Assembly: GCA_021776775.1 (NCBI GenBank)
Contig: JAJFFE010000145.1
Location: 30,884 to 94,883 of the forward strand
Length of the DNA stretch: 64,000 nucleotides
Direction of reading: 5' to 3'
Source: Planctomycetota bacterium
Lineage (GTDB): Bacteria > Planctomycetota > UBA8108 > UBA1146 > JAJFFE01
Shown: positions 1-64,000 of the stretch, one piece after another
How positions within the stretch are numbered: position 1 is the first letter of the stretch
Layout: each line of letters starts with the position of its first letter
The notes under the pieces: model-generated
The model's input: only the letters and a program-made list of their open reading frames with translations
Database searches by the model: none
Told to the model about the DNA's origin: nothing
Made by a program: the position numbers and the translations under genes

Positions 1-405
1 CAGCAACTGCTGGGTCAATCGATAGCTCGCCTCGATCGGTTGATAGCAGTCGGTCGCTCCCGAGAACGCGATCAACTCTCCACGCCAAGAGCGCTTCTCG
101 AACGCGTCTCGCAACAACTCTGGCGCGTTCTTCTTCACCACGATGCGGCGGTCGAAGTCGGTACCCGCTCCGAAGTCCAGATACTGATGGGTCACTCGGG
201 CGTAACAGTAGGCGCAGCCGTGATAGCAGCCGCGGTACGGATTGACGCTGTACCGGAAACCGAGGTCCGGGCTCTTGTTCTCGGACAAGACGCTCTTGGC
301 GTCTTCCTCGTAGATCGTCAGGGGAATGCTGGGAGGCTCGCCCAGATACTCGTGATGCGACGTGTGCCATGGATTCGGGGGGTTGGAGAGTCGGCGCAGC
401 GACAT
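1..405 (-). CDS. radical SAM protein, SplB/COG1533-like (DNA repair photolyase family), partial. The C-terminus lies beyond the window edge.
   Basis: Reverse-strand translation from ATG at 403-405 gives MSLRRLSNPPNPW...NPYRGCYHGCAYCYAR...GATDCYQPIE. CxxxCxxC is the radical-SAM 4Fe-4S motif. The ORF track misses it because it runs off the window edge. The plus-strand ORF 40..564 is its antisense artifact. Confidence 0.6.
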   Translation of the reverse strand, partial: MSLRRLSNPPNPWHTSHHEYLGEPPSIPLTIYEEDAKSVLSENKSPDLGFRYSVNPYRGCYHGCAYCYARVTHQYLDFGAGTDFDRRIVVKKNAPELLRDAFEKRSWRGELIAFSGATDCYQPIEASYRLTQQLL

Positions 406-626
406 CGACGTCGGCCTCACAAGCTTGGACGAAGCCGCCCCCACGGCTTCGAGTACATCTCTCCCACGTCCGGCCCGATCCTACGGGGTCACTCGACGGA
501 ACAGAACCCCCGACATCGTCCGATAACTTCTGATTCTTTTCGGGTCACGTGGAATCGGACGTAAAGCTCTGCCCCACCTCCGCCGACGAAACGAAGGAAC
601 TCTCTAATTGGGTGGAAGGACAGAGG

Positions 627-1862
627 ATGTCGAAGCCTTGTTGCCGGTTTTGCGCAGCGCCGCTTTCACACACGTTCGTCGATCTAGGCATGTCGCCGCT
701 GTCGAACAGTTACCTCGCGGAAGATCAGAACGCCGACAACGAAGCGTTTCATCCTCTCCACGTCTTTGTCTGCGAAGAGTGCATGCTCGTCCAACTCCCG
801 GAGTGGGTCAGCCCGGACGCCATCTTCGATGACTACGCCTACTTCTCGAGCTACTCGACGAGTTGGCTGGCTCACGCCAAACAGTACAGCCTCGAGGCGA
901 CGCGCAAGTACAGTATCGACGAGACTAGCTTCGTGGTCGAGATTGCCTCGAACGACGGGTACCTGCTGCGAAACTTCGTCGACAACGACGTGCCGGTTCT
1001 AGGAATCGAACCCGCCGCGAACGTCGCCAAAGTCGCCGAAGAGAAGAGCATTCCGACGCTCAACGAATTCTTCGGTCAGGAACTGGCAACCCGACTCCGG
1101 AAGCGCAACATTCGCGCGGATCTGCTCATCGGCAACAACGTCTTGGCCCACGTCCCTGACCTGAACGATTTCGTCGCGGGAATGCAGACGCTGCTCGCCC
1201 CGTCGGGGGTGATCACCATGGAGTTCCCTCACCTGCTGCGACTGATGGAAGAGAACCAGTTCGACACCATCTACCACGAGCACTACTCGTACTTCTCGCT
1301 GCTCACGGTGCGCCAAATTTTCGCGCACCACGGCTTGAAAATCTTCGATGTGCAAGAGCTGACGACGCACGGCGGGTCCATTCGGATTCACGCCTGCCAA
1401 GCGCAGAACGACCAGTGGAATGTCTCCGACGCAATCAAGCGGGTCGAACAAGAAGAACGCGACTACGGACTCGACCGCATCGAGACGTACAGCAACTTCG
1501 CCGCGCAGGTCGAGGCGACCAAGACCCGCTTGGTCGAGTTCCTCGCTCAAGCGAAGCGCGAAGGAAAGACGATCGCCGGCTACGGTGCGCCCGCCAAGGG
1601 CAACACGCTGCTCAACTACTGCGGACTGGGAACAGAAGTCGTGGACTTCACGGTGGACCGGTCTCCGCACAAGCAGGGGCGCCGCCTCCCCGGGACTCAC
1701 ATTCCGATCCGTGCCCCCGAAGAGATCGCGGCGGCCAAGCCCGACTACGTACTGATTCTTCCGTGGAATCTCAAGAGCGAGATCGTTGAGCAGATGGCTC
1801 ACGTCAGAGACTGGGGCGGCCAGTTCATCGTTCCGATTCCGGAAGTTGAGGTGGTGGCGTGA
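627..1862 (+). CDS. NDP-hexose C-methyltransferase (TylC3-like class I SAM methyltransferase with N-terminal Zn-ribbon and C-methyltransferase C-terminal domain)
   Basis: MSKPCCRFCAAPLSHTFVDLGMSPLSNSYL is a Cys-rich Zn finger followed by a methyltransferase fold. The Shine-Dalgarno sequence ggaaggacagagg precedes ATG 627. The track ORF starts earlier at 549. Confidence 0.7.
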   Translation: MSKPCCRFCAAPLSHTFVDLGMSPLSNSYLAEDQNADNEAFHPLHVFVCEECMLVQLPEWVSPDAIFDDYAYFSSYSTSWLAHAKQYSLEATRKYSIDETSFVVEIASNDGYLLRNFVDNDVPVLGIEPAANVAKVAEEKSIPTLNEFFGQELATRLRKRNIRADLLIGNNVLAHVPDLNDFVAGMQTLLAPSGVITMEFPHLLRLMEENQFDTIYHEHYSYFSLLTVRQIFAHHGLKIFDVQELTTHGGSIRIHACQAQNDQWNVSDAIKRVEQEERDYGLDRIETYSNFAAQVEATKTRLVEFLAQAKREGKTIAGYGAPAKGNTLLNYCGLGTEVVDFTVDRSPHKQGRRLPGTHIPIRAPEEIAAAKPDYVLILPWNLKSEIVEQMAHVRDWGGQFIVPIPEVEVVA

Positions 1863-2422
1863 AGTTCACCGAATCGACGATCCCAGGCGCCTACCGAGTC
1901 GACCCTGAGCCGATCGAAGACGAACGCGGTCACTTTGCGCGGATGTGGTGTCGCGACGAGCTTCGCGAACGCGGATTGGTCGGCGAGTTGGCACAAGCCA
2001 GTGTTTCGTACAACAACCGACGAGGCACGATTCGCGGCATGCATATGCAAGCTCCGCCGTCGGCAGAAGCGAAGCTCATCGCCTGCACCAAGGGATCGAT
2101 CTACGACGTGATCGTCGACTTACGCCCCGACGAGCCAACCTTTCTCCGTTGGGAAGCATTCACGATCACGGCGGGAAACCGTCGCATGGTCTACGTTCCC
2201 GAGGGGGTCGCGCACGGGTTCCAAACACTCGAACCAAACACCGAGGTGCAGTACCACATCTCCGCTCCGTACGATCCGGAGCGATCCCTCGGGTTCCGCC
2301 ATGACGACGCCGCGTTCGATATCGCTTGGCCGTACGAGGTCACGTCAATCTCCGAGCGCGATCAAAATCACCCGAACTTCTCACTCGAGCGACTCGAGAA
2401 GCAATTGGAGTACACGGCATGA
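1859..2422 (+). CDS. rmlC: dTDP-4-dehydrorhamnose 3,5-epimerase
   Basis: Cupin with GHFARMWCRDE...YVPEGVAHGF. Its GTG start overlaps the upstream stop (GTGA). Confidence 0.85.
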   Translation: MKFTESTIPGAYRVDPEPIEDERGHFARMWCRDELRERGLVGELAQASVSYNNRRGTIRGMHMQAPPSAEAKLIACTKGSIYDVIVDLRPDEPTFLRWEAFTITAGNRRMVYVPEGVAHGFQTLEPNTEVQYHISAPYDPERSLGFRHDDAAFDIAWPYEVTSISERDQNHPNFSLERLEKQLEYTA

Positions 2423-3456
2423 AGGTTCTGGTCACGGGCCACCAAGGATACATCGGAACGCGGATGGTGCCCTACCTACAGGAGCGCGGCGTCGAAGTCG
2501 TCGGCCTCGATAACGGATTCTTTGCCGATGGGCAGCTCTTCCCGGTGCACTGCGACATCGAGACCATCGACCGCGACGTTCGCGACGTCACCGTCGATGA
2601 CCTGAGGGGGTTCGACGCGGTCATCCACCTCGCGGCCCTTTCCAACGATCCGCTGGGTGACCTCGACCCCGAATGGACGTTCGATATCAACCACCGCGGG
2701 TCAGTCCATATCGCGCGCGCCGCAAGAGACGCCGGCGTCGCCCGGTTCATCTTCTCGTCGAGCTGCTCGATGTACGGCGTTGCGGCTGATTCGGGCGATC
2801 TCGATGAAAGCGCCCCGTTCAACCCGGTCACTCCCTACGCCGAGTCCAAGGTTCGCGCCGAAGCGCACATCGCCTTGCTCGCCAATGACACGTTCAGCCC
2901 GACGTTCATGCGAAACGCCACCTGCTACGGATCATCGGACCGACTCCGCGCCGACATTGTGCTCAACAACCTGACCGCGTGGGCGTGTACGACCGGCGCG
3001 GTGAAGATCATGAGCGACGGCAGTCCGTGGCGACCGCTCGTCCACGTCGAAGACTTGAACCAGGCGTTCTACTGCGTACTCACCGCCGAGCGTGAGAAGA
3101 TCCACGCGGAAGCGTTCAACATAGGTGTCAACGGTCACAACTACCAAGTACGAGACATCGCCGAAGCGGTCTACGACACCGTTCCCAACTGTGAGTTGGA
3201 GTTCGCCGGCAGTGGTGAATCCGATCCGCGCAACTACTGCGTCGACTTCACCAAGTTCGAGACGACGTTCCCCGCGTACAAGCCACAGTGGAACGTCGAA
3301 CGCGGCGCCCGAGAGTTGTACGAGGCGTACACCGAAGCCGGTCTCACCCTGGAACAGTTCCAGGGTCGCGACTTCATTCGTTTGAACCAACTGCGCTGGT
3401 TGATCGACGAAGGCGCTCTCGACGGCACGCTCCGCTGGAGCACGGTCCCGGTCTAA
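2419..3456 (+). CDS. NAD-dependent epimerase/dehydratase family protein (SDR, sugar nucleotide modifying)
   Basis: MKVLVTGHQGYIGTRMVPYL Rossmann GxxGxxG N-terminus. ATG at 2419 overlaps the rmlC stop. The track ORF 2326 is a 5' over-extension. Confidence 0.75.
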   Translation: MKVLVTGHQGYIGTRMVPYLQERGVEVVGLDNGFFADGQLFPVHCDIETIDRDVRDVTVDDLRGFDAVIHLAALSNDPLGDLDPEWTFDINHRGSVHIARAARDAGVARFIFSSSCSMYGVAADSGDLDESAPFNPVTPYAESKVRAEAHIALLANDTFSPTFMRNATCYGSSDRLRADIVLNNLTAWACTTGAVKIMSDGSPWRPLVHVEDLNQAFYCVLTAEREKIHAEAFNIGVNGHNYQVRDIAEAVYDTVPNCELEFAGSGESDPRNYCVDFTKFETTFPAYKPQWNVERGARELYEAYTEAGLTLEQFQGRDFIRLNQLRWLIDEGALDGTLRWSTVPV

Positions 3457-3469
3457 CCAAAACCGAGCG

Positions 3470-4207
3470 TCAAGCGGGGCTGTCGGTCGAACTATCGACG
3501 GGCACCGCAGCCCCAGAAGACGTAGACGGCGCCGCGAGATCCGCCAACGCGTGAGCCCAATCAGGCAGGTCTTCTTGTCCCTTGGGCGAGAGATCGTAGT
3601 GGCCGGTCTTCACCCGATCGAACCAACCGTAGTGGTTATCGCGCAGGATGGCCCCGGCACGCTCAACACCGGTGCGCTCGCGAATTCCGCTGACTTTCAG
3701 CACACCCGCCTCGGCCAACTCGCGCGCGCAGCGCAACGCGTCCTGTCGATACGCCGTGAGTCGCTTGCGCGCCGCCGACCCCCCCGCCTCCGGATCTCCA
3801 ACTCGCTCAGCGAACTCTTTGAGCAAGCGTTCGCGGCGCGTGCTGTTCGCGCGTGGCCGATACGGCGCAGGATCCAACACCGCCACCACGTTCCCAAGCG
3901 CGGACACGGTCAGAAGGCCAACGCCGATGCGCCGCAACAACGCCTTCACTTGCTTCCCACGCGAACGCCACGATGCGCTGTTCCCTTTGCCTATCCGAAA
4001 CGCGATGTACACGTCGTCGGACGCCGAAAGTCGATCCACCGCCTGCAGAATCAACGCGAGGTTCAGCCGTTCCTTGAGTTCGACCACCACCGGCGGCTCG
4101 TCGCCGCGCACCGCAACAATATCGCAAGCCCCGATCTCCCCCTTGACGACGTAACCCTGCGCCTCGAGAAACCGCTTGATCGGATCGTAGAGCTGAACCT
4201 CAGACAT
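3470..4207 (-). CDS. hypothetical protein with N-terminal PD-(D/E)xK nuclease-like fold (CDIVAV...VVVELKER) and C-terminal winged-helix-like region. DUF2161-like.
   Basis: The D...ExK motif spacing is typical of restriction-endonuclease-like or Hjc-like folds. There is a TAGAAT -10-like box about 35 nt upstream. It is the same-strand neighbour of lexA across a repeat-filled gap. Confidence 0.5.
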   Translation of the reverse strand: MSEVQLYDPIKRFLEAQGYVVKGEIGACDIVAVRGDEPPVVVELKERLNLALILQAVDRLSASDDVYIAFRIGKGNSASWRSRGKQVKALLRRIGVGLLTVSALGNVVAVLDPAPYRPRANSTRRERLLKEFAERVGDPEAGGSAARKRLTAYRQDALRCARELAEAGVLKVSGIRERTGVERAGAILRDNHYGWFDRVKTGHYDLSPKGQEDLPDWAHALADLAAPSTSSGAAVPVDSSTDSPA

Positions 4208-4359
4208 ATGCCACCAGAGCCGGTCTCTTTCCCGCTTGCGCTTCGTTCGTTAGAGCGTGCATTCTAGCCTACTCCCAAAAGCGAACCAGCCGAGCGAAGG
4301 CGCCGCGCTTGCGTCGGTTGAATCGCGGGTGATGGTCGTTGAAGGTTGGAGAATAAGAC

Positions 4360-4650
4360 GGGCACATCATGGCGTGGCTCGAACACCAGTGGGTTGGGGA
4401 TGGTCACGTCGATGGCTCGCCACCGACTATGAGGCACGGGAATGGGGTTGTTCGCCGGGTTGCGGGTTGGCAAACAAGCACGCCGTGAGAACGAGGGACG
4501 AGCGCATCGAGGCGTGAACGATTCTGTTCCGGGCGAGGGGCACCGGGGATGCCCGACTCCGTTGGGTGTCGGTTGTGATACGTGGATGTTGCTAGGGGCT
4601 ATGTGATCCCTGACGGGGATGCCGATGGGCCATCTCGTCCGGACGGGATG
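4360..4650 (-). repeat. ~285-bp dispersed repeat, copy 1 (inverted relative to copy 2)
   Basis: It is near-identical along its length to the reverse complement of 29178-29459. It ends with GGGCACATCATGGCGTGGCTCGAACACC. Confidence 0.8.
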
Positions 4651-4989
4651 CGCGGCCGCAATGTTCCTCTGTCTTGGGCTCGCTTTTGTGCGATGAATCG
4701 GAACGGCAGGCCGGCCCTGACGCGGCTGGCTCGGCGGACGCAGATGGGGTTGCCCCAGCAAAACAAATGTCGAGCGATACAGTATCGCGCAGCCCGGGGA
4801 CCAGTGACCAACCGATCCACGCGAATCCCGTCCGGGCGAGGTCTACGTCACCGACTAGTGATGTAGACCGCAGTCTCAGCAAGACCCCGCCTGCGAAGCT
4901 GCGCTGTCGGGTAGGTACAGTCCCACAGTTCGCGTCACATCGTTTGCACGATGTCGCATTCGGCGGCGCAACCAAACGACGCCTCATGT

Positions 4990-5270
4990 TCGCCCCTCAG
5001 ATACCGCACACAGCCCGGTACGGATCACGCCGCCCAGCGAACATTGCTCATCGCCCAACACGCAGCCGCGAGCATCGGGCATCCTCGCTGCCCCTCGCCC
5101 CGAACCGACACGTTCGCGCTCCGATGCGCCCGTCCCTCGTTCTCAGCCGTGCTTGTTTGCCAAACCGCAACCCGGCGACCGACCTCACTCCCGTGCCTCA
5201 TAGTCGGTGGCGAGCCAGCGACTCGACCATCCCCAACCCACTGGTGTTCGAGCCACGCCACGATGTGCCC
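4990..5270 (+). repeat. ~285-bp dispersed repeat, copy 2 (more diverged in the 5' third)
   Basis: 5078-5270 aligns almost base-for-base with 29270-29459. It shares the terminal GGTGTTCGAGCCACGCCACGATGTGCCC. Confidence 0.75.
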
Positions 5271-5326
5271 GTCTCCTTCGTCTTCATCTCCCGCTGCGCG
5301 ACGTGATGGCCTCGCAACAGGACAGC

Positions 5327-5986
5327 TCAGATGGTTCGGCGAACCTCGACCACACGGCCGAGGATGCGAAACCCGCTCTTCGCCTCTGGGACGATGACTT
5401 CGTAGTTCGGGTTCTCTGGGTGGAGTTCGATGCGGCGACCACGACGGCGGAGTCGTTTGACGGTCGCTTCCGGTTCACCGCTTTCGCCGTCGATCAGGGC
5501 GACGACGATATCACCTGACTTTGCGGTGACCTGTTGTTTCACAATGACAACGTCCCCGGGCAGGATCGCAGCGTCGATCATGCTGTCGCCTTCGACTCGC
5601 AACGCGAAGTGATCGTCGGCCGCGCCGCTGGCGTCGAATGCGAGCACCCCGTCCGCGGTTTCGATCGCAACGTGCAGATCGCCGGCGTGCACGTGGCCCA
5701 CGAGTGGCACCCAACTGAGCGACGTGGTGGAGGTCTCGCCATCGAAGAGTTGCGGCAGTCGATAGCCGCGCGCACGGCCGGAGCGCTTGGTCAGCCGGCC
5801 TTCGGCGACGAGCTTCTCGAGGTGTTCACGCGCGGTTTGCACGGCGCGAAAACCGAACTCGCCCTGAACTTCACGGACGGTCGGCGACTCTCCACGCAGG
5901 AGCGAGTCCCGAACGAAGCGGAAGACACGCTCTCTCGTTTCGCCGGGTGGGGTTCGGGAAGACATGGGGAACATGGTACCAGACAC
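5327..5986 (-). CDS. lexA: LexA repressor (S24 peptidase)
   Basis: wHTH N-domain (ETRERVFRFV...TVREV), Ala-Gly cleavage region, and GDSM...VKRL Ser/Lys dyad. The likely true start is the internal ATG near 5965 (MSSRTPPGETRERVF). Confidence 0.85.
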   Translation of the reverse strand: MSGTMFPMSSRTPPGETRERVFRFVRDSLLRGESPTVREVQGEFGFRAVQTAREHLEKLVAEGRLTKRSGRARGYRLPQLFDGETSTTSLSWVPLVGHVHAGDLHVAIETADGVLAFDASGAADDHFALRVEGDSMIDAAILPGDVVIVKQQVTAKSGDIVVALIDGESGEPEATVKRLRRRGRRIELHPENPNYEVIVPEAKSGFRILGRVVEVRRTI

Positions 5987-6053
5987 ATGTATGCCACGAC
6001 ACTCGACATTGCGCGGAGGGGACCGAGCCCGGTCGACGATTGGCTAACTGTGA

Positions 6054-6731
6054 TCACTGTTGGCGGCGGGGCAGAGACTTGTCCGACCAAGGGTTGTCCT
6101 TAGGGCCGAGCTTTCGCAATCGGATGTTTCGATACTCGACATGCATCGCTTGGCCGCCGTGCAGCTGCAACGCCAGGTGGCCGGACCGGCGGCCGGTGTC
6201 GTTGTGCAAGGCCGACGTCTGTTGCCCGTTGATGAACACGGTGACGTCGGCACCCTGCGCTATGACAACCATGGAGTTCCACTCCCGCGGTCGGTAGTAC
6301 TCGGCAACTTCAGCGGGCTTCTTTTTGATGATCCACCCGCGGCCGCCGGTTTCGTACAAGCCGCCGGGCTCAATGTTGTCGACTTCGACCTGAATGCCGG
6401 CAACCCCGACGCTCGACCCGGTCTCTTCGACGCGGAAGTAGAACCCGCTATCGCCTTCGGTCACCTTGAAATCGAGCTTGGCCACGAAGTCCTCGTACTG
6501 GTCGTTGGTGACCAGCAGACCGTGCCGCTTTTCGGTGGCGGGGCTCGTGCCGCGAATGACGTCCCGATAGAACTTCCAGCTACCGCCCGGCAACGTGTGC
6601 CACCCGAATCGGTCGCCGTCGAAGACCGAGTCGTATCGCGGTCGGGTCGCGCACCCAGACAACACCGCGCACAACGTCGCGATGAGAAGTACCCAGCTAT
6701 GCCGCATCACTGGTAGCCGCTTTCGTTTCAC
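6054..6731 (-). CDS. DUF1080 (3-keto-disaccharide hydrolase / LamG-like) lipoprotein
   Basis: Lipobox LSGC. The C-terminal HLALQLHGGQAMHVEYRNIRLRKL is the DUF1080 signature. Confidence 0.75.
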   Translation of the reverse strand: MKRKRLPVMRHSWVLLIATLCAVLSGCATRPRYDSVFDGDRFGWHTLPGGSWKFYRDVIRGTSPATEKRHGLLVTNDQYEDFVAKLDFKVTEGDSGFYFRVEETGSSVGVAGIQVEVDNIEPGGLYETGGRGWIIKKKPAEVAEYYRPREWNSMVVIAQGADVTVFINGQQTSALHNDTGRRSGHLALQLHGGQAMHVEYRNIRLRKLGPKDNPWSDKSLPRRQQ

Positions 6732-7884
6732 CGCCCGAACCCATGAGCACCGCCAACCAGCGGGTGTCGTCGCTCGCTTCGAGCGCGATCTTCGCCGTCA
6801 TGGTCAGTGGCACGGACAAGAGCATTCCGATCGGGCCGAACACCCAGCCCCAAAATACGAGCGAGATGAACACGACAAGTGTCGAGAGGTCGAGCCCCTT
6901 GCCCATCAACCGTGGCTCCACGAAATTTCCGATGACGAAGTTGGTCACGATGTAGCCGCCCGCCGCCAGCAACGCCGCCGTGCCTCCCGGTTGAATCCAC
7001 GCCACGAGAACCGCGGGCACCGCAGCGATGATCGATCCGAGGTTCGGAATGAAGTTGAGCATGAACGCGAGCAGCCCCCACAAGAAGGCGAAGTCGACTT
7101 TGAGGACCATCAGCCAAACGCCGACGACGACTCCGGTGAGGAGGCTCATCATGGTCTTGATGGCGATGTATTGATTGATGCTCGTCGTGAAGCGCTGAAG
7201 CGCGCCTTCGACTTCGTTTGATCGAGTGAACGCGGCGCGTATCTTTCCCGGAAAGCTCGACGCCTCGGCGAGAATGAACATGACTGTCAACCCGATGAAG
7301 AGCGCGTTGCCGAGCAAGCCGCTCAGCTCGCCGAGGATCTGCTTCAGGTATGAGAAGATCACACCGAGATCGACCGACTCGAACGTCTTCTTCAGAGTCG
7401 CCACCCGGCCGGTCGGCGTGGCGCTCGGAGTCTCCGGGGAAGCGTCGGTCGGATCACTGGCCGTCGACGGTTTGTCTGTCGCGTCGGGCTCTTCGGCGGG
7501 AAGAAAGCGTTCGAGAGACTCGGAGACGTTGTCGCTGATCTCTTTGACCCGAGTTTGGTAATCGTCGTACTTGCTATCGAAGTCACGAACCGCCCCGGTG
7601 ATAACCGCGCCGATGGCCGTCCCGCACACGAGCAGCGCCGCGACTACGATCACCAGAGCGGCGGTGGTCGGAAGCCCACGAGATCGAAGCCAGTTCAACG
7701 GGGGGCCACTGATCACAGCGATGAATATGGCCAGGAAGCACGGAACGAGCAGAGGCGCCGCTGCTTTCATTCCCGCCACTACCACCACGAACGCGGCCGC
7801 GCTCAAGAGGACGGCGAATGCAGTCGACGAACGCCCGCGCGGAACATCGGGATCAGCGGTCATATAACTCCAAAAAGTTCTCAT
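6697..7884 (-). CDS. AI-2E family transporter (PerM/UPF0118)
   Basis: About 8 TM segments, with FIPNLGSIIAAVPAVLVAW and a C-terminal acidic tail. Confidence 0.75.
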   Translation of the reverse strand: MRTFWSYMTADPDVPRGRSSTAFAVLLSAAAFVVVVAGMKAAAPLLVPCFLAIFIAVISGPPLNWLRSRGLPTTAALVIVVAALLVCGTAIGAVITGAVRDFDSKYDDYQTRVKEISDNVSESLERFLPAEEPDATDKPSTASDPTDASPETPSATPTGRVATLKKTFESVDLGVIFSYLKQILGELSGLLGNALFIGLTVMFILAEASSFPGKIRAAFTRSNEVEGALQRFTTSINQYIAIKTMMSLLTGVVVGVWLMVLKVDFAFLWGLLAFMLNFIPNLGSIIAAVPAVLVAWIQPGGTAALLAAGGYIVTNFVIGNFVEPRLMGKGLDLSTLVVFISLVFWGWVFGPIGMLLSVPLTMTAKIALEASDDTRWLAVLMGSGGETKAATSDAA

Positions 7885-8007
7885 TGCCGTTGGCAGCAGT
7901 GCTCATGCTGAGGCCGCATTGTAGCCCGATCCATTCACGAAACGTAGCCGCTTCGGGCGTCCACGTACGAATCACTTCGAGAAACGCACGAAGGCGTGCC
8001 GGTGCCA

Positions 8008-8325
8008 TCAACGACTACGACTGGCGAAGGAAGTGGGCCGGTGGTCCTGGCGCGCCTGCTCGACAGCACGCTCGAGAAGTTTCGATCCGACCCCGCGTCG
8101 CTCGACGAACGATTGCAGGACGATCACTTCCAGACCGGTCGCATCGCAGCGGTGGACCAACAAGCCGACCCGCTCTCCGAAGTCGACGGCGACGAACGCG
8201 TCGAGATCTTCTGTTTGATACACGGAGCCGCGTGAGACCAGGGTGGTTGACCCCCACGCCTCCCGCACCGACTGCAACACCCAGTCGCGGTCCGCTTCTG
8301 TGATCTTTCGAACCTCGATCCCCAT
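8008..8325 (-). CDS. small GNAT-family N-acetyltransferase
   Basis: MGIEVRKITEADRDW...VERRGVGSKLLERAVEQAR (acetyl-CoA motif A). The track ORF is extended 5' to 8433. Confidence 0.5.
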   Translation of the reverse strand: MGIEVRKITEADRDWVLQSVREAWGSTTLVSRGSVYQTEDLDAFVAVDFGERVGLLVHRCDATGLEVIVLQSFVERRGVGSKLLERAVEQARQDHRPTSFASRSR

Positions 8326-8381
8326 TCGGGCACCTCCCGCCTCTAAACTAATCGCTGCACGCCAACTGGCAAAGGACCGAG

Positions 8382-9149
8382 ATGGCTTCTCTCGCACTAC
8401 CTGACGCATTGATCGAGACGCTGCGAAGCACAAGAAGTGTCGCCGCCGTCACCGGAGCCGGCATCTCCGCCGAGTCTGGGATTCAGACCTACCGGGGCAG
8501 TGGCGGGCTCTACGACGACCCGGTCGAAGGGGATCGGACCATGGAAGCGTTGAGCGCGCCGACCATCGCCACCGATCCCGACCGGACCTGGCGAGCGATC
8601 TCCCGCATGGCTGAGCAGGCGTGCCACGCCACTCCCAACGCCGGACATGAAGCTCTCGTCGAAATCGAACGGAGCGTCGACGACTTCGTCATTCTCACGC
8701 AGAACGTCGACGGACTACACCGGGCAGCGGGCAGCCAAAACGTCATCGAGGTTCACGGCACTGTGTTTCATACGACGTGCATGTCGTGCTCCGACTCCCG
8801 TCCGTTCGAACGCAACCGCTACCTCGGGCTAGCGGTGGCCCCGCGCTGTGAAGAGTGTGACGGCATACTGCGCCCGGACGTGGTGCTGTTCGGTGAGTTC
8901 CTGCCGGTCGAGGCGTCACGTCGGATGCAGGCCGAGTTCGATCACGAGCTACCCGACGTGGTGCTGGGCATAGGAACCAGCTCGATGTTTCCGTACATCG
9001 TCGCCCCGGTCCTGCGCGCGGCTCAACAGGGCAAGGTTTCGGTCGAAATCAACCCGGAAGAGACCGACGTCAGTGCAGCGTACACGCACGTGCTTCGTGG
9101 CACCGCCGGCGAAGTGTTGCCGCTCATCGCCGAGGTCTTGGCGAAGTAG
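8382..9149 (+). CDS. cobB: NAD-dependent protein deacylase (sirtuin, CobB type)
   Basis: GAGISAESGIQTYRG, TQNVDGLH, and Zn ribbon CMSC...CEEC. Confidence 0.8.
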   Translation: MASLALPDALIETLRSTRSVAAVTGAGISAESGIQTYRGSGGLYDDPVEGDRTMEALSAPTIATDPDRTWRAISRMAEQACHATPNAGHEALVEIERSVDDFVILTQNVDGLHRAAGSQNVIEVHGTVFHTTCMSCSDSRPFERNRYLGLAVAPRCEECDGILRPDVVLFGEFLPVEASRRMQAEFDHELPDVVLGIGTSSMFPYIVAPVLRAAQQGKVSVEINPEETDVSAAYTHVLRGTAGEVLPLIAEVLAK

Positions 9150-9263
9150 AAATAGCCCAGACGAACGAGCCATCGAGTACGCTCGGGTTGGAGGACGAAC
9201 CATGCTTCGAATCGTGAACCGGCAACGATCGACCGCGAAGGCTGGAATCCCGGCGGTGCCGAA

Positions 9264-9947
9264 ATGAACAACGACCCTCACCACGAGCTGTGGTTCGAAC
9301 GGTGGCGCGAAGACCGTATCGGATTCCATCAACCCGATCACAACCGACACCTAGTCGCGCACGGCCGCGCCGTGTTCGGGGAGACGCAATCGGGAGAGGT
9401 GAGTCGACGAGTCTTGGTGCCGCTGAGTGGCAAGAGCCTCGACCTGTTCTGGCTCGAAGATCAGGGCTACGACGTGACCGGTGTCGAGTACGTCCCACGA
9501 GCGGTCGAGGACTTCCACCGCGAGAACGACCGACCGTTCGAGCGGGTACGAACGGGCGGCATCGATACGTTCGTCAGTGGGCGAATCACCACGGCGCTGG
9601 GAGACTTCTTCGCGCTCGAGGCGACGACGTTCGGTCGGTTCGACGCGATCTACGATCGTGCGGCTCTGATTGCGATCTCTCCCGAGCGACGCACCGAGTA
9701 CGTCGCCAAACTGTGCGATCTCTTGAGTGACACCGGTTCGATGCTGCTCGTAACCGTGGACTACCCGGTTCACGAGAAAGAAGGCCCGCCGCACTCGGTT
9801 GCGGACGACGTCGTGCAAGAGCTCTTCGCCGACCACTTCGCGATCGAACAACTCCACTCTGAGGACATTCTCGACCGACAAGAAAAGTGGCGAGAAGACG
9901 GCGTTACTCGCTTACTCGAGTTGGTCTACAAACTCGATAGACGCTGA
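9264..9947 (+). CDS. thiopurine S-methyltransferase family protein
   Basis: N-terminal WFERWREDRIGFHQ matches the TPMT signature, followed by a SAM methyltransferase fold. Confidence 0.7.
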   Translation: MNNDPHHELWFERWREDRIGFHQPDHNRHLVAHGRAVFGETQSGEVSRRVLVPLSGKSLDLFWLEDQGYDVTGVEYVPRAVEDFHRENDRPFERVRTGGIDTFVSGRITTALGDFFALEATTFGRFDAIYDRAALIAISPERRTEYVAKLCDLLSDTGSMLLVTVDYPVHEKEGPPHSVADDVVQELFADHFAIEQLHSEDILDRQEKWREDGVTRLLELVYKLDRR

Positions 9948-9983
9948 CCTACGGGGTCGGCAACAGCGGAAGAAACGTCCGGC

Positions 9984-10718
9984 TCACCGCTTCTTGGCCG
10001 TCTTCTTTCGAACGAACTTCTTGCGCGGAACCTTCTTGATTGCCATCTGCTTGCGCGGAGTGGCCCTCTTGCTGGCAACTTTCTGGGCCGAACGACTCGC
10101 CGGCTCGTTCGATGTAGGTGTGCTCGCCCGGACCGCGGTCTTCTTCTTGGCCACCTTCTTCTTGGCCACTGTCTTCGTCGCCGCCTTCTTGCTCGAGCTC
10201 TTCTTCGCGACCTTCTTGGCGGCGGCCTTCTTCTTCCCGACCTTCTTTGCCGCCTTCTTGCTCGCGGCTTTCTTGCTTCCCTTGGACGCCGTCTTCTTCT
10301 GGGCTTTCTTCTGGGCTTTCTTCTTTGCCTTCTTTGCCGCCGGTGTCGGTTGCGTCGCGGTAGCACTCGGATCACCTAGCTGCGCTAACACGCGCTTCGG
10401 CGCGATCAATCGGAAACTCTCATGCACGAGGGTTTCGATGTAGTGCCAGTCATCGACAGCGTTGGCGTCGACCGAGACCCATCCGTGTTTACCGACGTAG
10501 GCAGATTTCGTGAATCGTTCGTCGAGGCTGATCAGCTCCAACGCGTGATCCATCTCTAGCTTGAACCCGATGCTGCGCTTGTCGCCCTTCTCGCTGTACC
10601 CGGCGAAGATCTTGTCTTTCACGCGGAAGTGGGGATTACCCCAAGTCATCGTCTCTTGGGTCTCGGGCAACGCGAGACAGATGGATCGCATCTTGTTCAA
10701 AGCTGTTCCGCCGCGCAC
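9984..10718 (-). CDS. MmcQ/YjbR-family domain fused to a Lys/Ala-rich histone H1-like C-terminal tail
   Basis: N-terminal ~120 aa is ICLALPETQETMTWGNPHFRVKDKIFA...HGWVSVD (YjbR-like). The C-terminal ~120 aa is AKKAKKKAQKKAQKK...VAKKK repeats. Confidence 0.7.
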   Translation of the reverse strand: MRGGTALNKMRSICLALPETQETMTWGNPHFRVKDKIFAGYSEKGDKRSIGFKLEMDHALELISLDERFTKSAYVGKHGWVSVDANAVDDWHYIETLVHESFRLIAPKRVLAQLGDPSATATQPTPAAKKAKKKAQKKAQKKTASKGSKKAASKKAAKKVGKKKAAAKKVAKKSSSKKAATKTVAKKKVAKKKTAVRASTPTSNEPASRSAQKVASKRATPRKQMAIKKVPRKKFVRKKTAKKR

Positions 10719-10772
10719 TACGACCTCCGAGTCTTATTGACACTGTTGTGCTGAGTATCGTGTCCCGCCGGA

Positions 10773-11282
10773 CTACGCGTCGGGGCGGGTTTTCTTCCAA
10801 CGACGTATCTTCGTTCGCGCCGATATGTACGGCGCGATGGTGTTCACTTGAATCCACTTAGCGAGCGGCCACTTGTCGCCCGCCCATTGCCGAGTCCCGA
10901 CCGTGAACAGTTCCGACTCGTCCAAAGATTCGATCCACTCGCGTAACCGTCCGAGAAGCCGTGAGAACTCGGCACGCATCGCGGCGAGTTCCGTCTCCCG
11001 CCAAGCGTCGTAGAACGAATCAGCCAGTGGTCCGAGTTCGTTCCATTTGTATCCAGTCGCCGGCATGTCCGGCTGCTGGCCGCTCTTCTCGGTCGCCTCC
11101 CAACGCAACAAGCATTCGCCCCAGCCGATCTGATAGGCGATCAAGTCCGCGGGAGAGACCTTGCCCTCGAGATGTTTGATCTGGCTGTCGTACTCCGAGA
11201 TGTCATCGAACTCCGCGTCGAACTTCTGATACGCGGCGTCGAGCTTTTCGAGTAGTTCGACATGTGAAGCGGGGAGGGGCAT
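10773..11282 (-). CDS. ClbS/DfsB family four-helix-bundle protein (DUF1706)
   Basis: LIAYQIGWGECLLRWE motif, ~170 aa. Confidence 0.65.
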   Translation of the reverse strand: MPLPASHVELLEKLDAAYQKFDAEFDDISEYDSQIKHLEGKVSPADLIAYQIGWGECLLRWEATEKSGQQPDMPATGYKWNELGPLADSFYDAWRETELAAMRAEFSRLLGRLREWIESLDESELFTVGTRQWAGDKWPLAKWIQVNTIAPYISARTKIRRWKKTRPDA

Positions 11283-11589
11283 GCTGATCGTACACTTCTC
11301 GCACAGGGGATCGTTCGCAGCGCGTCACGTTATTTCTTCCGCTTCCGAGGCACAACAGAGAGTAGGGGGACTTCCGACGGCTGCCGGCAGATCTCGCCAG
11401 CCGTCGCCATGGTCGCGACAATGGGTCGGACTCCGGTGGCCGGACTCCAAGCAACCGCGCGCTCCCGCGTCGATCGCACTCTGAACCTTGACAGTCGGCA
11501 ACCCCGCCCCGAGACTCCGCCAGCCTGGATTCGGTGAGTGCCGCACGTGTGGCTCGATTCCTCGGGACTACCTGCGAGCGGAGAACGCG

Positions 11590-12348
11590 TTGATACCTTG
11601 GGAACTGATCGAGCAAGCCGACATACCGAAGCAATCGTCACGGGCGGGGCAAGGCACGGAGATCTCCTCCAAGTCAAAGATCTCTCTCTTTCGTCGCGGT
11701 GACGAGTATTCGATCCGCGTCGACAACTGGGAGTTGATGAACAGCCGCGCGTTCTCCAGCGAGAAGGAGATCGCGTCGGCGGCGTGCCTGCGCATCACGC
11801 AGCGACCCGACAGTGCGGACCGGCCGCAACCGATGGTGCTCATCGGGGGGCTCGGTATGGGGTTCACACTCCGGACGGCGCTCGACAACTTGCCCGCGGA
11901 GAGCACCGTCATGGTGGCGGAACTCATTCCGGAAGTTGTCGAGTGGAACAAGAAGTACCTCGGTAAGTTCGCCGGCGAACCGTTGGCGGACCCGCGGGTC
12001 GAGGTCTACCTGGGCGACGTCGCCGACCGCATTCGTTCGCACCCGGGCAGCCACGACGCCATCGTGCTCGATGTCGACAACGGCCCGCACGCGAAGCCGA
12101 CCGATAGCCAAGGCTGGCTCTACTCCCACGACGGACTCGACGCGATCCACCACGCACTACGACCCGATGGCGTCTTGACCATCTGGTCGGCCGGGCCGAC
12201 GACGGGTTTCACGCAACGCGTGAAACGTCGAGGGTTCGAAGTCGAGGAGAGCCGCTGTCGCAGCCGAGGCGACAAGGGCAACTGGCACGTCATCTGGGTC
12301 GCGCAGCGCAAAGAAAAGAAGGTTCGGAAAGAAGAGACCGAAGAGTAG
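11590..12348 (+). CDS. spermidine/spermine synthase-like methyltransferase-fold protein
   Basis: LFRRGDEYSIRVDNWELMNSR...MVLIGGLGMGFTLRTAL. The start is uncertain: TTG 11590 with a GGAG Shine-Dalgarno, or track ATG 11488. Confidence 0.5.
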   Translation: MIPWELIEQADIPKQSSRAGQGTEISSKSKISLFRRGDEYSIRVDNWELMNSRAFSSEKEIASAACLRITQRPDSADRPQPMVLIGGLGMGFTLRTALDNLPAESTVMVAELIPEVVEWNKKYLGKFAGEPLADPRVEVYLGDVADRIRSHPGSHDAIVLDVDNGPHAKPTDSQGWLYSHDGLDAIHHALRPDGVLTIWSAGPTTGFTQRVKRRGFEVEESRCRSRGDKGNWHVIWVAQRKEKKVRKEETEE

Positions 12349-12409
12349 TCGCGCTGATCGAGGCGGGCCGATCTCGTGGGAAAGCCTCGTGGGAAAGCGC
12401 CGAGGCCGA

Positions 12410-12910
12410 CTACTCGCGAGAGTCGAGGAACTTCTTGAGGATCGCTGTGGATGAGCCCAAGGTGCAATCCAGAATCACCACCTCGATACCGAACTCTTCG
12501 CACACCGCCATCTCGACCGGCGGCAACGTGCCGTCCCAGTCCTTACCCTTGACGTAGTACGCCGGGCGTAGGCGCCGCAGAGACTCGTGGGTGCCGCGAC
12601 TGGCAATGTGCACGCCGGCGATCGCTTCCATGGCGTCGATCACCGTCGCCCGGTCGAGCTGCTCGAGCACCGGCTCACGCTTCTTGCGGCCGCGGATGTA
12701 GTCGTCGCACGCCAAGTTACAGATCACCGGCAGACCGAGCTTGGCGGCCAGGCGGAAGTACTCGACATGACCGCGGTGGATGGGGTCGAAACAGCCGTCG
12801 ACCATCGCGAACTTGGCGGGTAGATCGGCGGGAAGCGGCTCGGTTTCGGCATTCAAATCGTCGAAGATCAACGCGGAAGCTCCTCCGGGGTAAGCGAATG
12901 TTCGCCGCAT
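12410..12910 (-). CDS. cytidylyltransferase-like nucleotidyltransferase (TagD / RfaE domain II-like)
   Basis: MVDGCFDPIHRGHVEYF is the (H/T)xGH motif. Only the C-terminal 166 codons of the 510-aa track ORF are real. The remainder is antisense to the plus-strand gene. Confidence 0.7.
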   Translation of the reverse strand: MRRTFAYPGGASALIFDDLNAETEPLPADLPAKFAMVDGCFDPIHRGHVEYFRLAAKLGLPVICNLACDDYIRGRKKREPVLEQLDRATVIDAMEAIAGVHIASRGTHESLRRLRPAYYVKGKDWDGTLPPVEMAVCEEFGIEVVILDCTLGSSTAILKKFLDSRE

Positions 12911-13141
12911 TCTGGAACCCGGTCGGGGAGGTTGCAAGGCCACGGCCGCGGGCGGCGTCGAGATACACTGCCTGGGCGTCACGCCGCCACCGTGGTAGAA
13001 GACGTCGTGCTGCGCATGACTGCAGAAACACGCCTGTTGAGGAATCGAGTTGGGGTTTCGTTGCTCGGTAGATTCTTGAGAACCAAAGGGACCGCGGTCG
13101 CTCCGCACGAGCGCACGGGGCTTGTCAGCGGTGCCCGTCGC

Positions 13142-14122
13142 ATGGCGGCGCGCTGGGAATCCCTGGTTCACACTCCCCTCACCATTCGCTGTCGAGTTCG
13201 CGCCGCTCTGCGCGATTCGTCGCGACCGATCCTCGTCGGACCGTGGTGTTCCGAGGTTGGCTTCGAGTTGCTCTACTGGATTCCATTCCTGCGCAAGACA
13301 CTCGGCGACGCGGGTATCGACCCCGCCCGAGTCATCGCCGCCTCGCGAGGCGGTGCCGAGCCGTGGTACTCCGGTATTGCCGATACGTACTACGACTTGA
13401 TGGACGCCAAGTCCCACGCGGAGTACCTCTCGTACACGACAACTCGAGAAGCGCAGCAAGGCGTCAAGAAGCAGCTCGACCTCGTCGCGTGCGAAAGAGC
13501 GCTGATCAACGAGCTCTCGTCCGACTTCGAAGACCCGGTGGTTTTTCATCCATCGCTCATGTATCGACTCTTCGCCGCCGTATGGCGCGGAATGAAGCCG
13601 GTCGAATACGCCCTGGAGCGGTGCCACCACGTTCCGATGGATCGCAACCTGCCGCTGCCGGAAGGTTGCCCGTTCGGCGACGAGCCGTACGCGGCAATCA
13701 AGTTGTACCGATCCGACGCGTGGCCGCAGAACGAATCGAGCGCGGCGTTCGTACGAGACTTGCTCGCGAGTCTTGCGTCTCGCATGCCGGTGGTCGTCCT
13801 GCAAGCAGGGTTCGACATGGACGATCACCGCGATCACAGCCTGCCCGACGGGGTCCGCATCATCGACGCGTCGCCATGGATCGAACCGCGCACGAACCTT
13901 GCGGTACAGTCTGCTATCGTCGCGCACGCCAGCGAACTGCACACGACCTATGGCGGCTTTGCGTATCTCGGGGCGCTACTAGGAGTCCCGACGACCGCGT
14001 ACTACTCCAACGACGGGTTCGTGGCGGACCACCTCCAAGTGTCGAACCAGATTTTTTCGGGCCCTGGCTTCGCTGCTATTCGCGAGCGCCGCATCGTCGA
14101 TGGAGCACTGGCGTCCGAATGA
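13142..14122 (+). CDS. GT-B-like protein, paralog of the C-terminal half of the 23668..26724 protein
   Basis: ILVGPWCSEVGFELLYWIPF and TYGGFAYLGALLGVPT match VVIGPWMGEVGFEVLYWIPF and TYGGFSYLAPFYGVPS in the fused paralog. The start is uncertain (track 12932). Confidence 0.55.
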   Translation: MAARWESLVHTPLTIRCRVRAALRDSSRPILVGPWCSEVGFELLYWIPFLRKTLGDAGIDPARVIAASRGGAEPWYSGIADTYYDLMDAKSHAEYLSYTTTREAQQGVKKQLDLVACERALINELSSDFEDPVVFHPSLMYRLFAAVWRGMKPVEYALERCHHVPMDRNLPLPEGCPFGDEPYAAIKLYRSDAWPQNESSAAFVRDLLASLASRMPVVVLQAGFDMDDHRDHSLPDGVRIIDASPWIEPRTNLAVQSAIVAHASELHTTYGGFAYLGALLGVPTTAYYSNDGFVADHLQVSNQIFSGPGFAAIRERRIVDGALASE

Positions 14123-14150
14123 ACCTTCTCTCGAACGCTCGACGAGCCGC

Positions 14151-15632
14151 ATGAAACCGAAGACACCGCTACGCGTGTTGATCGTGCTTCAGTACCCGGG
14201 CTACCTACGGTACTTCGACTCCGTCATCGAAGAGCTGTCGCGCCGCGGCCACTCGGTCACGGTCTCGTTCGACAAGTTGGACAAACAGCGCGAAGGGCTG
14301 ATCGGTCTCGAGGCAATCCCGCGGGTCACCCGCATCGATACGATCTCGAATCGCCACGACGCGTTTCGGATCGTCGCGCGCGAGTTGCGCACCGTCATCG
14401 ACTACGTCCGTTACAAGCACCCCGACTTTCGAAGTTCGCCGTATCTCAGCGAACGAATGCGCGACGCGCTCCCGCGACCGCTGCGCTGGCTCGGCGGGTT
14501 GTCGACGCTGTCGCCGAAGACGGTCGATCGCACGATTCGTGGTCTTCTCTACCTGGAGAAGTGCATCCCGAGCTCTTCGCAAATTCGTGCAGCCATCGAG
14601 TCGGTCGCGCCCGACGTCGTCTTGGTCAGTCCTCTCGTCACCAAGGGATCTCCACAGGTCGACGTCGTCAAAGCGGCGCAAGCGTTGGGAGTGCCGTGCG
14701 CGTTGGGCGTCGGAAGTTGGGACCACCTGACGACGAAAGGGTTGGTGCGTATCGTTCCCGATCGCGTGTTCGTTTGGAACGAACTACAACGCGCCGAAGC
14801 GGTCAAGTATCACCAAGTCGAAGCGGGTCGCGTGAAGGTGACGGGCGCGCAAAACTTCGACAAGTGGTTCCACTGGCGGCCGGGGAGCTCGGCCGACGAA
14901 TTCCGCGCGAAGGTCGGCCTGCCCCCGGGCAAGCCGTACGTGCTCTTCGTCGGATCGACGGCGTCGATCTCCGCCCCGGACGCCGAGGTCGAGTGGGTGA
15001 CGGAGTGGCTACGTCAAATGCGCAGTCAAGACGCACCGCTCGCCAAGACGTCGGTGCTGATTCGTCCGCACCCGTACAATCTGGGTCGGTGGGACAAGGT
15101 CGACCTGTCGGAGTTCGCTAACGTCGCGGTCTATCCACGATTCCAAGCAAACCCGGTGGCGTCCGACGACCGCCAAGACTACTTCGACTCGATTCACCAC
15201 TCGGCCGCCGTCGTCGGCATCAACACGAGCGCCATGATCGAAGCGGCCATCCTCGACAAGCCGGTGCACACCATTCGCACGGAAGAGTTCGCACGCACGC
15301 AAGAAGGCACGCTGCACTTCCGCTACATGCTGCCTGAGAACGGCGGCTTCCTGAACGTCGCGGCGGACCCTGCCGAACACTTCGAGCAGCTCGCCAGCAA
15401 CCTCAAGGATCCAGAGACGAGCCGAGCGATCACGCAACGGTTTGTCCGCCACTTCCTGCGACCGCTCGGCATCCATCGAGACGCCACGCCGACCTTCGCC
15501 ACGCAGCTCGAACGGCTCGGCGCCCAGCAACCATCGCCGCGGCGCGATCGTACGATTGCCCATCCGGTCACCGCGATGTTTGCGCTCGCCGGCTTCGCGT
15601 TGAACGCACTGCGCCGACTTCGACGCGGCTAA
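14151..15632 (+). CDS. TagF-like CDP-alcohol phosphotransferase / GT-B protein, paralog of the N-terminal half of the 23668..26724 protein
   Basis: LGVGSWDHLTTKGLV, VVGINTSAMIEAAILDKPVHTIRTEEFARTQEGTLHFRY and LIRPHP match the fused paralog. The start is uncertain (track 14100). Confidence 0.6.
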   Translation: MKPKTPLRVLIVLQYPGYLRYFDSVIEELSRRGHSVTVSFDKLDKQREGLIGLEAIPRVTRIDTISNRHDAFRIVARELRTVIDYVRYKHPDFRSSPYLSERMRDALPRPLRWLGGLSTLSPKTVDRTIRGLLYLEKCIPSSSQIRAAIESVAPDVVLVSPLVTKGSPQVDVVKAAQALGVPCALGVGSWDHLTTKGLVRIVPDRVFVWNELQRAEAVKYHQVEAGRVKVTGAQNFDKWFHWRPGSSADEFRAKVGLPPGKPYVLFVGSTASISAPDAEVEWVTEWLRQMRSQDAPLAKTSVLIRPHPYNLGRWDKVDLSEFANVAVYPRFQANPVASDDRQDYFDSIHHSAAVVGINTSAMIEAAILDKPVHTIRTEEFARTQEGTLHFRYMLPENGGFLNVAADPAEHFEQLASNLKDPETSRAITQRFVRHFLRPLGIHRDATPTFATQLERLGAQQPSPRRDRTIAHPVTAMFALAGFALNALRRLRRG

Positions 15633-15762
15633 AGCGCTTCGCTCCTTACCGAGCGTCATGCGCCGGCCAGTTGATTGCCCTTCGCAAAGAGCCCGTTGTC
15701 ATAATGCGATCGTGCGAACCAAGAACGCGGCTCTGTGAACATGCAGGGGCCACGGATACCCA

Positions 15763-17265
15763 TCACGGACACCCCACGTACATGTCACAGTCAAAACTGT
15801 CCAACGTAGTGTCTTCCCCACAAAGCGCAATCAGCGGTAGCGGTAGCGGTGAAGCACCAGGAAAGAAGAGTGTGATCAAGATAGCGACGGGATCAGCCAG
15901 GTCGAAGGTTCCGTCGTCGTTTGCGTCGCCTGCATCCTCACACGGCAGCGCTGGGAAGCCCGGCGTGAACAAGGCAGAAATGCAGGTGATGGCGTCGCCC
16001 ACATTGAACGCGCCGTCCCCGTCGGCATCGCCACGACGAAAGAACCCGGGGATCGAAACTTCATAGTAGTACAGTGCTCCACTTTCGACGGCGCCCACGA
16101 CATCAGCATTCGGCGCGCCTCCGAGCACCTGGAGACCGTGAACCGCCACCGATGAGCCGAGATAGCCGACCCATTCTGTAAACCCAGAATCGGCTGCGAC
16201 CCATTGAGACTGCTCGACCCAATCCCCGCCTTCGAGCCGAAAATGAAAGATCGCGCCTTCGGTCGAGAGATACCAAGGCGCCCCGACGAACACGTCGTCA
16301 CCCTGAAGCGCTACACACCAACCAAACCCTATGTTCTCGGCAGTCATCGCCGAGATCTTCTGCTCTTCGATCCAGGTTCCCGCGGACAAGCGAAACAGGT
16401 AGGCGGCTCCGTACCCGAAACCCGGCGTCAATGTGGACAGCGCGCCGACCGCGATCGTGTCGCCGTCCACGGCAACTCCTCTACCAAACTCGTCGAAAGG
16501 CACTCCGTCTGAGGCGACCAACCGTGTCTCTTCAGCCCAGTCCGATCCGGAATAGCGAAACACAACCGCCGACCCAGACGACACGGTCCACAAGGACGAC
16601 ACGATGACATCGCCAGATATCGCAGTCGCATGCCCGAGTGCCGTCGCTTCTCCCGGCGTCGGAGCGGCGACAAGAATCTGCTCTTCTATCCAGTCGCCCC
16701 CATCCCAACGGAAGACGTAGGTCGACCCCTTGTTGGGAGCCATGTCGAATTGCTGCAACGCTGAAATCGCAAGTACGTTTCCGGACGCTGCCATCGACCA
16801 GCCGAACCAACCCTGGGTCGCAGCGTCACTGGCAACTAGCTTCCTCTCCTCGTACCACTGCGTGCCGTTGTAACGATACAGGTAGACCGCGCCTGCGTTG
16901 AGCGCCTCGTCGTCATCTCCGTACGCCGAAACTGCGATGAAGTCGCTACCCACGACGCACGACAAACCGAAGTAGTCCCCGCCGTCCAAGTCATCAGGAA
17001 CAAGGATCTGCGACTCTTCCCAAATTGAACCATTCCATTTGAAAACGATGGCCGCCCCGCCCGTCACATGACCATCCTGAATCGTGCTCGGAGCACCCGC
17101 CACCGCGAACTCTCCGTGCATCGCGACCGACTTGCCCATGTTCAAGAAGAGCGTCGGGTCGCTCGCTCTAATTTCTTGGACCTCCGTAATCGTCTGAGCA
17201 GCGACACTGTTCGTGAACACCACAACAAGAAAGCTGACTACCGTAGCTGTTGAAACGATACGCAT
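15763..17265 (-). CDS. secreted repeat protein (FG-GAP/beta-propeller-like repeats) with C-terminal dockerin and Cys-rich tail
   Basis: Signal peptide MRIVSTATVVSFLVVVFTNSVAAQ. Repeated GxxAYLYRxxGxxW units. The C-terminus is GDADGDGAFNVGDA...DANDDGTFDLADP...CGEDTTLDSFDCDMYVGCP. Confidence 0.7.
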   Translation of the reverse strand: MRIVSTATVVSFLVVVFTNSVAAQTITEVQEIRASDPTLFLNMGKSVAMHGEFAVAGAPSTIQDGHVTGGAAIVFKWNGSIWEESQILVPDDLDGGDYFGLSCVVGSDFIAVSAYGDDDEALNAGAVYLYRYNGTQWYEERKLVASDAATQGWFGWSMAASGNVLAISALQQFDMAPNKGSTYVFRWDGGDWIEEQILVAAPTPGEATALGHATAISGDVIVSSLWTVSSGSAVVFRYSGSDWAEETRLVASDGVPFDEFGRGVAVDGDTIAVGALSTLTPGFGYGAAYLFRLSAGTWIEEQKISAMTAENIGFGWCVALQGDDVFVGAPWYLSTEGAIFHFRLEGGDWVEQSQWVAADSGFTEWVGYLGSSVAVHGLQVLGGAPNADVVGAVESGALYYYEVSIPGFFRRGDADGDGAFNVGDAITCISALFTPGFPALPCEDAGDANDDGTFDLADPVAILITLFFPGASPLPLPLIALCGEDTTLDSFDCDMYVGCP

Positions 17266-17733
17266 GAGATTCCCGCTCTCTTCCCCACTGGCAAGCCACT
17301 CGTCGCTGCAAAGAAGACATCTTCGCGCAACACTCAGCGACGACTCTCGAGTAGTTCGACGCGTCGCCAGTCTCGGCCATGGGTTCAACATTCGCATCCA
17401 GGAGGGATCGTCTGGAGAGGAAGCGAGTGACTGGTCTCCAGTCGAGGAAACGAAAACTTCAGTGCACCGGGGCAAGGATGTTCACGAGGGACAATGAACT
17501 TGGCTCGCGATTCTCGGCCTGACTGATCACGGTGGCGGGAGAGACCTCTCAAAGTCGGCTTCTGTGGAAGTCCCGGTTGGCTCACCCTACTCTTGCGTGA
17601 TCTCGGCCCAGACCCTAACGTACACCAGGCATGTCAAGCGTTTGATCGGCCGTTGCGTTAGGACGCAACGCCTGCTGGCGGAGCGACGGTGTGCCTGGAC
17701 CTCGTCTATGGTGTTCTGGGTGGAGGAATCTTC

Positions 17734-18240
17734 ATGGGTACTGCTAACCATCGGGGAACTCGGTGTGGCGCGTCGAACTCTCTTCGAGGCGCGTTTCGCG
17801 TCATCGTTCCGATCGCTCTGGCAACGCTCGTAGGGCTCTCGTCGAGCGGGTGCGAGTCGCCGAAGCGCAAGAAGGCGGGCCCCGAGTCGATCGATGCGCT
17901 GAGTGGAGATCGCGGCAAGAGATCAAAGGCAGGCAGACCAGAGTTCGGAATAGCAGTCGAGCCTCCGACTGGAGGATCCGTCGGAGACGACGGAGTCATT
18001 CTGCTGTCTGTCTCGAGTGATTCCGATGTCCAAAGAGACATCGATTTCTCTGGCTTCTCCCCGACGAGTGTCACGGTGAGTCCCGATCTTCCGAGCGGCC
18101 TTCGAGTGGGGATGTCCGGTGGCAAAGCCCGGCTCATGGGCAAACTCACGGGCACCGTCGACTCGGCCAAGTCATACACCGTGACCGCCAAGGGTGGTGG
18201 CAAGACGGCGAAGAAGTCGATCAAACTCTCCGGGCAGTAG
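17734..18240 (+). CDS. hypothetical lipoprotein
   Basis: Lipobox LSSSGC followed by a Ser/Gly-rich secreted domain. Confidence 0.45.
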   Translation: MGTANHRGTRCGASNSLRGAFRVIVPIALATLVGLSSSGCESPKRKKAGPESIDALSGDRGKRSKAGRPEFGIAVEPPTGGSVGDDGVILLSVSSDSDVQRDIDFSGFSPTSVTVSPDLPSGLRVGMSGGKARLMGKLTGTVDSAKSYTVTAKGGGKTAKKSIKLSGQ

Positions 18241-18270
18241 CACACCGCACCAACCAACAAACGGTGCAGA

Positions 18271-18996
18271 CTACCCTTGAGGAATGGTGTTGAGTCGAAC
18301 CGGCACCACAGTGTGCCAGTCGTTGACGAGGTCGCGCATGTCGATGGTGAGATAGAGTTCATCGCCGTACTCTCTTGCGATGCTCCAATCAAAGAAGAGT
18401 GCGCCCTTCTCGACGGCTCCGGGACCCAACGCCCGCTTACTCCATTCGACGCTGATCAGGTTCTCACAGATGATGGCGTCCTTCAAATCGCGTCCCTTTT
18501 CATCTCGCCAAACGTCGTCCCATATCGCGAATCCGTAGAGTACCGGCATGAGCATGACGCTGATCGGAATCCCCAACGCGTAGATGTCCCAACGCGACGT
18601 TAGAAACTCAGATGCAACTTCGCCTACCGGCAACTGCGGAATTTCGTAGTAGTCACTGCCGTCCTTTCCGAACAGTCGGCAGTTGGCGTTCGAAGCCAAG
18701 ACTCGCGTGAGCGATCGATTTTCGATTCGCAGGTAGACGCCCAGAACTCCCTTCGCGCATAGATCGCCCAAGAAGTACTTGTTCGACAATTCGCTGTCGA
18801 GGAAGTGCCCGACCTGAATTCCGATCAGACCGTCTTCTGCGGCAAAGACGGCTTCATTCGGGAACTTGTCTGGTAACTCCGGTAGCGCGAGCCGCGACGC
18901 CTTCGGCGTCCCGCTACAACCGGCGAGAAGCGCAGCCGCTAGCACCGCCGAGACAACTAGCAGCAACGATCGGCGACCGGTGGAAACGTAGCTCAT
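18271..18996 (-). CDS. hypothetical lipoprotein
   Basis: Signal and lipobox LLAGCSG. The track ORF is over-extended at the 5' end. Confidence 0.5.
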   Translation of the reverse strand: MSYVSTGRRSLLLVVSAVLAAALLAGCSGTPKASRLALPELPDKFPNEAVFAAEDGLIGIQVGHFLDSELSNKYFLGDLCAKGVLGVYLRIENRSLTRVLASNANCRLFGKDGSDYYEIPQLPVGEVASEFLTSRWDIYALGIPISVMLMPVLYGFAIWDDVWRDEKGRDLKDAIICENLISVEWSKRALGPGAVEKGALFFDWSIAREYGDELYLTIDMRDLVNDWHTVVPVRLNTIPQG

Positions 18997-19064
18997 CGTG
19001 ACTCCATCTCGAGTTTCAACGAACGCTTCAACGCAATGAGATCTTGAATGATTGGTCCGCGAAC

Positions 19065-21218
19065 CTAGCGGGGTTGATACATCGAGCGGCGAATCCGGTA
19101 GTTGTACGATCGGGGCGCGCCGTCCACTACGGACTGGTACGCCTCGTGGGCGCGCTTCAGATCTTCTTCTCCGATATCCTGGGCTCGAGCCCACGCCACG
19201 GCCCTCGAGCCAAACTCGGCAAGCTCTTCATCGGAGTCGAGATCGAAGACTTCGCGGAACACGCTCTTGAACGATTGAGACTCGTCGCGATGCACGAGCC
19301 GCGCTTCGTACTCGGCCAACTTTGCAGAGTGTTCGCGAGACAAGTACTGATAGTAGAGCCAGACGCTTGTGTACCCCTTGAACGACTTGCCACCGTCAGA
19401 GATCTCTTCGTACTGTCGGTCGACGAGATCATCCAAGCTCAAGACGCCGTGTTCTCGAAACTGCCTCAACCATGATTCGTTGGTGGGGTTCACGAACTGA
19501 CCGAACCTGATCTGTCCGGCGAAATCGACGGGGTACTCGTGATACGTCGTGAAGCCGTCGGACTGAAACGGTGGCACATTGCCGTCGAGAAGAAGGTTGT
19601 TGACGTGATGGCCGATCTCGTGAGGAAGCGCTCCCCATAGAGTCTCCGTCGCGGGCATGGGCTTGCCGTCCTGACCGAGCTGGCCGTCCCAGAACAATAC
19701 GATTTGCTTGCGAGAAGAACCCTCGCTCATAGCGTTACTCTCGATGCCAGAGTTCTGAAGATGTTCCGGGCGACAGCCACTCCAGAAACCGCCCGAACTG
19801 CGCGCTATCCGGTGCCCACTGCGATCACACCACTCTTCGAACTTCTTCTGCGAGCGCAGCATGAGGAGGACGGCCTTCTTTTCCTTCGGCCGACTGCCCG
19901 GCAGCTCACGACTCAACCGCTCTGCGAGCTGATTTCGATGACCGTACTCGCGGATGTACGCTGCGAGAACTCTCTCCGCAGTTCGTGCAATCAGAGCCGA
20001 CTCACCGGGACCGACCTGAGACAAGACGACGAAGTGTGCGCTGTCGTAACGGCTAAACTCACCACTGCCGTAGGTGACCTTCGCTCCTTCCGCCGGCGTC
20101 ACGAGCTCTTGGCTACTGATCCCGAGAATCCTCGCCTTCTTGGCATCGACGGCGATGACACTCGACCCCGTGTTCACGCCGAGCGCTTCGATCTGCTCTT
20201 CGAACTCCTTCATGTCGACCGGTTGCAGCCCTTCGTGCTTCTTCCCCTTCGCCTCCGCCTTCTTTGCCTTCTCGTTTGCTATGGCGTTGACGAAACCGGC
20301 GACCGTCTTGGTCATTTCGATTCTCTGGACCGCACGCTTCCAGATATCTTGCGCAGCACTTTTCAGATGCTCGGTCCCCTTCGCGTGCGCCGCCGTGACG
20401 TCCTCGCCCAAAAGGCGCACGCGGTCGTCCGCGATCGCGATCGCGGCTGCGACGAGCGTCGTCTGGTCCGGGAACGTGAACCGGAGCTCCGTTCCGTCGC
20501 GAACCACTCGAGTCGCGGACTTGCCCAGAGACACAATCAGAGAGTTACAGAAGCGGGTGTAGGCGTTGTTGACCAACGAATCGACGGTATTGTCGTGCGC
20601 TGCTTCCAGACTCTCCCCGTCGATGACATCGCCCCAGAGTAGCTGGTTGTAGCGCAACGAATACGCCTCCATCTGGACGCGCATGCGACAACGGTGACCG
20701 TAGTAAGCCAAGTCCTTGTACGTGACCTTGCCGACTTTGACTTGCCCCGAGCCCAGGTGCTGAGAGCTGATGTTCAGGTGTTGCACCGCTGCCGAAATGA
20801 CAACGTCGACATCGCTGTACTGGTCGGCGATCTGTCGGAGTCGCTCGGGGCTCGGCTCGAGCAGAGCATCTTCTCCGTCCAAGACGACCACGTCTTCGTA
20901 GACCCCCGCTTCGCGAAGCGTCTGGATGAGAACGTCCTGCAGCGCGCCCGCCGCAGACTTCCCGAAGTACGCTCCGTCGCTAGTCCACGTCGGCGCGTGA
21001 AACGGTAGCGAGCGATCGTCGCGGAACGGGACGATGCCGACTTTTCCGCTGAAGATCGGGGTCGTGCCCTCCGGGCGGGCCAACTCGGCCGTCGCTCTGA
21101 GCGTAATCCGCTGCGCCGAACTGCAGCCGACGGCGGCCGCTGCCAACGCGATGATTAACGGGAACAGACGGCTGACGCTTGAATGCGAACTCAGCATGAT
21201 CATCTCCACTGCAATCAT
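19065..21218 (-). CDS. lipoprotein with C-terminal zincin-like HExxH (HEIGHHV) domain, putative metalloprotease
   Basis: Lipobox AAAAVGCSS. HEIGHHVNN motif near residue 540. Confidence 0.55.
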   Translation of the reverse strand: MIAVEMIMLSSHSSVSRLFPLIIALAAAAVGCSSAQRITLRATAELARPEGTTPIFSGKVGIVPFRDDRSLPFHAPTWTSDGAYFGKSAAGALQDVLIQTLREAGVYEDVVVLDGEDALLEPSPERLRQIADQYSDVDVVISAAVQHLNISSQHLGSGQVKVGKVTYKDLAYYGHRCRMRVQMEAYSLRYNQLLWGDVIDGESLEAAHDNTVDSLVNNAYTRFCNSLIVSLGKSATRVVRDGTELRFTFPDQTTLVAAAIAIADDRVRLLGEDVTAAHAKGTEHLKSAAQDIWKRAVQRIEMTKTVAGFVNAIANEKAKKAEAKGKKHEGLQPVDMKEFEEQIEALGVNTGSSVIAVDAKKARILGISSQELVTPAEGAKVTYGSGEFSRYDSAHFVVLSQVGPGESALIARTAERVLAAYIREYGHRNQLAERLSRELPGSRPKEKKAVLLMLRSQKKFEEWCDRSGHRIARSSGGFWSGCRPEHLQNSGIESNAMSEGSSRKQIVLFWDGQLGQDGKPMPATETLWGALPHEIGHHVNNLLLDGNVPPFQSDGFTTYHEYPVDFAGQIRFGQFVNPTNESWLRQFREHGVLSLDDLVDRQYEEISDGGKSFKGYTSVWLYYQYLSREHSAKLAEYEARLVHRDESQSFKSVFREVFDLDSDEELAEFGSRAVAWARAQDIGEEDLKRAHEAYQSVVDGAPRSYNYRIRRSMYQPR

Positions 21219-21382
21219 TCATGCACGCGCCAGGATCAGACTCATAGTGTCGTCACAATGAACCTGCTATTGCCTCGACGCCAATGCCGATGAAATAAAC
21301 ACGAAGACGTGTCGGCTGGATAGTAGTCGTTTGCAGATCGCGTTGGAACGCAGATTCCCGAAGGCAGAAAAGGGAACGCGGG

Positions 21383-23443
21383 CTACGCGCGGCCGCCCTC
21401 AGTGTCGGATCGACGGATCGATTCGATCTCGCGCTCTAGTTCGGCAATGCGTTTGGCGTCGTCGGAGTTGCCGAGGACGTTTGCGCGGTGACGGCGGCGT
21501 TGAGTGACCAAGAACCTCGCGCACAACGTGGCGCGCTGCATCCACGTGAGGGCGATATCGGGTCGACGTCGAGTCAGGAGGCGCCACGCCATCGACGCCG
21601 AGTGCTGGTAGTACCACGGCACTCGCGCCAGAAGGCTGCGGATGGGTGATCGAAACAACGACCGGTGCTGGCGATCGATGCTGCGGCCGCCGGTTTCGCG
21701 ACGGAACCACAGCTCTTTCGAAACCTGCAGTAGCTCTCCCTGAAACGCCAGCTCTGCGATCAGCAAACGATCGGGTGCAATGACCGGACGGAACACGTCG
21801 GCTCGCTCGATTGCGTCGGTGCGATACAGCCCGTAGACGATACTGCCTGCGCCCCGCAACTCCCGGAAGACGTGGCGAAGACGCGTGTCGGTATCGGCCA
21901 GTCCGCGCGTGTCGAACCGGATCGGCAAACGTGGAAGCTGCACGTTCTGTTCGTCGACGAGTTGCGTCAGAGGGTAGGCGAGGACCGCGGTTCGGTGGGC
22001 GTCGAGTTCTTCGACCAGCGTACCGAGCCACTTCGGATGCCACACGTCGTGATCGCTCGCCCATGCGAAATACTCCGCCTCCGGACACTCTCGGCGAACC
22101 ACCTCGAATGCACGTTGCCAGGTGCGCACCATGGCGAGGCGAGACGGGTTGCATACCGCGACGATGCGATCGTCGCGCGCGGCGTACTCGTCGATAATGG
22201 ACGGGGTCTCGTCGGACGAGGCGTCGTCGATGAGAATCAACCGAAACTCGCGGTACTCCTGAGCGAGCAACGAGTCGAGTGCTTCGCGTAGATACTTCGC
22301 GTTGTTGTGGAGAGTCATGCCGATGCCGACACGTACAGCAGGCGGACGCGTGGCATTGTCAGGCGCATTGACGACAACCGTCTCGCGGGATCGACGAGGG
22401 TCGCCGGCGCGACCCGACGCCACCTTCGCGCGCCCGACGAGGTGATGGTACGCGCGCTTGCGCTTACCCTTGCGCACGATCGGCTTGGCCGCCGCGGTGT
22501 AGTCATCGGGAAGGATGTCGATCTCTTCGACGCGAAAGCTCTCCGCGATCAACTCACCCACATGGCTCAGCTGCGGATTGTGCGACGACTTGTCGCGATT
22601 CAAGCTGTAGAGATACGGACACTCAAGTTTAGCGGCGGCGCTGACGTAGTCGCGCACTTGGGCCGTCGTCATTTCTTGAAACGACACCATGTTGATCGCG
22701 AGGTCGAGCTTCGGCGGTCGGAACGCATCCATGGCGGTGTTGGGCAAGAAGACGAAGTCGACACCCTCCCAACCGTCGAAGAGTTCGTCGTCCGGCCGCT
22801 CCCCGTAGAACTTCATGACGGCGTCCGGGAACAGCGCACTCAAATACGTCGCCGAGATCAGGAACAACTCCGGCAGGTCGACGATGACGTACGTGGTGTT
22901 GGGAACGACGCGCTTGAACTGATACGCAAACCCGCCCCAACCGGCGCCGATCTCCCAAACAATGTTGCGGTCGTCGTTGCCGAGCAGACGTTCGAGGATG
23001 CCCGACTTCTCCAGGCCGAGCATGATCTCGGCGAACTTGAGCGTGTCGACGTTGTACAAGCCACCGTCGATGTCGTGCCCGTATCCTCCGAGTGTCTCTG
23101 GTTCCGGGTGGATCAACTGGTGCGCGCGTCGTGGCGAAACCCGGCCGGCCAGGGTGCGCAACTCCTCAAAGCGCGCGGCAAGCGAGGCGCGCCGCGGCTC
23201 TTGGTGGCTGCGATAGTCGTATACCCGAATGCCGGTGACGTGGTGGCAGTGGTGGCGAAGCTTTCGAATGACGGCGGGCGACGCTTCGGCCAAGTACTCG
23301 ATGTTTTCGAGCTCTTCCGACCAGTACTCACTCGGGTCGGCACTTCCGGTAGGATCAGAACTCTTCATCCGGGCGAAGTGCTCGCGGACTTCGAGATACC
23401 GCTGGTACACGAACGATTCGTCGGAGAACTCGAGACGGCGCAA
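21383..23443 (-). CDS. bifunctional class I SAM methyltransferase / glycosyltransferase family 2 protein
   Basis: N-terminal WEIGAGWGGFAYQF methyltransferase fold. C-terminal GT2 with LHNNAKYLREALDSLLAQEY...LILIDDASSDET. Confidence 0.75.
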   Translation of the reverse strand: MRRLEFSDESFVYQRYLEVREHFARMKSSDPTGSADPSEYWSEELENIEYLAEASPAVIRKLRHHCHHVTGIRVYDYRSHQEPRRASLAARFEELRTLAGRVSPRRAHQLIHPEPETLGGYGHDIDGGLYNVDTLKFAEIMLGLEKSGILERLLGNDDRNIVWEIGAGWGGFAYQFKRVVPNTTYVIVDLPELFLISATYLSALFPDAVMKFYGERPDDELFDGWEGVDFVFLPNTAMDAFRPPKLDLAINMVSFQEMTTAQVRDYVSAAAKLECPYLYSLNRDKSSHNPQLSHVGELIAESFRVEEIDILPDDYTAAAKPIVRKGKRKRAYHHLVGRAKVASGRAGDPRRSRETVVVNAPDNATRPPAVRVGIGMTLHNNAKYLREALDSLLAQEYREFRLILIDDASSDETPSIIDEYAARDDRIVAVCNPSRLAMVRTWQRAFEVVRRECPEAEYFAWASDHDVWHPKWLGTLVEELDAHRTAVLAYPLTQLVDEQNVQLPRLPIRFDTRGLADTDTRLRHVFRELRGAGSIVYGLYRTDAIERADVFRPVIAPDRLLIAELAFQGELLQVSKELWFRRETGGRSIDRQHRSLFRSPIRSLLARVPWYYQHSASMAWRLLTRRRPDIALTWMQRATLCARFLVTQRRRHRANVLGNSDDAKRIAELEREIESIRRSDTEGGRA

Positions 23444-23667
23444 CGGCGTCGCTCCTCATGATCGGGGAAGTGCAAACAGCGGCAGCGGACGAGTTTTACC
23501 GAAAGAGCCGGTTCTCGACTAGAGGCCCGGCCGGCGCGTTCGTCAAAGCGGTGGAGGTACTGTCATCGATCGCCCCTTGCGACGCCCTGCTTTTCGACTT
23601 GATCTCGCCCTATGAACCTTCTAAACCCAACCATGGCCGCCGCTCTCCCAAGTGAGACGCTTCTTCG

Positions 23668-26600
23668 ATGATCGCTCCCCAACCTCCGAACGCTGACGCC
23701 GTGTCCGCGACCCCGTCGGTTTCGACGGGCGGCGCGACCGCTCCATCGAGACTCCATCTCGCGTTTTGCATGCGGCATTCGGGCTACTTACGACTTTACG
23801 AGTCTTTCCTCAGGGAACTCGCCGCACGCGGTCACACCGTTCATCTCGTGATCCGACAGTTCGACGCACTCTACGACGAGCGCGTGCTCGGAGCGCTCGA
23901 AGAAGAACTGGTGCCACACCTGACTTGGGAAGTACTCGACGAAACCCGTCTCGAGCCGGGTCGGCTGCTGCTGCGACTGCTGCGTTGCATGCAGGACTAC
24001 CTGCGTTACTTAGCCCCGGCGTACCGAACCGCGCACTCGCTGCGCGCGCGCGCAGCAACCCGCCTCCCACGAGTCGCGCGCGCTGTTTGCAACGTCGTCG
24101 GTCGATCGCAAGCGTTGAGCTGGGGGCTGATTCGACTCCTGCGCGGCGTCGACCAATGTGTCGGCGCCCCGACCTCACTCGTCGAATGGCTCGACGCCCG
24201 TCAACCCGACGCGCTGATCATCACACCGCTCGTCGACTTCGGGGCGACTCAGTTGCCGTGGATGAAGGCAGCGCGAGTCGCCAGCACACCGACCATTCTC
24301 GCCGTCGCGAGTTGGGACAATCTGACCAACAAGGGGTTGGTCCAGCTCGAACCCGACGGCGTCCTCTTGTGGAACCGCTTTCAAGAAAAGGAAGCGCGAA
24401 CCTTCCACCGGTTGACGCGGACACGCATTGCCACGACCGGTGCGCAAGTCTTCGATCCATGGTTCGCCATGAAGCCGTCGACGACCGAAACGGAGTTCCG
24501 CCAACGGGTGGGGCTCGAGCCCGATCGCAACCACCTGCTGTACCTGTGCTCTTCGCCTTTCATCGCCCCGGACGAGGTCTCTTTCGTGAAGCGTTGGCTC
24601 GACGCCTTGAGAAACTCGGATGCTCTCGGCGCGAAGACGGTCGGCGTGTTGATTCGGCCGCACCCACAGAATGCCACGCAGTGGGACGCGTTCGATGAAA
24701 CCGAGTACCCGAACGTCGCCGTTCACCCCCGCGGCGGGGCGACCCCGATTCACACCTCGACGAGAAACGACTTCTTCGACTCGATGGCGCACGCGCAAGC
24801 GGTCATCGGCATCAATACGAGCGCTATGATCGAAGCGGGCATCCTCGACAAGCCGGTGTTCACCATTCAAGACGACGACTTCGTGGCCACGCAGGAGGGC
24901 ACGCTTCACTACCACTACCTGGTCGACGGCGGTCTGCTGACAGTCGCCAACGACCTGCCGGAGCATCTCGACCAACTTCGGGGCACCTTGATCGGGGCCG
25001 ATCCCCAAGCGGAAGCGCGTCGTTCGTTCGTCGCGGAGTTCATTCGTCCGCACGGCTGGGAAACGCCGGCCGCCGAGGTATTGACCGACAGCGTGGAATC
25101 GATGACGGCCGAGCTGCGCGCTCATCCGCGAACGCCCAGCATCGGCGAACGAGTCGCCGCGCTCCCAAGTGGCGCGTCGAAAGCGCTCGCTCGCCACCCC
25201 CGCGCCGCGCTGTTGTTGACCGCGTTGGCGTTGCCATTCCTGACGCTCGGCCGCTGGATCGCCAGTTGGGGCAACAGTCGACGAGTGCTCCATCTTCTGC
25301 GCTGCGGACATCAACGCGACGCGGCGGCGATCCCCGATCCGTTGCTGTTCGGCGATCTCGTGCGAGCGCCCGGACGCAAGGTTTCCGTGCTGCTCAATGG
25401 ATCGATTGCTGCCCGCTGCCTCGGCGTGGCCCTGACGCCGTTGTTGCTCGTCGCGTTTTTCTTGGTGATCGTCTACGGCGCGGCCGTGGCCATCATCGAT
25501 CTCCCCTTCATGCTGGGGTACCCGCTGTTTCTGCTCTGCACTCGCTACCGCTCGCAACCACGAACATTGATCCGCCTCCTGATCGTCGGTCCGACCAAAG
25601 CGCGCACCAGCGCGAGCAAGCTGGACGCGATCCGTGATCCGATTCAGCTGCTCGACGCCATGGACCAACGCTGCTACGGAACGGCGCCGATATCAGCGGT
25701 GCTCAACAAGCTGCGCGCCAGCGATCGACCGGTCGTCATCGGACCGTGGATGGGTGAAGTCGGCTTCGAAGTTCTCTACTGGATTCCGTTTGTCTCATGG
25801 CTCTTGCGCGCGGCGAAGGTCGACAGCGACCGAGTTCATATCGCTTCGCGAGGCGGAACCGCGGAGTGGTATCAGGCGATCGGCGGCCGATACGAAGACC
25901 TGCTTGGCCACCACACGGTCGAAGAGTTCCGCGCGTTTCAGGACCGGCGGGTCCGCGAGATCGGACACCAAAAGCAGTCGAAGATCACCGGGGCTGATCG
26001 CTCGGCGCTGGCCCCTGTTCTCGACGCTTGGGATGTCCAGCAGTACGAGTTGGTGCATCCATCGATCATGTACGGCGTCTTCCGCCACTTCTGGTTCGGC
26101 GAGATGCCGCTACGCGCAATCGGCTTGCTGTGCGATTTCAAACGTCTCGAACACCACCGACCGGAGTGGAGCGTCGTTTCCGACTTGCCCGAACAATACG
26201 TCGCCATGAAGTTCTACTTCTCCGAGAGCTTCCCGGACACGTCCGAAACTCGTGCGTTCGTGCGCGACGTTCTGGAGACCGTGGCTCGACACAACAAGGT
26301 CGTGCTCCTCAACACGCAGTTGGAACTCGACGAGCACAAGGAACTGAGCGACGGAATACCCGAGAGTGTCTTGGTTCTGTCGAAGGAGATGCTTCCGCAC
26401 AACAACCTCGAGGTTCAAACCCAGGTGATCGCGGGGGCCAGTGCGTTCATCGGAACGTACGGCGGGTTCTCTTACCTCGCGCCCTTCTACGGAGTTCCGA
26501 GCTTCGCGTTCCATGCCAACGAAGACGGATTCGTGCCGGAGCATGTCGACACTGCTCACCTGGCGTTTCGAACGGCAAACGAACATGCCGCTCTTGCCGC

Positions 26601-26724
26601 GAACTTCACTATGTTCAGCACGCAACAGTGGAAAATCCTAGCCAGCTTCTTCGGTAGCGCCGCCGCCGCGAGCAAAGAAGAATGGCGACGACTTCCGAAT
26701 GACGTTTCCGCTCCGAAGCCTTAG
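23668..26724 (+). CDS. 1018-aa fusion of a TagF-like phosphotransferase/GT-B domain and a second GT-B-like domain (polysaccharide biosynthesis)
   Basis: The N-half is homologous to 14151..15632. The C-half is homologous to 13142..14122. A hydrophobic linker (LLLVAFFLVIVYGAAVAII) lies between the halves. Confidence 0.7.
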   Translation: MIAPQPPNADAVSATPSVSTGGATAPSRLHLAFCMRHSGYLRLYESFLRELAARGHTVHLVIRQFDALYDERVLGALEEELVPHLTWEVLDETRLEPGRLLLRLLRCMQDYLRYLAPAYRTAHSLRARAATRLPRVARAVCNVVGRSQALSWGLIRLLRGVDQCVGAPTSLVEWLDARQPDALIITPLVDFGATQLPWMKAARVASTPTILAVASWDNLTNKGLVQLEPDGVLLWNRFQEKEARTFHRLTRTRIATTGAQVFDPWFAMKPSTTETEFRQRVGLEPDRNHLLYLCSSPFIAPDEVSFVKRWLDALRNSDALGAKTVGVLIRPHPQNATQWDAFDETEYPNVAVHPRGGATPIHTSTRNDFFDSMAHAQAVIGINTSAMIEAGILDKPVFTIQDDDFVATQEGTLHYHYLVDGGLLTVANDLPEHLDQLRGTLIGADPQAEARRSFVAEFIRPHGWETPAAEVLTDSVESMTAELRAHPRTPSIGERVAALPSGASKALARHPRAALLLTALALPFLTLGRWIASWGNSRRVLHLLRCGHQRDAAAIPDPLLFGDLVRAPGRKVSVLLNGSIAARCLGVALTPLLLVAFFLVIVYGAAVAIIDLPFMLGYPLFLLCTRYRSQPRTLIRLLIVGPTKARTSASKLDAIRDPIQLLDAMDQRCYGTAPISAVLNKLRASDRPVVIGPWMGEVGFEVLYWIPFVSWLLRAAKVDSDRVHIASRGGTAEWYQAIGGRYEDLLGHHTVEEFRAFQDRRVREIGHQKQSKITGADRSALAPVLDAWDVQQYELVHPSIMYGVFRHFWFGEMPLRAIGLLCDFKRLEHHRPEWSVVSDLPEQYVAMKFYFSESFPDTSETRAFVRDVLETVARHNKVVLLNTQLELDEHKELSDGIPESVLVLSKEMLPHNNLEVQTQVIAGASAFIGTYGGFSYLAPFYGVPSFAFHANEDGFVPEHVDTAHLAFRTANEHAALAANFTMFSTQQWKILASFFGSAAAASKEEWRRLPNDVSAPKP

Positions 26725-26905
26725 CAGCTGTTCTCAGTTCACGCCGAACCAGCTTCAGTCGGCAAGACCCCCTCCGAACACAATCTGATCCTCCACCGCA
26801 AGATCGGTGAACGGCATCCACTCGACGCCACGCCCGCGCTTGATCTATACGTGGGCCCGATCTACACCCACGTCCCCGGCAAGAGAGCCAGTCAGTCCGC
26901 CCCCC

Positions 26906-27181
26906 CTACACGTGACAAGTTAACGTTGAACAGAAGTCGTGTAACGCCCCGACCAGGTTCTTCGCGTGGAGGCTTCTGACAGGCGGGTGGGGCGCATCGT
27001 GGCGTGGCTCGAACACCAAGTGCACCTGAAATGCCCGAATCTCCTCCGGCCCCATCCCCGAAGGACAACGCCCAAAGAACCGCGCAAACGCCGCAACACA
27101 CTCCACGTACCGACGAACCGTCACCTTCGAGTACTTCCGAAGCTGCATGTCCTCGATCATCCGCTGACGAAGCTGAGTCAT
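26906..27181 (-). pseudogene. intI: truncated integron-integrase-like tyrosine recombinase gene (intI-like). Only the N-terminal ~55 codons are intact.
   Basis: Strong RBS AAGGAG, 7 nt, then ATG. MTQLRQRMIEDMQLRKYSKVTVRRYVECVAAFARFFGRCPSGMGPEEIRAFQVHL matches the IntI N-terminal SAM-like pattern (R.YS..T..YV...F..F...P..MG..EI.AF..HL). The reading frame then enters the 28-bp repeat end (VFEPRHDAP...) and stops. Confidence 0.6.
26989..27018 (-). repeat. 28-bp terminal fragment of the ~285-bp repeat, located exactly at the intI truncation junction
   Basis: GGGCGCATCGTGGCGTGGCTCGAACACC is shared with the ends of repeat copies 1 to 3. Confidence 0.7.
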
Positions 27182-27426
27182 ACCATGACTCCTTTCCGCT
27201 TCGTCTGTCGGACAGATCCATCGAGTTGTATACTTGCGAGCGTAAACGGATGGTCAAGAGGGCGCCGCCCCAGAGCCTAGCGCGCAGCGCTTGAGTTCAA
27301 CTAGTCGCCGCAGCAGACCAAGGGCAGTCTTCCTTCTTCACCACCGGGTGTCACCGGGTCGCATCCGCCCGTACAATCCAAGCTTTCCCTAATGCTGCCC
27401 CTCGCAGCTGAGCTTCGACGTTAGGG
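27182..27426 (+). promoter_or_regulatory. attI-like / promoter region between intI start and first cassette core
   Basis: Perfect 13-bp palindrome TCTGTCGGACAGA at 27204-27216, just upstream of the intI start. TACAAT -10-like box at 27372-27377 faces the cassettes. First R' core GTTAGGG at 27420-27426. Confidence 0.4.
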
Positions 27427-27438
27427 GGACAACCGCAA

Positions 27439-27816
27439 GTGAGAAGGCGTTCGCACAGTATCGTACTACTCGCTCTCCTCGTCCCCGTGCTGCTCTGGTC
27501 GACGTGGCGCGTGGGTTTTCACATCTCTTACGAACCAACGCTGAATTTCCTTGTTTATCCCGAAACCGCTAACGGCGCCGCATTCGTAAAGCGCGTATAC
27601 CTGCCGCGCTTCGAGACGATGTACGACTATGGGCTGGACTGGATTGGCCGCGGGTGCCCGTTCTCAGAGTTCGAGCGTCACATCGACCCTGGCACCAAGA
27701 TCACGTACTATCCGCCAGACGGCTGTTTGTCGTTTGACGTCGTCTACGACAGAGTTGGCCTACTCGACAGAATATCGACCCTCGAGTATGCGCATATCGA
27801 CCTATCGCCACCCTAA
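27439..27816 (+). CDS. cassette ORF 1: small secreted or membrane-anchored hypothetical protein
   Basis: GTG start 12 nt after the GTTAGGG core with a GGGGGA Shine-Dalgarno. N-terminal signal or TM segment. The stop TAA is embedded in CCCTAAC. Confidence 0.5.
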   Translation: MRRRSHSIVLLALLVPVLLWSTWRVGFHISYEPTLNFLVYPETANGAAFVKRVYLPRFETMYDYGLDWIGRGCPFSEFERHIDPGTKITYYPPDGCLSFDVVYDRVGLLDRISTLEYAHIDLSPP

Positions 27817-27938
27817 CTCGTCGCTACCGACCAACGGGGCAGTAGCTTGTGCCACGTCGCGGTCACCCGCACAATGTCGCTTCGTCGAATCCAGTTTCAT
27901 CATCCGCTGCCCCCGGCAGCTGAGCTTCAACGTTGGAC
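27811..27938 (+). other. attC-like site 1 (128 bp): R'' CCCTAAC ... R' G|TTGGAC
   Basis: R'' is the exact complement of the upstream R' GTTAGGG. The 3' half (GCTGCCCCCGGCAGCTGAGCTTCAAC) is conserved with the other cassette junctions. Confidence 0.55.
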
Positions 27939-27945
27939 GGATCGA

Positions 27946-28362
27946 GTGGAAGTCACTCTCCCCGGGATATACATATCCGAGAACTTCGGGGTTGTGCGAA
28001 GCCTGTCGGAGCTCAATACCGGAAACGCGCTGAGCGTCAAAAGCGGCTTCTTTCGGGATCTGGAGTTCTACGACAACGCGGGCAACTCGTGGCGTCCGGC
28101 GAAAGTCGAAGTTCACCCGCGCCCGACATGGTGGCGGGTGCTCTTGAACCTTCGTTGCGAGGTCGAAATCGAGTGGCAACTTGTGGGTCCCCTCGTACCG
28201 TCTCAAGTCGCTGAACGCATTTGCGAGCTGATCGACCAGGACCCGGACGACCTATACGATCAGTTTGTCACCCACGAGGAGTTGAAGGCCCTGGTGCGCG
28301 CAGCACAGGATCCAGCGGCGCTCGTACGGGTGGTTGCGACTCTTGGCGACCCGGAGGAATGA
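27946..28362 (+). CDS. cassette ORF 2: hypothetical cytoplasmic protein (~139 aa)
   Basis: GTG 27946 with a GGACGG Shine-Dalgarno 5 nt upstream. The track ORF 27847 over-extends through attC1. Confidence 0.45.
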   Translation: MEVTLPGIYISENFGVVRSLSELNTGNALSVKSGFFRDLEFYDNAGNSWRPAKVEVHPRPTWWRVLLNLRCEVEIEWQLVGPLVPSQVAERICELIDQDPDDLYDQFVTHEELKALVRAAQDPAALVRVVATLGDPEE

Positions 28363-28366
28363 GACC

Positions 28367-28497
28367 GTCCAACACAGATGGCTTCTATACGAGATCGCCA
28401 AGCAATTGACGACACGACAAGGCCGCACCGACGTTGCCGAACGTGACAACGCAGACGGATAGAAGGTCGGCGGTCTCAGGGTAGAAGCGAGTTGGAC
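28367..28497 (+). other. attC-like site 2 (131 bp): R'' GTCCAAC (5 nt after stop) ... R' GTTGGAC
   Basis: Imperfect inverted repeat: GTCCAAC-acagatg-GCTTCTA-tac-GAGATCGCC ... GGCGGTCTC-aggg-TAGAAGC-ga-GTTGGAC. It has asymmetric unpaired bases, as attC bottom-strand hairpins do. Confidence 0.6.
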
Positions 28498-28634
28498 TCT
28501 GCCGCGGCGCGGTGTTCGGCTATGGAGTTTCTATTGAACGGAACTCTTGGTCGAACGCTTCGAAACGCCCGACGAGGTGGCGGCCAGGGTCGAGATGCGT
28601 TTGCGCATCGGGGAACGCCACTCACTTGTTCCAT

Positions 28635-29057
28635 TCATCCCTCGATCGGGATTCGCGTGGACCGGTGGTTCGTTGAGCCCCGTGTTGTTGGGTACAGGGT
28701 CACTGGATGTCGTGCCGCGTGATACTGAGGTCGCGGCTCGCGTACTCCGGTTGGTTGATCGATGGGTCCTGCCGACTTACGCGACGCGGCGATCTTTGAA
28801 CGCATGAACTCAGTTCCGAACTCCCGTTCCGCGTACCAAGCGTTGTGTGTTGGGCAGAGGGCTCGCAGGTTGATCTCGTCATTCGAGCCGTCCTTGCTGA
28901 ACGGAACCAAGTGATCGATCTGAAGGCCTGTTCGCACGCCACAGCGATGCTGATCACGGCCGACGAATTCGCACCGCTGCCCGGCTTGGTGGAGCACTCG
29001 CTCACGTGTTTCACTTGGAATGTATCGGGATCGTTCCTTGGCCTTTGCAGAGTCCAA
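28635..29057 (-). CDS. HNH endonuclease (inside cassette X, opposite orientation)
   Basis: CEFVGRDQHRC...LQIDHLVPFSKDGSNDEINLRALCPTHN is an HNH/Cys4 motif. Confidence 0.7.
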   Translation of the reverse strand: MDSAKAKERSRYIPSETRERVLHQAGQRCEFVGRDQHRCGVRTGLQIDHLVPFSKDGSNDEINLRALCPTHNAWYAEREFGTEFMRSKIAASRKSAGPIDQPTGVREPRPQYHAARHPVTLYPTTRGSTNHRSTRIPIEG

Positions 29058-29177
29058 GCCGTCAGAACTGGGCGAAACCTCGATGAAAACCCTGTCAAAC
29101 GAAACACGACAAAGTTCTAAAATTCATCGCGCGAAGCTGAATCCAAAACAGACGAACCACCGCGACCGCCAAACCTC

Positions 29178-29459
29178 GCCCGGACGGGGTGCCCATCCGC
29201 ATCTCCGACAGGGATCACATAGCCCCAGCCAACATCCACATATCCCACCGACACCCAACGGAGTCGGGCCCACCCGCTGCCCCTCGCCTGGAACAGAATG
29301 GTTCACGCCCCGATGCGCCCGTCCCTCGTTCACACCCGTACTTGTTTGCCAACCCGCGACCCGGCGACCAACGCCACTCCCGTCCCTCATAGTCGGTGGC
29401 GAGCCATCGACTCGACCATCCCCAACCCACTGGTGTTCGAGCCACGCCACGATGCGCCC
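29178..29459 (+). repeat. ~285-bp dispersed repeat, copy 3 (inside cassette X)
   Basis: Aligns with the reverse complement of 4360-4650 and with 4990-5270. Confidence 0.8.
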
Positions 29460-29652
29460 GTCACCTGCTTCAGGTCGCATGCGACCGTTTGCAGTGTTGG
29501 CACCGCCGCGTCGAACAAGAGCGTGTGCATCGACTTCGGATTGCCGAGCGCGATGGGACGCAACTGTTCCGGCAACGTGAACAGCGCGTGGGAGTCAGGC
29601 ATCATGAAATCACGTCGCGCGGCACTACCGCGCAGCGGTTGGGTTCAACTCG

Positions 29653-29772
29653 GCGCGGCAGCCGACAAAGGGCGTCTGCTCTCTTCAGTGCCAGGTGCTC
29701 TCGGCCCACATCCTCGGTTACAATCCACGCTCTAACGAATGCTGCCCCGGCAGCTGATCTTCAACGTTAGGC
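29653..29772 (+). other. attC-like site of cassette X (tentative): R'' GTTCAAC ... R' G|TTAGGC
   Basis: R'' is 6/7 complementary to the R' (GTTGGAC) that opens cassette X. The conserved 3' half is GCTGCCCCGGCAGCTGATCTTCAAC. Confidence 0.35.
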
Positions 29773-29776
29773 GGAG

Positions 29777-30220
29777 ATGAGCGAGGAGCGTGGGAAACAA
29801 GACAAGCCTGGGTGGACTGGGTCGTATGACCACAACAATGGTCGAACCGCGGCCACGGTCGAGCTCCTGTGTGAGTCCACCCAACTGGCAGCGGACTCTC
29901 GCTTTCAGGACTTCGCCAATCAGCTTGCCCAGCACGTGGCCGCCCTTGATCCCATCGCGCTGTCCACTGACGACATTCCCGAGGCTGTGTCCCGAATCCG
30001 CAGCGAGCTCTCTCGCACGTATGCGGACAAGCCGGGTGAGATTCGGGAGAAGCTTGTCGCAGCAAAGGCCCAGCTCTACGCAACCAACTCGTGCCTTCTC
30101 GACCAGAAGTGGGTGTTCGAGGACGAGCGCAGTGTTCGTGAAGTGTTGGAGCATTACGGCCAACGCTTCGGGGAACAGCTCTCTGTTGGGGCGTTCTCTC
30201 GAACAGAACGGTCCGCCTAA
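29777..30220 (+). CDS. cassette ORF 3: truncated EF-Ts paralog (core/dimerisation domain only, no N-terminal EF-Tu-binding UBA-like domain)
   Basis: Colinear match to the EF-Ts core: TAATVELLCESTQLAADSRFQDFANQLAQHVAA...KPGEIREKLVAAKAQ...LLDQKWVFEDERSVREVLEHYGQRFGEQLSVGAFSRTE. The stop TAA is inside GCCTAAC, the complement of the upstream GTTAGGC. Confidence 0.65.
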   Translation: MSEERGKQDKPGWTGSYDHNNGRTAATVELLCESTQLAADSRFQDFANQLAQHVAALDPIALSTDDIPEAVSRIRSELSRTYADKPGEIREKLVAAKAQLYATNSCLLDQKWVFEDERSVREVLEHYGQRFGEQLSVGAFSRTERSA

Positions 30221-30399
30221 CTAACCGGTCGCCGCAACAGCCACGGGTCGGTTACCTCTCCCCGCGGTCGGTTTCACCGTTTCGACGTTGGATCGCGCCG
30301 CCGGCTCGCTACGTTCACGTTGCTCGGTAACCGCGCCGGCAGCCGCGTGTCCACTTTTCCTCGGTGAGGTCCGCGCTTTGGACAGTCCGCTCGAGTCAG

Positions 30400-30801
30400 T
30401 CAGTTGGTGAAGCTTCCCTCGAAGACGATGGGGTACTCCGCGGCGTGGCCCGCCTCGAACTTCACCTCGCCGGACAGTCCCGCGAGTTCGCCGTAGCCCG
30501 AGTCGGCAATCACGTCCCACACCGAGTTCACGACCCCCTCGTGAAAGCTCCCGGTGTGACGAAAGACAAACCCTCCGCTCTTACCGTTGAGCGATCCCTT
30601 GAACTGCTCGACACCGACGAACTCCGCGTGCTCGGCGTTGACGTACACCATGAGGTAGTCGACATCGCCGGTGCCATCGAGCCCTCCCGAGTACGTCTTA
30701 CTAACAGACGCTTTGGTAACGCGACGATCCTTGTCCGGGGCTCCGGACACTTCCTCCTCCCATGAAGCGATCACAAAGGTCGACTCGATCTTTAAGGACA
30801 T
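30400..30801 (-). CDS. DUF3224 domain protein
   Basis: ~133 aa. YLMVYVNAEHAEFVGVEQFKGSLNGKSGGFVFRHTGSF fits the DUF3224 pattern. Confidence 0.55.
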   Translation of the reverse strand: MSLKIESTFVIASWEEEVSGAPDKDRRVTKASVSKTYSGGLDGTGDVDYLMVYVNAEHAEFVGVEQFKGSLNGKSGGFVFRHTGSFHEGVVNSVWDVIADSGYGELAGLSGEVKFEAGHAAEYPIVFEGSFTN

Positions 30802-30811
30802 GACCGTGGAC

Positions 30812-31171
30812 TCACTTCTTGTAACGGGGTTGGTACAACTGAACGCGAAGATCGCCGGGCATCTTGAAGTACGTCGCTAGCCCGTAGCCCATATCTTGAA
30901 CTGCGTCCGTGAACTCGACGCCGCGTTCCTTCATCTCCGCCATCGTCGCTTCGACATCGTCACAGTAGAACGAAATATCGTGCGTGCCGTTGGGCCGACC
31001 TTCTTTGCCCGACTCGTCCGAGGGGTGGACGCCCATGTCTGCTTCAGGCATGTCGAAGATCAACCACCCGCCACCGACATCCGTCGCGGAGAAACCCAGC
31101 TTGTCACGGAGAAACTCACGGAGCGCCTCGGCTTTCGACGAGTAGAACATCGTGTGTACGCCACGAATCAT
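30812..31171 (-). CDS. VOC (glyoxalase/bleomycin-resistance) family protein
   Basis: Short βαβββ module: FYSSKAEALREFLRDKLGF...GTHDISFYCDDVEAT. Confidence 0.6.
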   Translation of the reverse strand: MIRGVHTMFYSSKAEALREFLRDKLGFSATDVGGGWLIFDMPEADMGVHPSDESGKEGRPNGTHDISFYCDDVEATMAEMKERGVEFTDAVQDMGYGLATYFKMPGDLRVQLYQPRYKK

Positions 31172-31374
31172 GGCAGTGCCCTTTCAACTCGTTGGCCGGC
31201 TGCGGCCAAGAGAGGTGGGCGATTGTCGTTCGAGGTCGCCGAGGCGTCTAGTCACGAAAAGTTGAATCGGTCCATCGGCGGCGTGACGCGCCGATAGAGT
31301 CTGCGCTAGGACTAGCGTATCATCGCAGCACGACTCACGGCCACGAACTGACCTCTCTCGAGTAGCAACGCGAA

Positions 31375-33405
31375 GTGTCCATGTCTGAATTGTTCGACCC
31401 TGATCTGACGGAGCCTTCTCTCGAATGGAGAGATGGCGCCCCCTTGTCGACCGAGTTTGACGATGTGTATTTCTCCAACAGCGGCGGACCGGAGGAAACA
31501 CGACACGTGTTTCTCACCGGCAACGGCTTGCCGCAGCGATGGAGCGGCAGAACCCACTTCGTAATCGGCGAGACCGGGTTCGGAACCGGGCTCAACTTCA
31601 TCGAGACGTGGCGGGCTTGGCGGTCGGATCCCGAGAGCTGCACTCGACTTCATTTTCTTTCGGTGGAGAAGCACCCGATCAGTCGGGAGTTGCTGAGTCG
31701 CGCCCTTCGCGCGCATCCTGAGCGCGAGCTGGTGGACGACCTCATTGCAAAGTATCCGGTTCGCTGCCCCGGCTTTCACCGGGTGGAGTTCGAGTCCGGT
31801 CGGGTGGTCTTGACGCTGCTGTTCGGCGACGTGCTCACCATGCTGAGTCGAATCGGCAACGGCGCAGGGAGAACGGTCGACGCGTGGTTTCTGGACGGGT
31901 TCACTCCTTCGCGCAATCCCGAGATGTGGTCGATCGACGTGTTTCGCGAGATCGCTCGCCTGTCACGTACGGGCGCAAGTTTCGCCACGTTTACCTCGGC
32001 GGGTTTCGTGCGTCGCGGACTCGAGCAAGTCGGGTTCGATGTCAGGAAGTGCAAGGGGTTTCGCCACAAGCGGGAGATGGCGCACGGAGAGTTCAAGACG
32101 GTGTCCGGTTGCGATGAATCGTCAAAGCCGTGGCACCGGTGGCCGGCGGCGCCGACCGCAACGCAAGCACTGGTCGTCGGCGGCGGCTTGGCCGGCACCG
32201 CGACCGCTCGCGCTCTCAGTCTCCGGGGGTTTGACGTCACGCTATTGGAACGTCACGACGACATAGCGACCCAAGCGTCGGGAAGTCCGGCGGGTATCTA
32301 TCACGCCGACCTCATGCGTGAGTGCACGCCGCGCGAACGACTCTTCACGGGGGCGGTCGGCTTCACGGCCCGTCGGCTGCAGAGCTACTTCGATGGTACA
32401 TTGGACGTCGCCGGAGCGCCGTGTGGGGCGGTGCACCCCGTGACCTCCGCGAAGCGCGCGCAACACCACCGCGACGTGACGGAACGACGCGCCGTCTTTC
32501 CCGAATTCGTAGAGTGGCTATCGCCGGACGAGGCGAGCGATGTCGCCGGGCTTGCCATCGAACAGCCGGCACTCTTCTACCCGCAAGCGGGCTGGGTATG
32601 CCCGGCCGATGTGTGCCGTGCAAACATCGAGTCGGGACACGAGGTTCGCGTGCGTACCGGGACCCACGTGGCCGGGCTCGAACGGGTAGGCGATCGTTGG
32701 GTGGCGACGAACGACGAAGGCGACGTTGTCGGAGAAGCTCCGATCGTGGTGATTGCGACCGCCGGCGACGCGCTTCACCTTCCGATCGTCAACTGGCTTC
32801 CGTTGCGACAACTGCGTGGGCAGATCACTCGCGTCGAAGCGACCGCGGCCAGCGACCGCCTACGTTCAGTCGTCTACTACGAAGGGTATGCCACGCCGAG
32901 CCACGACGGATTTCACACACTGGGCGCCACGTTCGATCACGACTCGGTCGACGTCACGGTCCGCGACGAAGACCACGTCGCCAATCTCGACCGCCTCTGC
33001 GAAGGTTTCCCGGCACTTCATTCCTCGCTGGCGACACGGTCGGCACGTCGCGTGGGACGCGCAGCGCTACGAGCCGTCTGCCCCGATCACCTTCCCATGA
33101 TTGGACCGGTCCCCGACGAAGCACGGTTCCGCCGCCAGTACGACGGCTTGCGGTTCGGGCGATCGATCGACGAGCAGTCGCCGGCGCCGGTTCTGCCCGG
33201 GCTGTACGTGTCGGTCGGTCACGGCTCCCGCGGGATTGTCTCGAGCCAGTTCGGCGCGGAGATCATCGCCAGCCAGATTGCCGGCGACCCCATGCCGACG
33301 GAGCGGGGAATCGTCGACGCCCTGACTCCGGGCCGTTTCCTGGTTCGCTCGCTGGCGCGCGGCGGCGGCGACGGCCACGCCGAGGCTGACGAAGACGACG
33401 GCTAA
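31375..33405 (+). CDS. mnmC: bifunctional tRNA 5-methylaminomethyl-2-thiouridine biosynthesis protein MnmC (methyltransferase + FAD oxidase)
   Basis: N-terminal EFDDVYFSNSGG...WFLDGFTP (MnmC1/DUF752). C-terminal FAD-binding VVGGGLAGTATA and DAO-type oxidase. Confidence 0.8.
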   Translation: MSMSELFDPDLTEPSLEWRDGAPLSTEFDDVYFSNSGGPEETRHVFLTGNGLPQRWSGRTHFVIGETGFGTGLNFIETWRAWRSDPESCTRLHFLSVEKHPISRELLSRALRAHPERELVDDLIAKYPVRCPGFHRVEFESGRVVLTLLFGDVLTMLSRIGNGAGRTVDAWFLDGFTPSRNPEMWSIDVFREIARLSRTGASFATFTSAGFVRRGLEQVGFDVRKCKGFRHKREMAHGEFKTVSGCDESSKPWHRWPAAPTATQALVVGGGLAGTATARALSLRGFDVTLLERHDDIATQASGSPAGIYHADLMRECTPRERLFTGAVGFTARRLQSYFDGTLDVAGAPCGAVHPVTSAKRAQHHRDVTERRAVFPEFVEWLSPDEASDVAGLAIEQPALFYPQAGWVCPADVCRANIESGHEVRVRTGTHVAGLERVGDRWVATNDEGDVVGEAPIVVIATAGDALHLPIVNWLPLRQLRGQITRVEATAASDRLRSVVYYEGYATPSHDGFHTLGATFDHDSVDVTVRDEDHVANLDRLCEGFPALHSSLATRSARRVGRAALRAVCPDHLPMIGPVPDEARFRRQYDGLRFGRSIDEQSPAPVLPGLYVSVGHGSRGIVSSQFGAEIIASQIAGDPMPTERGIVDALTPGRFLVRSLARGGGDGHAEADEDDG

Positions 33406-33623
33406 CCTGCGCCAAGGAGGCTTCTTAGAAGATTGCGCCAGCCGCGCTTCACATCGGACGGGTGCCATCCCACTCCAGGTGAACGATTCCCACGTTTCGG
33501 GGGTCGTCTCGGCGTGCGAAGATGCACGATATACCGATATCGAGGCGGGATCGGCATCCCGCGGCGACGCTTCACGTGCCGACCTGGCGCGCGGGGGTTT
33601 CGGGCTCAAATCGGAGTGGTGGC

Positions 33624-36482
33624 ATGTCTCGACTCAATGCGCGACCGGTGCGCGAAATCCCGGACACCGAATTGATCGCGCGAACGCTAGCGGGTGATCG
33701 TGACGCGTACGGCGACCTCGTCGGCCGTTACCTCGACACGAGCTACGCCGTGGCGTACGGACTGACCGGCTGCCGTTCGGACAGCGACGACTTGGTTCAG
33801 GAGGCGTTCCTCGGAGCGTTCCAGGGACTCGGTCGGTTGCAGTCGCCCACTAAGTTTGGTGCCTGGCTGACCGGTATCCTTCGACGGCTAGATGCGAATC
33901 GCCGCCGCACCGCTCGACGACGTCGCGAAGTCATGCGCGATTACTCCGACCACCGACCGTCGGTGAGCGATGTCGATGGGCCCGTCGACGAACACGATGA
34001 AGAGTTGTGGCGTTCGATCCATGGTCTCCCGGATGAACTTCGCGTTCCGTTGGTGCTGTTTTACTTCGAAGGAGAGTCGACCGCGGCGGTCGCGGAGCGT
34101 CTCAATTTGGAACCGGCGACGGCCCGCAAGCGAGTCCAACTCGCCAGAGATCGGCTGCGCGAACGGTTGCATACGGATCCGCGGGCGCCGCTCGCTCGAC
34201 CCGAACTCAAGCGACTGCGTCCGTCTCGCGCGTTGCGGACAGCGATCGCGTTGACGATTGCAGCCGCCCCGTTCGGTGCCGAAGCGTCGGCCGCCGTGGA
34301 CCCGTCGCTGTTCGCCGACCGATCGCTAGGAGGTTGGCAGGAACCGTTCGGCGGTGCCTTCCCGATCAAGGTCGCGGCGGCGGCTCTGTTCGCGATTGGT
34401 TTGACGTTACTCATCGTCGCCGTGCGCGAAGACTCCGCCGTCCCGTTACCGCAACCGCAGTCGGCACGATCACCCGTTGCAAGTCGCGACGCGACGCCCG
34501 AACGTCAGTCGACGGCGGCCGACAACAGCGTGAGCGCATGGCAGCCGGCTCCCGTACAAGCAGCGCACGCGCCGACCACCCCGCCCCCGTCGACCCCCAA
34601 TGTCACTCGCACCGCCCAAATCCGCGGGACCGTTCGCATGGCAGACGGCTCGCCATTGGTCTGCCGACAGGTCTTCCTGGGGGAAAGCCGACAACCGTGG
34701 GCACGAGCGGAGTCCGCGTCGCTCGACGAGTCTGGGACGTTCCATTTCAACGTCGACAGTGAGGAAGACCGCTGGATCTACCTGCTGCTCGACCACGCGC
34801 TGGTCTGTCCGCGCGATTCGTGGGTACGACCGAGCTTCTCGCTGGAGAAGCAGCTAGACATTGTGGTCGAACCCGGCGTCACGCTGTCCGGCGTGATCGT
34901 GGACCCCGACGGTCATCCGGTTCGTCGAGCGCGCGTCACGTTGGAAACGTCGGAGCCCAATCAGCAGGGCGAAGCGCTCATCGAAACGAACCGGGACGGG
35001 GAGTTCGAAATCCCCCACGTCCCGGTCGGTGAGTACCAGATGTCGATATCACACGCCCAGCACTCTCGGCATCTCGAGCGAATCCAACTTCGCGGCGACG
35101 TCCGCCGAAACTGGACGCTGCAGCCTCCGCGAGTGTTGAAGTTGACGATCGCGGGACTGCCGGCCGAATCCCGAGAGTCGGTGATCCGCTTCTCGTTGAA
35201 GCAGCGCGACGCCGGGCTCGCGGCCGACGTGCTAGCGCACCGGGAAGAGCTACTGTTTCACGGAACACCCGACTCGACCGGCACGATGACGCTCCAGGCG
35301 CCGCCGCCCGGCGTGTGGACCGGCACCTTCTACAAGACTCTCCCGAAGCGCCGTTTCGAGTTGGTGATTCCTGAATCGGGGGACGAGGTCCACGCGACCG
35401 TCGACTTGGCCGTCGGCGCAGTGTTGAGCGGTTTGGTTCGAGTTGTGGGAGGCAGCGTATTGACCGAAGCGGTACTCGTTGACGTCTCTGGTCGAGGCGG
35501 ACGCGGCGCCCAACTGCGCACCCCGATCGAAGTGTTGACGAGCTCTTCGACGCCGATCCTCAAGTACACCCAAACCGGAGTTCCCGCTGGCGGCTACCTG
35601 GCCGGAGTCAAACAGTGGATCGCCGGCCACCCCGCAAACACGGACCAGCCCGAGTGGATCTTCTACGGCACCGAACGACTGCAACTCGACGGATCCGAAT
35701 CTCACACGCTCGACCTGACGCTACCGACAACCCAGCCGGTTCATGTCACGCTGTCCCCCGAGAGTTCGACGAGATCCACCTCGTTCACCGCGTTGACGAT
35801 TACGCCGGTCGCGGTGCCGGGATTGTTCACGTTCACCTTCGAAGACGGTGCGGTGGAACCGGCGGCACACATCGGGGCGCTGGGGCTGGTAGCGAGCCAT
35901 CGCGTTGCGGTGTTCGATCATCTTCCCCCTGGGCGCTACCAAGTGTCCGCGATGATCGACGGCGTTCGCACCCGGCCGACGCAGATCAACGTCGGCGACG
36001 CTGGGCAAGCACCGGTGATCGTGGAACTCGCTTTTCCGCAGTTCGTGCGCGTCGAGCTTTCCGTCGAGAGCACGTACCTGCCGAGCCGACTGCTGGTCCA
36101 ATGCCCGCCAGCTCCGACCTCGGATCGATTCTCGAGTTCCCGCGCTTGGTTCGAGGAGTACTCGAGATGGCTCGCTGGCGCGCTGGTCCGCGATCGCGTG
36201 GATCCGGAGTTCTCGAGTAGCGCAACCGTTCATCACTTCGGACGCCCGTACAACGACTTCGTCGTAGGGTGGCACTACTGGCGGTCGTTAGTGGTCCGCG
36301 ATGTGAAGTTCGAGGGCAATCTTCACGTCGGATCGAGCGGGCGCGCAACCTTGGAGTTTCCAGCCCACGCCCCGGACGACGCGATCGTGCGCATTCAGGC
36401 GCCCGGGTTCGACGCGATCGAGATGCGGGTGCGCGAACTGCTCGAGTACCAGGACTCACCCGTGCCACTCTTCCTCAAGTAG
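33624..36482 (+). CDS. ECF sigma-70 factor fused to a TM helix and a ~700-aa extracytoplasmic domain with carboxypeptidase-regulatory-like repeats
   Basis: GGAG Shine-Dalgarno then ATG 33624. Region 2 LVQEAFLGAF and region 4 EGESTAAVAERLNLEPATARKRVQLARDRLR. TM segment IKVAAAALFAIGLTLLIVAV. The track ORF 33522 over-extends at the 5' end. Confidence 0.7.
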   Translation: MSRLNARPVREIPDTELIARTLAGDRDAYGDLVGRYLDTSYAVAYGLTGCRSDSDDLVQEAFLGAFQGLGRLQSPTKFGAWLTGILRRLDANRRRTARRRREVMRDYSDHRPSVSDVDGPVDEHDEELWRSIHGLPDELRVPLVLFYFEGESTAAVAERLNLEPATARKRVQLARDRLRERLHTDPRAPLARPELKRLRPSRALRTAIALTIAAAPFGAEASAAVDPSLFADRSLGGWQEPFGGAFPIKVAAAALFAIGLTLLIVAVREDSAVPLPQPQSARSPVASRDATPERQSTAADNSVSAWQPAPVQAAHAPTTPPPSTPNVTRTAQIRGTVRMADGSPLVCRQVFLGESRQPWARAESASLDESGTFHFNVDSEEDRWIYLLLDHALVCPRDSWVRPSFSLEKQLDIVVEPGVTLSGVIVDPDGHPVRRARVTLETSEPNQQGEALIETNRDGEFEIPHVPVGEYQMSISHAQHSRHLERIQLRGDVRRNWTLQPPRVLKLTIAGLPAESRESVIRFSLKQRDAGLAADVLAHREELLFHGTPDSTGTMTLQAPPPGVWTGTFYKTLPKRRFELVIPESGDEVHATVDLAVGAVLSGLVRVVGGSVLTEAVLVDVSGRGGRGAQLRTPIEVLTSSSTPILKYTQTGVPAGGYLAGVKQWIAGHPANTDQPEWIFYGTERLQLDGSESHTLDLTLPTTQPVHVTLSPESSTRSTSFTALTITPVAVPGLFTFTFEDGAVEPAAHIGALGLVASHRVAVFDHLPPGRYQVSAMIDGVRTRPTQINVGDAGQAPVIVELAFPQFVRVELSVESTYLPSRLLVQCPPAPTSDRFSSSRAWFEEYSRWLAGALVRDRVDPEFSSSATVHHFGRPYNDFVVGWHYWRSLVVRDVKFEGNLHVGSSGRATLEFPAHAPDDAIVRIQAPGFDAIEMRVRELLEYQDSPVPLFLK

Positions 36483-36575
36483 TGCCGGAGCGTGCGCTGT
36501 GTAGCCATTGAACTTCACCGCTAGCCACACCTCTAGTCTTGATTCGCACGTCCACCTGTTATCCAGTAGGCCGCA

Positions 36576-37454
36576 ATGGCCACCGCACTTCGCGTCCTCA
36601 CCAGCGGCGACGAGCCGCTCCTCGAATCGTTCCTCGGTGTCCGACCAGAGACCAGCATGTTTCTGCGATCGAACTTGCGGCTCAGCGGGATCGTCGATCA
36701 GGGTAAACCGTACCAAGGGACGTACGTTGGAGTGTTCGATGGCGACTCCATCTCCGGCGTGGTCATGCACGCGTGGCAGGGCAATCTCCTTTTGCAGTTG
36801 CCGCACTGTGAACGAGAGGCGATCGAACTCGCAGTTCATACGTCGGGACGTCCGATCGCCGGATTGGTCGGTCCGTGGGAGCAGGTGGAGGCCGCACGCC
36901 ACAGCCTAGGCTTGGTCGATCAAGCCACTGCGATGGACAGTTGCGAAGATCTGTTCACTCTCTCCTATTCTGACCTCGTCGTCCCCAGCGGTCTCGCCGA
37001 TGGCTCCCTCGTGTGTAGAGCTCCGCGTGTAGATGAGTTCACCCTGCTCTCCAAGTGGGGATTCGACTACGCCGTCGAAGCACTGAACTTCGAAGCGGGC
37101 GACGCGCTGGCCAAGAGCAGTCGAAAGTCGGTCGAACTGCAAGCGTCCAACGAGACGTTGTACATTCTCCTCGACCGAGGCACGCCCGTCTGTCGCACCG
37201 GGTTCAACGCGACCTTGCCGGACTCCGTTCAAATCGGTGGCGTTTATACGCCACCCAAATCGCGATCTCAGGGATTCGGACGGGCCGCAGTCGCCGGTTC
37301 TTTGATCGACGTCGCGCCACGCGGAGTGGTGAGTTCGCTTCTTTTCACCGACAAAGAGAATCACGCCGCGCAGCGCGCTTACAAGAGCTTGGGGTATCGT
37401 TGTATCGGCGAGTACGGATTGGTCCGATTCGCGGAACCGATCCGGCATCGGTGA
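36576..37454 (+). CDS. GNAT family N-acetyltransferase (two-lobed)
   Basis: C-terminal GFGRAAVAGSLIDVA...ENHAAQRAYKSLGY. Confidence 0.55.
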   Translation: MATALRVLTSGDEPLLESFLGVRPETSMFLRSNLRLSGIVDQGKPYQGTYVGVFDGDSISGVVMHAWQGNLLLQLPHCEREAIELAVHTSGRPIAGLVGPWEQVEAARHSLGLVDQATAMDSCEDLFTLSYSDLVVPSGLADGSLVCRAPRVDEFTLLSKWGFDYAVEALNFEAGDALAKSSRKSVELQASNETLYILLDRGTPVCRTGFNATLPDSVQIGGVYTPPKSRSQGFGRAAVAGSLIDVAPRGVVSSLLFTDKENHAAQRAYKSLGYRCIGEYGLVRFAEPIRHR

Positions 37455-37508
37455 GTGTCAGCCGGCCTATTCTTCGGTTACGATCCGCGCCGAGGAGGTC
37501 GATTGCGC

Positions 37509-38807
37509 ATGTCGTCAAGCATAGGACTGTGGATTCTATCGCTCGTTCTGAGTCAGGTTGCCACGCCGGATACAGCAGGCAGGCCTCCGACGCTGCCAAC
37601 ACTCGATGCTGAGACCTTCGATCGATGGTTGCGGTACGTACGTCCAACTCCGGAAGAGCTCGCGTACAGCAAGATCGATTGGCGTCCGGAACTGTGGCCG
37701 GCGCTCCGCGAAGCGAATGATCTCGACAAGCCACTTTTGATCTGGGTCATGAACGGCCACCCGCTGGGCTGCACGTGAAACAACGGCGTCATCGACCGGA
37801 AGGCTTCCTGGTCCAATATCGAGGTTCAACGCCTCGCTGAGCAATTTGTCCCCGTCGCCGACGAAGTCGGCCGTCTGCAACGTGATAACGATCCCGATTG
37901 CCTCTGGTTTCAAAACCTCGCTGAACAGGGTCACTACGGCGGCAGGGAGGGTCGCACCCGGCAAGGGATCTATCTCGCCGCTCCCGATGGCACGCTTCTG
38001 GGTTCGCTCAATCGGCGACAACCGGAGCGGGTGCTCGCCACGATGAAGAGTGCGCTCGCGCACTGGGAGACGCTGTCCACCGGCGAACGATCCTACGACG
38101 GTGATCTCGATGCGGAGAGCGACTCGATACGGCGCCTTGAAGAGTGGTACCCGGAAGGCGGAGCCACGCTCCGTGTGCACGCCAGAGACTTGCCGAGACC
38201 GAAAGCGCAATCACAGCCGAAAGGACGTCCCCGCCCCGACTGGCGATCGCAAGCGTGGAACTCGGACAACGTGTGGCTGACAAAGAGTGAGACCGAGCAG
38301 CTGGTGCCGTCGCCCCGGACTGTCGGAACTACGACGTCGGTGCCGCGCGACTTGGTCGTGCGCTTGGCGCGATTGAATCTAGTCGACAACGTTCGCGGCC
38401 AAACTCGTTCGTACTCACCCGAACACGTGGAGTTGGCAGAACTCACGGCGACGATCGTGGAGTCGCCGAACGATCATTTGGCAATAGAGTTCTCCGGCAA
38501 CATCCATCTCAGCGAAACCGGTAGTTGGAACCAGGGCCGCGGCGAGACCGAAGACGACACCAAGCGCGGATTCCGCGGGACACTCCTCGGACGAGGCCAA
38601 TACGATCCCAAACAAAATCGCCTCGTCGAGCTGGAACTCGTGTCGATCGGCGAGCGCTGGGGAGGGACTCGCTACAACGCCCGCGGGGGTGATCTAACGC
38701 CACACCCAATCGGGTTCGCGTTCACACTACTGGCAGAAGACGACCCCAGAGCTCGTATCGCGCCGACAGCCATCTGGCACTACCACTGGAAACCACCGTG
38801 GAAGTGA
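37509..38807 (+). CDS. secreted thioredoxin-fold (Thioredoxin_7/DsbD-gamma-like) protein interrupted by a single in-frame TGA at 37776-37778. Selenocysteine candidate, or otherwise a pseudogene.
   Basis: Track ORFs 37455..37778 and 38031..38807 are in the same frame, and there is no other stop between them. The thioredoxin-like domain spans the TGA: KPLLIWVMNGHPLGCT-TGA-NNGVIDRK...FVPVADEV...IYLAAPDGTLLGS. Signal peptide MSSSIGLWILSLVLSQVA. Confidence 0.45.
37794..37813 (+). ncRNA. candidate bSECIS-like hairpin 16 nt downstream of the in-frame UGA
   Basis: GACCGGA-AGGCU-UCC(U)GGUC is a 7-bp stem with one bulged U and a GG-containing apical loop. It does not match the E. coli fdhF geometry exactly. 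Confidence 0.3.
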
Positions 38808-38832
38808 ACACCCCCGCAACCCGGGTCACACG

Positions 38833-39879
38833 CTAGGCCGGTACGGGGACCGCCGGAAGGCGGACGCGGAAAGCAGTTTGGCTGCCTTCCTCACTATCAA
38901 CCCAGATTTCTCCTCCGTGGCTCCAAAGAACGTGCTGGGCTGCTGCCCGTCGTAAGCCAAGCCCGCTCACGTAGGACACTGTGCCTTCCGCGAACGCCTC
39001 ACGGAGCTCGTCGGGGCCGAGGGTCGGCCCGGAATCGAGCACGGAGATAACGACGAACTCGTCCAAGGCTTCCGCCTTGATCGAGATGCGGCCGTCCGGG
39101 TTGCGCGCTAACCCGCCCTCGATCAGGGTCCGCAACACGAAGGTCATTTCGTCGTGATCCATGTCTGCACTCAAGTCGGCCGGAACGTCGGCCTGGATAT
39201 CGATGGGCGCGCCCGCGTACTCCATTGTCACAACGTGCAGAAAGTCGACGACGGACTCATGACCGAACGAAAACTGCAGCTGCTTCGACTTCAACGACGT
39301 CAACTTCAACACATAGCCGAACAACTCCTGCAGTGACTTCGCGCTGCGATAGGCGTCGCCGATAAACTCCAGCTGCTCGTCGGGCTGAAGTAGATCTCCC
39401 GACAGCAACAGCTCGAGGGGGCCGAGTATTCCAGCCATGGGTGCCGAGGTTCGGGAGCCTAGGCTCTCCATAACGCTAACCTGCAGTTCCTCCACTTCTT
39501 CGCTGGCGCGGAGACGCAGGTGAACGTGGATCTTGGCGACTAGCTCGTCGTGGTCGAACGGCTTCGTCATGTAGTCGTCGGCGCCCGAGTCGTACCCGGC
39601 CAGCCGCTCTGCCACCATCGCCTTTGCCGAAATCATGATGATCTTGGTATGTCGAAGGTTCTCGGTCTTGCGAATCCTCTCGCAGACCTCGTAGCCGTTC
39701 ATACCCGGCATCATGATGTCGAGCAGGACGAGCTCTGGCCGGTATCGATGGAGCTTCTCGATCGCTTCCGGGCCGTTTTCCGCGAGAATAATCTCGAAGT
39801 CGTCTTCGAGTAGCTCGACGAAAGTGGCTCGGTTGATCACGTCGTCGTCGACGCAAAGGATCTTCGCGCGCACCTTCAT
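38833..39879 (-). CDS. response-regulator receiver fused to histidine-kinase core (hybrid REC-HisKA-HATPase)
   Basis: ILCVDDD...DIMMPGMNGYEV...KPF (REC domain), followed by a dimerisation/ATPase-like region. Confidence 0.65.
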   Translation of the reverse strand: MKVRAKILCVDDDVINRATFVELLEDDFEIILAENGPEAIEKLHRYRPELVLLDIMMPGMNGYEVCERIRKTENLRHTKIIMISAKAMVAERLAGYDSGADDYMTKPFDHDELVAKIHVHLRLRASEEVEELQVSVMESLGSRTSAPMAGILGPLELLLSGDLLQPDEQLEFIGDAYRSAKSLQELFGYVLKLTSLKSKQLQFSFGHESVVDFLHVVTMEYAGAPIDIQADVPADLSADMDHDEMTFVLRTLIEGGLARNPDGRISIKAEALDEFVVISVLDSGPTLGPDELREAFAEGTVSYVSGLGLRRAAAQHVLWSHGGEIWVDSEEGSQTAFRVRLPAVPVPA

Positions 39880-40038
39880 GGCATCTCCGGTTCCGATAAT
39901 GGACGGTTGCCTCTCGGGCCCAGCCGAGAGACGTCGCTTCCATTCAATCGGCAGAACCGGTGGCAGATCTTTGGTGCCGGGGTTACGGAGAACTCGAGCC
40001 AGGCAGAACCCTCGACACCGAAGATCTTTAGCGCGCGC

Positions 40039-41325
40039 TTACTGATCGCCGAGCGGAGTCAGGATGATGTTTCGGAAGTGGATCGGTACCCCCTCGGACT
40101 GAAGGCAGATCTTGCCGGCGACCTCTGAGCATTCCCACGCTTCGTTGATGATCTTCCCGTTCACCTCGAGTTCGATCTTTCCTCGATTGACCAAGATTCG
40201 ATAGTGGTTCCACTCGCCGGGTGGGTTCTCGTTCTGCATCGTGTGACGGGTATTGCGCCCGCTCGTTCGATCGGGGTCCGCCTTCATCTCCAGACCGAGA
40301 TTCCAAAAATCGCCCGCGTGGTCCGCCTTCAGCTGACCCTCGATGCAAGTCGGCCACACTTTGTCTTCGCCGACGGTCCGCAGCAGCACACCGCTGTTGC
40401 CGGGTTCACTCGGCCAACGCCAGTCGAGTTCGAGGACAAAGTTCTTGTAGTCGTCTACGGTACGAATGTAGCCAGCGGGCTTGCCGGTGCAGATGATCAC
40501 GCCGTTTTCGACCGACCATGTATCTTCGACCAGACCGCCGTCCTTCAGGAAGTGAGTCCACCCGTTCAAGTTCACACCATTGAACAACGGAATCGGCACG
40601 CCACCTTCAGCAAGCCGTAGTGAGAGCGGGCGAATCTTGATGTTTCGATACCAAACATCATTGCCATGCTCCTGCAACGCGATGTGGCCGCGACCAACGG
40701 TCCCGAAGAGCGGCATTGCGCCAAACTTGCTTTTTCCGACGCGTTCGTACCAGTCCGGCGAATGGAGTTCGCACTCAACGATCATGGTACCGTTTAACCA
40801 GTGCTGAACTCGGTTACCACAAACGACGACTCGAGCGCGGTTCCACTGCCCGATCGGCTTGAGCTCTTTGTTCTCGGTATCGTAGAGGGCGTACAGGCCG
40901 CCGGCAGATGTGCTGCTTGACGTTGGCTCTGGATCGCCGAAGACCTGCATCTCCGGACCGGTCTCATAGCTCGCGTTCTTGACTTCGGAGACTCGGTAGA
41001 TGATGCCGCTGTTGGCGTTCGGCTCGTTCACTTTCCATTCGAGAGAGAAGTCGAAGTCGTCATACTGGTCGACAGTGACGATGTCACCACCGCCACCTCC
41101 GGCCACGACGTGAAGCGCCCCGTCTTCCACGAGCCACCCCTTCGCCGGGAACCCTTCCTTGCGGTATCCACGCCAGTGCTCGGTCGAAGATCCGTCAAAC
41201 AGAGTCTCCCAACGAACAACTTCTTTGACCTCTTCGACCGCGTCCGTGATGGAGCGAGAGTCAGACATCTCCTTCAACCCGGAACAGCCACAAGAGAACA
41301 ACGCAACGATGAACAAGAAACGCAT
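40039..41325 (-). CDS. lipoprotein with two tandem DUF1080 (3-keto-disaccharide hydrolase-like) domains
   Basis: Lipobox FSCGCSG. Two copies of the W..E(D)G.L......GD..T...Y.DF.L..(E/D)(W/F)(K/R)...N.NSG(I/V) pattern. Confidence 0.7.
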   Translation of the reverse strand: MRFLFIVALFSCGCSGLKEMSDSRSITDAVEEVKEVVRWETLFDGSSTEHWRGYRKEGFPAKGWLVEDGALHVVAGGGGGDIVTVDQYDDFDFSLEWKVNEPNANSGIIYRVSEVKNASYETGPEMQVFGDPEPTSSSTSAGGLYALYDTENKELKPIGQWNRARVVVCGNRVQHWLNGTMIVECELHSPDWYERVGKSKFGAMPLFGTVGRGHIALQEHGNDVWYRNIKIRPLSLRLAEGGVPIPLFNGVNLNGWTHFLKDGGLVEDTWSVENGVIICTGKPAGYIRTVDDYKNFVLELDWRWPSEPGNSGVLLRTVGEDKVWPTCIEGQLKADHAGDFWNLGLEMKADPDRTSGRNTRHTMQNENPPGEWNHYRILVNRGKIELEVNGKIINEAWECSEVAGKICLQSEGVPIHFRNIILTPLGDQ

Positions 41326-41515
41326 AACACACCTCCGGCAACACTGAGAGACATCAAACCTCACCTAGAGAACGGGCAAGGTTGCGCGGTTGCCGCGCGA
41401 GTGTCAACGGGGGCAGGCCCAATAGAAGAAGCCCGAGGGCCAGGCGGAAGGATGGGGATCTCCAGCCGAGGCCCTCAGGGCGATGTTCTCGAGACGGTCG
41501 AAAGTCGCGGGCGTG

Positions 41516-44221
41516 CTACGGCGTGTAGGGCGCCTGCTGATCGGTCTCGTCGATCCAGAGATCGTAGCGATACACGTTCTCGTCCGACTGGCCGGGTGAG
41601 ACGGAGCCGAGGTTTCCGGAGAACTCGTTGTCGATGAAGGTCATCAAATTGGCTCCGCCTGATCCGAAGGTGTAGCGGTACACCCCCCAACCGCAGTTGG
41701 GACAGATCCAACCGTTGTCCTCGATCGTGTTCTCGATCAGCGTGATCTCGGTTCCCCGGTATCCCGCGTCGATCCCGCTCAAGCCGTTGTCCGACATGTC
41801 GGTGCCTTGAACAAAGTACGGCCCCGATCCCCAAGCGAAGACCCCCGAGTAGACGTTGCCGGTGAGTTCACAGTCTCGAACCACAATGTCCGAGTTGCCG
41901 GACCGCAACGTGATACCGTCACCCATGTCGTCGACCACACAACGATCGATCAGAACCTGGTGACTCGACGCCCACCCGCCGTAGAACCGAAAACCGTCCC
42001 AGTAGTACTGGCTGTAGACATCGAACCCGCGAATCGCAATGTCGTGGCAGCAGACCACCCGGAACCCTCGCATCTGAACGGTGGATTCGGCGGAGAGCGC
42101 CTCGATGGTCAGCCCACTCAGGTTCCACGCCCAAACCCGCTCGGCATACGTTCCGGGACTCACGTAGACCGTCTCGACAGAGTCCGCTGCCGATTTGTAG
42201 AGCGCTTCCTGGATCGTTCCGTAGATGAACACCGTGCCGTCGTCCCGCACGCCGAAGATGCTCGAGGGCGGCACTTCGACTTCGAGCGTCGCACTCTCGC
42301 TGATGGCGTCGCCGTTGACGGTCGCGGTGATCGTATCGGTGCCGAGCGCCGTGGCGCCGAGCAGCTGGGTGTAGGTGCCGTCGCCGTTATCGACCACGCC
42401 GCCGATCTGCACGTTGGCGGAGCTCACGTCAACGTCGAGTCCGGCGCCGAGGAGCTGGCCGTCGCCGTCCGTCGGAGTGACCACGACCTCTGCGTATCCA
42501 CCGAGGAACGTCGAACCCGGGCGAACCTCGATCGACCCGTCGCCGTCGACCGGAGGCGCGTCGGCAGTCTCGAGAGACAACGCGGCGCCCACCCAGATGA
42601 TGTCATCGATCTGCGGCGGAGGGCCGGACGGAGTCATTATTCTTACCGAAAGATACTCGACACCAGCGGGAACCGTCACCGGCAGAGACACCGTGTCCCA
42701 GATCGCGCCGTCGGCGCCCGACAACAGGTTGTCGTAGCTCGTCGTGTTGCCGTCGACCGTCACTTCGATCGTGTCCAGGCCATCGTTGGCACTGCCGACG
42801 AACAGATCAATGCGAGCGTCACGGGACGCGTCGGACCCGTCGAAGTCGAAGTACTGACGAACGGTGTCACCACGTACAGTCGGGAAGCCGCCGATAGCGA
42901 CGTCGATACCATCTCGGAGGTGAACGTCGACGGCCGAACTTCCGTCGTCGTAAATGACGAGAAGGCTGGCTCCGCTGTTTTGAGCGAAGAAGTCCATCTC
43001 GAGCTCGAGGGTGTTCGATCCAGAACCGACTAACCCGAGGCCAGTGATATCGGCGCGGTAGCTGGAGAAGTAGAAGTCGCCGGTGAACGGACCACACGGA
43101 GTACACGGAAACGCGAAGGTCGGTAACCCGACCTGGGTCCCGGTGACCGTCGTGCCGTTGACGAGCATAGTATCGTCACCGTCGACATCACCGAGCATGG
43201 CGCCCGACCAATACAAGATTGCCTGTACGACCGAGCCGGGCACATCGATCTCCAGCGCGTCAGACGGGGACGAGTCGAGCCCGATTCCCGCGGCGATGAC
43301 GCCGGTCCCGCTCGCGGTGGCCAAACTGGAGATTCCCAGGAACTCACGACGACCTTCGGGTCGGCTCGCATTTTCGAGCTGGAGCGCAGCGTTGACCCAA
43401 ATCAGGCTGCCGCCGCCGTCGATCATTTCCACGGTGACTTCGTCGACGCCTGCTGGCACGACGACGTTCGTAGAGAAGGTATCCCAAAGAGCGCCGTCAC
43501 CGCTATCGAGTGCGCCTTCGATCTCGGTCACGTCCGAACCGATGGTGATGCGTATCGTATTCGCCGGGCTGTTCACGTTTCCGACGAACGCGGTCAACGT
43601 CCCCGACCGCTCGCTAACGGAGCTGTCGAAACGAAACTCGCGCGGAAGCGTCACTTGGCGAGCGCCGCCAAAGCCTTGGAAGGCGAAGTCGGTGCCGTCG
43701 ATCACTTGCACTTGGTGAACGGGCGATCCGTCGTCGTAGATGACGATCATGCCCGCGCCGGTCGCAAATCCACCGATCGACGAAGTCACGGAGAACGAGT
43801 TGTTACCCGCCGCGACCAAACCGAGGTCGGTAATGTCTGCGCGGTAGGTCGTGTAGTAGTGGTCGCCGTCGAGCCCCGCCCCGCAGTCGTTGCAGGTGAA
43901 GAAGTACAAGGGATCGGAGACGGGTCGGCCCATTACCGTGGTGCCATCCAATTCGAGCGAGTTCCCAGCCGAGACGGGGGCAAGCTCGCTACCGTTCCAA
44001 TACATCAGAACCTGGGTGATCGTCGAACCAGCCGGCACGTCGATATTCAGCAGGCCGGGTTCGATATCGAGACCGGTCCCGGCCGCGACGAATCCGCTAC
44101 CCGACTGAACTGCGATCTGCGCTTCGAACAGCCCTTCATTCCCCTCCGCATAGATCGAGGAGACGCCAAGAACCATCGAAAGGATGGTGCACAATATTAC
44201 GTGTGAGACTCTGAGATTCAT
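41516..44221 (-). CDS. large secreted protein with an internally duplicated ~270-aa domain, an Ig-like region and a C-terminal right-handed beta-helix (pectate-lyase-like) domain
   Basis: Signal peptide MNLRVSHVILCTILSMVLGVSSIYA. Duplicated YW(N/S)G...FFTCNDCG/FAFPCTPCG...YRADIT(D/G)LGLV...(I/V)VIYDDGS units. C-terminal NVYSGVFAWGSG...DNGLSGIDAG repeats. Confidence 0.65.
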   Translation of the reverse strand: MNLRVSHVILCTILSMVLGVSSIYAEGNEGLFEAQIAVQSGSGFVAAGTGLDIEPGLLNIDVPAGSTITQVLMYWNGSELAPVSAGNSLELDGTTVMGRPVSDPLYFFTCNDCGAGLDGDHYYTTYRADITDLGLVAAGNNSFSVTSSIGGFATGAGMIVIYDDGSPVHQVQVIDGTDFAFQGFGGARQVTLPREFRFDSSVSERSGTLTAFVGNVNSPANTIRITIGSDVTEIEGALDSGDGALWDTFSTNVVVPAGVDEVTVEMIDGGGSLIWVNAALQLENASRPEGRREFLGISSLATASGTGVIAAGIGLDSSPSDALEIDVPGSVVQAILYWSGAMLGDVDGDDTMLVNGTTVTGTQVGLPTFAFPCTPCGPFTGDFYFSSYRADITGLGLVGSGSNTLELEMDFFAQNSGASLLVIYDDGSSAVDVHLRDGIDVAIGGFPTVRGDTVRQYFDFDGSDASRDARIDLFVGSANDGLDTIEVTVDGNTTSYDNLLSGADGAIWDTVSLPVTVPAGVEYLSVRIMTPSGPPPQIDDIIWVGAALSLETADAPPVDGDGSIEVRPGSTFLGGYAEVVVTPTDGDGQLLGAGLDVDVSSANVQIGGVVDNGDGTYTQLLGATALGTDTITATVNGDAISESATLEVEVPPSSIFGVRDDGTVFIYGTIQEALYKSAADSVETVYVSPGTYAERVWAWNLSGLTIEALSAESTVQMRGFRVVCCHDIAIRGFDVYSQYYWDGFRFYGGWASSHQVLIDRCVVDDMGDGITLRSGNSDIVVRDCELTGNVYSGVFAWGSGPYFVQGTDMSDNGLSGIDAGYRGTEITLIENTIEDNGWICPNCGWGVYRYTFGSGGANLMTFIDNEFSGNLGSVSPGQSDENVYRYDLWIDETDQQAPYTP

Positions 44222-45131
44222 GCGAACGCCCTTTTCGCGAGTTGCGCTTCTAGCCAACTACAGGTTCCGAGGCCCGAAACGCACGATGGGCGAACATCAG
44301 CACAGGTCGCGCGGCGACTCGAAAGTCGCGCGAGTCCCCTGACGGCCGAGACCGGGGTCTCTGGTTATGTTGTTCACGCACCCAACGTGATCCGACTTCG
44401 CGCATGATCGCCTCGGCGGCTAACGAGCCGCCGACCCCAACGATCGCATACACGGTTCCAAAACCTACATCACGGCCTACCGATGGGCTTTCCATAGGCT
44501 GCCGCAAAGCGCGTTCATGTCGGATTTTCAGTGAGCCTCGTTCAGACGACGAGATTTTCCATGTGAAAAGCTCGCTCGTCTACCAGATTGTTTGCAGTTT
44601 CTACGGGACCCGGCGCGGAGCTGTTGGTGGACAGATCACGGCGAGACGAAAAACAGGCCGGAGGCCACCGAGCTTCATACGTCAAAGGACGTCTGGAATT
44701 GCTCTCGGTCGCGCTCTGGCGCTCGGTCTGGATGTGGAAAGAGAGGTCCGACGGAGTCGAGTGCTTCACTTCGTAGGGTTTGAAGATTGTTGTAGACTCG
44801 ATCCGTCAGACGCGGCGAGATAGACAACCCCCCCGCCGAGCCGCGAGGTTGCGTGATCAAATCTACCGGGACCGCGCGGCGCCGCGGGCAGAACGCGACA
44901 TCTGCATGGCGAACCGCTCGTGTACGTTGACGACCGGGCGGAGTCGCTTCCAGACTTTCCACTGGGCTGAGGATCCGAGCACGGCTCATGAGGTGAGCCC
45001 GTCACGGATACCGTTGCGGAGCCCCCGCTTCTACCATCGCGGCCGTCCCGCTTCCCGGCTTCCGTACTCACAGCTATACTGCCGAGTTCTGTTCAAGTGC
45101 CAACACCATCGCCAACGCGAGAGGGAGTCCG

Positions 45132-46652
45132 GTGTTTCGGAATCCAATCCTAAGAACGAAACCGAGCTCTCGAGGAGCGGCGCGACCGCTCCTGGTGGGC
45201 GCGCTCCTGTTCGCCCTCGCCGCCTGCAGCTCCACGCGACCGCCAGTCATTCCAGCGGCACCGGAACCTGCGATGACGGCGGCCGAGCGGCAAACGCACC
45301 TGGAGTCCTTCGACCACGTTTGGAGCACGATCCACGAGCGGCACTTCGACGCGTCGTTCGGCGGGCTCGACTGGCCGGCGATCAGGCTCGAGTACCGACC
45401 CCGCATCGCGACCGCCACAAACGCCTCAGAGGTGCGGATGATCATCAGCAAGATGATCGGGCGACTCGAGCTGTCGCACTTCGGCTTGATACCGGCCGAT
45501 GCCATTCAAGCGATGAACGAAGCGGAAGCCGCGGAGAATGAAGCGGATGCTGCGAAGAACGAATCCGCGTCGCTCGGCGACGCGCCACCGGCGAAGACAG
45601 ACGATTCCAAACCGACGATCGCAACCTCGCCCGACACACCGAAGAAGAAGCGCAACCTCGATGGCAAAGGCCGACCCGGATTTGACCTGCGAGTGCTCGA
45701 CGGTCGAGCCATCGTCACGAACGTGGTCCCCGACGGTCCCGCTGACGTAGCCGGTGTTAGCCTCGGCTGGGAACTGATTTCGATCGATCAACGCGCGATA
45801 GAACCAAGGATCAGAACCGTTGCCGCGGCCTACGCCGAAAGCTCGCTGAGAGATCACATTCTCCGGGCAACGGTCGCAAGCCGGCTGCACGGCGACCCGG
45901 GAGACGAGGTCGACCTCACGTTCGTCCGCGAGAACGACCTCGAAGAACGTCGCGTATTGGAGCTTTCACCGGCCCGAGGGCGGTATGCAAAACTCGGTAA
46001 GATCGCGGAATACGTTCACGTCGAATCCAAGAACGTGACCCCGAATGTTGGCTACATCGGGTTCAACATGTTTCTCGGACCCGCGCTACTGCAAGAGTTT
46101 GCGGCTGCGGTCGAGCAATTCCGCGACGAGGAAGCGGCCGGCATCATCGTCGACCTGCGTGGGAATCCCGGCGGGATCGGCTTCTTTGCAAATGCCATGG
46201 CCGGTTGGTTCTTCGAATACGGTGAGCACGATGTCGAAGATCTGCAACTCGGACAGATGTTCAACCGGGACGCGTCGCGGCCACTCATCTTTTCCATCAA
46301 CCCTCGAATAGACTCGTACGGAGGCAAGCTGGCGGTTCTCATCGACAGCTGCTCGGCCTCGACGTCGGAAATCATGGCCGGCGGACTCAAGGATCTGGGT
46401 CGCGCGAGGCTGTTCGGCACCCAGACGGCGGGCGCAGCTCTTCCGTCGACTATCGAGACACTTCCCAACGGCGATGGATTTCAGTTCGCAATCGCGAATT
46501 ACGTCTCTCGCGGTGGCGATGTGCTCGAAGGGGTCGGAGTCGCTCCGAATGAAATGGTTGAGTTGAGCCGAGATGGGCTACTCGCGGGGACCGATGAAGT
46601 GCTACGCGCCGCGATTCAATGGATAGAACAAACAGAAACGAACCGACAATGA
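45132..46652 (+). CDS. S41 family C-terminal processing peptidase lipoprotein
   Basis: Lipobox LAACSS, PDZ-like region, and IIVDLRGNPGGIGFFANAMAGWFF S41 core. Confidence 0.75.
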   Translation: MFRNPILRTKPSSRGAARPLLVGALLFALAACSSTRPPVIPAAPEPAMTAAERQTHLESFDHVWSTIHERHFDASFGGLDWPAIRLEYRPRIATATNASEVRMIISKMIGRLELSHFGLIPADAIQAMNEAEAAENEADAAKNESASLGDAPPAKTDDSKPTIATSPDTPKKKRNLDGKGRPGFDLRVLDGRAIVTNVVPDGPADVAGVSLGWELISIDQRAIEPRIRTVAAAYAESSLRDHILRATVASRLHGDPGDEVDLTFVRENDLEERRVLELSPARGRYAKLGKIAEYVHVESKNVTPNVGYIGFNMFLGPALLQEFAAAVEQFRDEEAAGIIVDLRGNPGGIGFFANAMAGWFFEYGEHDVEDLQLGQMFNRDASRPLIFSINPRIDSYGGKLAVLIDSCSASTSEIMAGGLKDLGRARLFGTQTAGAALPSTIETLPNGDGFQFAIANYVSRGGDVLEGVGVAPNEMVELSRDGLLAGTDEVLRAAIQWIEQTETNRQ

Positions 46653-46693
46653 AGACGGACCGAACAATTCGTCTGGATCGAAAGAAGGCCGAC

Positions 46694-47545
46694 ATGCGAA
46701 CACTCGTCCTAGGCGCCGCGATCGCCGTCCTTGTGGCTCTGCCGTGCACCAGCTTTGCTCAAGGTGACGAAAAGAAGCCCGCACCTGCGGACCCGACACC
46801 CGTCGAGGCCGTCCTCGCGAAGTTTGCCGCGGCCAGTGGCGGCCCGGCACTCAAGAAGATCAAGAGCCGGAGCGTCGAAGGCACATTCGAAGTCGTCGGC
46901 CAAGGCATCAGCGGAAAGTCGAAAGTCGTCCAACGCGGAACCGACATGGTCACCGAGATGGATACGCCGTTCGGAAAAGAGACGCACGGTGTGTTGGGCA
47001 AGGTCGCTTGGGAGATGTCGAGCCGTGGTGATCGACTGAAGACGCCCATCGAGTTCGAGCAGATCATGCGATCGCTCCACCTCGACATGCCGCTGCGCTT
47101 CAAGTCCCTGTACGCGAAGATCACACACGAGGGCGTGGTCGAGTTCAAAGGCAAGAAGTGCGCGAAGCTCATCTGCACGCCACCGTCGATCAAGCTGAAA
47201 GACGGCACGACGAAAGTCGTTCCGGATGAAGTCTACTTCTTCGGTGAAGAATCAGGTTTGGTCCACGGCATGGAGATGGAGACCGAATCCCAAATGGGCA
47301 AGCTCAAGGTCCTCACGACGGCGGCGGACTACCGAGACGTCGACGGCGTCATGATCTCGTTTCTTTCTACCCAAGAGGTGGCCGCGTTCGGCATGACCGT
47401 GAAGTTGATCACGACGAAGGTCGAACAGAACATCGAACTGCCAGAAACGGCATTCGCCTTGCCCGCGTCGATCGTGAAGCTGATCGAAAGAGACAAGGAA
47501 GCGGCTGACAAGAAGAAGGATACACCGGAGAAGAAGGCGGGCTAA
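46694..47545 (+). CDS. hypothetical secreted protein (possibly LolA-like fold) with K/E-rich C-terminal tail
   Basis: Signal peptide MRTLVLGAAIAVLVALPCTSFAQ. The track start at 46619 is an alternative. Confidence 0.45.
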   Translation: MRTLVLGAAIAVLVALPCTSFAQGDEKKPAPADPTPVEAVLAKFAAASGGPALKKIKSRSVEGTFEVVGQGISGKSKVVQRGTDMVTEMDTPFGKETHGVLGKVAWEMSSRGDRLKTPIEFEQIMRSLHLDMPLRFKSLYAKITHEGVVEFKGKKCAKLICTPPSIKLKDGTTKVVPDEVYFFGEESGLVHGMEMETESQMGKLKVLTTAADYRDVDGVMISFLSTQEVAAFGMTVKLITTKVEQNIELPETAFALPASIVKLIERDKEAADKKKDTPEKKAG

Positions 47546-47574
47546 CCACCGCGCCGTCTTTACTGGCTGTGTTC

Positions 47575-47616
47575 GAAAATCGTGTCTCCACCCGGGTCGG
47601 GTGGGACACGATTTTT
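47575..47616. terminator. bidirectional intrinsic terminator between convergent genes
   Basis: GAAAATCGTGTCTCCACCCG-ggt-CGGGTGGGACACGATTTTC is an ~18-bp GC-rich stem flanked by an A-run and a T-run, so it reads as a T-tract on both strands. Confidence 0.6.
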
Positions 47617-47625
47617 CTGTGTCCA

Positions 47626-49740
47626 TCAACGACGGTACAAGTGACCGGCGGGAATTTTCTGTCGGCGCATCGTCGAACTAGACATCTCCAGCTGCAGCTC
47701 GGCGTCTCCCGTCGCTTGGAAGTACTCGATCCGAATGGGATGCGCACCAGTCGCCAGCGCGACGACCGCTGAGCGTTCGACCATGCCGTGCAGCCCGTCG
47801 TTGTCGATCAAGAGTTTGTCGTGGAGATACAGACGACTACCGTCGTCGCTCGTCAAATAGAGTGTGTAGACGTCGTTGGTGGGGACTTCCAAATACGCCT
47901 CGAACACGATCGCGTACTGCTCTTTTCGCTCCGTCACATCGATTCGAATTCCGTCGATCTCACCACTGCGTGTCGGTTTTCCCTCGAGATCGGCCAAGCT
48001 CTGCCAAGCACGTTCGTACAACGCGAACGAAACTCCGGGTACCAATGCGACCTTGGGTCGCGCGCCGACTTGCAATTCAGCGGGCGAGTAGCGCCGAAAC
48101 GAAAGGCGAGCTTCGGCTAAGCTCGTCACTTCGCCACGCACTGCGATCGCTCGAACCTCACATGTGCGATCGACCCGTATGGGTCGCTGATACCGGGTCG
48201 ACTCACGACTAGGCGACGCCCCGTTTGTCGTGTAGCGAATCTCAGCCTTGGGATCGTCGGAGCGTAGGGTGACGGTAGTCTCGCCAAAGAAGTGCGCCGC
48301 CGGTGTGTGAATCGCTACCGAAGGTGGCGCGGCATAGACCTCGACCGAGGACAGTATTGGGCACGCTCGTGACTCATGAATCGTAACCCGAATGCGGGAG
48401 GCGCGGACGGTTCCGGTCAACACGATTCGCTTGTTCCCGATAGTGGTTCCCCGTGCGATTTCTACCCACGAATCCCCCGTCCCGGCGTCGATCGAAAACG
48501 ACTTCGTCCTCTGCCCGAGCGCGATGGGTTCCCGAAGCACGACGCGATCGAAGACTTGGGGAGCGCGGAAGTCGATCAACGCCGACGCCGATTGGACCGA
48601 ATCGTTGGTTGCCCAGTAGGTTTCGTTGCTGCCGTCGGTCAGGTTTGCCGGACTAAATCGGACCGACGCACCGCGGACGTTCGACGCGGTAGCGCTTGCG
48701 CCGCGGGCGATGTCGTTCGCGTAGATGCGATCGAGCGCGGCGCGAAACTCCATGACACTGGCGACGTCGCGTTCGTGGACGAGCCCGCGCCGGTCGACGG
48801 GGAAATTGAGAAGCAGATTGGCGTTTCGCCCGACGGAACCGTGATAGATGCGAAGAAGGTGCTCAGCGCTCTTCACTTTCTCGTCCTGCGACGCGTGGTA
48901 GTACCACCCTGGACGTATCGACACGTCGCATTCGGCCGGAACCCAGTGCGTCCCGTTCGCATGTCCAACGGTGAGTTCGCGGGCGTGCGGGTAACCGGGG
49001 TACACTTCGCCCCTTCGCAAGAACGACCAGCACGTCTCTCCGGCAAAACCCCGTTCGTTCCCGACCCAACGCACGTCGGGGCCGCCGTCCGAAAAGATAA
49101 CTGCATTCGATTGGCATTCGCGCACCACGCCGACGAACGCCGGCCAGTCGTATTGCTGACGCTTTCCGTTGGGTCCCTCGCCGCAAGCACCGTCGAACCA
49201 AACCTCGAACACTTCGCCGTAACCCGTCAGTACCTCGCGAAGTTGGTTCTTGAAATATTCGTTGTATACGTCGGAGTTGCCGTAGTCCGGGTGGTGTCGA
49301 TCCCAAGGCGAGAGGTATACGCCAAACTTCAGCCCGAACTCGCGGCAAGCCTCGGATAGCGAGCGAAGCACGTCACCCCGGCCCTCTTGCCAATCGCTCG
49401 ATGCGACGTCGTGCTCAGTGTAGTCCGAGGGCCAAAGACAAAAGCCGTCGTGATGCTTGGCGGTGATGATGACGCCGCGAAGCCCAGCGTCTCGGAAGAC
49501 TTTGGCCCATTGCCGGCAGTCGAGTTCGGTCGGGTTGAATTGCTTGGGATCTTCCCGGCCCTCACCCCATTCGTGGTCCGTAAACGTGTTCATGTTGAAA
49601 TGAACGAACGCGTACAGCTCGAGCTCCTGCCACGCCCTTTGCCGTGCATGAGGAACGGGGCCAACCGGCGCCGGGGGCTCTGAGCTCGATTGGGAGAAGC
49701 CGAACGAGACGACCGCGGCAAGGAGAATATGGCCGATCAC
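47626..49740 (-). CDS. alpha-L-fucosidase (GH29) with F5/8 type C (discoidin) and C-terminal PA14 domains
   Basis: FVHFNMNTF...AKHHDGFCLWPS...GVYLSPWDRHHP...EVWFDGACGEGP. Discoidin-like middle region and PA14-like tail. Confidence 0.8.
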   Translation of the reverse strand: MIGHILLAAVVSFGFSQSSSEPPAPVGPVPHARQRAWQELELYAFVHFNMNTFTDHEWGEGREDPKQFNPTELDCRQWAKVFRDAGLRGVIITAKHHDGFCLWPSDYTEHDVASSDWQEGRGDVLRSLSEACREFGLKFGVYLSPWDRHHPDYGNSDVYNEYFKNQLREVLTGYGEVFEVWFDGACGEGPNGKRQQYDWPAFVGVVRECQSNAVIFSDGGPDVRWVGNERGFAGETCWSFLRRGEVYPGYPHARELTVGHANGTHWVPAECDVSIRPGWYYHASQDEKVKSAEHLLRIYHGSVGRNANLLLNFPVDRRGLVHERDVASVMEFRAALDRIYANDIARGASATASNVRGASVRFSPANLTDGSNETYWATNDSVQSASALIDFRAPQVFDRVVLREPIALGQRTKSFSIDAGTGDSWVEIARGTTIGNKRIVLTGTVRASRIRVTIHESRACPILSSVEVYAAPPSVAIHTPAAHFFGETTVTLRSDDPKAEIRYTTNGASPSRESTRYQRPIRVDRTCEVRAIAVRGEVTSLAEARLSFRRYSPAELQVGARPKVALVPGVSFALYERAWQSLADLEGKPTRSGEIDGIRIDVTERKEQYAIVFEAYLEVPTNDVYTLYLTSDDGSRLYLHDKLLIDNDGLHGMVERSAVVALATGAHPIRIEYFQATGDAELQLEMSSSTMRRQKIPAGHLYRR

Positions 49741-50195
49741 AAGTGACCCTTCTCTCGAGAGGAAGGGCCAATCTTGCCTCTGGGGGCGCCAGGTTCAAGG
49801 ATAAGGGGGAGCGGGGGCGATCGTGGTGCGTATCAATGGTGCTTTTGGGGGGTTCAGTACGATCGCCCCGCCCGGGGGGAGTGGGAAGGAGTCGGAGTGG
49901 GAAGGAGTGGGAAGTTGTCTCGGATCGGGCGGCTTGTACTCGTCAGGGTTGTTGAGTTTGGTGTTCCACCCGATCCGCGAGACGACCAAGAAAGACGCGC
50001 CGCTCGGTTGTCGCGCTGGGAGGCCGAGATTTCACACAAGTAGTTCTGCCACTGAGCTTTGTTCCCGCGTCCGTCAAAAGACTTCCGATACGGGAGTACC
50101 AACGGGTACGCAATTCGACCAAATCTTCGGGAACAGCTGACTCCACTCGCGCCACCACGTCTGTCCGACGCACCTCCGCCACGCAGAAATCCGCC

Positions 50196-51689
50196 ATGCC
50201 GACACCGAGACCTGGGCCTCACACGAACCGCAAGGATCATCAAGACTTGCGAACCCCGGGATCCCAAAATCTAAGACCGGGACGACCGTGCGCCACCTCA
50301 CGCCGTGGCTCCGGCACGAAGCGACACGACGTGCAACTGAACGTCGCGGAGGACGACACCGCGCAACTGCACAACCTTGCGCAACACCTACTCGGCGATC
50401 CCCATCGCGCGGACGACGCAGTGCAAGACACGCTGCTCGCGGCAATCAATGGTGCTAGCTCTCCCGTCCGAGACACCGGGGCGTGGTTGCGCGGAGTTTT
50501 GCGTCGCGTCAGCGCCAACGCGCGGCGAGCCGATCACGTGCGTCGCGTGAGAGAGACGCGCGGCGCGACCCTCGATCAGCACCACTCCCACTTCCATGTC
50601 GAACAGGACAGGGTCGTCGATCGCGAGAGGGCGGCCGACGTCGCACTCGCCATCGACGAGCTCGACGAGCCGTACCGCGTGGTGGTCCGTCTCACCTACT
50701 TCGAAGAGCTAGACTCGGTCCAGGTGGCGCGCCGTTTGGGCGTGGCACCCGCCACGGTGAGAACGCGCCTCCATCGAGCGCGCGCTACCCTTCGCGATCG
50801 ACTCTCTGCCCAACACGGTCCCGCGTCGGTGGCCCTCTTCCCGTGGTTCGGCTCTTGGTTTCAGCGAGGGACCCATAACCCGATCGCGGCCACCGCGCAG
50901 ACGGGAGTGGGGCTCTCCCTAGCCGCCAAAGTCGCTGCGAGCGTCGTCCTCTCTCTGTCACTGGCCGTCGCGTTCATGGCGGCTGACGGTACGGTCGTCG
51001 CGATCGCTCCCGCGTCTGAAGCACCGCCGACGACGCCGTCGTTCGTTGCAACCACAGCCGACGACATCATCGAACGCGCGCAACAGTTTCCCCCGCCGGA
51101 TCCATGGATCACGCACGGTCAACCGATGTCGCCCGCGTCGGCTCTTCGCCGATCGACTCCGTTTCGATCCACCCCGTTTCGATCGGACGCACGAGCGCGT
51201 CTCGCTCGCTTCGAGCACAGTGTCGGCGCTCCGTTTCTTCTGTACCATGACCTCCCGACTTGGCTACGCCGTCATGCACCGAGATACGGCTTGTTCCTAA
51301 AACGACGCGGCGGGGACATCGCGATCCTCGATCTGCGCGACGAGCACAATCATCCCGTTCTCATCGACGCCAACGTTCGACACCTCGCGGAGTCCATGCT
51401 CTTCGAATACGACGCGCAACTCGTCGCGCAAGAGGCGTATGTCGCGCAGTGCGTTACCGACGGGGGGGCTCGCCTGCTTCAAGCCGGTTCGATTCCCACG
51501 ATCCAGGTGGACGCCAACAAACGGGGTGTCATTGTCGACAGTCATCGCGACGGTCGGGTGACCGTCGTCGATATCGATGACGCATTCTTGGCCGACCGCG
51601 CTGCTCGATCCGATCGGCTCGAGGACCTTCGCCAGCGGCTTGCGGTCGATCGCGCGGTGCTCGCGGTGACACCCGCGAAAGACGAGTAG
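50196..51689 (+). CDS. ECF sigma-70 factor fused to a TM helix and ~250-aa C-terminal extracytoplasmic domain
   Basis: Region 2 DAVQDTLLAA and region 4 EELDSVQVARRLGVAPATVRTRLHRARATLR. TM segment VAASVVLSLSLAVAFMAA. The start is uncertain (possibly an internal GTG). Confidence 0.6.
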   Translation: MPTPRPGPHTNRKDHQDLRTPGSQNLRPGRPCATSRRGSGTKRHDVQLNVAEDDTAQLHNLAQHLLGDPHRADDAVQDTLLAAINGASSPVRDTGAWLRGVLRRVSANARRADHVRRVRETRGATLDQHHSHFHVEQDRVVDRERAADVALAIDELDEPYRVVVRLTYFEELDSVQVARRLGVAPATVRTRLHRARATLRDRLSAQHGPASVALFPWFGSWFQRGTHNPIAATAQTGVGLSLAAKVAASVVLSLSLAVAFMAADGTVVAIAPASEAPPTTPSFVATTADDIIERAQQFPPPDPWITHGQPMSPASALRRSTPFRSTPFRSDARARLARFEHSVGAPFLLYHDLPTWLRRHAPRYGLFLKRRGGDIAILDLRDEHNHPVLIDANVRHLAESMLFEYDAQLVAQEAYVAQCVTDGGARLLQAGSIPTIQVDANKRGVIVDSHRDGRVTVVDIDDAFLADRAARSDRLEDLRQRLAVDRAVLAVTPAKDE

Positions 51690-51896
51690 CGTCTTCGCAT
51701 CGAGCCAACAACCACCAAAGGCGACTGGTGCTGTCCAGTCTCGCTGGCCCCAGTCCATGCAGCCCGCCCGCACCACGAGAATCTAAAAAAGCTTTGAACC
51801 ATCACTCGGCCCGTCGCCTAGAACATTGCTTGGCAGGCCGCGATGACGCGGCCCGCGGCAACTAATGGCACTCGTGCTCTCTATTGGGGGATCTGT

Positions 51897-52637
51897 ATGA
51901 AATGGGTGGTAGTAGCGGCAATGCTCACCTGCGCCGGGTGCGCGTCAATGCCGGGCGAATCGGCGTGGATCGCCAATGACGTCGCTTCACGCACCCTGGA
52001 GGCCTCGGCCGGGTACCTCGGATCAGACCGAGGGCTCAGCTCCACCGTCGCCGCCGATCAAGCCGAGATACGGGTGTCCGTCGATGACGCGCCCGACGCC
52101 GGGCGGCTGATGATCTACGAAGGCTCTTTCACGATCATCGTCGGCAACCCGGACGACGCGATCGGATCGCTGATTCGTCGTGTGCAAGAGACCGGTGGCT
52201 ACCTGGTGGAGAAGAAGGACCGCAGTGTCACGTGCCGAGTTCCGGCGGATCGATTCGACGAAGTCGTGGCTGGTGTCCGCGGTTCCGGGCAGATCGCACA
52301 CGAACATGTCACGGCACAGGACGTGACACGCGAATACATGGACATCGGTATCCGACTCGAGAACGCCGAGACGTCACGCACGCGGCTGCTAAAGCTTCTA
52401 GAGAAGGCAGAAGCAGTCGAGGCGATCCTCAAGATCGAGGAGCAGCTGCGCCGTTTGACAGATGAGATCGAACGGATGAAAGGCGCGCTCCGCTACATGA
52501 CCGAGCGTGTCTCGTTTTCGTTGATCACCGTGAGCTACCAGGCGCCTCTGATCAATAATTCACGATCGGCGCGTCAGGCGAGTCGGTTTCCATGGATCAA
52601 CCGCGTCGGCATCCGTTCGGTATTGGAGCGCTTCTAA
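51897..52637 (+). CDS. DUF4349-like lipoprotein with coiled-coil
   Basis: MKWVVVAAMLTCAGCAS lipobox. A coiled-coil region, then a hydrophobic C-terminal segment. Confidence 0.45.
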   Translation: MKWVVVAAMLTCAGCASMPGESAWIANDVASRTLEASAGYLGSDRGLSSTVAADQAEIRVSVDDAPDAGRLMIYEGSFTIIVGNPDDAIGSLIRRVQETGGYLVEKKDRSVTCRVPADRFDEVVAGVRGSGQIAHEHVTAQDVTREYMDIGIRLENAETSRTRLLKLLEKAEAVEAILKIEEQLRRLTDEIERMKGALRYMTERVSFSLITVSYQAPLINNSRSARQASRFPWINRVGIRSVLERF

Positions 52638-53080
52638 TGAAACGACTGAGCATCGCCCTCGTCTTGTCGATCGTTGGCGTCACCACTGGGTGCGGACTAA
52701 CCATCGACGCGCCGCGCGACTTCCTTCGCTTGAATTCCAAAGAGGGTCTGAAGCTGACCACCGCCGACGACGCCCGAGTCTGGGTTCGTGAACAGTCGAC
52801 ATCGGTACCGGCGGACCTCGACTTCTGGACCGAAGCATTACTCAATGACCTCGTCGAACGCCGGGGCTACCTGGTCGTTTCGGACGACGAGGTCACCGAT
52901 TGCGGGCCAGGCCGCGAGTTGGTGTGCGACGCCTCCGTCGAGGGGATTGACTACCGCTACTCGATCACGGTCTACGTCGTTGCGCCGAAGCGAATCCGTA
53001 CCGTCGAGTATCTCGCGCCCAAGGAAGAGTTCGAGCGATACATCGCCGGCGTACGTGAGGCTCGGGGCACCGTTCGCTAA
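52637..53080 (+). CDS. hypothetical lipoprotein
   Basis: ATG overlaps the upstream stop (TAATG). Lipobox TTGCG. Confidence 0.45.
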   Translation: MKRLSIALVLSIVGVTTGCGLTIDAPRDFLRLNSKEGLKLTTADDARVWVREQSTSVPADLDFWTEALLNDLVERRGYLVVSDDEVTDCGPGRELVCDASVEGIDYRYSITVYVVAPKRIRTVEYLAPKEEFERYIAGVREARGTVR

Positions 53081-53097
53081 GAGACACCGTTCGGCCG

Positions 53098-53463
53098 CTA
53101 GCCAATGTACTGAGACAGCGTCCATTCGTTACCGTCGGGATCGCGAAGTTCGGCGAGCTTGATCGGCTCGCCGGGGCGCGTTTCCGGTGCCTTCAGCACG
53201 GTTGCACCGTGCTCCTTGGCCGCGGCGCACGCCGCCTCTACGTCACTGACTTGGAAACCTAGGCCTGATCGATTCGGCGTGCCGTCCCCGCCGCCGTGGA
53301 GCGCGATCACGGTGTCCCCATGTTTCAGCTCTGACCAGTGCGGAGATTGAAACCCGACTTCGAGCCCAAGGGCGTCGCGCATGAAGCACACCGCACGATC
53401 CATGTCTTGCGCCCACAACATCACCTTGACGACTTGAACGTCGAATTTCTCAGGCACGGCAGC
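53098..53463 (-). CDS. VOC (glyoxalase) family protein
   Basis: GTG start preceded by a GAGAGAGAGG Shine-Dalgarno. VKVMLWAQDMDRAVCFMRDALGL...DPDGNEW. Confidence 0.6.
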   Translation of the reverse strand, partial: AAVPEKFDVQVVKVMLWAQDMDRAVCFMRDALGLEVGFQSPHWSELKHGDTVIALHGGGDGTPNRSGLGFQVSDVEAACAAAKEHGATVLKAPETRPGEPIKLAELRDPDGNEWTLSQYIG

Positions 53464-53483
53464 CTCTCTCTCATCGGAAGAAT

Positions 53484-54653
53484 CTACATGAAGCGGGTGA
53501 TGTCTATTTCCATCGCCCCCGAAGCAGCTATCGACTCGAAGACAACGGCCGAGAGGCCGGTGCGCTCTTCGTAGTTCTGTAGCACGTGACTCTCGAACGA
53601 CTCGACACCATCGGAGTCGACCAACGCCACCGCGCAGCCGGCAAAGCCGGCTCCCGAAAGTCGCGCGCCCACGCACGCCGAGTGACCTCGTGCAACATCA
53701 ACGATGACATCGAGCGCGACGCTGGACACCTGGAAGTCGTCTCTCAAGCTGCGGTGGCTGGCGTTGATCAGCTCTCCGAACTGGACGACATCGTCCGCGC
53801 CCATGGCTGCGACCGCCAGTAGCGTCCTTTCATTCTCGGTGACCACATGGCGGGCCCGCCGAAAAGTCGTGTCGTCGATACGCCCGCGGCGGGCCGCTCG
53901 CTCCAGATCCGTCAGCGGGACGTCACGGAGCTCCGCCACGCCGAGCATCTCGGCCGCGTTTCGACACTGCTGACGTCGCTCGTTGTAGGCAGAGTCCTGA
54001 AGGCGCCGGCGAGTTCCGGTGTCGAGAACGACGACGGAGAATCCCACCGGAAGGGGCAGAGCGGAGATCGTGTGCGTTCGACAGTCGATCAGCATGGCGG
54101 AATCCGCCACCGCCGCCGCACTGGTCAGCTGATCCATGATTCCGCACTCGACACCGACCCAATCACACTCTGCTCGCTGAGCGTGCTGGGCCATGACGAT
54201 CGGGTCCCACTCCAGCCCCGAGCTCGTCGCGAATCCACGCGCCACCGACAACTCCAACGCGGCGGAAGAGGACAAACCCGCGCCGCAGGGAACGTCGCTC
54301 GTGATCACACCGTCGAACCCGCGTAGCTCGTGGTTGAGCTGGAGCTGATGTGCGACCCCTTTGACATACTCTATCCAAGTGTGACCTTCGCGCTGAAGGG
54401 AGTCGAGGTCGAACGACATGACCTCGTCGAACGTGGTGGCTTGCACTCGAACCGTCCGATCTTCGCGGGGACGCAACGCAATCCACACCGAGCGATCGAG
54501 CGCCATCGGCAGCACGAAACCACCGTTGTAGTCCGTGTGTTCGCCAATGAGATTGATGCGGCCCGGAGCGCGAACGATCGCCGACGGCTTCGACCCAAAA
54601 CTCGAAGTGAACGTTTCAATCGCCGCGATGGCGGGCGCAATCCTCGACTCCAA
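53484..54653 (-). CDS. galK: galactokinase (GHMP kinase)
   Basis: APGRINLIGEHTDYNGGFVLP and PCGAGLSSSAALE. TTG start with a GGGAGG Shine-Dalgarno. The track ORF is extended to 54926. Confidence 0.8.
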   Translation of the reverse strand: MESRIAPAIAAIETFTSSFGSKPSAIVRAPGRINLIGEHTDYNGGFVLPMALDRSVWIALRPREDRTVRVQATTFDEVMSFDLDSLQREGHTWIEYVKGVAHQLQLNHELRGFDGVITSDVPCGAGLSSSAALELSVARGFATSSGLEWDPIVMAQHAQRAECDWVGVECGIMDQLTSAAAVADSAMLIDCRTHTISALPLPVGFSVVVLDTGTRRRLQDSAYNERRQQCRNAAEMLGVAELRDVPLTDLERAARRGRIDDTTFRRARHVVTENERTLLAVAAMGADDVVQFGELINASHRSLRDDFQVSSVALDVIVDVARGHSACVGARLSGAGFAGCAVALVDSDGVESFESHVLQNYEERTGLSAVVFESIAASGAMEIDITRFM

Positions 54654-54756
54654 GCGAACCTCCCGCGTACAATGCCAAGTCTCCCGTTGTAGCAAATCAC
54701 AATCGCTCGGGTAAGTTCCATCGAAGAACTGAGCTCTCTCGTCGAGGCGACTCTCA

Positions 54757-55707
54757 ATGCATGTTCGAATCGCGACGCCAAGTTGGGATGAACCCACGGG
54801 GAACGCGCGTACCGCGGGGCGCTGGCAAGCACTGCTCACCGGTCTCGGGCACGTCGTCTCAGTCGGTGAGCAAGACGATTCGACGACCGAGCTATTGATC
54901 GCGATACATGCCCGAAAGAGCGCCACCGCGGTGGCGTCGTTCCGGTCCGAGTTTCCGAATCGCCCAATTGTGTTGTTGTTGTCGGGAACCGATTTGTACG
55001 GAGATCTTCACCAAGATCCGATCATGACGCGGTCGCTCGAGGCGGCGGATCGTCTGATCGTTCTGCATGAACGCGGTGGGGAAGACGTCCCCCCTCAATT
55101 CCGAGAACGCGTGCGCTGGATCCCGCAGTCGGTGTTGCCTCCGACGGAAATTCCGGCGCGTCCCCACGATCATGTCCGCGTTGCCGTGGTCAGCAACCTC
55201 CGAGACGTCAAGGACCCGCTGCTCACGCTCGAAGCGCTCTCCTACCTACCCGAATCGTCGACGATCCATGTGGTTCACGTCGGCCAACCCCTCGACCCCG
55301 TCCTCGAGGAGCGCGCGCGTCGAGCATCACAGTCTCAGCCCCGGTACACGTACCTCGGACCGACTAGCCTGGAGGATGCGCTGAGACACATCGGTTCAGC
55401 TCACGTTCTGTCGCTCACGTCGAAGTTGGAAGGTGGGGCAAACGTCGTCTCGGAAGCGATCGTGCTGGGGACACCGGTGATCTGTACGGAGATCGCCGGC
55501 AGCGTCGGTATGCTCGGGCCAGACTACGAAGGCTACTATCCCGTCGGCGATGCGCGAGCGCTTGCCGAGCGACTGCACCGCGCCGAATCCGACCCGTCGT
55601 ACTACGAGCGGCTCTCACGCGCGTGCGCGGAGAATCGCGAACAGTACACGCCGGCGTTCGAGCGAGAGAAGTGGCGACTACTTCTCGGTGAGTTCGAACG
55701 CGACTGA
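54757..55707 (+). CDS. short GT-B (GT4-like) glycosyltransferase
   Basis: C-terminal LTSKLEGGANVVSEAIVLGTPVICTEIAG is the GT4 EX7E-like region. 316 aa. Confidence 0.55.
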   Translation: MHVRIATPSWDEPTGNARTAGRWQALLTGLGHVVSVGEQDDSTTELLIAIHARKSATAVASFRSEFPNRPIVLLLSGTDLYGDLHQDPIMTRSLEAADRLIVLHERGGEDVPPQFRERVRWIPQSVLPPTEIPARPHDHVRVAVVSNLRDVKDPLLTLEALSYLPESSTIHVVHVGQPLDPVLEERARRASQSQPRYTYLGPTSLEDALRHIGSAHVLSLTSKLEGGANVVSEAIVLGTPVICTEIAGSVGMLGPDYEGYYPVGDARALAERLHRAESDPSYYERLSRACAENREQYTPAFEREKWRLLLGEFERD

Positions 55708-55727
55708 CGAAAGCCAACGGTTCCCGC

Positions 55728-56903
55728 TCAACGCAATAATGGAAGTTCCCGAGGAGTGGGCGACATCCATTCGCACCCGTCGTCACCCACGAGCACCATG
55801 TCCTCGAGTCCCAAGTATCCTCGCCCCTCGACCATGACACCGAGTTCTAGCGTGTATACCTGTTGTGACGCCACGGTTCGCTCGACCGTCTCGCCGTACC
55901 GCTCCCACCGCGGCCCGAGAAGTGTCCCACCATCGTGAACCGCCTGACCCACCTGGTGCCCCACACAGTGGGCGTACTCTTCATACCCCGCGTCGGTGAT
56001 GACCTTGCGCGACGCCGCATCGACGCGCCACCCTTCGATCCCCGGTTCGAGAATCGAAAACGCGGCGTCGATCGCCGCCCTAACGGTATCGAACGCTCGC
56101 GCGACGTCATCCGGCAACGCAGTCTCACCGTCGTGCGGGACGTACCACGATCGTTGCAAATCCGAACAGTACCCACGCGCCTTGACTCCCACGTCGATGT
56201 GGAAAATCTGGCCGGGTGCGACGGTGAGCGCAGCCGAGGGAGCGCCGTGGCCCACTTCCGACTCAGGTCCACTCGTCACGAGCGGGCACGGATCCCACGC
56301 CGCTGGTACCCCGCGTTCTTTCATGGCATCGCGAACGAAATCATAGACTCGAGTCTCGCTCCAACCGGGTGCGACTTGGTGCGAGACATCGTCGATGATC
56401 GAATTCGTGATGGCGATCGCCTCGCGCATTCGCTCGAGCTCGGCCGCGGTCTTGTGACCACGGAAGACATCGAGAATCGCAGCGGCGCTCTCCAGACGAT
56501 CGGCGTACTTCGTGTCTCGCAAATAGTCGACGAGTCGTAGATACATCCCGTGCGACAACCCGTCCGATTGCGTGTCGTCCAACGAGTAGTTGATCGCGAT
56601 CCTCGCCGGATCCAACCGCGAGATCTCATCGGTCAACAGCTGTCGCGGAGACTCGACGTAGGTAACGACGCGGGGCCAGACTTCCGACTCGCGCACGCCG
56701 TCGTGGCGCCCCACGATGGCGACCCGCTCTCCGTTGGCCGCAACGAGGAAGCAACTCTGCCAAGTCACATCGTGACCCAATATGAGCGATAAGACCGGGT
56801 CCCCGCCACAGCTCGACTCGCGGACAAAGGTGAGCCACAGATCCACTCCTTGGCTACGCAAGATGTCTGGGGTGATCCGGAGTTTTTCGGCCGGTATAGA
56901 CAT
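55728..56903 (-). CDS. M24 family metallopeptidase (Xaa-Pro aminopeptidase / creatinase-like)
   Basis: Pita-bread domain: HCVGHQVGQAVHDGG...YTLELGV. N-terminal creatinase-like domain. Confidence 0.75.
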   Translation of the reverse strand: MSIPAEKLRITPDILRSQGVDLWLTFVRESSCGGDPVLSLILGHDVTWQSCFLVAANGERVAIVGRHDGVRESEVWPRVVTYVESPRQLLTDEISRLDPARIAINYSLDDTQSDGLSHGMYLRLVDYLRDTKYADRLESAAAILDVFRGHKTAAELERMREAIAITNSIIDDVSHQVAPGWSETRVYDFVRDAMKERGVPAAWDPCPLVTSGPESEVGHGAPSAALTVAPGQIFHIDVGVKARGYCSDLQRSWYVPHDGETALPDDVARAFDTVRAAIDAAFSILEPGIEGWRVDAASRKVITDAGYEEYAHCVGHQVGQAVHDGGTLLGPRWERYGETVERTVASQQVYTLELGVMVEGRGYLGLEDMVLVGDDGCEWMSPTPRELPLLR

Positions 56904-57127
56904 GTATCGCTCACTATCTTTGGAGATCCGAAAGGCGGTCGAGCCAAGTGAGACTAGCGTTCCCGAAGCGGAAGGAAAGAGCCATACGGGTATGATATCG
57001 AGCTAGCAATCGGTTACTCTTCGATCGCCGAGTCCCGACGGACGCTGGTCTCACGAGAAGCAAAGCGTTCGGAGCAAAGTCCGGCGCGGACTGTTGTTCC
57101 GTCGAAACTTCGGCTTGGGAGTGCGTT

Positions 57128-57574
57128 TTGGACGGCTGCGTTTCAGGAGGATTGTTGGACGAGAGATCGGCCGCCGTCGCGGTCACCGCGAAAATGGCGC
57201 TCATGGACGGCGAGATCGGCAACCCCGAGCGGGCGCTTCTCGAAGAGCTGCTCGGGACTGGACCGATCGTCGACGAGGTCGTCGAGTACGCTCGAACCGT
57301 CCCGCTGAAAGACCTTCTAACTCGCGTCAATCGCTACGAGGATCGCTTCTTCGTAACCTACCGCGCGTACTTCATGGCCGCAGCAGACGGGACCCTCGAT
57401 ATCGCCGAACTTCGCATCTTCAATCGATTGGTTCGCGAGTTCGCCATCGCATCCGGCGACCGTGACCTCATCGTCGAAACGCACGCTCGCCTGACGGCCG
57501 AAAAGCCCGCCGACCCAGACCCGCGCGTGATGGAGCTGTATCGAGCTTCGAGCTTCTTCGAGCAAGATGGATAA
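57128..57574 (+). CDS. TerB-like (tellurite-resistance / DjlA N-terminal like) domain protein
   Basis: Acidic helical protein with ALMDGEIGNPERALLEELL and MAAADGTLDIAELRIFNRL repeats. Confidence 0.4.
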   Translation: MDGCVSGGLLDERSAAVAVTAKMALMDGEIGNPERALLEELLGTGPIVDEVVEYARTVPLKDLLTRVNRYEDRFFVTYRAYFMAAADGTLDIAELRIFNRLVREFAIASGDRDLIVETHARLTAEKPADPDPRVMELYRASSFFEQDG

Positions 57575-57614
57575 CTCTCAGCGTGAGGTTGGACCTCCGA
57601 CGAGCTCGAAGCCT

Positions 57615-58571
57615 ATGCGCCTATGGGTGGCTCGTCCAATAGTCGCCTTGTTGCTTGCCCTAGTTACCGTCGGTTGCTTGCCGTCGGTCCGCCACATCCC
57701 GATCACGACTTCCATCGATCCGAAGAACTCGCGGCTGCCGATGGAGTACCGCAGCGGAGAGATCCTGGCGTTGGCGAACGTCGATAGCACCGGCCCGTAT
57801 CGATTCAAGCTCGACACGGGGGCAAGCGTGATGGCCATCACGGCAAGCGCGCGGGACCGACTAAAGCTCGAAACCCGAAGCTTGCCGTGGCGATTGACCG
57901 GAGCGGGCGAGAGCCGCTGGAAGGTCATCGAGAGCGCACAGCTCACGGTAGTCTCACTCGGTGCGACCAAGTTCGAGGGCATCGACTGCTTGGTCTTGGA
58001 TGGCGTCGAAGACGACGGCTTCCTGGGTAACGGGCTGTTCGACGCCGGGGTCCTGGTGATGGACTTCCCGAACAACTCGTTCAACTTCCGGCCGACCGCA
58101 CCGCTCGACCTAGCAGACCCTAACCTGGTCCCTATCGTGTTCGAAGGTGGCGTCCCCATTTTTGAAGCCCGAGTCGACGATCAAACGGCACGCTTCACTC
58201 TCGACACCGGCTTCAACGGGTGGATCCGTCTACCCATCGAGTGGCGCGATCGCTTCGAGTACCGTAGCCGGCCCTATGCCGTCGACGTGCAAACGATTCA
58301 TCGCGTCCGTCGCGAAGAGTTCCGTCAGATCGACGGGGTCCTACGCGTTGGAACGCACGACCTCCTCAACCCGATCGTCGTTTTCGGAACCGGATCACCG
58401 CTGTTCGGTACCCGGGCCATGGAATACTTCGAGGTCACGCTCGACGCCAAGAATCGTCGCGTGGGTTTCGCCAGAAACTCTACGAATCCAATTGTCATCC
58501 CTCCGATCCAAGAGCTCATGCGGTTCGGATCGGTCTGGCTCCAACCTTCGGCGACAGAACGCCGACTGTGA
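57615..58571 (+). CDS. lipoprotein with retropepsin-like aspartic protease domains (two DTG motifs)
   Basis: Lipobox LVTVGCL. FKLDTGASVMAI and FTLDTGFNGWIRL. Confidence 0.5.
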   Translation: MRLWVARPIVALLLALVTVGCLPSVRHIPITTSIDPKNSRLPMEYRSGEILALANVDSTGPYRFKLDTGASVMAITASARDRLKLETRSLPWRLTGAGESRWKVIESAQLTVVSLGATKFEGIDCLVLDGVEDDGFLGNGLFDAGVLVMDFPNNSFNFRPTAPLDLADPNLVPIVFEGGVPIFEARVDDQTARFTLDTGFNGWIRLPIEWRDRFEYRSRPYAVDVQTIHRVRREEFRQIDGVLRVGTHDLLNPIVVFGTGSPLFGTRAMEYFEVTLDAKNRRVGFARNSTNPIVIPPIQELMRFGSVWLQPSATERRL

Positions 58572-58587
58572 GAGGAACGCTGCGAAC

Positions 58588-59778
58588 ATGAGCACGCTCA
58601 AGGGCAACGCGGTCATCGGTCAATCGGGCGGTCCCACCGCGGTGATCAATCAATCGCTAGTGGGTTGCGTGGAGGGCTTACGAACCTGCGACGCGATCGA
58701 GAAAATCTACGGCGCTCATCACGCCGTGCGCGGCATTGTCGACGGTGACTTGATCGACCTCACCGACGTGAGTGCCGAACGGCTCGAGCGAATCGCACAA
58801 ACGCCATCTTCCGCGTTGGGATCGAGTCGCGACAAACCGGACGAAGAGTACTGCCGAAACATCTGCCAAAGCTTCGAGAAGCTCAACATTCGGTACTTCT
58901 TCTACATCGGCGGCAACGACAGCTCGGACACCTGTCGTATCGTCAACGAAGTGGCAAAGAGTCAGGGCTACGAACTGCGCGCCTACCACATACCGAAGAC
59001 GATCGACAACGACCTCGAAGAGAACGACCACACTCCGGGGTACGGTTCAGCCGCTCGCTTCGTCGCGTGTGCGTTGATGGGGGACGCTCTCGACAACAAG
59101 GCGCTCCCGGGAATCAAGGTCGACGTCATCATGGGTCGTCACGCTGGTTTCCTCACCGCGGCAAGCTCCTTGGCGCGCACGTCCGACGACGACGGGCCGC
59201 ATCTGATCTACGTTCCGGAAGTCGCTTTCGACATCGATCGGTTCATCGCCGACGTCGACCGGGTGTTCTCGAGGTTGGGCCGCTGCGTGATCGCGACCTC
59301 CGAAGGCATTCACGACGCCGACGGAACCGCGATCGCGGCGAAGCTCGCGGCAGACGTCGAGAAGGACGCCCACGGAAACGTGCAGTTGTCGGGCAGCGGC
59401 GCACTCGGCGATTACCTCTCACAGCTCATCAAGGACCGCCTCGGCAAGAAGTTGCGGGTGCGGGCCGACACCTTCGGCTACCTCCAGCGGTCGTTCGCGG
59501 GCTGCGTCAGCGAAGTCGACCAGCGGGAAGCTCGAGCCGCGGGACGACGCGCGGCAGACCTAGCGATCGACGGGAGCGACGAAGGCTCGATAGCGATCCG
59601 TCGTACGAGCAACGATCCGTACCAAGTGTCCTACGATCGAATCGAACTCAGCGACGTCGCGGCGAAGACGCGAACCTTGCCGCTGGAATACATCGTCGAC
59701 GGCTGCGACATCGCGCCGAGCTTCCGGGAGTATGCGCTGCCACTGGTCGGGCCGCTGCCGATCATCGAGCACTTTTGA
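58588..59778 (+). CDS. pfkA: 6-phosphofructokinase (long PPi/ATP-dependent type)
   Basis: GAGAGGAA Shine-Dalgarno then ATG 58588. MSTLKGNAVIGQSGGPTAVIN, IGGNDS and GRHAGFLT motifs. The track ORF 58147 over-extends at the 5' end. Confidence 0.8.
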   Translation: MSTLKGNAVIGQSGGPTAVINQSLVGCVEGLRTCDAIEKIYGAHHAVRGIVDGDLIDLTDVSAERLERIAQTPSSALGSSRDKPDEEYCRNICQSFEKLNIRYFFYIGGNDSSDTCRIVNEVAKSQGYELRAYHIPKTIDNDLEENDHTPGYGSAARFVACALMGDALDNKALPGIKVDVIMGRHAGFLTAASSLARTSDDDGPHLIYVPEVAFDIDRFIADVDRVFSRLGRCVIATSEGIHDADGTAIAAKLAADVEKDAHGNVQLSGSGALGDYLSQLIKDRLGKKLRVRADTFGYLQRSFAGCVSEVDQREARAAGRRAADLAIDGSDEGSIAIRRTSNDPYQVSYDRIELSDVAAKTRTLPLEYIVDGCDIAPSFREYALPLVGPLPIIEHF

Positions 59779-59859
59779 AGCGCGGCGCCGGCCCAGGATG
59801 GACGATACAATGTAGAGGATTCCCGATCGTCGGAAATTCACTGCAAGGAGAACACTAGC

Positions 59860-61569
59860 GTGATTCGTATCATCCACCTGGGCCTAGTTTTGCTTACGCT
59901 CGGCACTCCTGCGTGGGCGCAGTTCACCGCCGTTGCCGGCGGCACCGCTACCCCAGGCCTGCCGGTTTCGGACACGAACCCGGTCGCGACGAGCACGATT
60001 TTCATCTCCGAGACTCTTTCGATCGCCGACATTCAAGTCGGCATCGACGTCACTCACACGTGGCGCGGTGACCTCGAAGTCGAGGTCACCTCTCCCGCCG
60101 GCACTACCTTGCGCCTGCACGATCATCAAGGAGGCAGCGGCGCCGATCTCATCCTGACGTGGTGGCAGTTCGGCGTTGCCAACGGCGACGAGGAGTACGA
60201 CTGCGCTTGCGAGATGCAGCCGGCGCCGGGGTCCTTCTTCGACTGGTTCGGCCAGTCCGCGTACGGCACTTGGACCATGACGGTCACGGACACCGTCCTA
60301 GACGATGACGGCACGTTCAACTCGTGGTCGGTGGCGATCTCCGACATGGGACCGCCGCTTCCGATCGAAGCGATCACCTGCAACCCGGAGCTCGGCACCG
60401 GCGTCGTCAATCTCAACTGGGGCAATCCACCGTCGGGATACGACGAGATCTTGGTACGTGTCAACGGAACGGTGATCGACACCATCGCGGGAATCTCGAC
60501 GACCTACTCGACCCCCGGGCTTTCACTGTCGACCATCTCGGACATTTGCCTGTCGGGTGTCCTCGACGGACTCGAATCACTACCGACGTGCTGTTCGACG
60601 TTTCTGCCCGGTCCGCCCTCCCTGTCGGCGTTGATCTTCGCCGGCGAGGGGCCCGGTGACATCGACAGCGCAGCCGCCCTCGAAGCGGCGCTCTCGGCGC
60701 AAGGAATCTCGGTCGATGTCGTCACCGGGTTGACTCCGTCGATCGTGGACACGCCGGCGAGTTTGTGGCTATGCCTCGGCACGTTTCCCAATGCCCACGT
60801 GATGACTCAAGCGGAAGGCGGACTGGTTCGCGATCTCGTCGTGGCCGGGATCCCGCTCTACGTCGAAGGGGCTGACACCTGGGGATTCCACCCCGCGACG
60901 CCAATGTGGCAAGTCGACGGCGTGGCAGACTTCGAAGCAGAGGACGGAGACGACTCGCTGGCCGTCTTGGTCGGGGCCGACTTCGCGGGCCAATCGTTTG
61001 CGGATTTGACGGCGGAGTACGACCACGACCAACCCGGGAGCGACTGGACGGATCGACTGGTACCGGCCATCAACGACATTGCCGGTCCTGAATCAGGCGT
61101 GATCTGGCGCAGCGAGGCAGCTCCGGGCGGAGCGGGATACGACGTCGGCGTCCTTTACGATACGGTAGCGCCGTTCGGCCGGGTGATCGCGCAGTCGTGG
61201 GAGTTCGGCGGGTACTCCGGAGATCAAGCCGAGGTCGCCGCTCGCTACGTCGAGTTTCTCGGCCAGGCGAAGCAACCGTCCGGGGTGCACTTTCTGCGCG
61301 GCGACTCCAACGGCGACGGATCGTTCAACATCGCAGATGCGGTTTCCACGCTCGCCTTGCTGTTCACGCTCGGCGCGCCGGTGGTCACGTGCTTGGACGC
61401 GGCAGACGCCAACGACGACGGTCAAGTCGACATCGGCGACCCTATCTTCACGCTCAGCGCTCTGTTCATCAGCGGCGCACCACTGCCGTACGCCCCTGGC
61501 CCCACCGGATGTGGACTCGACACGACCGCCGACGCCATCGACTGCGCGTTCTTCCTCGGCTGCTTCTAA
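59860..61569 (+). CDS. secreted protein with proprotein-convertase P-domain, FN3-like Cys module and C-terminal dockerin plus Cys-rich tail
   Basis: AAGGAG Shine-Dalgarno then GTG. Signal peptide. VTHTWRGDLEVEVTSPAGTTLRLHD is a P-domain. The C-terminus is GDSNGDGSFNIADA...DANDDGQVDIGDP...CGLDTTADAIDCAFFLGCF. Confidence 0.65.
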   Translation: MIRIIHLGLVLLTLGTPAWAQFTAVAGGTATPGLPVSDTNPVATSTIFISETLSIADIQVGIDVTHTWRGDLEVEVTSPAGTTLRLHDHQGGSGADLILTWWQFGVANGDEEYDCACEMQPAPGSFFDWFGQSAYGTWTMTVTDTVLDDDGTFNSWSVAISDMGPPLPIEAITCNPELGTGVVNLNWGNPPSGYDEILVRVNGTVIDTIAGISTTYSTPGLSLSTISDICLSGVLDGLESLPTCCSTFLPGPPSLSALIFAGEGPGDIDSAAALEAALSAQGISVDVVTGLTPSIVDTPASLWLCLGTFPNAHVMTQAEGGLVRDLVVAGIPLYVEGADTWGFHPATPMWQVDGVADFEAEDGDDSLAVLVGADFAGQSFADLTAEYDHDQPGSDWTDRLVPAINDIAGPESGVIWRSEAAPGGAGYDVGVLYDTVAPFGRVIAQSWEFGGYSGDQAEVAARYVEFLGQAKQPSGVHFLRGDSNGDGSFNIADAVSTLALLFTLGAPVVTCLDAADANDDGQVDIGDPIFTLSALFISGAPLPYAPGPTGCGLDTTADAIDCAFFLGCF

Positions 61570-61594
61570 AGGGAGCGAGCCGCCGGGGGCGCGG

Positions 61595-62464
61595 TCACGC
61601 CTGTAGTTCGGTGAGACGTGTTCGCAGTGCAGCGTCTTGCCACTGCTCGGTCAGCGCTTCGAATTCGGGTGTCGGTCCCTGCCAACGCAACTCGTCGACA
61701 TTGTCGAAGACGTCGACGTCGGTCCGAAGCACGGCGAGCTTCCTGAACAGCTCAGCAAGTTCGAAGTGGTTCGACAACGTTTGCGCAAGCTTGACCGCGC
61801 TGCGCACCTTGATATCCCAATCCGCCGCGTCCGCCGGAATCTCTTCGAGCTTGCCGTACCGCGCGAGCACGGTGGCGGTGGACTTGGCCCCCCACCCTTC
61901 GAGCCCCGGGAACCCATCGGCCGAATCCCCGACCAACGCGAGGTAGTCGGGAATCGAATCCGGCGATACACCGAACTTCTCTCGGATACCGTCGGCGTTT
62001 CGAATCACGTCGCGGCGACGGTCCCACTGCACGATTCGATCACCGACGACACACTGTCCGAGGTCTTTGTCGGGTGTGCAGATGACCACTTGCTCGACGC
62101 GTTCATCGGCCGCGGCGCGCAATGCCGCCGCTGCCATGGCGTCGTCCGCCTCGACCTCGACCATCGGCCAGACCTTCACTCCCATCGCGCGCAGGCCATC
62201 TTCAAAGGGATGAAACTGCGACAAGAGTTCGGGTTCGATGCCTTCCCCAGACTTGTACGCGGGCCAGAGTTCGTTGCGGTACGACTCGATCACGTGATCC
62301 GTGGCCACGCCGATGTGCGTCGCGCCATCTCTCAGGAGAGAGATGACCGAGTGCAAGACACCGAGCATCGCCCCGATCTCGTTGCCCTCCCGATCGCTCT
62401 TCCCCGGTACCGCAAAGTAGTGGCGGAACAACTCGTACGTGCCGTCGACGAGATGGACTTTCAA
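61595..62464 (-). CDS. 5'-3' exonuclease / flap endonuclease (Xni/ExoIX-like, PIN-like plus H3TH)
   Basis: LKVHLVDGTYELFR...VATDH...EADD...GFPGLEGWG(AK)STA. TTG start after an AGGAG Shine-Dalgarno. Confidence 0.75.
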   Translation of the reverse strand: MKVHLVDGTYELFRHYFAVPGKSDREGNEIGAMLGVLHSVISLLRDGATHIGVATDHVIESYRNELWPAYKSGEGIEPELLSQFHPFEDGLRAMGVKVWPMVEVEADDAMAAAALRAAADERVEQVVICTPDKDLGQCVVGDRIVQWDRRRDVIRNADGIREKFGVSPDSIPDYLALVGDSADGFPGLEGWGAKSTATVLARYGKLEEIPADAADWDIKVRSAVKLAQTLSNHFELAELFRKLAVLRTDVDVFDNVDELRWQGPTPEFEALTEQWQDAALRTRLTELQA

Positions 62465-62546
62465 CACGATCTCCTCACGCCTAAAGAAAACGAGCCAGTG
62501 ACGGTCTCCGTCACTGGCTCGCTTTCGAGTGTAATCTATTCGCTGA

Positions 62547-63881
62547 CTACGGGCACAACGGGAACTCGTCGCAACGAATCGCATCGTCGGTCGAATCAAA
62601 GCCACAGATCATGAACGGAGCCGGCGGTTCGGAGCCACCGGAGAACAGGTAGCTCAACACGTACACGGGGTCGGCAACGTCGACTCCTCCGTCGTCGTTA
62701 GCGTCGAGCGCGTCGTCACAATCGACGACGTTGTCGACTCCGATGAACAGCTCGAGCGACGCGATCGGATCGGCGATGTTGACCATTCCGTCTCCGTTGG
62801 AATCTCCGCGCGAGAACGGAGCGAGACACTCGGCGGTGCAGCAAGTCGCAGGCACCGGCTCCAAGCACACCGTCTCGCCGGAGATGCAAACGTCGAACGA
62901 TCCCGCGCCGGGCAGAACGATCACCGCCTCTTGCGCGTCACCGGGCAGCGTCACCACCTCGACGCCGTCGACTGTGACGGTGAGGAACGCGTAGATCGAC
63001 ATGTTGTTCCAACTCAGCGAAACCATGCAGCTCGTTTCGTCCTCGTCACAGACGAGGTTCTCCACGGGATCGGGGAACACGTCGCTGATCGCGCAGTCCG
63101 CCAGACAGCAAGTCTGCGCGCCCGCGATTCCGTCGCGAATCGGCTCGAAGCAGTAGTCCGCCACACCCGGCACTTCGATTTGAGCCATGGTCGCGGTGCC
63201 GGCCAACGTGTCGATCAACGCGCCGTCTTCGTAAACGTTGATCGAGTCGTACGGCCCCTGATTCGTCCATTGAAAGGTGAAGATGCAGGTGCAGAGATCG
63301 CCGGACTGCGTGCAATCGAGGGCGACGATGGGATCGACGTCTTCGACGATCTCGATGTCGCCGCACACTTGGGTCGGCGTGATACCGGCGCTGGCCGTGT
63401 CGACGACGAGTGTCGGCACCGGCGGACTGCCCAGCGTGCCACAGAAACAAACGGTGTAGCTGCCGGGCGCGGCGAGCAACCCGTAGTCGATGGTCAGCAA
63501 CTCGTATCCGGTCCCCGGACCGAGCACGGCGCACGACGTGAAGCAGATCACAACGCCGTGGGTGAGGCCGGCCGGGAACAGGTCGATCGACTCGAAATCA
63601 GGCTCGTCGCCGCCGTTGATCGTCGCCGTCGTCGACCCCGTCGCCCCGGCGGTGAGCGCGAGATCTGCGCTATCGTGGCAGACGCCGTACGACCAGCCGC
63701 GGAGATCGTCGCCCGCGTTGTCGAAAAGGACCGACGTGGTGGCCGAGGTGCCCTCGACGCCAGCACCGCCGCCAATGGCGATGGTGTACTGCGCATCGGC
63801 GAGCCCGCAAAGCGCTACCAGTGCGAGACATACGGAAAGAAGACGCAACGGGCGGAGCCCGGATGCAAGGTAGCGGTCCAT
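62547..63881 (-). CDS. secreted protein with repeated Cys-containing FN3-like modules and C-terminal dockerin plus Cys-rich tail
   Basis: Signal peptide LSVCLALVALCGLADA. Two modules of the form C..S.....L.W.N.....Y..I.V..DG........C. The C-terminus is GDSNGDGMVNIADP...DANDDGGVDVADP...CGFDSTDDAIRCDEFPLCP. Confidence 0.6.
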   Translation of the reverse strand: MDRYLASGLRPLRLLSVCLALVALCGLADAQYTIAIGGGAGVEGTSATTSVLFDNAGDDLRGWSYGVCHDSADLALTAGATGSTTATINGGDEPDFESIDLFPAGLTHGVVICFTSCAVLGPGTGYELLTIDYGLLAAPGSYTVCFCGTLGSPPVPTLVVDTASAGITPTQVCGDIEIVEDVDPIVALDCTQSGDLCTCIFTFQWTNQGPYDSINVYEDGALIDTLAGTATMAQIEVPGVADYCFEPIRDGIAGAQTCCLADCAISDVFPDPVENLVCDEDETSCMVSLSWNNMSIYAFLTVTVDGVEVVTLPGDAQEAVIVLPGAGSFDVCISGETVCLEPVPATCCTAECLAPFSRGDSNGDGMVNIADPIASLELFIGVDNVVDCDDALDANDDGGVDVADPVYVLSYLFSGGSEPPAPFMICGFDSTDDAIRCDEFPLCP

Positions 63882-64000
63882 TCGATTTCCTCTTCTGTGG
63901 TGAGTAGCCCAGACCCACCTACTCTATTGTTCCTGGGCAGGTGTTCAAGCCTGGTTGACAGCGAGCCGAATACTGGAATATCCTTACATGCGGATAAGCG

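Follow-up and report, generated by a model that had tools for sequence, protein, structure and literature searches.

Introduction

Repeats of the DUF222-HNH type, REP13E12 of M. tuberculosis among them, are abundant and are gene-conversion hotspots without a defined function (PMC13061034). REP13E12 and other DUF222-HNH copies are often frameshifted or deleted, and their function is undefined (PMC13061034, PMC10589994). CALIN are clusters of attC sites without an integrase (Cury et al. 2016, PMC4889954). Integron integrases are reported to have their closest relatives among the tyrosine recombinases of IS91 elements (bioRxiv 10.1101/542381).

Here we analysed a stretch of 64,000 nucleotides from a Planctomycetota bacterium (contig JAJFFE010000145.1; hereafter the window, numbered from its first letter). 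It contains an integron-like array with one atypical unit, which we call cassette X. An initial annotation described cassette X as an integron cassette with an antisense HNH endonuclease gene and a copy of a repeat, and proposed either a homing-type selfish cassette or the secondary insertion of a small mobile repeat. Our results suggested that cassette X is probably a graveyard of nested mobile elements and not a homing cassette. The features of the locus are collected in Table 1.

Table 1. Features of cassette X, its neighbours and the second copy of the HNH element in the window.
Feature	Position	Strand	Remarks
attC2 (attC of the preceding cassette)	28367..28497	+	inverse core GTCCAAC 28367-28373, core GTTGGAC 28491-28497
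Left 155 bp of cassette X	28492..28646	.	may be a residue of the original cassette content
DUF222-like/HNH gene remnant	28635..29084	-	Pfam HNH, family profile, close copies
Filler at the element's internal deletion junction	29085..29121	-	37 bp; in-frame stop at ~29120
5' arm of the HNH element	29122..29463	-	outer end 29460-29463; inner end runs into the linker part of the gene
IS91-family transposase, internal fragment	29474..29602	-	abuts the arm's outer end; ~residues 92-134
attC of cassette X	29625..29772	+	inverse core GTTCAAC 29643-29649, core GTTAGGC 29766-29772
IS91-companion tyrosine recombinase, first 58 codons, with arm tip	26990..27181	-	neighbouring cassette
Locus A, second element copy	4348..5277	+	both arms, internally deleted; between ORF 3470-4207 and a lexA-like gene
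Locus A, 5' arm	4348-4698		inverted repeats I1, I4
Locus A, gene remnants	4698-4814 (linker), 4774-4866 (tail and native stop)		tblastn of P0124, P0125
Locus A, 3' arm	~5020-5277		inverted

Results

Support for an integron-like array around cassette X

Six cores of the GTTRRRY type were found in the same orientation (at 26925, 27420, 27932, 28491, 29766 and 30287). The units of the array are 495-560 bp long, except cassette X with 1275 bp, and each unit neighbouring cassette X carries one plus-strand ORF whose stop lies inside or beside the inverse core. The limits first proposed for cassette X, 28492 and 29766, coincide with the G|TT crossover points of the cores GTTGGAC and GTTAGGC. CALIN are recognised by at least two attC sites in the same orientation and no more than 4 kb apart, which bound short and mostly one-gene units, and the array has this organisation.

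The circular-permutation rule demands that the inverse core of an attC, read in reverse complement, equal the core at the start of the cassette to which that attC belongs. It held at 7/7 positions in four of the five cassettes (start core/inverse core GTTGAAC/GTTCAAC in C0, GTTAGGG/CCCTAAC in C1, GTTGGAC/GTCCAAC in C2 and GTTAGGC/GCCTAAC in C4). For attC2, this means that its inverse core is exactly complementary to the start core of its cassette at 27932-27938. The inverse core of cassette X, GTTCAAC, agrees with the reverse complement of its own start core at 6/7 positions. The chance of three exact core matches with four free positions each is about 6e-8. Single-strand folding gave a long imperfect end-to-end hairpin only at 28366-28500 (z about -2.2 on both strands), and local hairpins only at the other four array sites. 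The attC of cassette X is 76% identical to the attC at 27277-27429 over 153 bp (BLAST; repeat family D4).

Neither an integron integrase (IntI) nor attI was found beside the array, and tyrosine-recombinase catalytic motifs were absent from every frame of the 64 kb. The sole recombinase sequence found in the window comes from the N-terminus of an IS91-companion enzyme and covers 58 codons. This lack of an integrase, the four of five sites that do not adopt the canonical attC hairpin, and the position of the two most similar sites (76%), each next to a like-oriented fragment of an IS91-element gene, would all fit a locus without any integron array, in which the sites of 36-150 nt are ends of an IS91-like element or a local REP-like repeat and cassette X is intergenic debris. 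We consider this unlikely, because it leaves unexplained the exact permutation in four of five units and the regular succession of units of ~500-560 bp with one plus-strand ORF each. In addition, the 36-nt 3' end is also common to the site at 27906-27941, which has no IS91 sequence nearby. These results support the assignment of cassette X to an integron-like cassette array.

The HNH ORF as the remnant of a larger gene

The antisense HNH gene announced by the initial annotation was recovered as a minus-strand ORF of 140 aa (28635-29057) that begins with TTG and contains the motif given there, CEF...C...DHLVPFSKDGSNDEINLRALCPTHN. It matches Pfam HNH (PF01844; E=4.7e-6, 27.1 bits against a cut-off of 21.4) and the profile of 44 full-length family members (E=8e-47). 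The HNH superfamily motif CEF..C....DH...N....C..HN is complete in this ORF, with an intact catalytic motif. The listed ORF reaches 29057, and in-frame homology runs on to 29084. The whole remnant corresponds to about residues 188-334 of the 345-aa protein P0125, and the 140-aa ORF to residues 199-334. Five close HNH copies on other NCBI contigs (P0001-3, P0124 and P0125), each with its own deletions, share 75-93% identity with the remnant and may come from the same genome as the window. The homology to P0001 and P0125 begins at IEVSPSSDG, and the alignment between cassette X and locus A terminates at GCGATGAAT.

The full-length relatives (including P0126-P0129) are 350-470 aa long and carry the HNH domain at the C-terminus. 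The copy in cassette X lacks about the first 185 of at least 345 residues, which comprise the DUF222-like and middle helical domains, together with the promoter region and one arm. Of the DUF222-HNH architecture (~350-500 aa), the ORF holds the HNH part only. The alignments indicate that the HNH ORF is the remnant of a larger DUF222-like/HNH gene, about its C-terminal third.

Among more diverged copies, the HNH domain is conserved to 85-91% versus 53-68% for the tail. This better conservation of the HNH domain indicates selection on the nuclease domain, at least in the past. The catalytic DH is missing from the sibling copy P0003. Since the HNH gene is multi-copy and lies in varied contexts, it is clearly not a conserved chromosomal gene.

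The repeat as the terminal arm of the HNH element

The repeat copy which had been placed at 29178-29459 is real, but it is longer than claimed and spans 29122-29463. BLAST aligned 29122-29462 with 4698-4357 (85% over 344 bp, E=1e-104) and 29264-29466 with 5075-5277 (88%). A fourth piece of the repeat, at 26990-27018, is an inverted copy of the 29 bp at 29431-29459 (100% identity). The 20-nt motif GACGGGCGCATCGKGGCGTG is located at the arm terminus, and each arm has a second copy 139 bp further in (29443-29462 and 29304-29323 in cassette X). It occurs 7 times in the window versus 0.06 expected. The outer arm boundary GGGCRCATCRTGG is constant against at least five unrelated flanks, which are the IS91 transposase fragment in cassette X, intergenic DNA and the lexA side at locus A, the integrase 5' region in P0124, and the flanks of P0279 and P0280. 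Inverted terminal sequences with a sharp and constant outer boundary, a feature of transposable elements, are therefore present.

Several other interpretations of the repeat were rejected. No structured RNA was detected in it, with no Rfam match at gathering thresholds or at E<=1, fold z values of +0.2 and +0.7, and an RNAalifold covariation of -0.04. A degenerate N-terminal domain of the gene, suggested by eye from GMVESMARHRL and GVLESLARNRM, received no support from the 44-sequence family HMM with filters off. A palindrome-like motif is present at 29175-29188 in the cassette X arm. For the palindrome CTCGTCCGGACGAG, enrichment across the genome was dropped, as the window has 3 occurrences versus 1.6 expected, without overall enrichment, all three within element copies. 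An integrase C-terminus in the outer flank of P0279 had no BLASTP support.

Other copies of the arm and HNH unit

The second copy in the window, locus A, retains both arms. These are 92% complementary and carry the 20-nt motif at 4357, 4497, 5115 and 5254. On other contigs, P0124 is an arm read-through into HNH, and P0213, whose HNH region is ~40% identical (55/140 aligned residues), reads into the 3' arm; the translation of that arm ends with ...NPLVFEPRHEAP, the window counterpart being NPLVFEPRHDVP. The unrelated ENA contig L009 carries an intact 355-aa gene (553-1620) between arms at 13-272 and 1647-1909, with a second element copy in tandem. Its arms (~260 bp) are 79% identical to each other and homologous to the window arms, with the conserved blocks GGCGTGGCTCG, GGCTCGCCACC and TCTGTTCCGGGCGAGGGGC. 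The arms do not flank every family member, as no arms are detectable around the intact family gene of L008 (P0233). Comparison of the window with P0213 and L009 indicates that the arms appear more conserved than the protein. No direct repeat that would represent a target-site duplication was found beside locus A or the first element of L009, and neither an empty site nor an excision product was seen.

Family members are annotated as Planctomycetota MAG proteins. Searching genome contigs for further copies with the HNH alignment yielded one distant gammaproteobacterial locus only; a metagenome search with a 22-mer of the arm yielded three chance matches inside unrelated genes, and viral contigs gave chance or generic HNH matches only. 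The nearest MnmC relative in databases is 50% identical, too distant to offer an orthologous array for comparison.

An independent MITE-like repeat of ~285-345 bp, which landed by chance beside an unrelated HNH gene, would account for the solo 29-bp terminus at 26990-27018 without HNH sequence, and for P0279 and P0280, which show arm sequence that may or may not continue into an HNH gene. Such a chance neighbourhood is very unlikely. Arm and HNH gene are adjacent in the same relative orientation in cassette X, locus A and P0124, in P0213 the gene is followed by the 3' arm, and in L009 it lies between two arms. The pairing is kept although the HNH regions across arm-bearing copies are only ~40-55% identical, and the innermost ~20-70 bp of the arm overlap the linker coding sequence of the gene. 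At the level of sequence, these arrangements show that arm and HNH gene form one unit and that this unit is multi-copy. From the copy number and the varied flanks, we infer that the element is mobile.

Probable nested debris in cassette X

Read on the minus strand, cassette X consists of the attC, an IS91 scrap of 43 codons, the 5' arm, the C-terminal third of the HNH gene and 155 bp. The claim that HNH was its only convincing gene held for the plus strand, where no ORF of the unit matches Pfam, but it missed the IS91 transposase fragment at 29474-29602 on the minus strand. This fragment matches NCBIfam transpos_IS91 (E=7.7e-8, profile positions 89-131 of 356) and the IS91 ORF of L007 (tblastn E=7e-7). 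It is a fragment only, and not a full HUH/Y2 transposase with oriIS and terIS. In the neighbouring cassette, 58 integrase codons (27019-27181) are joined to the solo 29-bp arm terminus (26990-27018) with the junction microhomology CAC-T-GGTG. The integrases of L006 and L007 matched this fragment in tblastn (E=1.5e-15). It shares 55-57% identity with integrases that have an IS91 transposase ORF directly behind them, as in L007. No IS91 ends were identified. A Logan contig of the same organism breaks off within the IS91 fragment.

ORFs in the left 155 bp have no Pfam match, and this segment shows no similarity to other HNH-element copies beyond ~28647. Two further proposals for the left side were discarded: an integrase remnant at 28459-28560 (resemblance to residues 56-84) was non-significant in tblastn (E=1.5), and for a common origin of the C0 and X left flanks, 19/500 shuffles scored as well in local alignment. 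Cassette X may originally have been two cassettes.

The proposal of a secondary insertion was right about the later arrival of mobile DNA, in agreement with the atypical 1.27-kb size next to neighbours of ~500-560 bp and with the antisense content; the repeat, though, is not a separate insertion but the terminal arm of the HNH element. The homing-type selfish cassette is unsupported, because the ends of the element differ from the cassette boundaries and nothing ties the nuclease to attC. A functional version of it, in which the 140-aa HNH-only protein expressed from the bottom strand cuts attC or empty array sites and so aids its own spread or retention, could draw on the intact HNH motif, on the conservation of the HNH domain over the tail among diverged copies and on the short HNH-only proteins among the family representatives (e.g. 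P0130 and P0135), but it is the most improbable of the readings: the TTG start comes right after the deletion junction and an in-frame stop, the N-terminal domains of all full-length relatives are missing, no promoter consensus was found in cassette X, the element ends at 28647 and 29463 lie 155 and 303 bp from the cassette boundaries, other copies lie outside arrays (locus A beside lexA), and the sibling P0003 has no catalytic DH. With its catalytic motif intact, a functional short HNH protein from cassette X is nevertheless conceivable.

Discussion

In conclusion, our results suggested that cassette X is quite likely a composite of decayed mobile DNA within one unit of an integron-like array, made of a truncated HNH element and an IS91 scrap. 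A transposon-like element of ~1.9 kb, with a single DUF222-like/HNH gene between inverted arms, would have inserted into an IS91 copy already present in the cassette. The likeliest reason for this arrangement would be the nesting of one insertion in another at a neutral 'safe haven'. Later deletions may have trimmed both the IS91 and the HNH element, and the 140-aa ORF would be a relic with no part in cassette recombination.

In intact members of the family, recognition of the conserved arm ends and mobilisation or maintenance of the element are the most likely tasks of the DUF222-like/HNH protein, with cut-and-paste and double-strand-break homing as candidate mechanisms. Tentatively, the arms and the DUF222-like/HNH gene could represent an undescribed family of autonomous bacterial transposons, so far in Planctomycetota-type genomes. 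An HNH nuclease, with no DDE, HUH, serine or tyrosine enzyme, would be the sole protein encoded by the element; it would act on the arm termini (GGCGTGGCTCG..., with the 20-nt motif repeated subterminally) and insert or home without target duplication. The element family itself appears to be undescribed.

For the integron, the odd cassette would be a dump of nested mobile-element fragments, with no role of the nuclease in recombination. Beyond it, a compact element of ~1.9 kb, with two long inverted arms and a DUF222-like/HNH gene, recurs across diverged lineages with arms conserved at the DNA level. Its clear-ended version provides a handle for testing whether DUF222-HNH nucleases mobilise their own DNA.

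Comparison with known systems

As in the CALIN described by Cury et al. 2016 (PMC4889954), attC-bounded units occur here without a nearby integrase. Like other cassettes in which mobile elements are nested, cassette X is enlarged and has antisense content. The IS1111/IS110 group targets attC; here, instead, the intruders are an IS91-type integrase/transposase element and the HNH element, both of them fragments. The integrase and transposase fragments match both genes of IS91 elements with a companion tyrosine recombinase, and differ from them in that only 58 and 43 codons survive, in two separate cassettes.

The IscB/HEARO (OMEGA) systems resemble the element in that a conserved non-coding region, here ~345 nt long and sharply bounded on its outer side, lies ahead of the HNH ORF. 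The weak match to NCBIfam guided_IscB covers the HNH domain only (E=1e-6, 28 bits versus a cut-off of 175). In contrast to IscB, the cassette X protein has no RuvC or PLMP domain, and the repeat has no fold signal or covariation (-0.04) and no match to Rfam HEARO even at E<=1. The conserved region is an inverted pair at both ends of the element, which points to a role at the level of DNA and not of RNA.

REP13E12 of mycobacteria and other Actinobacteria is the closest system. Differences are the Planctomycetota-type host, the long inverted arms (260-350 bp), whose termini are conserved and in which a 20-nt motif is repeated, and the absence of any implied prophage attachment site; a limited literature search yielded no description of long inverted arms for REP13E12. 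Most members here also fall below the Pfam DUF222 threshold, with DUF222 matched in 5/38 family members (best E=1e-4) and HNH in 36/38. Both REP13E12 and the present element are multi-copy repeats of ~1.3-1.9 kb, in which the ORF joins an N-terminal helical domain of the DUF222 type to an HNH nuclease at the C-terminus, and in both many copies carry frameshifts or deletions. If the transposon-family reading is true, it would also hint at the nature of the actinobacterial REP13E12/DUF222-HNH repeats.

The HNH gene of cassette X encodes a fragment of a larger protein

The initial annotation had placed an antisense HNH endonuclease gene and a repeat copy in cassette X, an enlarged unit of an integron-like array, and both are present (the ORF in the table, the repeat at 29122-29462). 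The ORF matched Pfam HNH with E=4.7e-6 and the profile of its own family, built from 44 full-length relatives, with E=8e-47. Word-indexed search gave three close relatives (P0001-3, 82-92% identity), and exhaustive search of representatives gave about 2000 at E<=1e-10. Many of the top relatives are 340-470 aa long and end in the HNH domain. In full-length members this domain is preceded by a helical N-terminal domain (...LIAHLAEI.RRKLHLELGY.SLFDYC...), a linker (VSSG(I/V)R) and a second helical block (FNFRF...KLERLAEVLGV...). Pfam matched HNH in 36 of 38 family members and DUF222 in 5; therefore the family has the architecture of the actinobacterial DUF222-HNH (REP13E12) proteins. Its members carry names of Planctomycetota MAG proteins.

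Judged by its alignment, the ORF of X is evidently a fragment of a larger protein. It aligns to residues 199-334 of P0125 (345 aa), and the in-frame homology reaches IEVSPSSDG at 29084, beyond which come 37 bp of filler that include a stop codon. The internal deletion differs in each of the five close copies (P0001-3, P0124 and P0125), and in P0003 the catalytic DH is gone. The catalytic motif of the X ORF is intact, and in the more diverged copies the HNH domain is 85-91% conserved versus 53-68% for the tail. Hence the nuclease must at some time have been under selection.

Coordinates of features in cassette X and at locus A, the second copy of the HNH element in the window
Feature	Position	Strand	Remark
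HNH ORF, 140 aa, TTG start	28635-29057	-	Motif quoted in the initial annotation present
GTTGGAC core	28491-28497		Left boundary of cassette X
GTTAGGC core	29766-29772		Right boundary of cassette X
Locus A	4348-5277		Two inverted repeat copies
N-terminal linker remnant, locus A	4698-4814		Matches P0125 residues 57-95
C-terminal tail with native stop (...STRIPSGRGLRHRLVM-stop), locus A	4774-4866
ORF beside locus A	3470-4207	-	One side
lexA-like gene	5327-5986	-	Other side

The repeat is an arm of the HNH element

The repeat copy first reported at 29178-29459 is real, with its extent set too short: by BLAST, 29122-29462 matched 4698-4357 (85% over 344 bp), and 29264-29466 matched 5075-5277 (88%). 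The 29 bp at 26990-27018 are an inverted, identical copy of 29431-29459. At locus A, remnants of the same HNH gene lie between the repeat copies; both inverted arms are kept there and the inside is deleted. In P0124, a gene call on another contig, the arm (GRIVAWLEHQWVGDGRV...) is read through into the HNH part. In P0213, which is remotely related, with about 40% identity where the HNH regions align, the stop region is read through into a 3' arm, ending ...PNPLVFEPRHEAP versus ...PNPLVFEPRHDVP in the window. The unrelated ENA contig L009 holds an intact 355-aa gene (553-1620), with an AT-rich promoter-like region upstream, between inverted arms at 13-272 and 1647-1909 (79% identical), which align to the window arms with the common blocks GGCGTGGCTCG, GGCTCGCCACC and TCTGTTCCGGGCGAGGGGC. 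A tandem second copy follows the first (1-3650 in all, spacing 1941 bp, with 96% identity in the first 300 bp) and lacks most of its 3' arm. The recurrence of this pairing in locus A, P0124, P0213 and L009 shows that the repeat is an arm of the same element as the HNH gene and did not insert independently as a small mobile repeat, one of the two readings proposed initially.

Across lineages the arms appear better conserved than the protein, which suggests a cis-acting role. No Rfam match, thermodynamic signal or covariation pointing to structured RNA was found in the arms, and they occur in both orientations, so a function at the DNA level is more likely than one in RNA. The 20-nt motif GACGGGCGCATCGKGGCGTG lies at the tip of each arm and again 139 bp inward (7 found in the window versus 0.06 expected). 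This layout is typical of transposons whose ends carry more than one copy of a binding site. The outer boundary GGGCRCATCRTGG... stays the same although the DNA next to it varies, with at least five flanks that are unrelated to one another: part of an IS91 transposase gene in X, the intergenic DNA and the lexA side at locus A, the 5' region of an integrase in P0124, and two more (database proteins P0279 and P0280). No target duplication was visible at the two elements with both ends, locus A and L009. Arms are not universal in the protein family, since in a third lineage (L018) the gene is flanked on either side by no more than a perfect palindrome of 18 nt, and in a fourth (L008) arms are absent.

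The palindrome CTCGTCCGGACGAG, or a close variant of it, brackets the HNH gene in the window (4634-4647, 4827-4840, 29175-29188) and in L018 (152-165, 1817-1830). It accounts for a peptide, (S/P)RPDEV, that recurs in the linkers and tails of many members, and could be either a site acting in cis or a spot prone to the internal deletions. L018 also carries a 14-nt unit, GCGGGTGGCCGCGT, seven times in tandem (5-100), upstream of another family member's gene.

IS91 debris and a probable nested insertion

The IS91 transposase fragment directly outside the arm of X is internal and 43 codons long. In C0, a neighbouring unit of the array, codons 1-58 of a tyrosine recombinase lie on the minus strand. 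They share 55-57% identity with plasmid integrases, and in at least one case (L007) an IS91 transposase ORF comes immediately after the integrase. The C0 fragment is joined to the solo 29-bp arm tip via CAC-T-GGTG microhomology (26990-27181), and the junction may have arisen by deletion or be the footprint of an excision. At the P0124 locus, the 5' region of the same integrase as in C0 (about codon 10) is joined to an arm tip. In the simplest reading of these junctions, the HNH element would have inserted, nested, into copies of an IS91-type element, and deletions would have followed. Contig L005 (Logan, SRR15505515) comes from an independent assembly of this organism; it matches 29554-35519 at 99.98% identity and breaks off within the IS91 fragment of X. 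This break suggests that the DNA there is repeated in the sample and that the assembly graph branches.

Cassette X lies in an array without integrase motifs

As read from the sequence, cassette X (28492-29766) ends at the crossover points, between G and TT, of two GTTRRRY cores. The six cores of the array (26925, 27420, 27932, 28491, 29766 and 30287) delimit units of 495-560 bp, except X with 1275 bp. Three of the four other units have a plus-strand ORF whose stop lies within or adjoining the inverse core; the remaining one, C0, has minus-strand debris only. One cassette ORF is an orphan EF-Ts-like domain. It lies in the cassette after X (147 aa, 29777-30220), resembles elongation factor Ts in its dimerisation/core part (Pfam EF_TS, E=4e-19) and is uncommon cargo for a cassette. 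The plus-strand ORFs of X matched no Pfam family, and no promoter consensus was found in X.

By the circular-permutation rule, the start core of a cassette should be reverse-complementary to the inverse core of its own attC. The match is exact for C0 (GTTGAAC/GTTCAAC), C1 (GTTAGGG/CCCTAAC), C2 (GTTGGAC/GTCCAAC) and C4 (GTTAGGC/GCCTAAC), and holds at 6 of 7 positions for X. With four free positions per site, the chance of three exact matches alone is about 6e-8, and this agreement is the strongest evidence that the units are cassettes. Two findings speak against a textbook integron: of the array sites, that at 28366-28500 alone folds into a long imperfect hairpin, and no tyrosine-recombinase catalytic motifs were found anywhere in the 64 kb. 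For these two reasons the region is provisionally treated as a CALIN, the category for attC-site clusters without integrase (PMC4889954). C0 and X may be diverged duplicates of one unit, because their attC sites are the most alike pair in the array (76% over 153 bp, BLAST) and both contain IS91 fragments of equal orientation; their left flanks showed no significant similarity.

Elsewhere in the window, a 1018-aa ORF without Pfam match (23668-26724) has segments of 65-153 nt in common, at 77-78% identity and in swapped order, with a pair of adjacent ORFs that lie 10 kb upstream (12932-15632), either as a paralogous gene pair or as a fusion. A Lys/Ala-rich ORF at 9984-10718 (-), with 12/15-nt periodic repeats of AAGAAG-type codons, resembles a histone H1-like protein.

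Discussion

In conclusion, the initial interpretation is supported in part. Cassette X is an enlarged unit and probably a dead one. On comparative evidence, it contains a DUF222-like/HNH element with one arm and an internal deletion, beside IS91 scrap, and the homing-type selfish cassette envisaged in the initial annotation is not upheld. The nearest database MnmC is 50% identical to that of the window, and the organism has no close relative there. The REP13E12/DUF222-HNH repeats, a family of undefined function (PMC13061034, PMC10589994), are the closest known system. As far as we found, long conserved inverted arms have not been described for such elements, and these arms make the family open to experiment.

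Follow-up and report, generated by a model that had tools for sequence, protein, structure and literature searches.

A free-standing EF-Ts core encoded in a cassette-like unit of a Planctomycetota bacterium

The ORF described here encodes a true homologue of elongation factor Ts (EF-Ts). It is the only ORF of a cassette-like unit, has no promoter of its own and is located in an array without an intact integrase. With this architecture it departs from the known forms of the domain, and it was encountered only once. As a rule, EF-Ts is a housekeeping factor encoded by one gene copy within an operon. Judging from its sequence, the product considered here is a folded EF-Ts core that is almost certainly exchange-dead, neither orthodox nor merely short. 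Our best explanation, held tentatively and at slightly less than even confidence, is that of a cassette-borne, core-only EF-Ts derived from a short-form ancestor, which is folded, unable to catalyse exchange and, if active, a mimic that only binds. The coordinates given in Table 1 refer to the window, that is, the whole stretch of 64,000 nucleotides (64 kb) that was analysed.

Identity and extent of the EF-Ts core

Re-reading of the sequence returned an ORF with exactly the coordinates of the original prediction (29777-30220, plus strand), in which it had been described as a 147-aa EF-Ts homologue and a truncated paralogue made of the core domain alone. This description was upheld by profile, PDB and structural matches. 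The search with Pfam EF_TS (PF00889), a check proposed in that prediction, was significant (E = 4.3e-19; 69.3 bits for a cutoff of 27), exceeding the gathering threshold of the family and aligning ORF residues 12-142 with profile positions 80-199 of 204. The top PDB sequence match was Thermus thermophilus EF-Ts (1aip_C, residues 52-194 of 196; E = 1.7e-16), followed by the 'dimerization domain' 1tfe_A (E = 3.4e-16). As a whole protein the ORF did not pass as a tsf equivalog: it scored 49.3 bits against TIGR00116, below the cutoff of 104.05, and covered profile positions 153-270 of 293 only. Alignment with homologues indicated that the signature motifs G..Y.H, KP..I.EK, LL.Q and GE were all kept. 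Base composition was coding-like, with GC1/2/3 of 0.66/0.45/0.70 as in host genes, and both CAI and codon-position GC were close to those of host genes.

The AlphaFold2 model of the ORF displayed a pLDDT of 93.5, although it was fed with an EF-Ts alignment and would likely have returned an EF-Ts fold regardless. The modelled secondary structure comprised a beta1-beta2 hairpin, helices, a coiled-coil hairpin (helices 68-81 and 87-105) and beta3. The three-stranded sheet, the helices and the coiled-coil hairpin by which the EF-Ts core fold is recognised were all present in the model, strands of the sheet included. Foldseek superposed it on 1tfe with TM-scores of 0.90/0.93 and an rmsd of 1.4 A, and matched it to 1aip_C with E = 3e-13. 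ORF residues 6-145 corresponded to Thermus residues 52-194 and secondary-structure elements followed the same order, despite an identity of only ~31 %. As modelled, the ORF spans the same stretch as the Thermus EF-Ts 'dimerization domain' that has been crystallised, and it encodes a complete core domain, predicted to fold well, and nothing more. The Thermus domain is a proteolytic product of the full-length factor, whereas the core described here is a free-standing gene.

The UBA-like (TS-N) domain of EF-Ts binds EF-Tu domain I. Its predicted absence from the ORF was confirmed: the ORF begins at the post-UBA linker and an N-terminal extension is blocked by the in-frame TAG listed in Table 1. 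Searches of the 64-kb window by tblastn with full-length EF-Ts proteins as queries detected no UBA-like segment anywhere and no second tsf.

The protein was an orphan, since among ~15 billion proteins only itself exceeded 38 % identity. A word-index search of 5.8 billion clusters for close relatives returned only the query, whose cluster contained one member. A HMMER search of 1.84 billion representatives yielded 1893 matches, the best of which were 30-38 % identical, and all relatives were either ordinary EF-Ts or tandem EF-Ts of the eukaryote type. None of the best 150 of these 1893 matches displayed the architecture of the ORF; the few short ones among them kept TDFV and looked like gene fragments. 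Scanning of a genome collection, whose representatives do not include the source genome, uncovered two canonical tsf genes only, both in rpsB-tsf operons (rpsB-tsf-frr or rpsB-tsf-pyrH in the distant relatives L002 and L003). Domain content pointed to a planctomycete as the source. Viral contigs, phage records and plasmids contained no relatives apart from ordinary tsf genes. A PHROG search gave no match, and a PADLOC search gave only DndF (14 bits, E = 0.0039), treated as noise. No paper on cassette-borne or truncated EF-Ts paralogues was found in a literature search.

The cassette-like array and its surroundings

Table 1. Features of the EF-Ts core ORF and of the surrounding array (positions in the window)
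Feature	Position	Strand	Remarks
EF-Ts core ORF, 147 aa	29777..30220	+	ATG start, TAA stop; stand-alone core domain
In-frame TAG	29768..29770	+	within GTTAGGC box; read directly from the sequence; 6 nt between TAG and ATG
Ser-Thr-Gln-Leu at TDFV wedge position	29876..29887	+	codons 34-37; alignment with 52 short-form EF-Ts cores
Cassette-like array holding the ORF	26925..31267	.	R'/R'' pairs; ends just before mnmC
R'/R'' pair	26925 GTTGAAC / 27295 GTTCAAC
R'/R'' pair	27421 GTTAGGG / 27811 CCCTAAC
R'/R'' pair	27932 GTTGGAC / 28367 GTCCAAC
R'/R'' pair	28491 GTTGGAC / 29052 GTCCAAG
R'/R'' pair, unit carrying the EF-Ts core ORF	29766 GTTAGGC / 30215 GCCTAAC
Last repeat of the array	31184-31267
Upstream attC-like repeat 'c'	29643..29772	+	GTTCAAC ... 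GTTAGGC; conserved repeat family
Downstream attC-like repeat 'd'	30215..30293	+	GCCTAAC ... GTTGGAT; box pairing
Tyrosine recombinase N-terminal fragment	26990..27181	-	SAM-like domain only; Pfam Phage_int_SAM_4, E = 4e-12
IS91-family transposase fragment	29460..29605	-	NCBIfam NF033538, E = 7.7e-8, profile positions 89-131 of 356; just 5' of repeat 'c'

The original prediction had placed the ORF outside the rpsB-tsf-pyrH context, and its neighbours agreed with this: small cassette ORFs were located upstream, and a DUF3224 gene (minus strand), a glyoxalase-family gene (minus strand) and mnmC (plus strand) downstream. Its predicted location on a cassette was supported in the form of a cassette-like unit. 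This unit opened with G/TTAGGC (29766-29772) and ended with GCCTAAC (30215-30221), the closing box being the exact complement of the TTAGGC start. The putative crossover (G/TT, 29766/29767) was situated 10 nt 5' of the ATG, and the TAA stop codon lay inside the GCCTAAC box of repeat 'd'. The same complementarity was encountered in the four other units: in five out of five, the 6 nt past the junction were the reverse complement of the box closing the same unit. Most units carried one small ORF each. The RYYYAAC / GTTRRRY boxes and the complementary start that characterise an integron-cassette boundary were thus present. Repeat 'c' belonged to a family with further copies at 27295-27427 and 27811-27938, i.e. 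three occurrences for 0.01 expected by chance.

Site 28367-28497 formed a textbook end-to-end attC hairpin (-21.3 kcal/mol), its minimum free energy (MFE) being equal to that of the constrained fold. In contrast, end-to-end pairing was only weakly predicted for the repeats flanking the ORF. The constrained attC fold of repeat 'c' reached -13.9 kcal/mol vs an MFE of -18.1 kcal/mol, its 3' part forming a short hairpin, and repeat 'd' with R-box pairing enforced reached -9.7 vs -13.0 kcal/mol; fold z-scores were no better than those of shuffles. The array resembled integron cassettes and CALIN in its single promoterless ORF between repeats ending ...AAC and GTT..., in the complementarity of unit starts and closing boxes, in the stop codon within the closing box and in one canonical attC hairpin. 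It differed from them in the weakly predicted flanking hairpins and in the lack of an integron integrase within 64 kb.

No intact integron integrase (IntI-like ORF) was detected in the 64-kb window. The recombinase fragment of Table 1 (64 aa) scored 21 bits with the integron-integrase model, for a cutoff of 265. Its relatives were all fragments of 63-107 aa, one of which adjoined an IS91 transposase, and its interpretation as a truncated IntI was rejected on these grounds. IS91 and MITE-like debris, including a MITE-like insertion, interrupted the array. No sigma-70-like promoter was found near the ORF. When metagenomes were scanned for the conserved 3' attC motif, no related array came up, only seven chance matches in unrelated sequence, and no Rfam family matched in the whole window.

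Wedge, surfaces and ancestry

The TDFV wedge corresponds to E. coli Asp80/Phe81, and the role of this motif is described in PMC3747624 and PMC9529903. None of its four residues was retained in the ORF, which displayed STQL instead, while at least three of the four were kept in 48 out of 52 homologues. The wedge columns displayed D in 51 and F in 47 of these 52 sequences, and the T and Q of the ORF in none. The pattern C(E/Q)(S/T)..A.D, put forward in the original prediction as an EF-Ts match, passed over this replacement. At conserved columns other than TDFV, the ORF kept 25 out of 30 residues (family mean 26.0, sd 1.8). Ten out of 35 conserved columns deviated, including all four TDFV columns (hypergeometric p = 0.004). 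At variable columns it was the most divergent sequence, with 28 out of 99 consensus matches (family mean 42.6, minimum 32). Twelve surface positions displayed residues found in none of the 52 homologues (T14, D18, T27, A39, D40, Q52, A96, A98, F114, H126, A139 and T143).

Since fold-defining residues were kept at the level of genuine EF-Ts, the product has apparently been maintained as a folded protein and is probably not drifting. Loss of the wedge would make it exchange-dead beyond what mere N-terminal truncation implies and, as the N-terminal domain is gone as well, a role as nucleotide-exchange factor is not expected. On the whole, the sequence argues against guanine-nucleotide exchange activity on EF-Tu.

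The sheet of the core was unusually polar. Its hydropathy amounted to 0.05 (family mean 0.76, minimum 0.20), and none of 50 homologues was as low. Strand replacements I14T, I18D, L27T, R139A and F143T all introduced residues absent from the 52 homologues. In the alignment, Thermus Cys190, F192 and R188 corresponded to ORF Ser141, T143 and A139, respectively. Cys190 is the disulfide residue of the Thermus EF-Ts dimer, in which the three-stranded beta-sheet forms the dimer sandwich. With these substitutions and the least hydrophobic sheet of the set, the earlier qualification of the fragment as 'dimerisation-competent' is tentative at best. Such a polar sheet may mean that neither canonical dimerisation nor EF-Tu binding has been preserved.

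Contacts were mapped through the alignment on the E. coli EF-Ts sequence, the numbering of which reproduces D80/F81/I125/G126 of PMC3747624. Among the equivalents of E. coli residues listed as contacting EF-Tu domain III (PMC3747624), H19, A56 and V113 matched H147, A174 and V234, while the other three out of six were changed (I151 to T24, K166 to N48 and M170 to Q52). The EF-Tu domain III surface was thus kept in part.

Two origins were compared for this core, namely the short-form core of the Thermus/cyanobacterial type (1tfe; 1aip chains C/D) and subdomain C of long-form EF-Ts with its coiled-coil (E. coli 1efu_B, ~140-263). To our knowledge, subdomain C alone is never found among known EF-Ts. 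The ORF shared the fold of subdomain C (TM 0.72) and, like it, was devoid of a functional TDFV: equivalents of the motif in subdomain C are degenerate (e.g. CQKEETASS and CESAKTSSN) and resemble CESTQLAAD of the ORF. In real EF-Ts, subdomain C binds EF-Tu domain III without catalysing exchange (PMC3747624). Profile scores favoured the short form, with 124.7 bits for the short-core HMM vs 112.7 bits for the long-form subdomain-C HMM; this amounts to a difference of +13, held-out short cores giving +23 (sd 11) and held-out sequences of long-form subdomain C giving -14 (sd 13). The N-terminal residues of the ORF (ERGKQ...PG) aligned with the post-UBA linker of short, Thermus-type EF-Ts. Descent from long-form subdomain C, where TDFV was never needed, is less likely in view of these scores and of the linker alignment, the likelihood ratio being only ~6. 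The ancestor was most likely a TDFV-bearing short-form EF-Ts, in which loss of the N-terminal domain would have preceded that of the wedge. With such an ancestor, indicated by the profile scores, the four adjacent substitutions are derived.

Possible roles of the core

The product would lack the two elements through which EF-Ts contacts EF-Tu domain I and drives out Mg2+/GDP. If active, it would bind instead of catalyse, as a non-productive EF-Ts mimic using the partly retained EF-Tu domain III surface and the coiled-coil hairpin. Any effect would probably be weak or conditional because of where the ORF sits, in an array without integrase, broken by IS91 and MITE-like debris and with no sigma-70-like promoter found nearby. 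These surroundings weigh against our best explanation, as do the single sequence without detected orthologues, the three changed domain III contacts out of six, the most polar sheet of 50 homologues and the resemblance of STQL to degenerate subdomain C motifs of long-form EF-Ts.

An alternative is a functionless relic, i.e. a 5'-truncated tsf piece too young to have broken, which may derive from the second core of an EF-Ts of tandem or long form. We consider this unlikely, though it is the most serious of the alternatives. In its favour, the ORF is a singleton, no promoter was found, and the array is decaying, lacks an integrase and contains a MITE-like insertion along with remnants of IS91 and of a recombinase. 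Its divergence at variable columns is extreme, and the TDFV equivalent of long-form subdomain C is naturally degenerate. However, fold positions were conserved almost to the family mean, unlike in uniform neutral decay. The ATG coincided exactly with the domain boundary and lay 10 nt past the cassette junction, and the whole domain was encoded up to the stop in the attC box. The N-terminus aligned with the post-UBA linker of short-form EF-Ts rather than with the tail of a subdomain before it, and the profile scores favoured a TDFV-bearing short-form ancestor.

Recruitment of the EF-Ts fold to an unrelated function, through a new partner that is neither EF-Tu nor EF-Ts, seems improbable. The twelve novel surface residues and the polar sheet around a conserved fold core would be consistent with it, but nothing positive pointed to another partner, the single-gene cassette provided no co-transcribed one, and the four EF-Ts signature motifs were all kept.

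The original prediction also envisaged a decoy or immunity-like role. In such a role, the dead core would sequester toxins or phage proteins dependent on EF-Ts or on EF-Tu:EF-Ts and would thereby shield the cell while exchange goes on undisturbed; such titration and decoy ideas are speculation. Candidate targets are CdiA-CT tRNases and Qbeta-type replicases, both of which hijack EF-Ts and depend on its coiled-coil, and cassette arrays are, as a matter of general knowledge, often home to small accessory or defence genes. The toxins CdiA-CT(NC101) and CdiA-CT(EC869) provide a precedent, since they require EF-Tu and EF-Ts (PMC5737660, PMC9071432) and coiled-coil mutations of EF-Ts confer resistance to CdiA-CT tRNase (PMC5737660). 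The ORF kept the coiled-coil hairpin as well as the KP..I.EK and LL.Q motifs. In contrast to this precedent, no toxin, CDI, immunity, defence or phage gene was found beside the ORF. PHROG and PADLOC offered nothing above noise, and viral contigs, phage records and plasmids held only ordinary tsf genes. A useful defence gene would moreover be expected to recur, while this one occurred once, and a decoy role appears quite improbable, more so than reuse of the fold. A short but orthodox, exchange-active EF-Ts, possibly the sole one of the organism, is hardly credible: the significant EF_TS domain and the intact ORF would allow it, but the N-terminal domain is absent with extension blocked, TDFV is missing, the TIGR00116 score is less than half the cutoff, rpsB, pyrH and frr are not adjacent as they are in the distant relatives, and the architecture did not recur among the best 150 of 1893 matches.

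A binding-only core of short-form descent, our preferred reading, could be extended to an EF-Ts core that has been recruited as a mobile binding module devoid of catalysis, which would act as a decoy or brake through EF-Tu domain III or capture toxins or phage proteins through its coiled-coil; we regard this extension as a long shot. At present the ORF is one sequence in a decaying array, a documented oddity that calls for caution against its annotation as tsf. As a free-standing core with its fold kept and both catalytic contacts lost, it would nonetheless be a naturally occurring EF-Ts of the 'binding-only' type. Should it prove functional, it could reveal ways in which the EF-Tu cycle is tuned or shielded by cells or mobile elements, and it would constitute a ready-made probe for EF-Ts-dependent toxins.

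Identity of the EF-Ts core and replacement of the TDFV motif

The product of the 147-codon ORF is a genuine EF-Ts homologue. It matched Pfam EF_TS at 69.3 bits (cutoff 27 bits, E=4.3e-19), residues 12-142 falling on profile positions 80-199 of 204. In a sequence search against solved structures, the top entries came from Thermus thermophilus EF-Ts: 1aip_C (E=1.7e-16), matched over residues 52-194 of its 196, and the crystallised 'dimerization domain' 1tfe_A (E=3.4e-16). The gene limits and the colinear match to the EF-Ts core, as initially proposed, were upheld. An AlphaFold2 model built from 52 homologues (mean pLDDT 93.5) superposed on 1tfe with TM scores of 0.90/0.93 and an rmsd of 1.4 A; as the EF-Ts alignment steered this model, it confirms compatibility with the fold and is no independent proof. 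The gene was also present on an independent Logan assembly contig matching 29554-35519 of the window at 99.98 %, and its codon usage and GC content by codon position were like those of host genes.

The original prediction also held that the UBA-like N-terminal domain is missing and that the gene lies outside the rpsB-tsf-pyrH context. Both statements agreed with our results: the ORF cannot extend N-terminally because of an in-frame TAG (29768-29770) two codons 5' of the ATG, tblastn with full-length EF-Ts queries revealed neither a UBA-like segment nor a second tsf across the 64 kb, and rpsB, pyrH and frr were not among the neighbours.

A change overlooked in that prediction concerns the TDFV motif, which includes Asp80/Phe81 of the E. 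coli factor and inserts as a wedge into the nucleotide site of EF-Tu. It is reported to be strictly conserved (PMC3747624) and to contact EF-Tu domain I (PMC9529903). Column-by-column comparison with 52 short-form EF-Ts showed STQL at this place. The motif Asp was found in 51 and the Phe in 47 of the 52 homologues, and the Thr and Gln of the ORF in none. Other columns conserved to at least 70 % were matched by the ORF at 25 of 30 positions (homologue mean 26.0, sd 1.8), and 18 of the 52 homologues retained as few or fewer. Over the full alignment, the ORF deviated at 10 of 35 conserved columns, and these included all four TDFV columns (chance 0.004). The residues that define the fold are therefore intact, and the loss is specific to the catalytic wedge. 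As read from the sequence, both elements acting on EF-Tu domain I, N-terminal domain and wedge, are gone. The tsf equivalog model scored only 49.3 bits versus a cutoff of 104.05, and the established EF-Ts mechanism implies that the protein would be unable to serve as a nucleotide-exchange factor.

Ancestry, rarity and possible binding surfaces

Subdomain C of long-form EF-Ts has no functional TDFV, and its equivalents (CQKEETASS, CESAKTSSN) resemble CESTQLAAD of the ORF. We therefore asked whether the ORF simply represents a long-form tsf reduced to its 3' half. It scored 124.7 bits on a profile of 48 short-form cores and 112.7 bits on one of 65 long-form subdomain-C segments. This difference of about +13 compares with +23 (sd 11) for held-out short cores and -14 (sd 13) for held-out subdomain C in five two-fold cross-validations, a likelihood ratio of roughly 6 favouring the short-core class. 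The N-terminus SEERGKQDKPG aligned with the basic linker following the UBA-like domain (e.g. AEKRTGKQTSEG in the database homologue P0030) and not with the end of a preceding EF-Ts subdomain. A short-form, TDFV-bearing ancestor is more likely, in which case STQL would be a secondary change.

The protein was the only member of its 90 % cluster and, in a word-index search of 5.8 billion clusters, retrieved nothing but itself. Exhaustive search of 1.84 billion representatives gave 1893 matches at E<=0.001; apart from the self-match, just one of them, a tandem EF-Ts of eukaryote type (30 % identity), reached E<=1e-30. The best 150 of the 1893 were all ordinary or tandem EF-Ts, and the few short entries among them retained TDFV and resembled gene fragments. 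No relatives were found in viral contigs or PHROGs, phage records and plasmids contained ordinary tsf genes only, and the sole PADLOC match was DndF at 14 bits. No paper describing a cassette-borne or truncated EF-Ts paralogue was found in the literature. The database entries P0007 and P0061, each about 190-210 aa long, also lacked a UBA-like N-terminus; in both, the tail of one EF-Ts core leads into a complete second core whose wedge is degenerate (SDRV, SDEL). They may be pieces of EF-Ts with tandem cores, or else additional EF-Ts-like proteins of a non-catalytic kind.

Six subdomain-C residues of E. coli EF-Ts are listed as EF-Tu domain III contacts (PMC3747624). Three had conserved counterparts in the ORF (H19, A56, V113) and three were altered (I151 to T24, K166 to N48, M170 to Q52). 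This mapping combined the homologue alignment with an E. coli sequence whose numbering reproduces D80, F81, I125 and G126 of PMC3747624. In Thermus the dimer sandwich is built from the three-stranded sheet, and this sheet was less hydrophobic in the ORF than in any of 50 homologues, its mean Kyte-Doolittle value being 0.05 compared with a homologue mean of 0.76 and a family minimum of 0.20. Its strands displayed five substitutions (I14T, I18D, L27T, R139A, F143T) to residues absent from all 52 homologues, and Ser141 aligned with the disulfide-forming Cys190, said to have been placed within the Thermus EF-Ts dimer interface by Jiang et al. in 1996. Signals on dimer formation and EF-Tu binding are mixed at the sequence level, and with its polar sheet, unique strand residues and Cys190-to-Ser141 replacement the 'dimerisation-competent' character proposed earlier was not established.

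The cassette-like surroundings

Features of the EF-Ts locus and its surroundings
Feature	Position	Strand	Remarks
EF-Ts core ORF	29777-30220	+	ATG to TAA, 147 codons
Cassette-like array holding the EF-Ts gene	about 26925-31267		ends just 5' of mnmC
Related repeats, about 130 nt	27295-27427; 27811-27938; 29643-29772		common sequence
Shorter relatives of these repeats	30215-30293; 31184-31267
Junction/closing-box pairs, five units			TTGAAC/GTTCAA; TTAGGG/CCCTAA; TTGGAC/GTCCAA; TTGGAC/GTCCAA; TTAGGC/GCCTAA
Recombinase piece	26990-27181	-	SAM-like N-terminal domain only
Half MITE-like element	about 29120-29459	-	adjoins IS91 fragment, upstream of EF-Ts cassette
IS91 transposase fragment	29460-29605	-
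Cassette ORFs	27439-27816; 27847-28362	+	125 and 171 aa
HNH endonuclease gene	28635-29057	-	140 aa
DUF3224 and glyoxalase/VOC-family genes	30400-31171	-	between the two shorter, attC-like repeats
Large ORF upstream of array	23668-26724	+	1018 aa
Large ORF upstream of array	19065-21218	-	717 aa
MITE-like element	4360-5270		911 bp, non-coding, between DUF2161 gene and lexA

A signature typical of gene cassettes recurred in five units in a row: the hexamer past the G|TT junction was the reverse complement of the ...AAC box closing that unit. The EF-Ts unit displayed its ATG 10 nt past the junction and its stop codon inside the closing GCCTAAC box. The motif common to the 130-nt repeats, GCAGCTGA(G/T)CTTC(A/G)ACGTT(A/G)G, had 3 matches versus 0.01 expected by chance. 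Only one repeat of the array (28367-28497, GTCCAAC ... GTTGGAC) formed a canonical end-to-end attC hairpin (-21.3 kcal/mol), and it was unrelated in sequence to the 130-nt family flanking other cassettes. Repeats beside the EF-Ts gene reached this structure only with an energy penalty and folded no better than shuffles; neither a sigma-70-like promoter nor a terminator was found around the gene.

No integron integrase was encountered within the 64 kb, the recombinase piece scoring 21 bits on the integron-integrase model (cutoff 265). This fragment (MTQLRQRMIEDMQLR...) belonged to a recurrent metagenomic family of ORFs restricted to the SAM-like domain, with relatives all 63-107 aa long; one of these (locus L013) was flanked by an IS91 transposase on one side and, on the other, by a run of small toxin (ParE, BrnT) and glyoxalase genes resembling a cassette array. 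Given the missing integrase and the recombinase, IS91 and MITE-like fragments, the array is therefore regarded as an integrase-less, partly scrambled cassette cluster. The paired unit boxes support the earlier term 'cassette-borne' in the sense of a cassette-like unit.

The 911-bp MITE-like element was bounded by inward-facing inverted repeats of about 300 nt starting GGGCRCATCGTGGCGTGGCTCGAACACCAGTGGG; its core 17-mer occurred 8 times versus 0.58 expected, and it matched no Rfam family. The outer 29 nt of the half copy occur again at 26990-27018 (+). This terminal sequence forms a perfect inverted repeat (26990-27018 and 29431-29459) that encloses 2.4 kb with the recombinase fragment and three cassettes, and it also codes for the final residues of that fragment (LVFEPRHDAP). 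This suggests inversion or recombination between element copies; neither orientation of the segment yields an intact gene.

The two unnamed cassette ORFs matched nothing in Pfam, NCBIfam, PADLOC or PHROGs, the shorter being a singleton in a 15-billion-protein collection. The stand-alone HNH endonuclease, reversed inside a cassette-like unit directly downstream of the MITE-like half copy on the same strand, displayed weak IscB similarity confined to the HNH domain. The DUF3224 and glyoxalase/VOC pair beside mnmC is apparently a two-gene cassette. Both large upstream ORFs lacked any Pfam domain. The host is probably a planctomycete, judging from the domains encoded in other parts of the window: an ECF sigma of planctomycete type, DUF1583 and 3-keto-disaccharide hydrolase.

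Possible roles of the EF-Ts core

The leading reading, adopted tentatively, is a folded, exchange-dead EF-Ts core whose sole mode of action would be binding, making it a non-productive mimic of EF-Ts; its effect would be weak or conditional because of the promoterless position. Its main rival, a functionless relic, is somewhat unlikely: the rarity of the protein and its decaying surroundings favour it, but fold-defining residues are retained at a normal level, the gene starts cleanly at a domain boundary and the loss is focused on TDFV. Reuse of the fold with an unrelated partner seems improbable. Still more doubtful is the decoy or immunity-like factor first proposed; it has a precedent in CdiA-CT NC101, resistance to which follows mutation of the EF-Ts coiled-coil (PMC5737660; see also PMC9071432), but nothing at this locus supports it. 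An orthodox EF-Ts is effectively excluded. The original description was accurate, and its functional speculation was partly weakened. The ORF presents a known domain in a novel architecture, encountered once.

Follow-up and report, generated by a model that had tools for sequence, protein, structure and literature searches.

A family of thioredoxin-fold proteins from Planctomycetota and Armatimonadota with a conserved in-frame TGA that is very likely read as selenocysteine

Introduction

New bacterial selenoprotein families are reported regularly. The locus analyzed here raises the question of whether an in-frame TGA is a stop or a codon for selenocysteine (Sec, U). It lies in a stretch of 64,000 nucleotides from a Planctomycetota bacterium (GCA_021776775.1 JAJFFE010000145.1:30884-94883; hereafter the window), whose public record splits the gene under study into two separate hypothetical proteins. 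The original prediction, made from the sequence of the window, held that positions 37509-38807 encode a secreted thioredoxin-fold protein interrupted by one TGA, and that the locus is either a selenoprotein gene or a fresh pseudogene; alignment with orthologs was proposed as one way to choose between the two. Here, we follow the TGA, the frame on either side of it and the hairpin 3′ of it through the relatives of this gene, and we compare the encoded protein with known selenoproteins and known thioredoxin-fold families.

Results

A single TGA separates two open reading frames that share one frame

The ORFs at 37455..37778 and 38031..38807 lie in the same frame according to both the ORF list and direct translation. 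Translation of 37509-38807 gives 432 codons with a sole internal stop, the TGA at 37776-37778 (+ strand), which is codon 90, confirming that nothing but this TGA closes the frame between the two ORFs. In the translation its context reads ...KPLLIWVMNGHPLGCT[TGA]NNGVIDRK...FVPVADEV...IYLAAPDGTLLGS. The Cys that had been placed two residues before the TGA is indeed there: it is Cys88, encoded by TGC at 37770..37772 (+), and it is a candidate for the resolving residue of a C-x-U selenenylsulfide.

A Shine-Dalgarno-like GAGGAGG can be read from the sequence at 37492..37498 (+), 10 nt 5′ of the ATG at 37509, and it favors ATG 37509 over GTG 37455 as the probable start. The complete selenoprotein coding sequence, including Sec90, would then occupy 37509..38807 (+) and end at a second TGA at 38805-38807. 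Its first codons (37509..37565, +) specify MSSSIGLWILSLVLSQVAT, a hydrophobic stretch that is probably a signal peptide, and a hydrophobic, signal-peptide-like N-terminus is found in most relatives as well as in the window protein. The thioredoxin-fold domain, approximately residues 60-190 (37686..38078, +), spans the TGA. It is followed by a beta-rich C-terminal domain (38079..38804, +) that carries the invariant motifs RDLP, AWNxD, DxVRGQ and GxRxGxTxxN and has no detectable known family. When the window was scanned for other coding frames interrupted by TGA, no convincing second selenoprotein was found.

The TGA is conserved in relatives from two phyla

To sample relatives, 80 loci from different GTDB species were fetched by patterns drawn from C-terminal motifs, so that the sample is unbiased towards the Sec site. 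Approximately 60 of these loci are labeled Planctomycetota, 19 Armatimonadota or Fimbriimonadia, and 1 is unassigned. We found that tblastn matches cross residue 90 in one frame in all 80 loci and that the codon at this column is TGA in every one of them, within the motif W-A-M-N-G-H-P-x-x-C-x-[TGA]-N-N-G. Columns 1-3 of the alignment of these 80 sequences from the TGA onward (alignment A2) are accordingly an invariant T, G and A. The TGA also stands in the Logan assembly SRR15505515, which covers the same sequence independently.

Protein databases gave the same picture from both sides of the column. A search with the read-through protein returned 452 homologs, nearly all of them 310-335 aa long and covering only the part downstream of the TGA; most begin just past the TGA column, which is the pattern expected if gene callers stop at one place everywhere. 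A phmmer search of 1.84 billion representatives with the 89-residue N-terminal fragment returned 892 matches, and among the best 150 of these 147 end at the residue just before the column. A word-index search with the same 89-aa fragment matched only the fragment itself. We also searched with a profile of the N-terminal domain, for which proteins spanning the column should rank first. Among the best 114 new matches, 69 end at the column, approximately 40 start after it and only 4 span it, their residues there being W, W, C and L. The non-TGA forms found anywhere are single-nucleotide neighbors of TGA (TGG, Arg, Leu and TGC), and they occur in isolated relatives. Cys at the Sec column is rare, with one case in L003/P0064 (S-T-C, codon TGC) and another in P0279 (C-T-C). 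The family extends to 892 or more clusters at 50% identity and to at least 285 GTDB species hits, and its range is Planctomycetota and Armatimonadota, with single hits labeled Verrucomicrobiales.

The comparison indicates that the TGA itself has been conserved. A fresh pseudogene, in which the TGA arose in this strain alone, by recent nonsense mutation or through an error of sequencing or assembly, would fit a single in-frame stop in an otherwise intact gene recorded as two hypothetical proteins, and the relatives with TGG, Arg, Leu or TGC show that the codon can mutate, but the TGA in 80 of 80 species-level genomes and in the Logan assembly excludes such a mutation or error, the differing sequences of the 80 loci exclude an artefact of a single-source assembly, and this reading keeps a negligible probability in view of the 147 of the best 150 representatives with the TGA at that column and of the intact invariant residues downstream. 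An ordinary codon at the column is thus not the rule among orthologs; the selenoprotein option of the original prediction was upheld by the alignment, and its pseudogene option was refuted.

Conserved residues follow directly on the TGA

In 83 aligned sequences, N91, N92, G93, R97, W101, ADEV, E-x-G-H-Y-x-G-R and T-R-Q-G-x-Y are invariant or nearly invariant, and all of the invariant family residues downstream of the TGA are intact in the window. The nearest in-frame ATG, GTG or TTG past the TGA lies 85 codons on in the window and up to 91 codons on in relatives, and separate initiation so far downstream cannot yield the conserved residues that follow the TGA. Comparison of the relatives indicates that the downstream frame continues under purifying selection.

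These results bear on the view that the locus holds two real genes, with the TGA serving as a true stop everywhere, so that a short, conserved N-terminal protein precedes a C-terminal one with a start of its own. Gene callers give exactly this split in hundreds of assemblies, and a GTG, ATG or TTG lies only 4 codons past the TGA in 33 loci. In many loci, however, the next start is 30-91 codons on, and the residues in between are the most conserved of the family; even N-N-G-V, which separates the TGA from the nearest possible start, is invariant or nearly so. Two genes would also cut a thioredoxin fold within its active-site loop, and they would leave unexplained the constraints on synonymous codons in the hairpin described below. 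We give this arrangement a very slight chance of being correct.

A candidate SECIS hairpin lies 3′ of the TGA

The window carries a hairpin, GACCGGAAGGCUUCCUGGUC, at 37794..37813 (+), beginning at the 16th nucleotide after the TGA, which we annotate as a putative SECIS element of the register-B form defined below, with U37809 bulged. Folding gave three near-isoenergetic conformers between -8.5 and -8.1 kcal/mol. The conformer of minimum energy has 6 bp and an 8-nt loop, AAGGCUUC (-8.5 kcal/mol); the second has 8 bp, a bulged U and a GGC loop (-8.3 kcal/mol); and the third has 7 bp, a bulged U and an AGGCU loop (-8.1 kcal/mol). The third is the 7-bp hairpin with a bulged U and an AGGCU loop that had been noticed 16 nt downstream, and it is real, as one conformer of three. 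Taken on its own, the hairpin of the window is within chance (z = -1.29, with 27 of 200 shuffles folding as well), and it gains significance only when relatives are compared.

RNAalifold returned no consensus structure for the 80-sequence alignment, probably because the hairpins fall into two registers. We specified the helix by hand, as columns 19-26 of A2 with columns 30-37, and counted pairs. In this helix 83% of cells are paired, compared to 25-48% after sliding of the 3′ partners. Covariation is seen at one pair, 26-30, which is GC in 33 sequences, AU in 19 and GU in 4. Column 22 is A in all 53 perfect stems (CCAGRC/GUCUGG) and C in all 20 bulged-U stems, the register-B form, to which the window belongs and in which the 3′ strand is shifted by one and U34 is bulged. 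With each sequence in its best register, 72 of the 80 form 6-8 of the 8 pairs. The mean hairpin MFE is -12.7 kcal/mol, compared to -8.5 kcal/mol for other in-frame segments of the same genes, and the hairpin is below other segments of the same gene in 96% of genes.

The strongest evidence for the hairpin is synonymous codon use, since this is independent of amino-acid conservation. Arg at +7 is AGA or AGG in 59 of 81 sequences (73%), compared to 7.1% elsewhere in these genes, and Arg at +8 is CGG in 56 of 56, compared to 23.5% elsewhere. Likewise, Ala at +6 is GCC in 52 of 52 (37% elsewhere) and Val at +10 is GTC in 66 of 70 (46% elsewhere); these codon statistics, like the shuffle and Fisher statistics, treat the sequences without regard to their relatedness. 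The comparison with relatives argues that the hairpin is under selection at the level of RNA.

Apical loops in the family are GUC, GGUCG or GGC (3-5 nt) and start 22-23 nt after the UGA, and the loop in the window starts 21-23 nt after it. The consensus bSECIS model calls for a loop of 3-9 nt starting with G, a stem of 4-16 bp, a UGA-to-loop distance of 16-37 nt and an MFE <= -7.5 kcal/mol (PMC13188914). We found that the family hairpin falls within all four constraints and that the hairpin of the window does so in its bulged conformer. A G within the first two loop positions is a feature of the family consensus and occurs in the window only in conformers 0.2-0.4 kcal/mol above the minimum, and the minimum-energy conformer has no G there. 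The window keeps the helix through changes on both strands, with GGAA/UUCC replacing AGAC/GUCU, and its hairpin stands at the weak end of the family. The expectation that the position would roughly match a bacterial SECIS therefore agrees with this general model.

Like E. coli fdhF, the family has a hairpin within the coding sequence just 3′ of the UGA, and the GGUC apex of fdhF also occurs in the family consensus. The fdhF apex, read from the genome, is GCA-GGUC-UGC, whereas the family consensus is GAC-GGUC-(N)GUC. A bulged U is found in fdhF and in family register B, whereas two thirds of the family have no bulge. The apex starts 18 nt after the UGA in fdhF and 22-23 nt after it in the family, whose stem is shorter at 6-9 bp, and in the window the place of GGUC is taken by a GGC or AGGCU loop on an upper stem of GGAA/UUCC. 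With apex spacing and stem both different, the hairpin is not an exact match to fdhF, in line with what was first noted.

Selenocysteine machinery adjoins the gene in two related genomes

A tRNA scan, Rfam and tblastn found no selA, selB, selD or tRNA-Sec within the 64-kb window, and no tRNA of any kind and no Rfam family at its gathering threshold were detected there. Relatives gave two informative loci. In an Armatimonadota genome (L022), a tRNA-Sec lies 3.8 kb upstream of the family gene (ARAGORN; Rfam RF01852, 79.1 bits), and the ORFs around this tRNA are housekeeping genes, not sel genes. In a Planctomycetota genome (L082), a selD homolog 39% identical to E. coli SelD lies approximately 5 kb downstream of the family gene and has an in-frame TGA at the canonical position (...SSCAG[TGA]ASKLGP). 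This selD, plus two weak matches to GTPases, was all that tblastn with E. coli SelA, SelB and SelD returned from the window and all loci. The tRNA-Sec in L022 and the Sec-type selD in L082 indicate that genomes bearing the family decode UGA as Sec. For the window's own genome, we infer the same from the intact, conserved frame downstream of the TGA.

Read-through could in principle proceed without selenium, through reassignment of TGA across the genome (for example to Trp or Gly) or through a near-cognate tRNA that inserts Cys or Trp at a leaky stop stimulated by the hairpin. The few relatives that encode Trp (TGG) at the column would fit this, as would the lack of Sec machinery within the 64-kb window. 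TGA is, however, the true terminator of 31 of the 83 family genes, including that of the window, indicating that it is not reassigned in these organisms. Read-through of a leaky stop would also have to be reconciled with the tRNA-Sec and the Sec-type SelD that adjoin the family gene in two genomes, with a site near a Cys in the active-site loop of a thioredoxin fold, and with a hairpin whose position, loop and energy are those of a bSECIS; in addition, the rare full-length forms include Cys at the column. We allow selenium-free read-through a slight chance. The sequence comparisons give good support to a decoding in which Sec is inserted at codon 90 through the SECIS and translation ends at the second TGA.

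The probable Sec residue lies in the active-site loop of a thioredoxin fold

An AF2 model of a relative (P0003, 43% identical, TGG at the column) reached a pLDDT of 87.5 and a pTM of 0.85. Its residues 71-80, which correspond to the Sec loop, have pLDDT values below 50 because few database sequences cover that stretch. The protein has the thioredoxin fold (beta-alpha-beta-alpha-beta-beta-alpha), and Sec is located between beta1 (LLIWVM) and alpha1, which is the usual place of the redox motif in this fold. The statement that the stop falls exactly at the redox motif is correct for topology, in that it lies in the beta1-alpha1 loop; on the residue register relative to CxxC, two weak alignments disagree. 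In a profile alignment to PDB sequences that is not significant (E ~1), Sec falls on the Cys of C-P-H-S in AGR2, whereas hhalign to E. coli DsbD-gamma, at 10.8% probability, matches Cys88 with the second Cys of C-V-A-C.

Among the redox residues of the family, Sec alone is near-invariant (81 of 83 aligned sequences). Residue 88 is Cys in 76 of the 83 aligned relatives, Q in 5, R in 1 and S in 1, and Cys131 is present in 65 of 83. Among the 147 N-terminal representatives that end at the column, Cys88 is present in approximately 82% and missing in approximately 18%, so a C-x-U selenenylsulfide cannot be universal; the variants of C-T-U in the family include Q-T-U, E-T-U and H-T-U.

Foldseek of the C-terminal domain against the PDB gave nothing significant. 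Clustering of gene neighborhoods across the 80 loci, which is confounded by antisense ORFs in high-GC DNA, found no conserved neighbor, the commonest occurring in 4 loci, and genomic context thus gives no hint of function. Invariant His, Tyr, Arg, Gln, Asn and Trp residues are numerous, and together with the dedicated second domain they suggest a specific substrate pocket, not a general disulfide exchanger.

The family appears distinct from known thioredoxin-fold and selenoprotein families

We asked if the window protein belongs to a known family. With U replaced by C, it matched 0 Pfam and 0 NCBIfam (release 20.0) families at E <= 1. Pfam Thioredoxin_7 (PF13899) gave sub-threshold matches in 10 of 28 relatives, with a best E of 0.0013; no match reached the gathering score, and the window protein had no match to this family. 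The nearest fold class is formed by the Thioredoxin_7-type domains (PF13899), as in the C-terminal domain of DsbD, PDB 3f9u, AGR2 and AGR3. In place of the CxxC or CxxS of these domains, the family has C-x-U followed by N-N-G (C-T-U-N-N-G in the window), and its loop from beta1 to the redox site (M-N-G-H-P-x-x) is 3-5 residues longer. The invariant E-x-G-H-Y-x-G-R and T-R-Q-G-x-Y also set the family apart, as does a fused beta-rich domain of approximately 240 residues that is absent from DsbD, 3f9u, AGR2 and AGR3.

A recent catalogue lists 119 prokaryotic selenoprotein families or subfamilies, each tied to a model from Pfam, NCBIfam, TIGR, PTHR or cd (PMC13188914, 2026). By the HMM test, which covered the Pfam and NCBIfam models directly and gave no match at E <= 1, the window protein is in none of the 119. 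With the catalogued selenoproteins it shares a Sec in the redox loop of a thioredoxin-like fold and a hairpin just 3′ of the UGA; unlike them, it combines a signal peptide, a thioredoxin domain and a novel beta domain in approximately 410-430 aa. The C-x-U spacing had been described as unusual, which is true, yet it is not new, as four families with C-x-U are already in the table of that catalogue: Sec.1 (PF13192, thioredoxin-like), rhodanese form 3, UshA-like and ferredoxin-thioredoxin reductase (PMC13188914).

A full-text search for selenoprotein with Planctomycetes, Planctomycetota or Armatimonadetes, with partial coverage of the literature, returned no description of the family. A "hypothetical" selenoprotein candidate from a Planctomycete (PMC4807772, S9 Table) may be a member. 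The authors of deep-Sep state that their method may miss selenoproteins that have no Cys homologs (PMC12013277), and this weakness of detection is a plausible reason why the family is uncatalogued in the sources checked, although it may have been described earlier elsewhere.

Discussion

We consider it very likely that 37509-38807 holds a single intact gene, which encodes an exported selenoprotein of 432 residues and whose UGA is decoded through a SECIS hairpin. We propose that UGA 37776 would be decoded as Sec, with the hairpin at 37794-37813 acting as a bacterial SECIS whose apex, approximately 23 nt past the UGA, would bring SelB and its Sec-tRNA(Sec) to the ribosome. No hairpin of this kind accompanies the second TGA, at 38805, which would be a real stop. 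The protein would consist of a signal peptide, a thioredoxin-fold domain and a beta-rich C-terminal domain, with Sec in the beta1-alpha1 active-site loop within the motif W-A-M-N-G-H-P-x-x-C-x-U-N-N-G.

Sec may serve as the redox nucleophile of an exported oxidoreductase whose substrate could be, for example, a disulfide, a sulfenate or a peroxide. Cys88 would usually resolve the intermediate as a C-x-U selenenylsulfide, an external reductant would recycle the enzyme, and the C-terminal domain would supply the substrate site. We infer selenium insertion, export and this chemistry from the features described above. The protein probably functions as an exported selenol/thiol oxidoreductase, and the chances that it is a redox enzyme with Sec as its nucleophile appear about even. 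The decoding mechanism and the fold class are conventional; what is new is the family itself, with its architecture and its near-exclusive reliance on Sec.

Hundreds of public assemblies split this gene, leaving the 80-90 most conserved residues unannotated, and all of these annotations would be put right by a family model that has Sec at the column. The family also exposes a blind spot of discovery methods that need Cys homologs, a limit stated for one such method (PMC12013277). If the proposed decoding is true, pipelines built on Sec/Cys pairs may have missed the family, which has virtually no Cys-containing homologs. The decoding would also mean that a beta domain with no known relatives is joined to a thioredoxin-fold C-x-U site that has invariant His, Tyr, Arg and Gln.

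Sec outnumbers Cys in the family by over 50 to 1, which offers a natural test of what Sec does beyond Cys. We judge it about as likely as not that this is an undescribed and widespread family almost wholly dependent on Sec, one that may do chemistry beyond the reach of Cys and may help these phyla to retain the Sec trait. The envelope biology of Planctomycetota and Armatimonadota, which is poorly understood, gains with this family a probable exported redox enzyme.

Reading frame and annotation

In both the public NCBI record and the Logan assembly, the selenoprotein gene is split into a pair of unnamed proteins, P0121 with 89 aa (window 37509-37778) and P0001 with 254 aa (38043-38807). Residues 91-178, which are the most conserved portion of the thioredoxin-fold domain, are without annotation in both records. 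Upstream is an acetyltransferase-like gene (36576-37454; weak PF00583 match), and its terminator TGA at 37452-37454 is in frame with the selenoprotein gene. Three TGAs thus fall in one frame, with the outcomes stop, Sec and stop, and only the middle TGA has the conserved hairpin after it. Downstream, a gene fusing a response-regulator receiver domain to a HATPase_c domain (38833-39879, minus strand) is convergent with the selenoprotein gene, the two stops being 26 nt apart; this gene is not a conserved neighbor in the other family loci.

We asked whether the 64-kb window holds a further selenoprotein gene and found none. On the plus strand at 58114-61569, two long coding-like stretches share one frame with a TGA at 59776 between them. 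We rejected this candidate as two adjacent genes: the first ends in PLPIIEHF followed by the stop, and the second begins with its own signal peptide.

SECIS registers and substitutions at the Sec column

Alignment of the family loci from the TGA onward showed that the SECIS hairpin (alignment columns 19-38; window 37794-37813) occurs in two discrete registers, set by a single base at column 22. In 53 species an A at this column gives a perfect stem of 7-8 bp; in 20 species, the window among them, a C shifts the pairing by one nucleotide and leaves a U bulged out, and this form is similar to the bulged U in the fdhF element of E. coli.

In rare relatives the Sec column is occupied by TGG (Trp), Arg or Leu (locus L002, at 2035-2037, and proteins P0273, P0274, P0133, P0243 and P0272), each codon being one nucleotide from TGA. 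Locus L002 retains a perfect SECIS hairpin, which suggests either that the change is very recent or that these short contigs of low coverage contain a read error. The 407-aa protein P0243, with C-G-R at this site, also lacks several invariant family motifs and may represent a non-catalytic paralog.

Sec machinery beside the family gene

In the Planctomycetota locus L082, a selD homolog (12068-13000; 39% identity to E. coli SelD) is located ~5 kb from the family gene, and its own reading frame is broken by a TGA where SelD canonically carries Sec (SSCAG[TGA]ASKLGP). At least two selenoprotein genes thus lie side by side in this MAG. The Armatimonadota locus L022 carries a tRNA-Sec gene (2262-2352; anticodon TCA; Rfam RF01852, 79 bits) 3.8 kb upstream of the family gene. 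This tRNA gene is solitary, flanked by a histidine-phosphatase gene and an EPSP-synthase gene, and no sel genes were found near it within the fetched locus.

Taxonomic reach and plasticity of the redox loop

Two family fragments, P0290 and P0195, are labeled by NCBI as a Candidatus Paceibacteria MAG and a Verrucomicrobiales MAG, respectively. The former is more likely a binning error, and the latter suggests that the family reaches across the PVC group. Among N-terminal fragments of other relatives, P0257 has C-D-T-[stop], which would read as CxxU, P0244 has G-E-P-G-T-D-C-T-[stop], with five residues inserted before the Sec codon, and P0205 has N-G-N-P-C-G-F-V-[stop], with the Cys displaced. 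Because the spacing upstream of the Sec codon varies among these three fragments, the predicted redox loop of the family is evolutionarily plastic.
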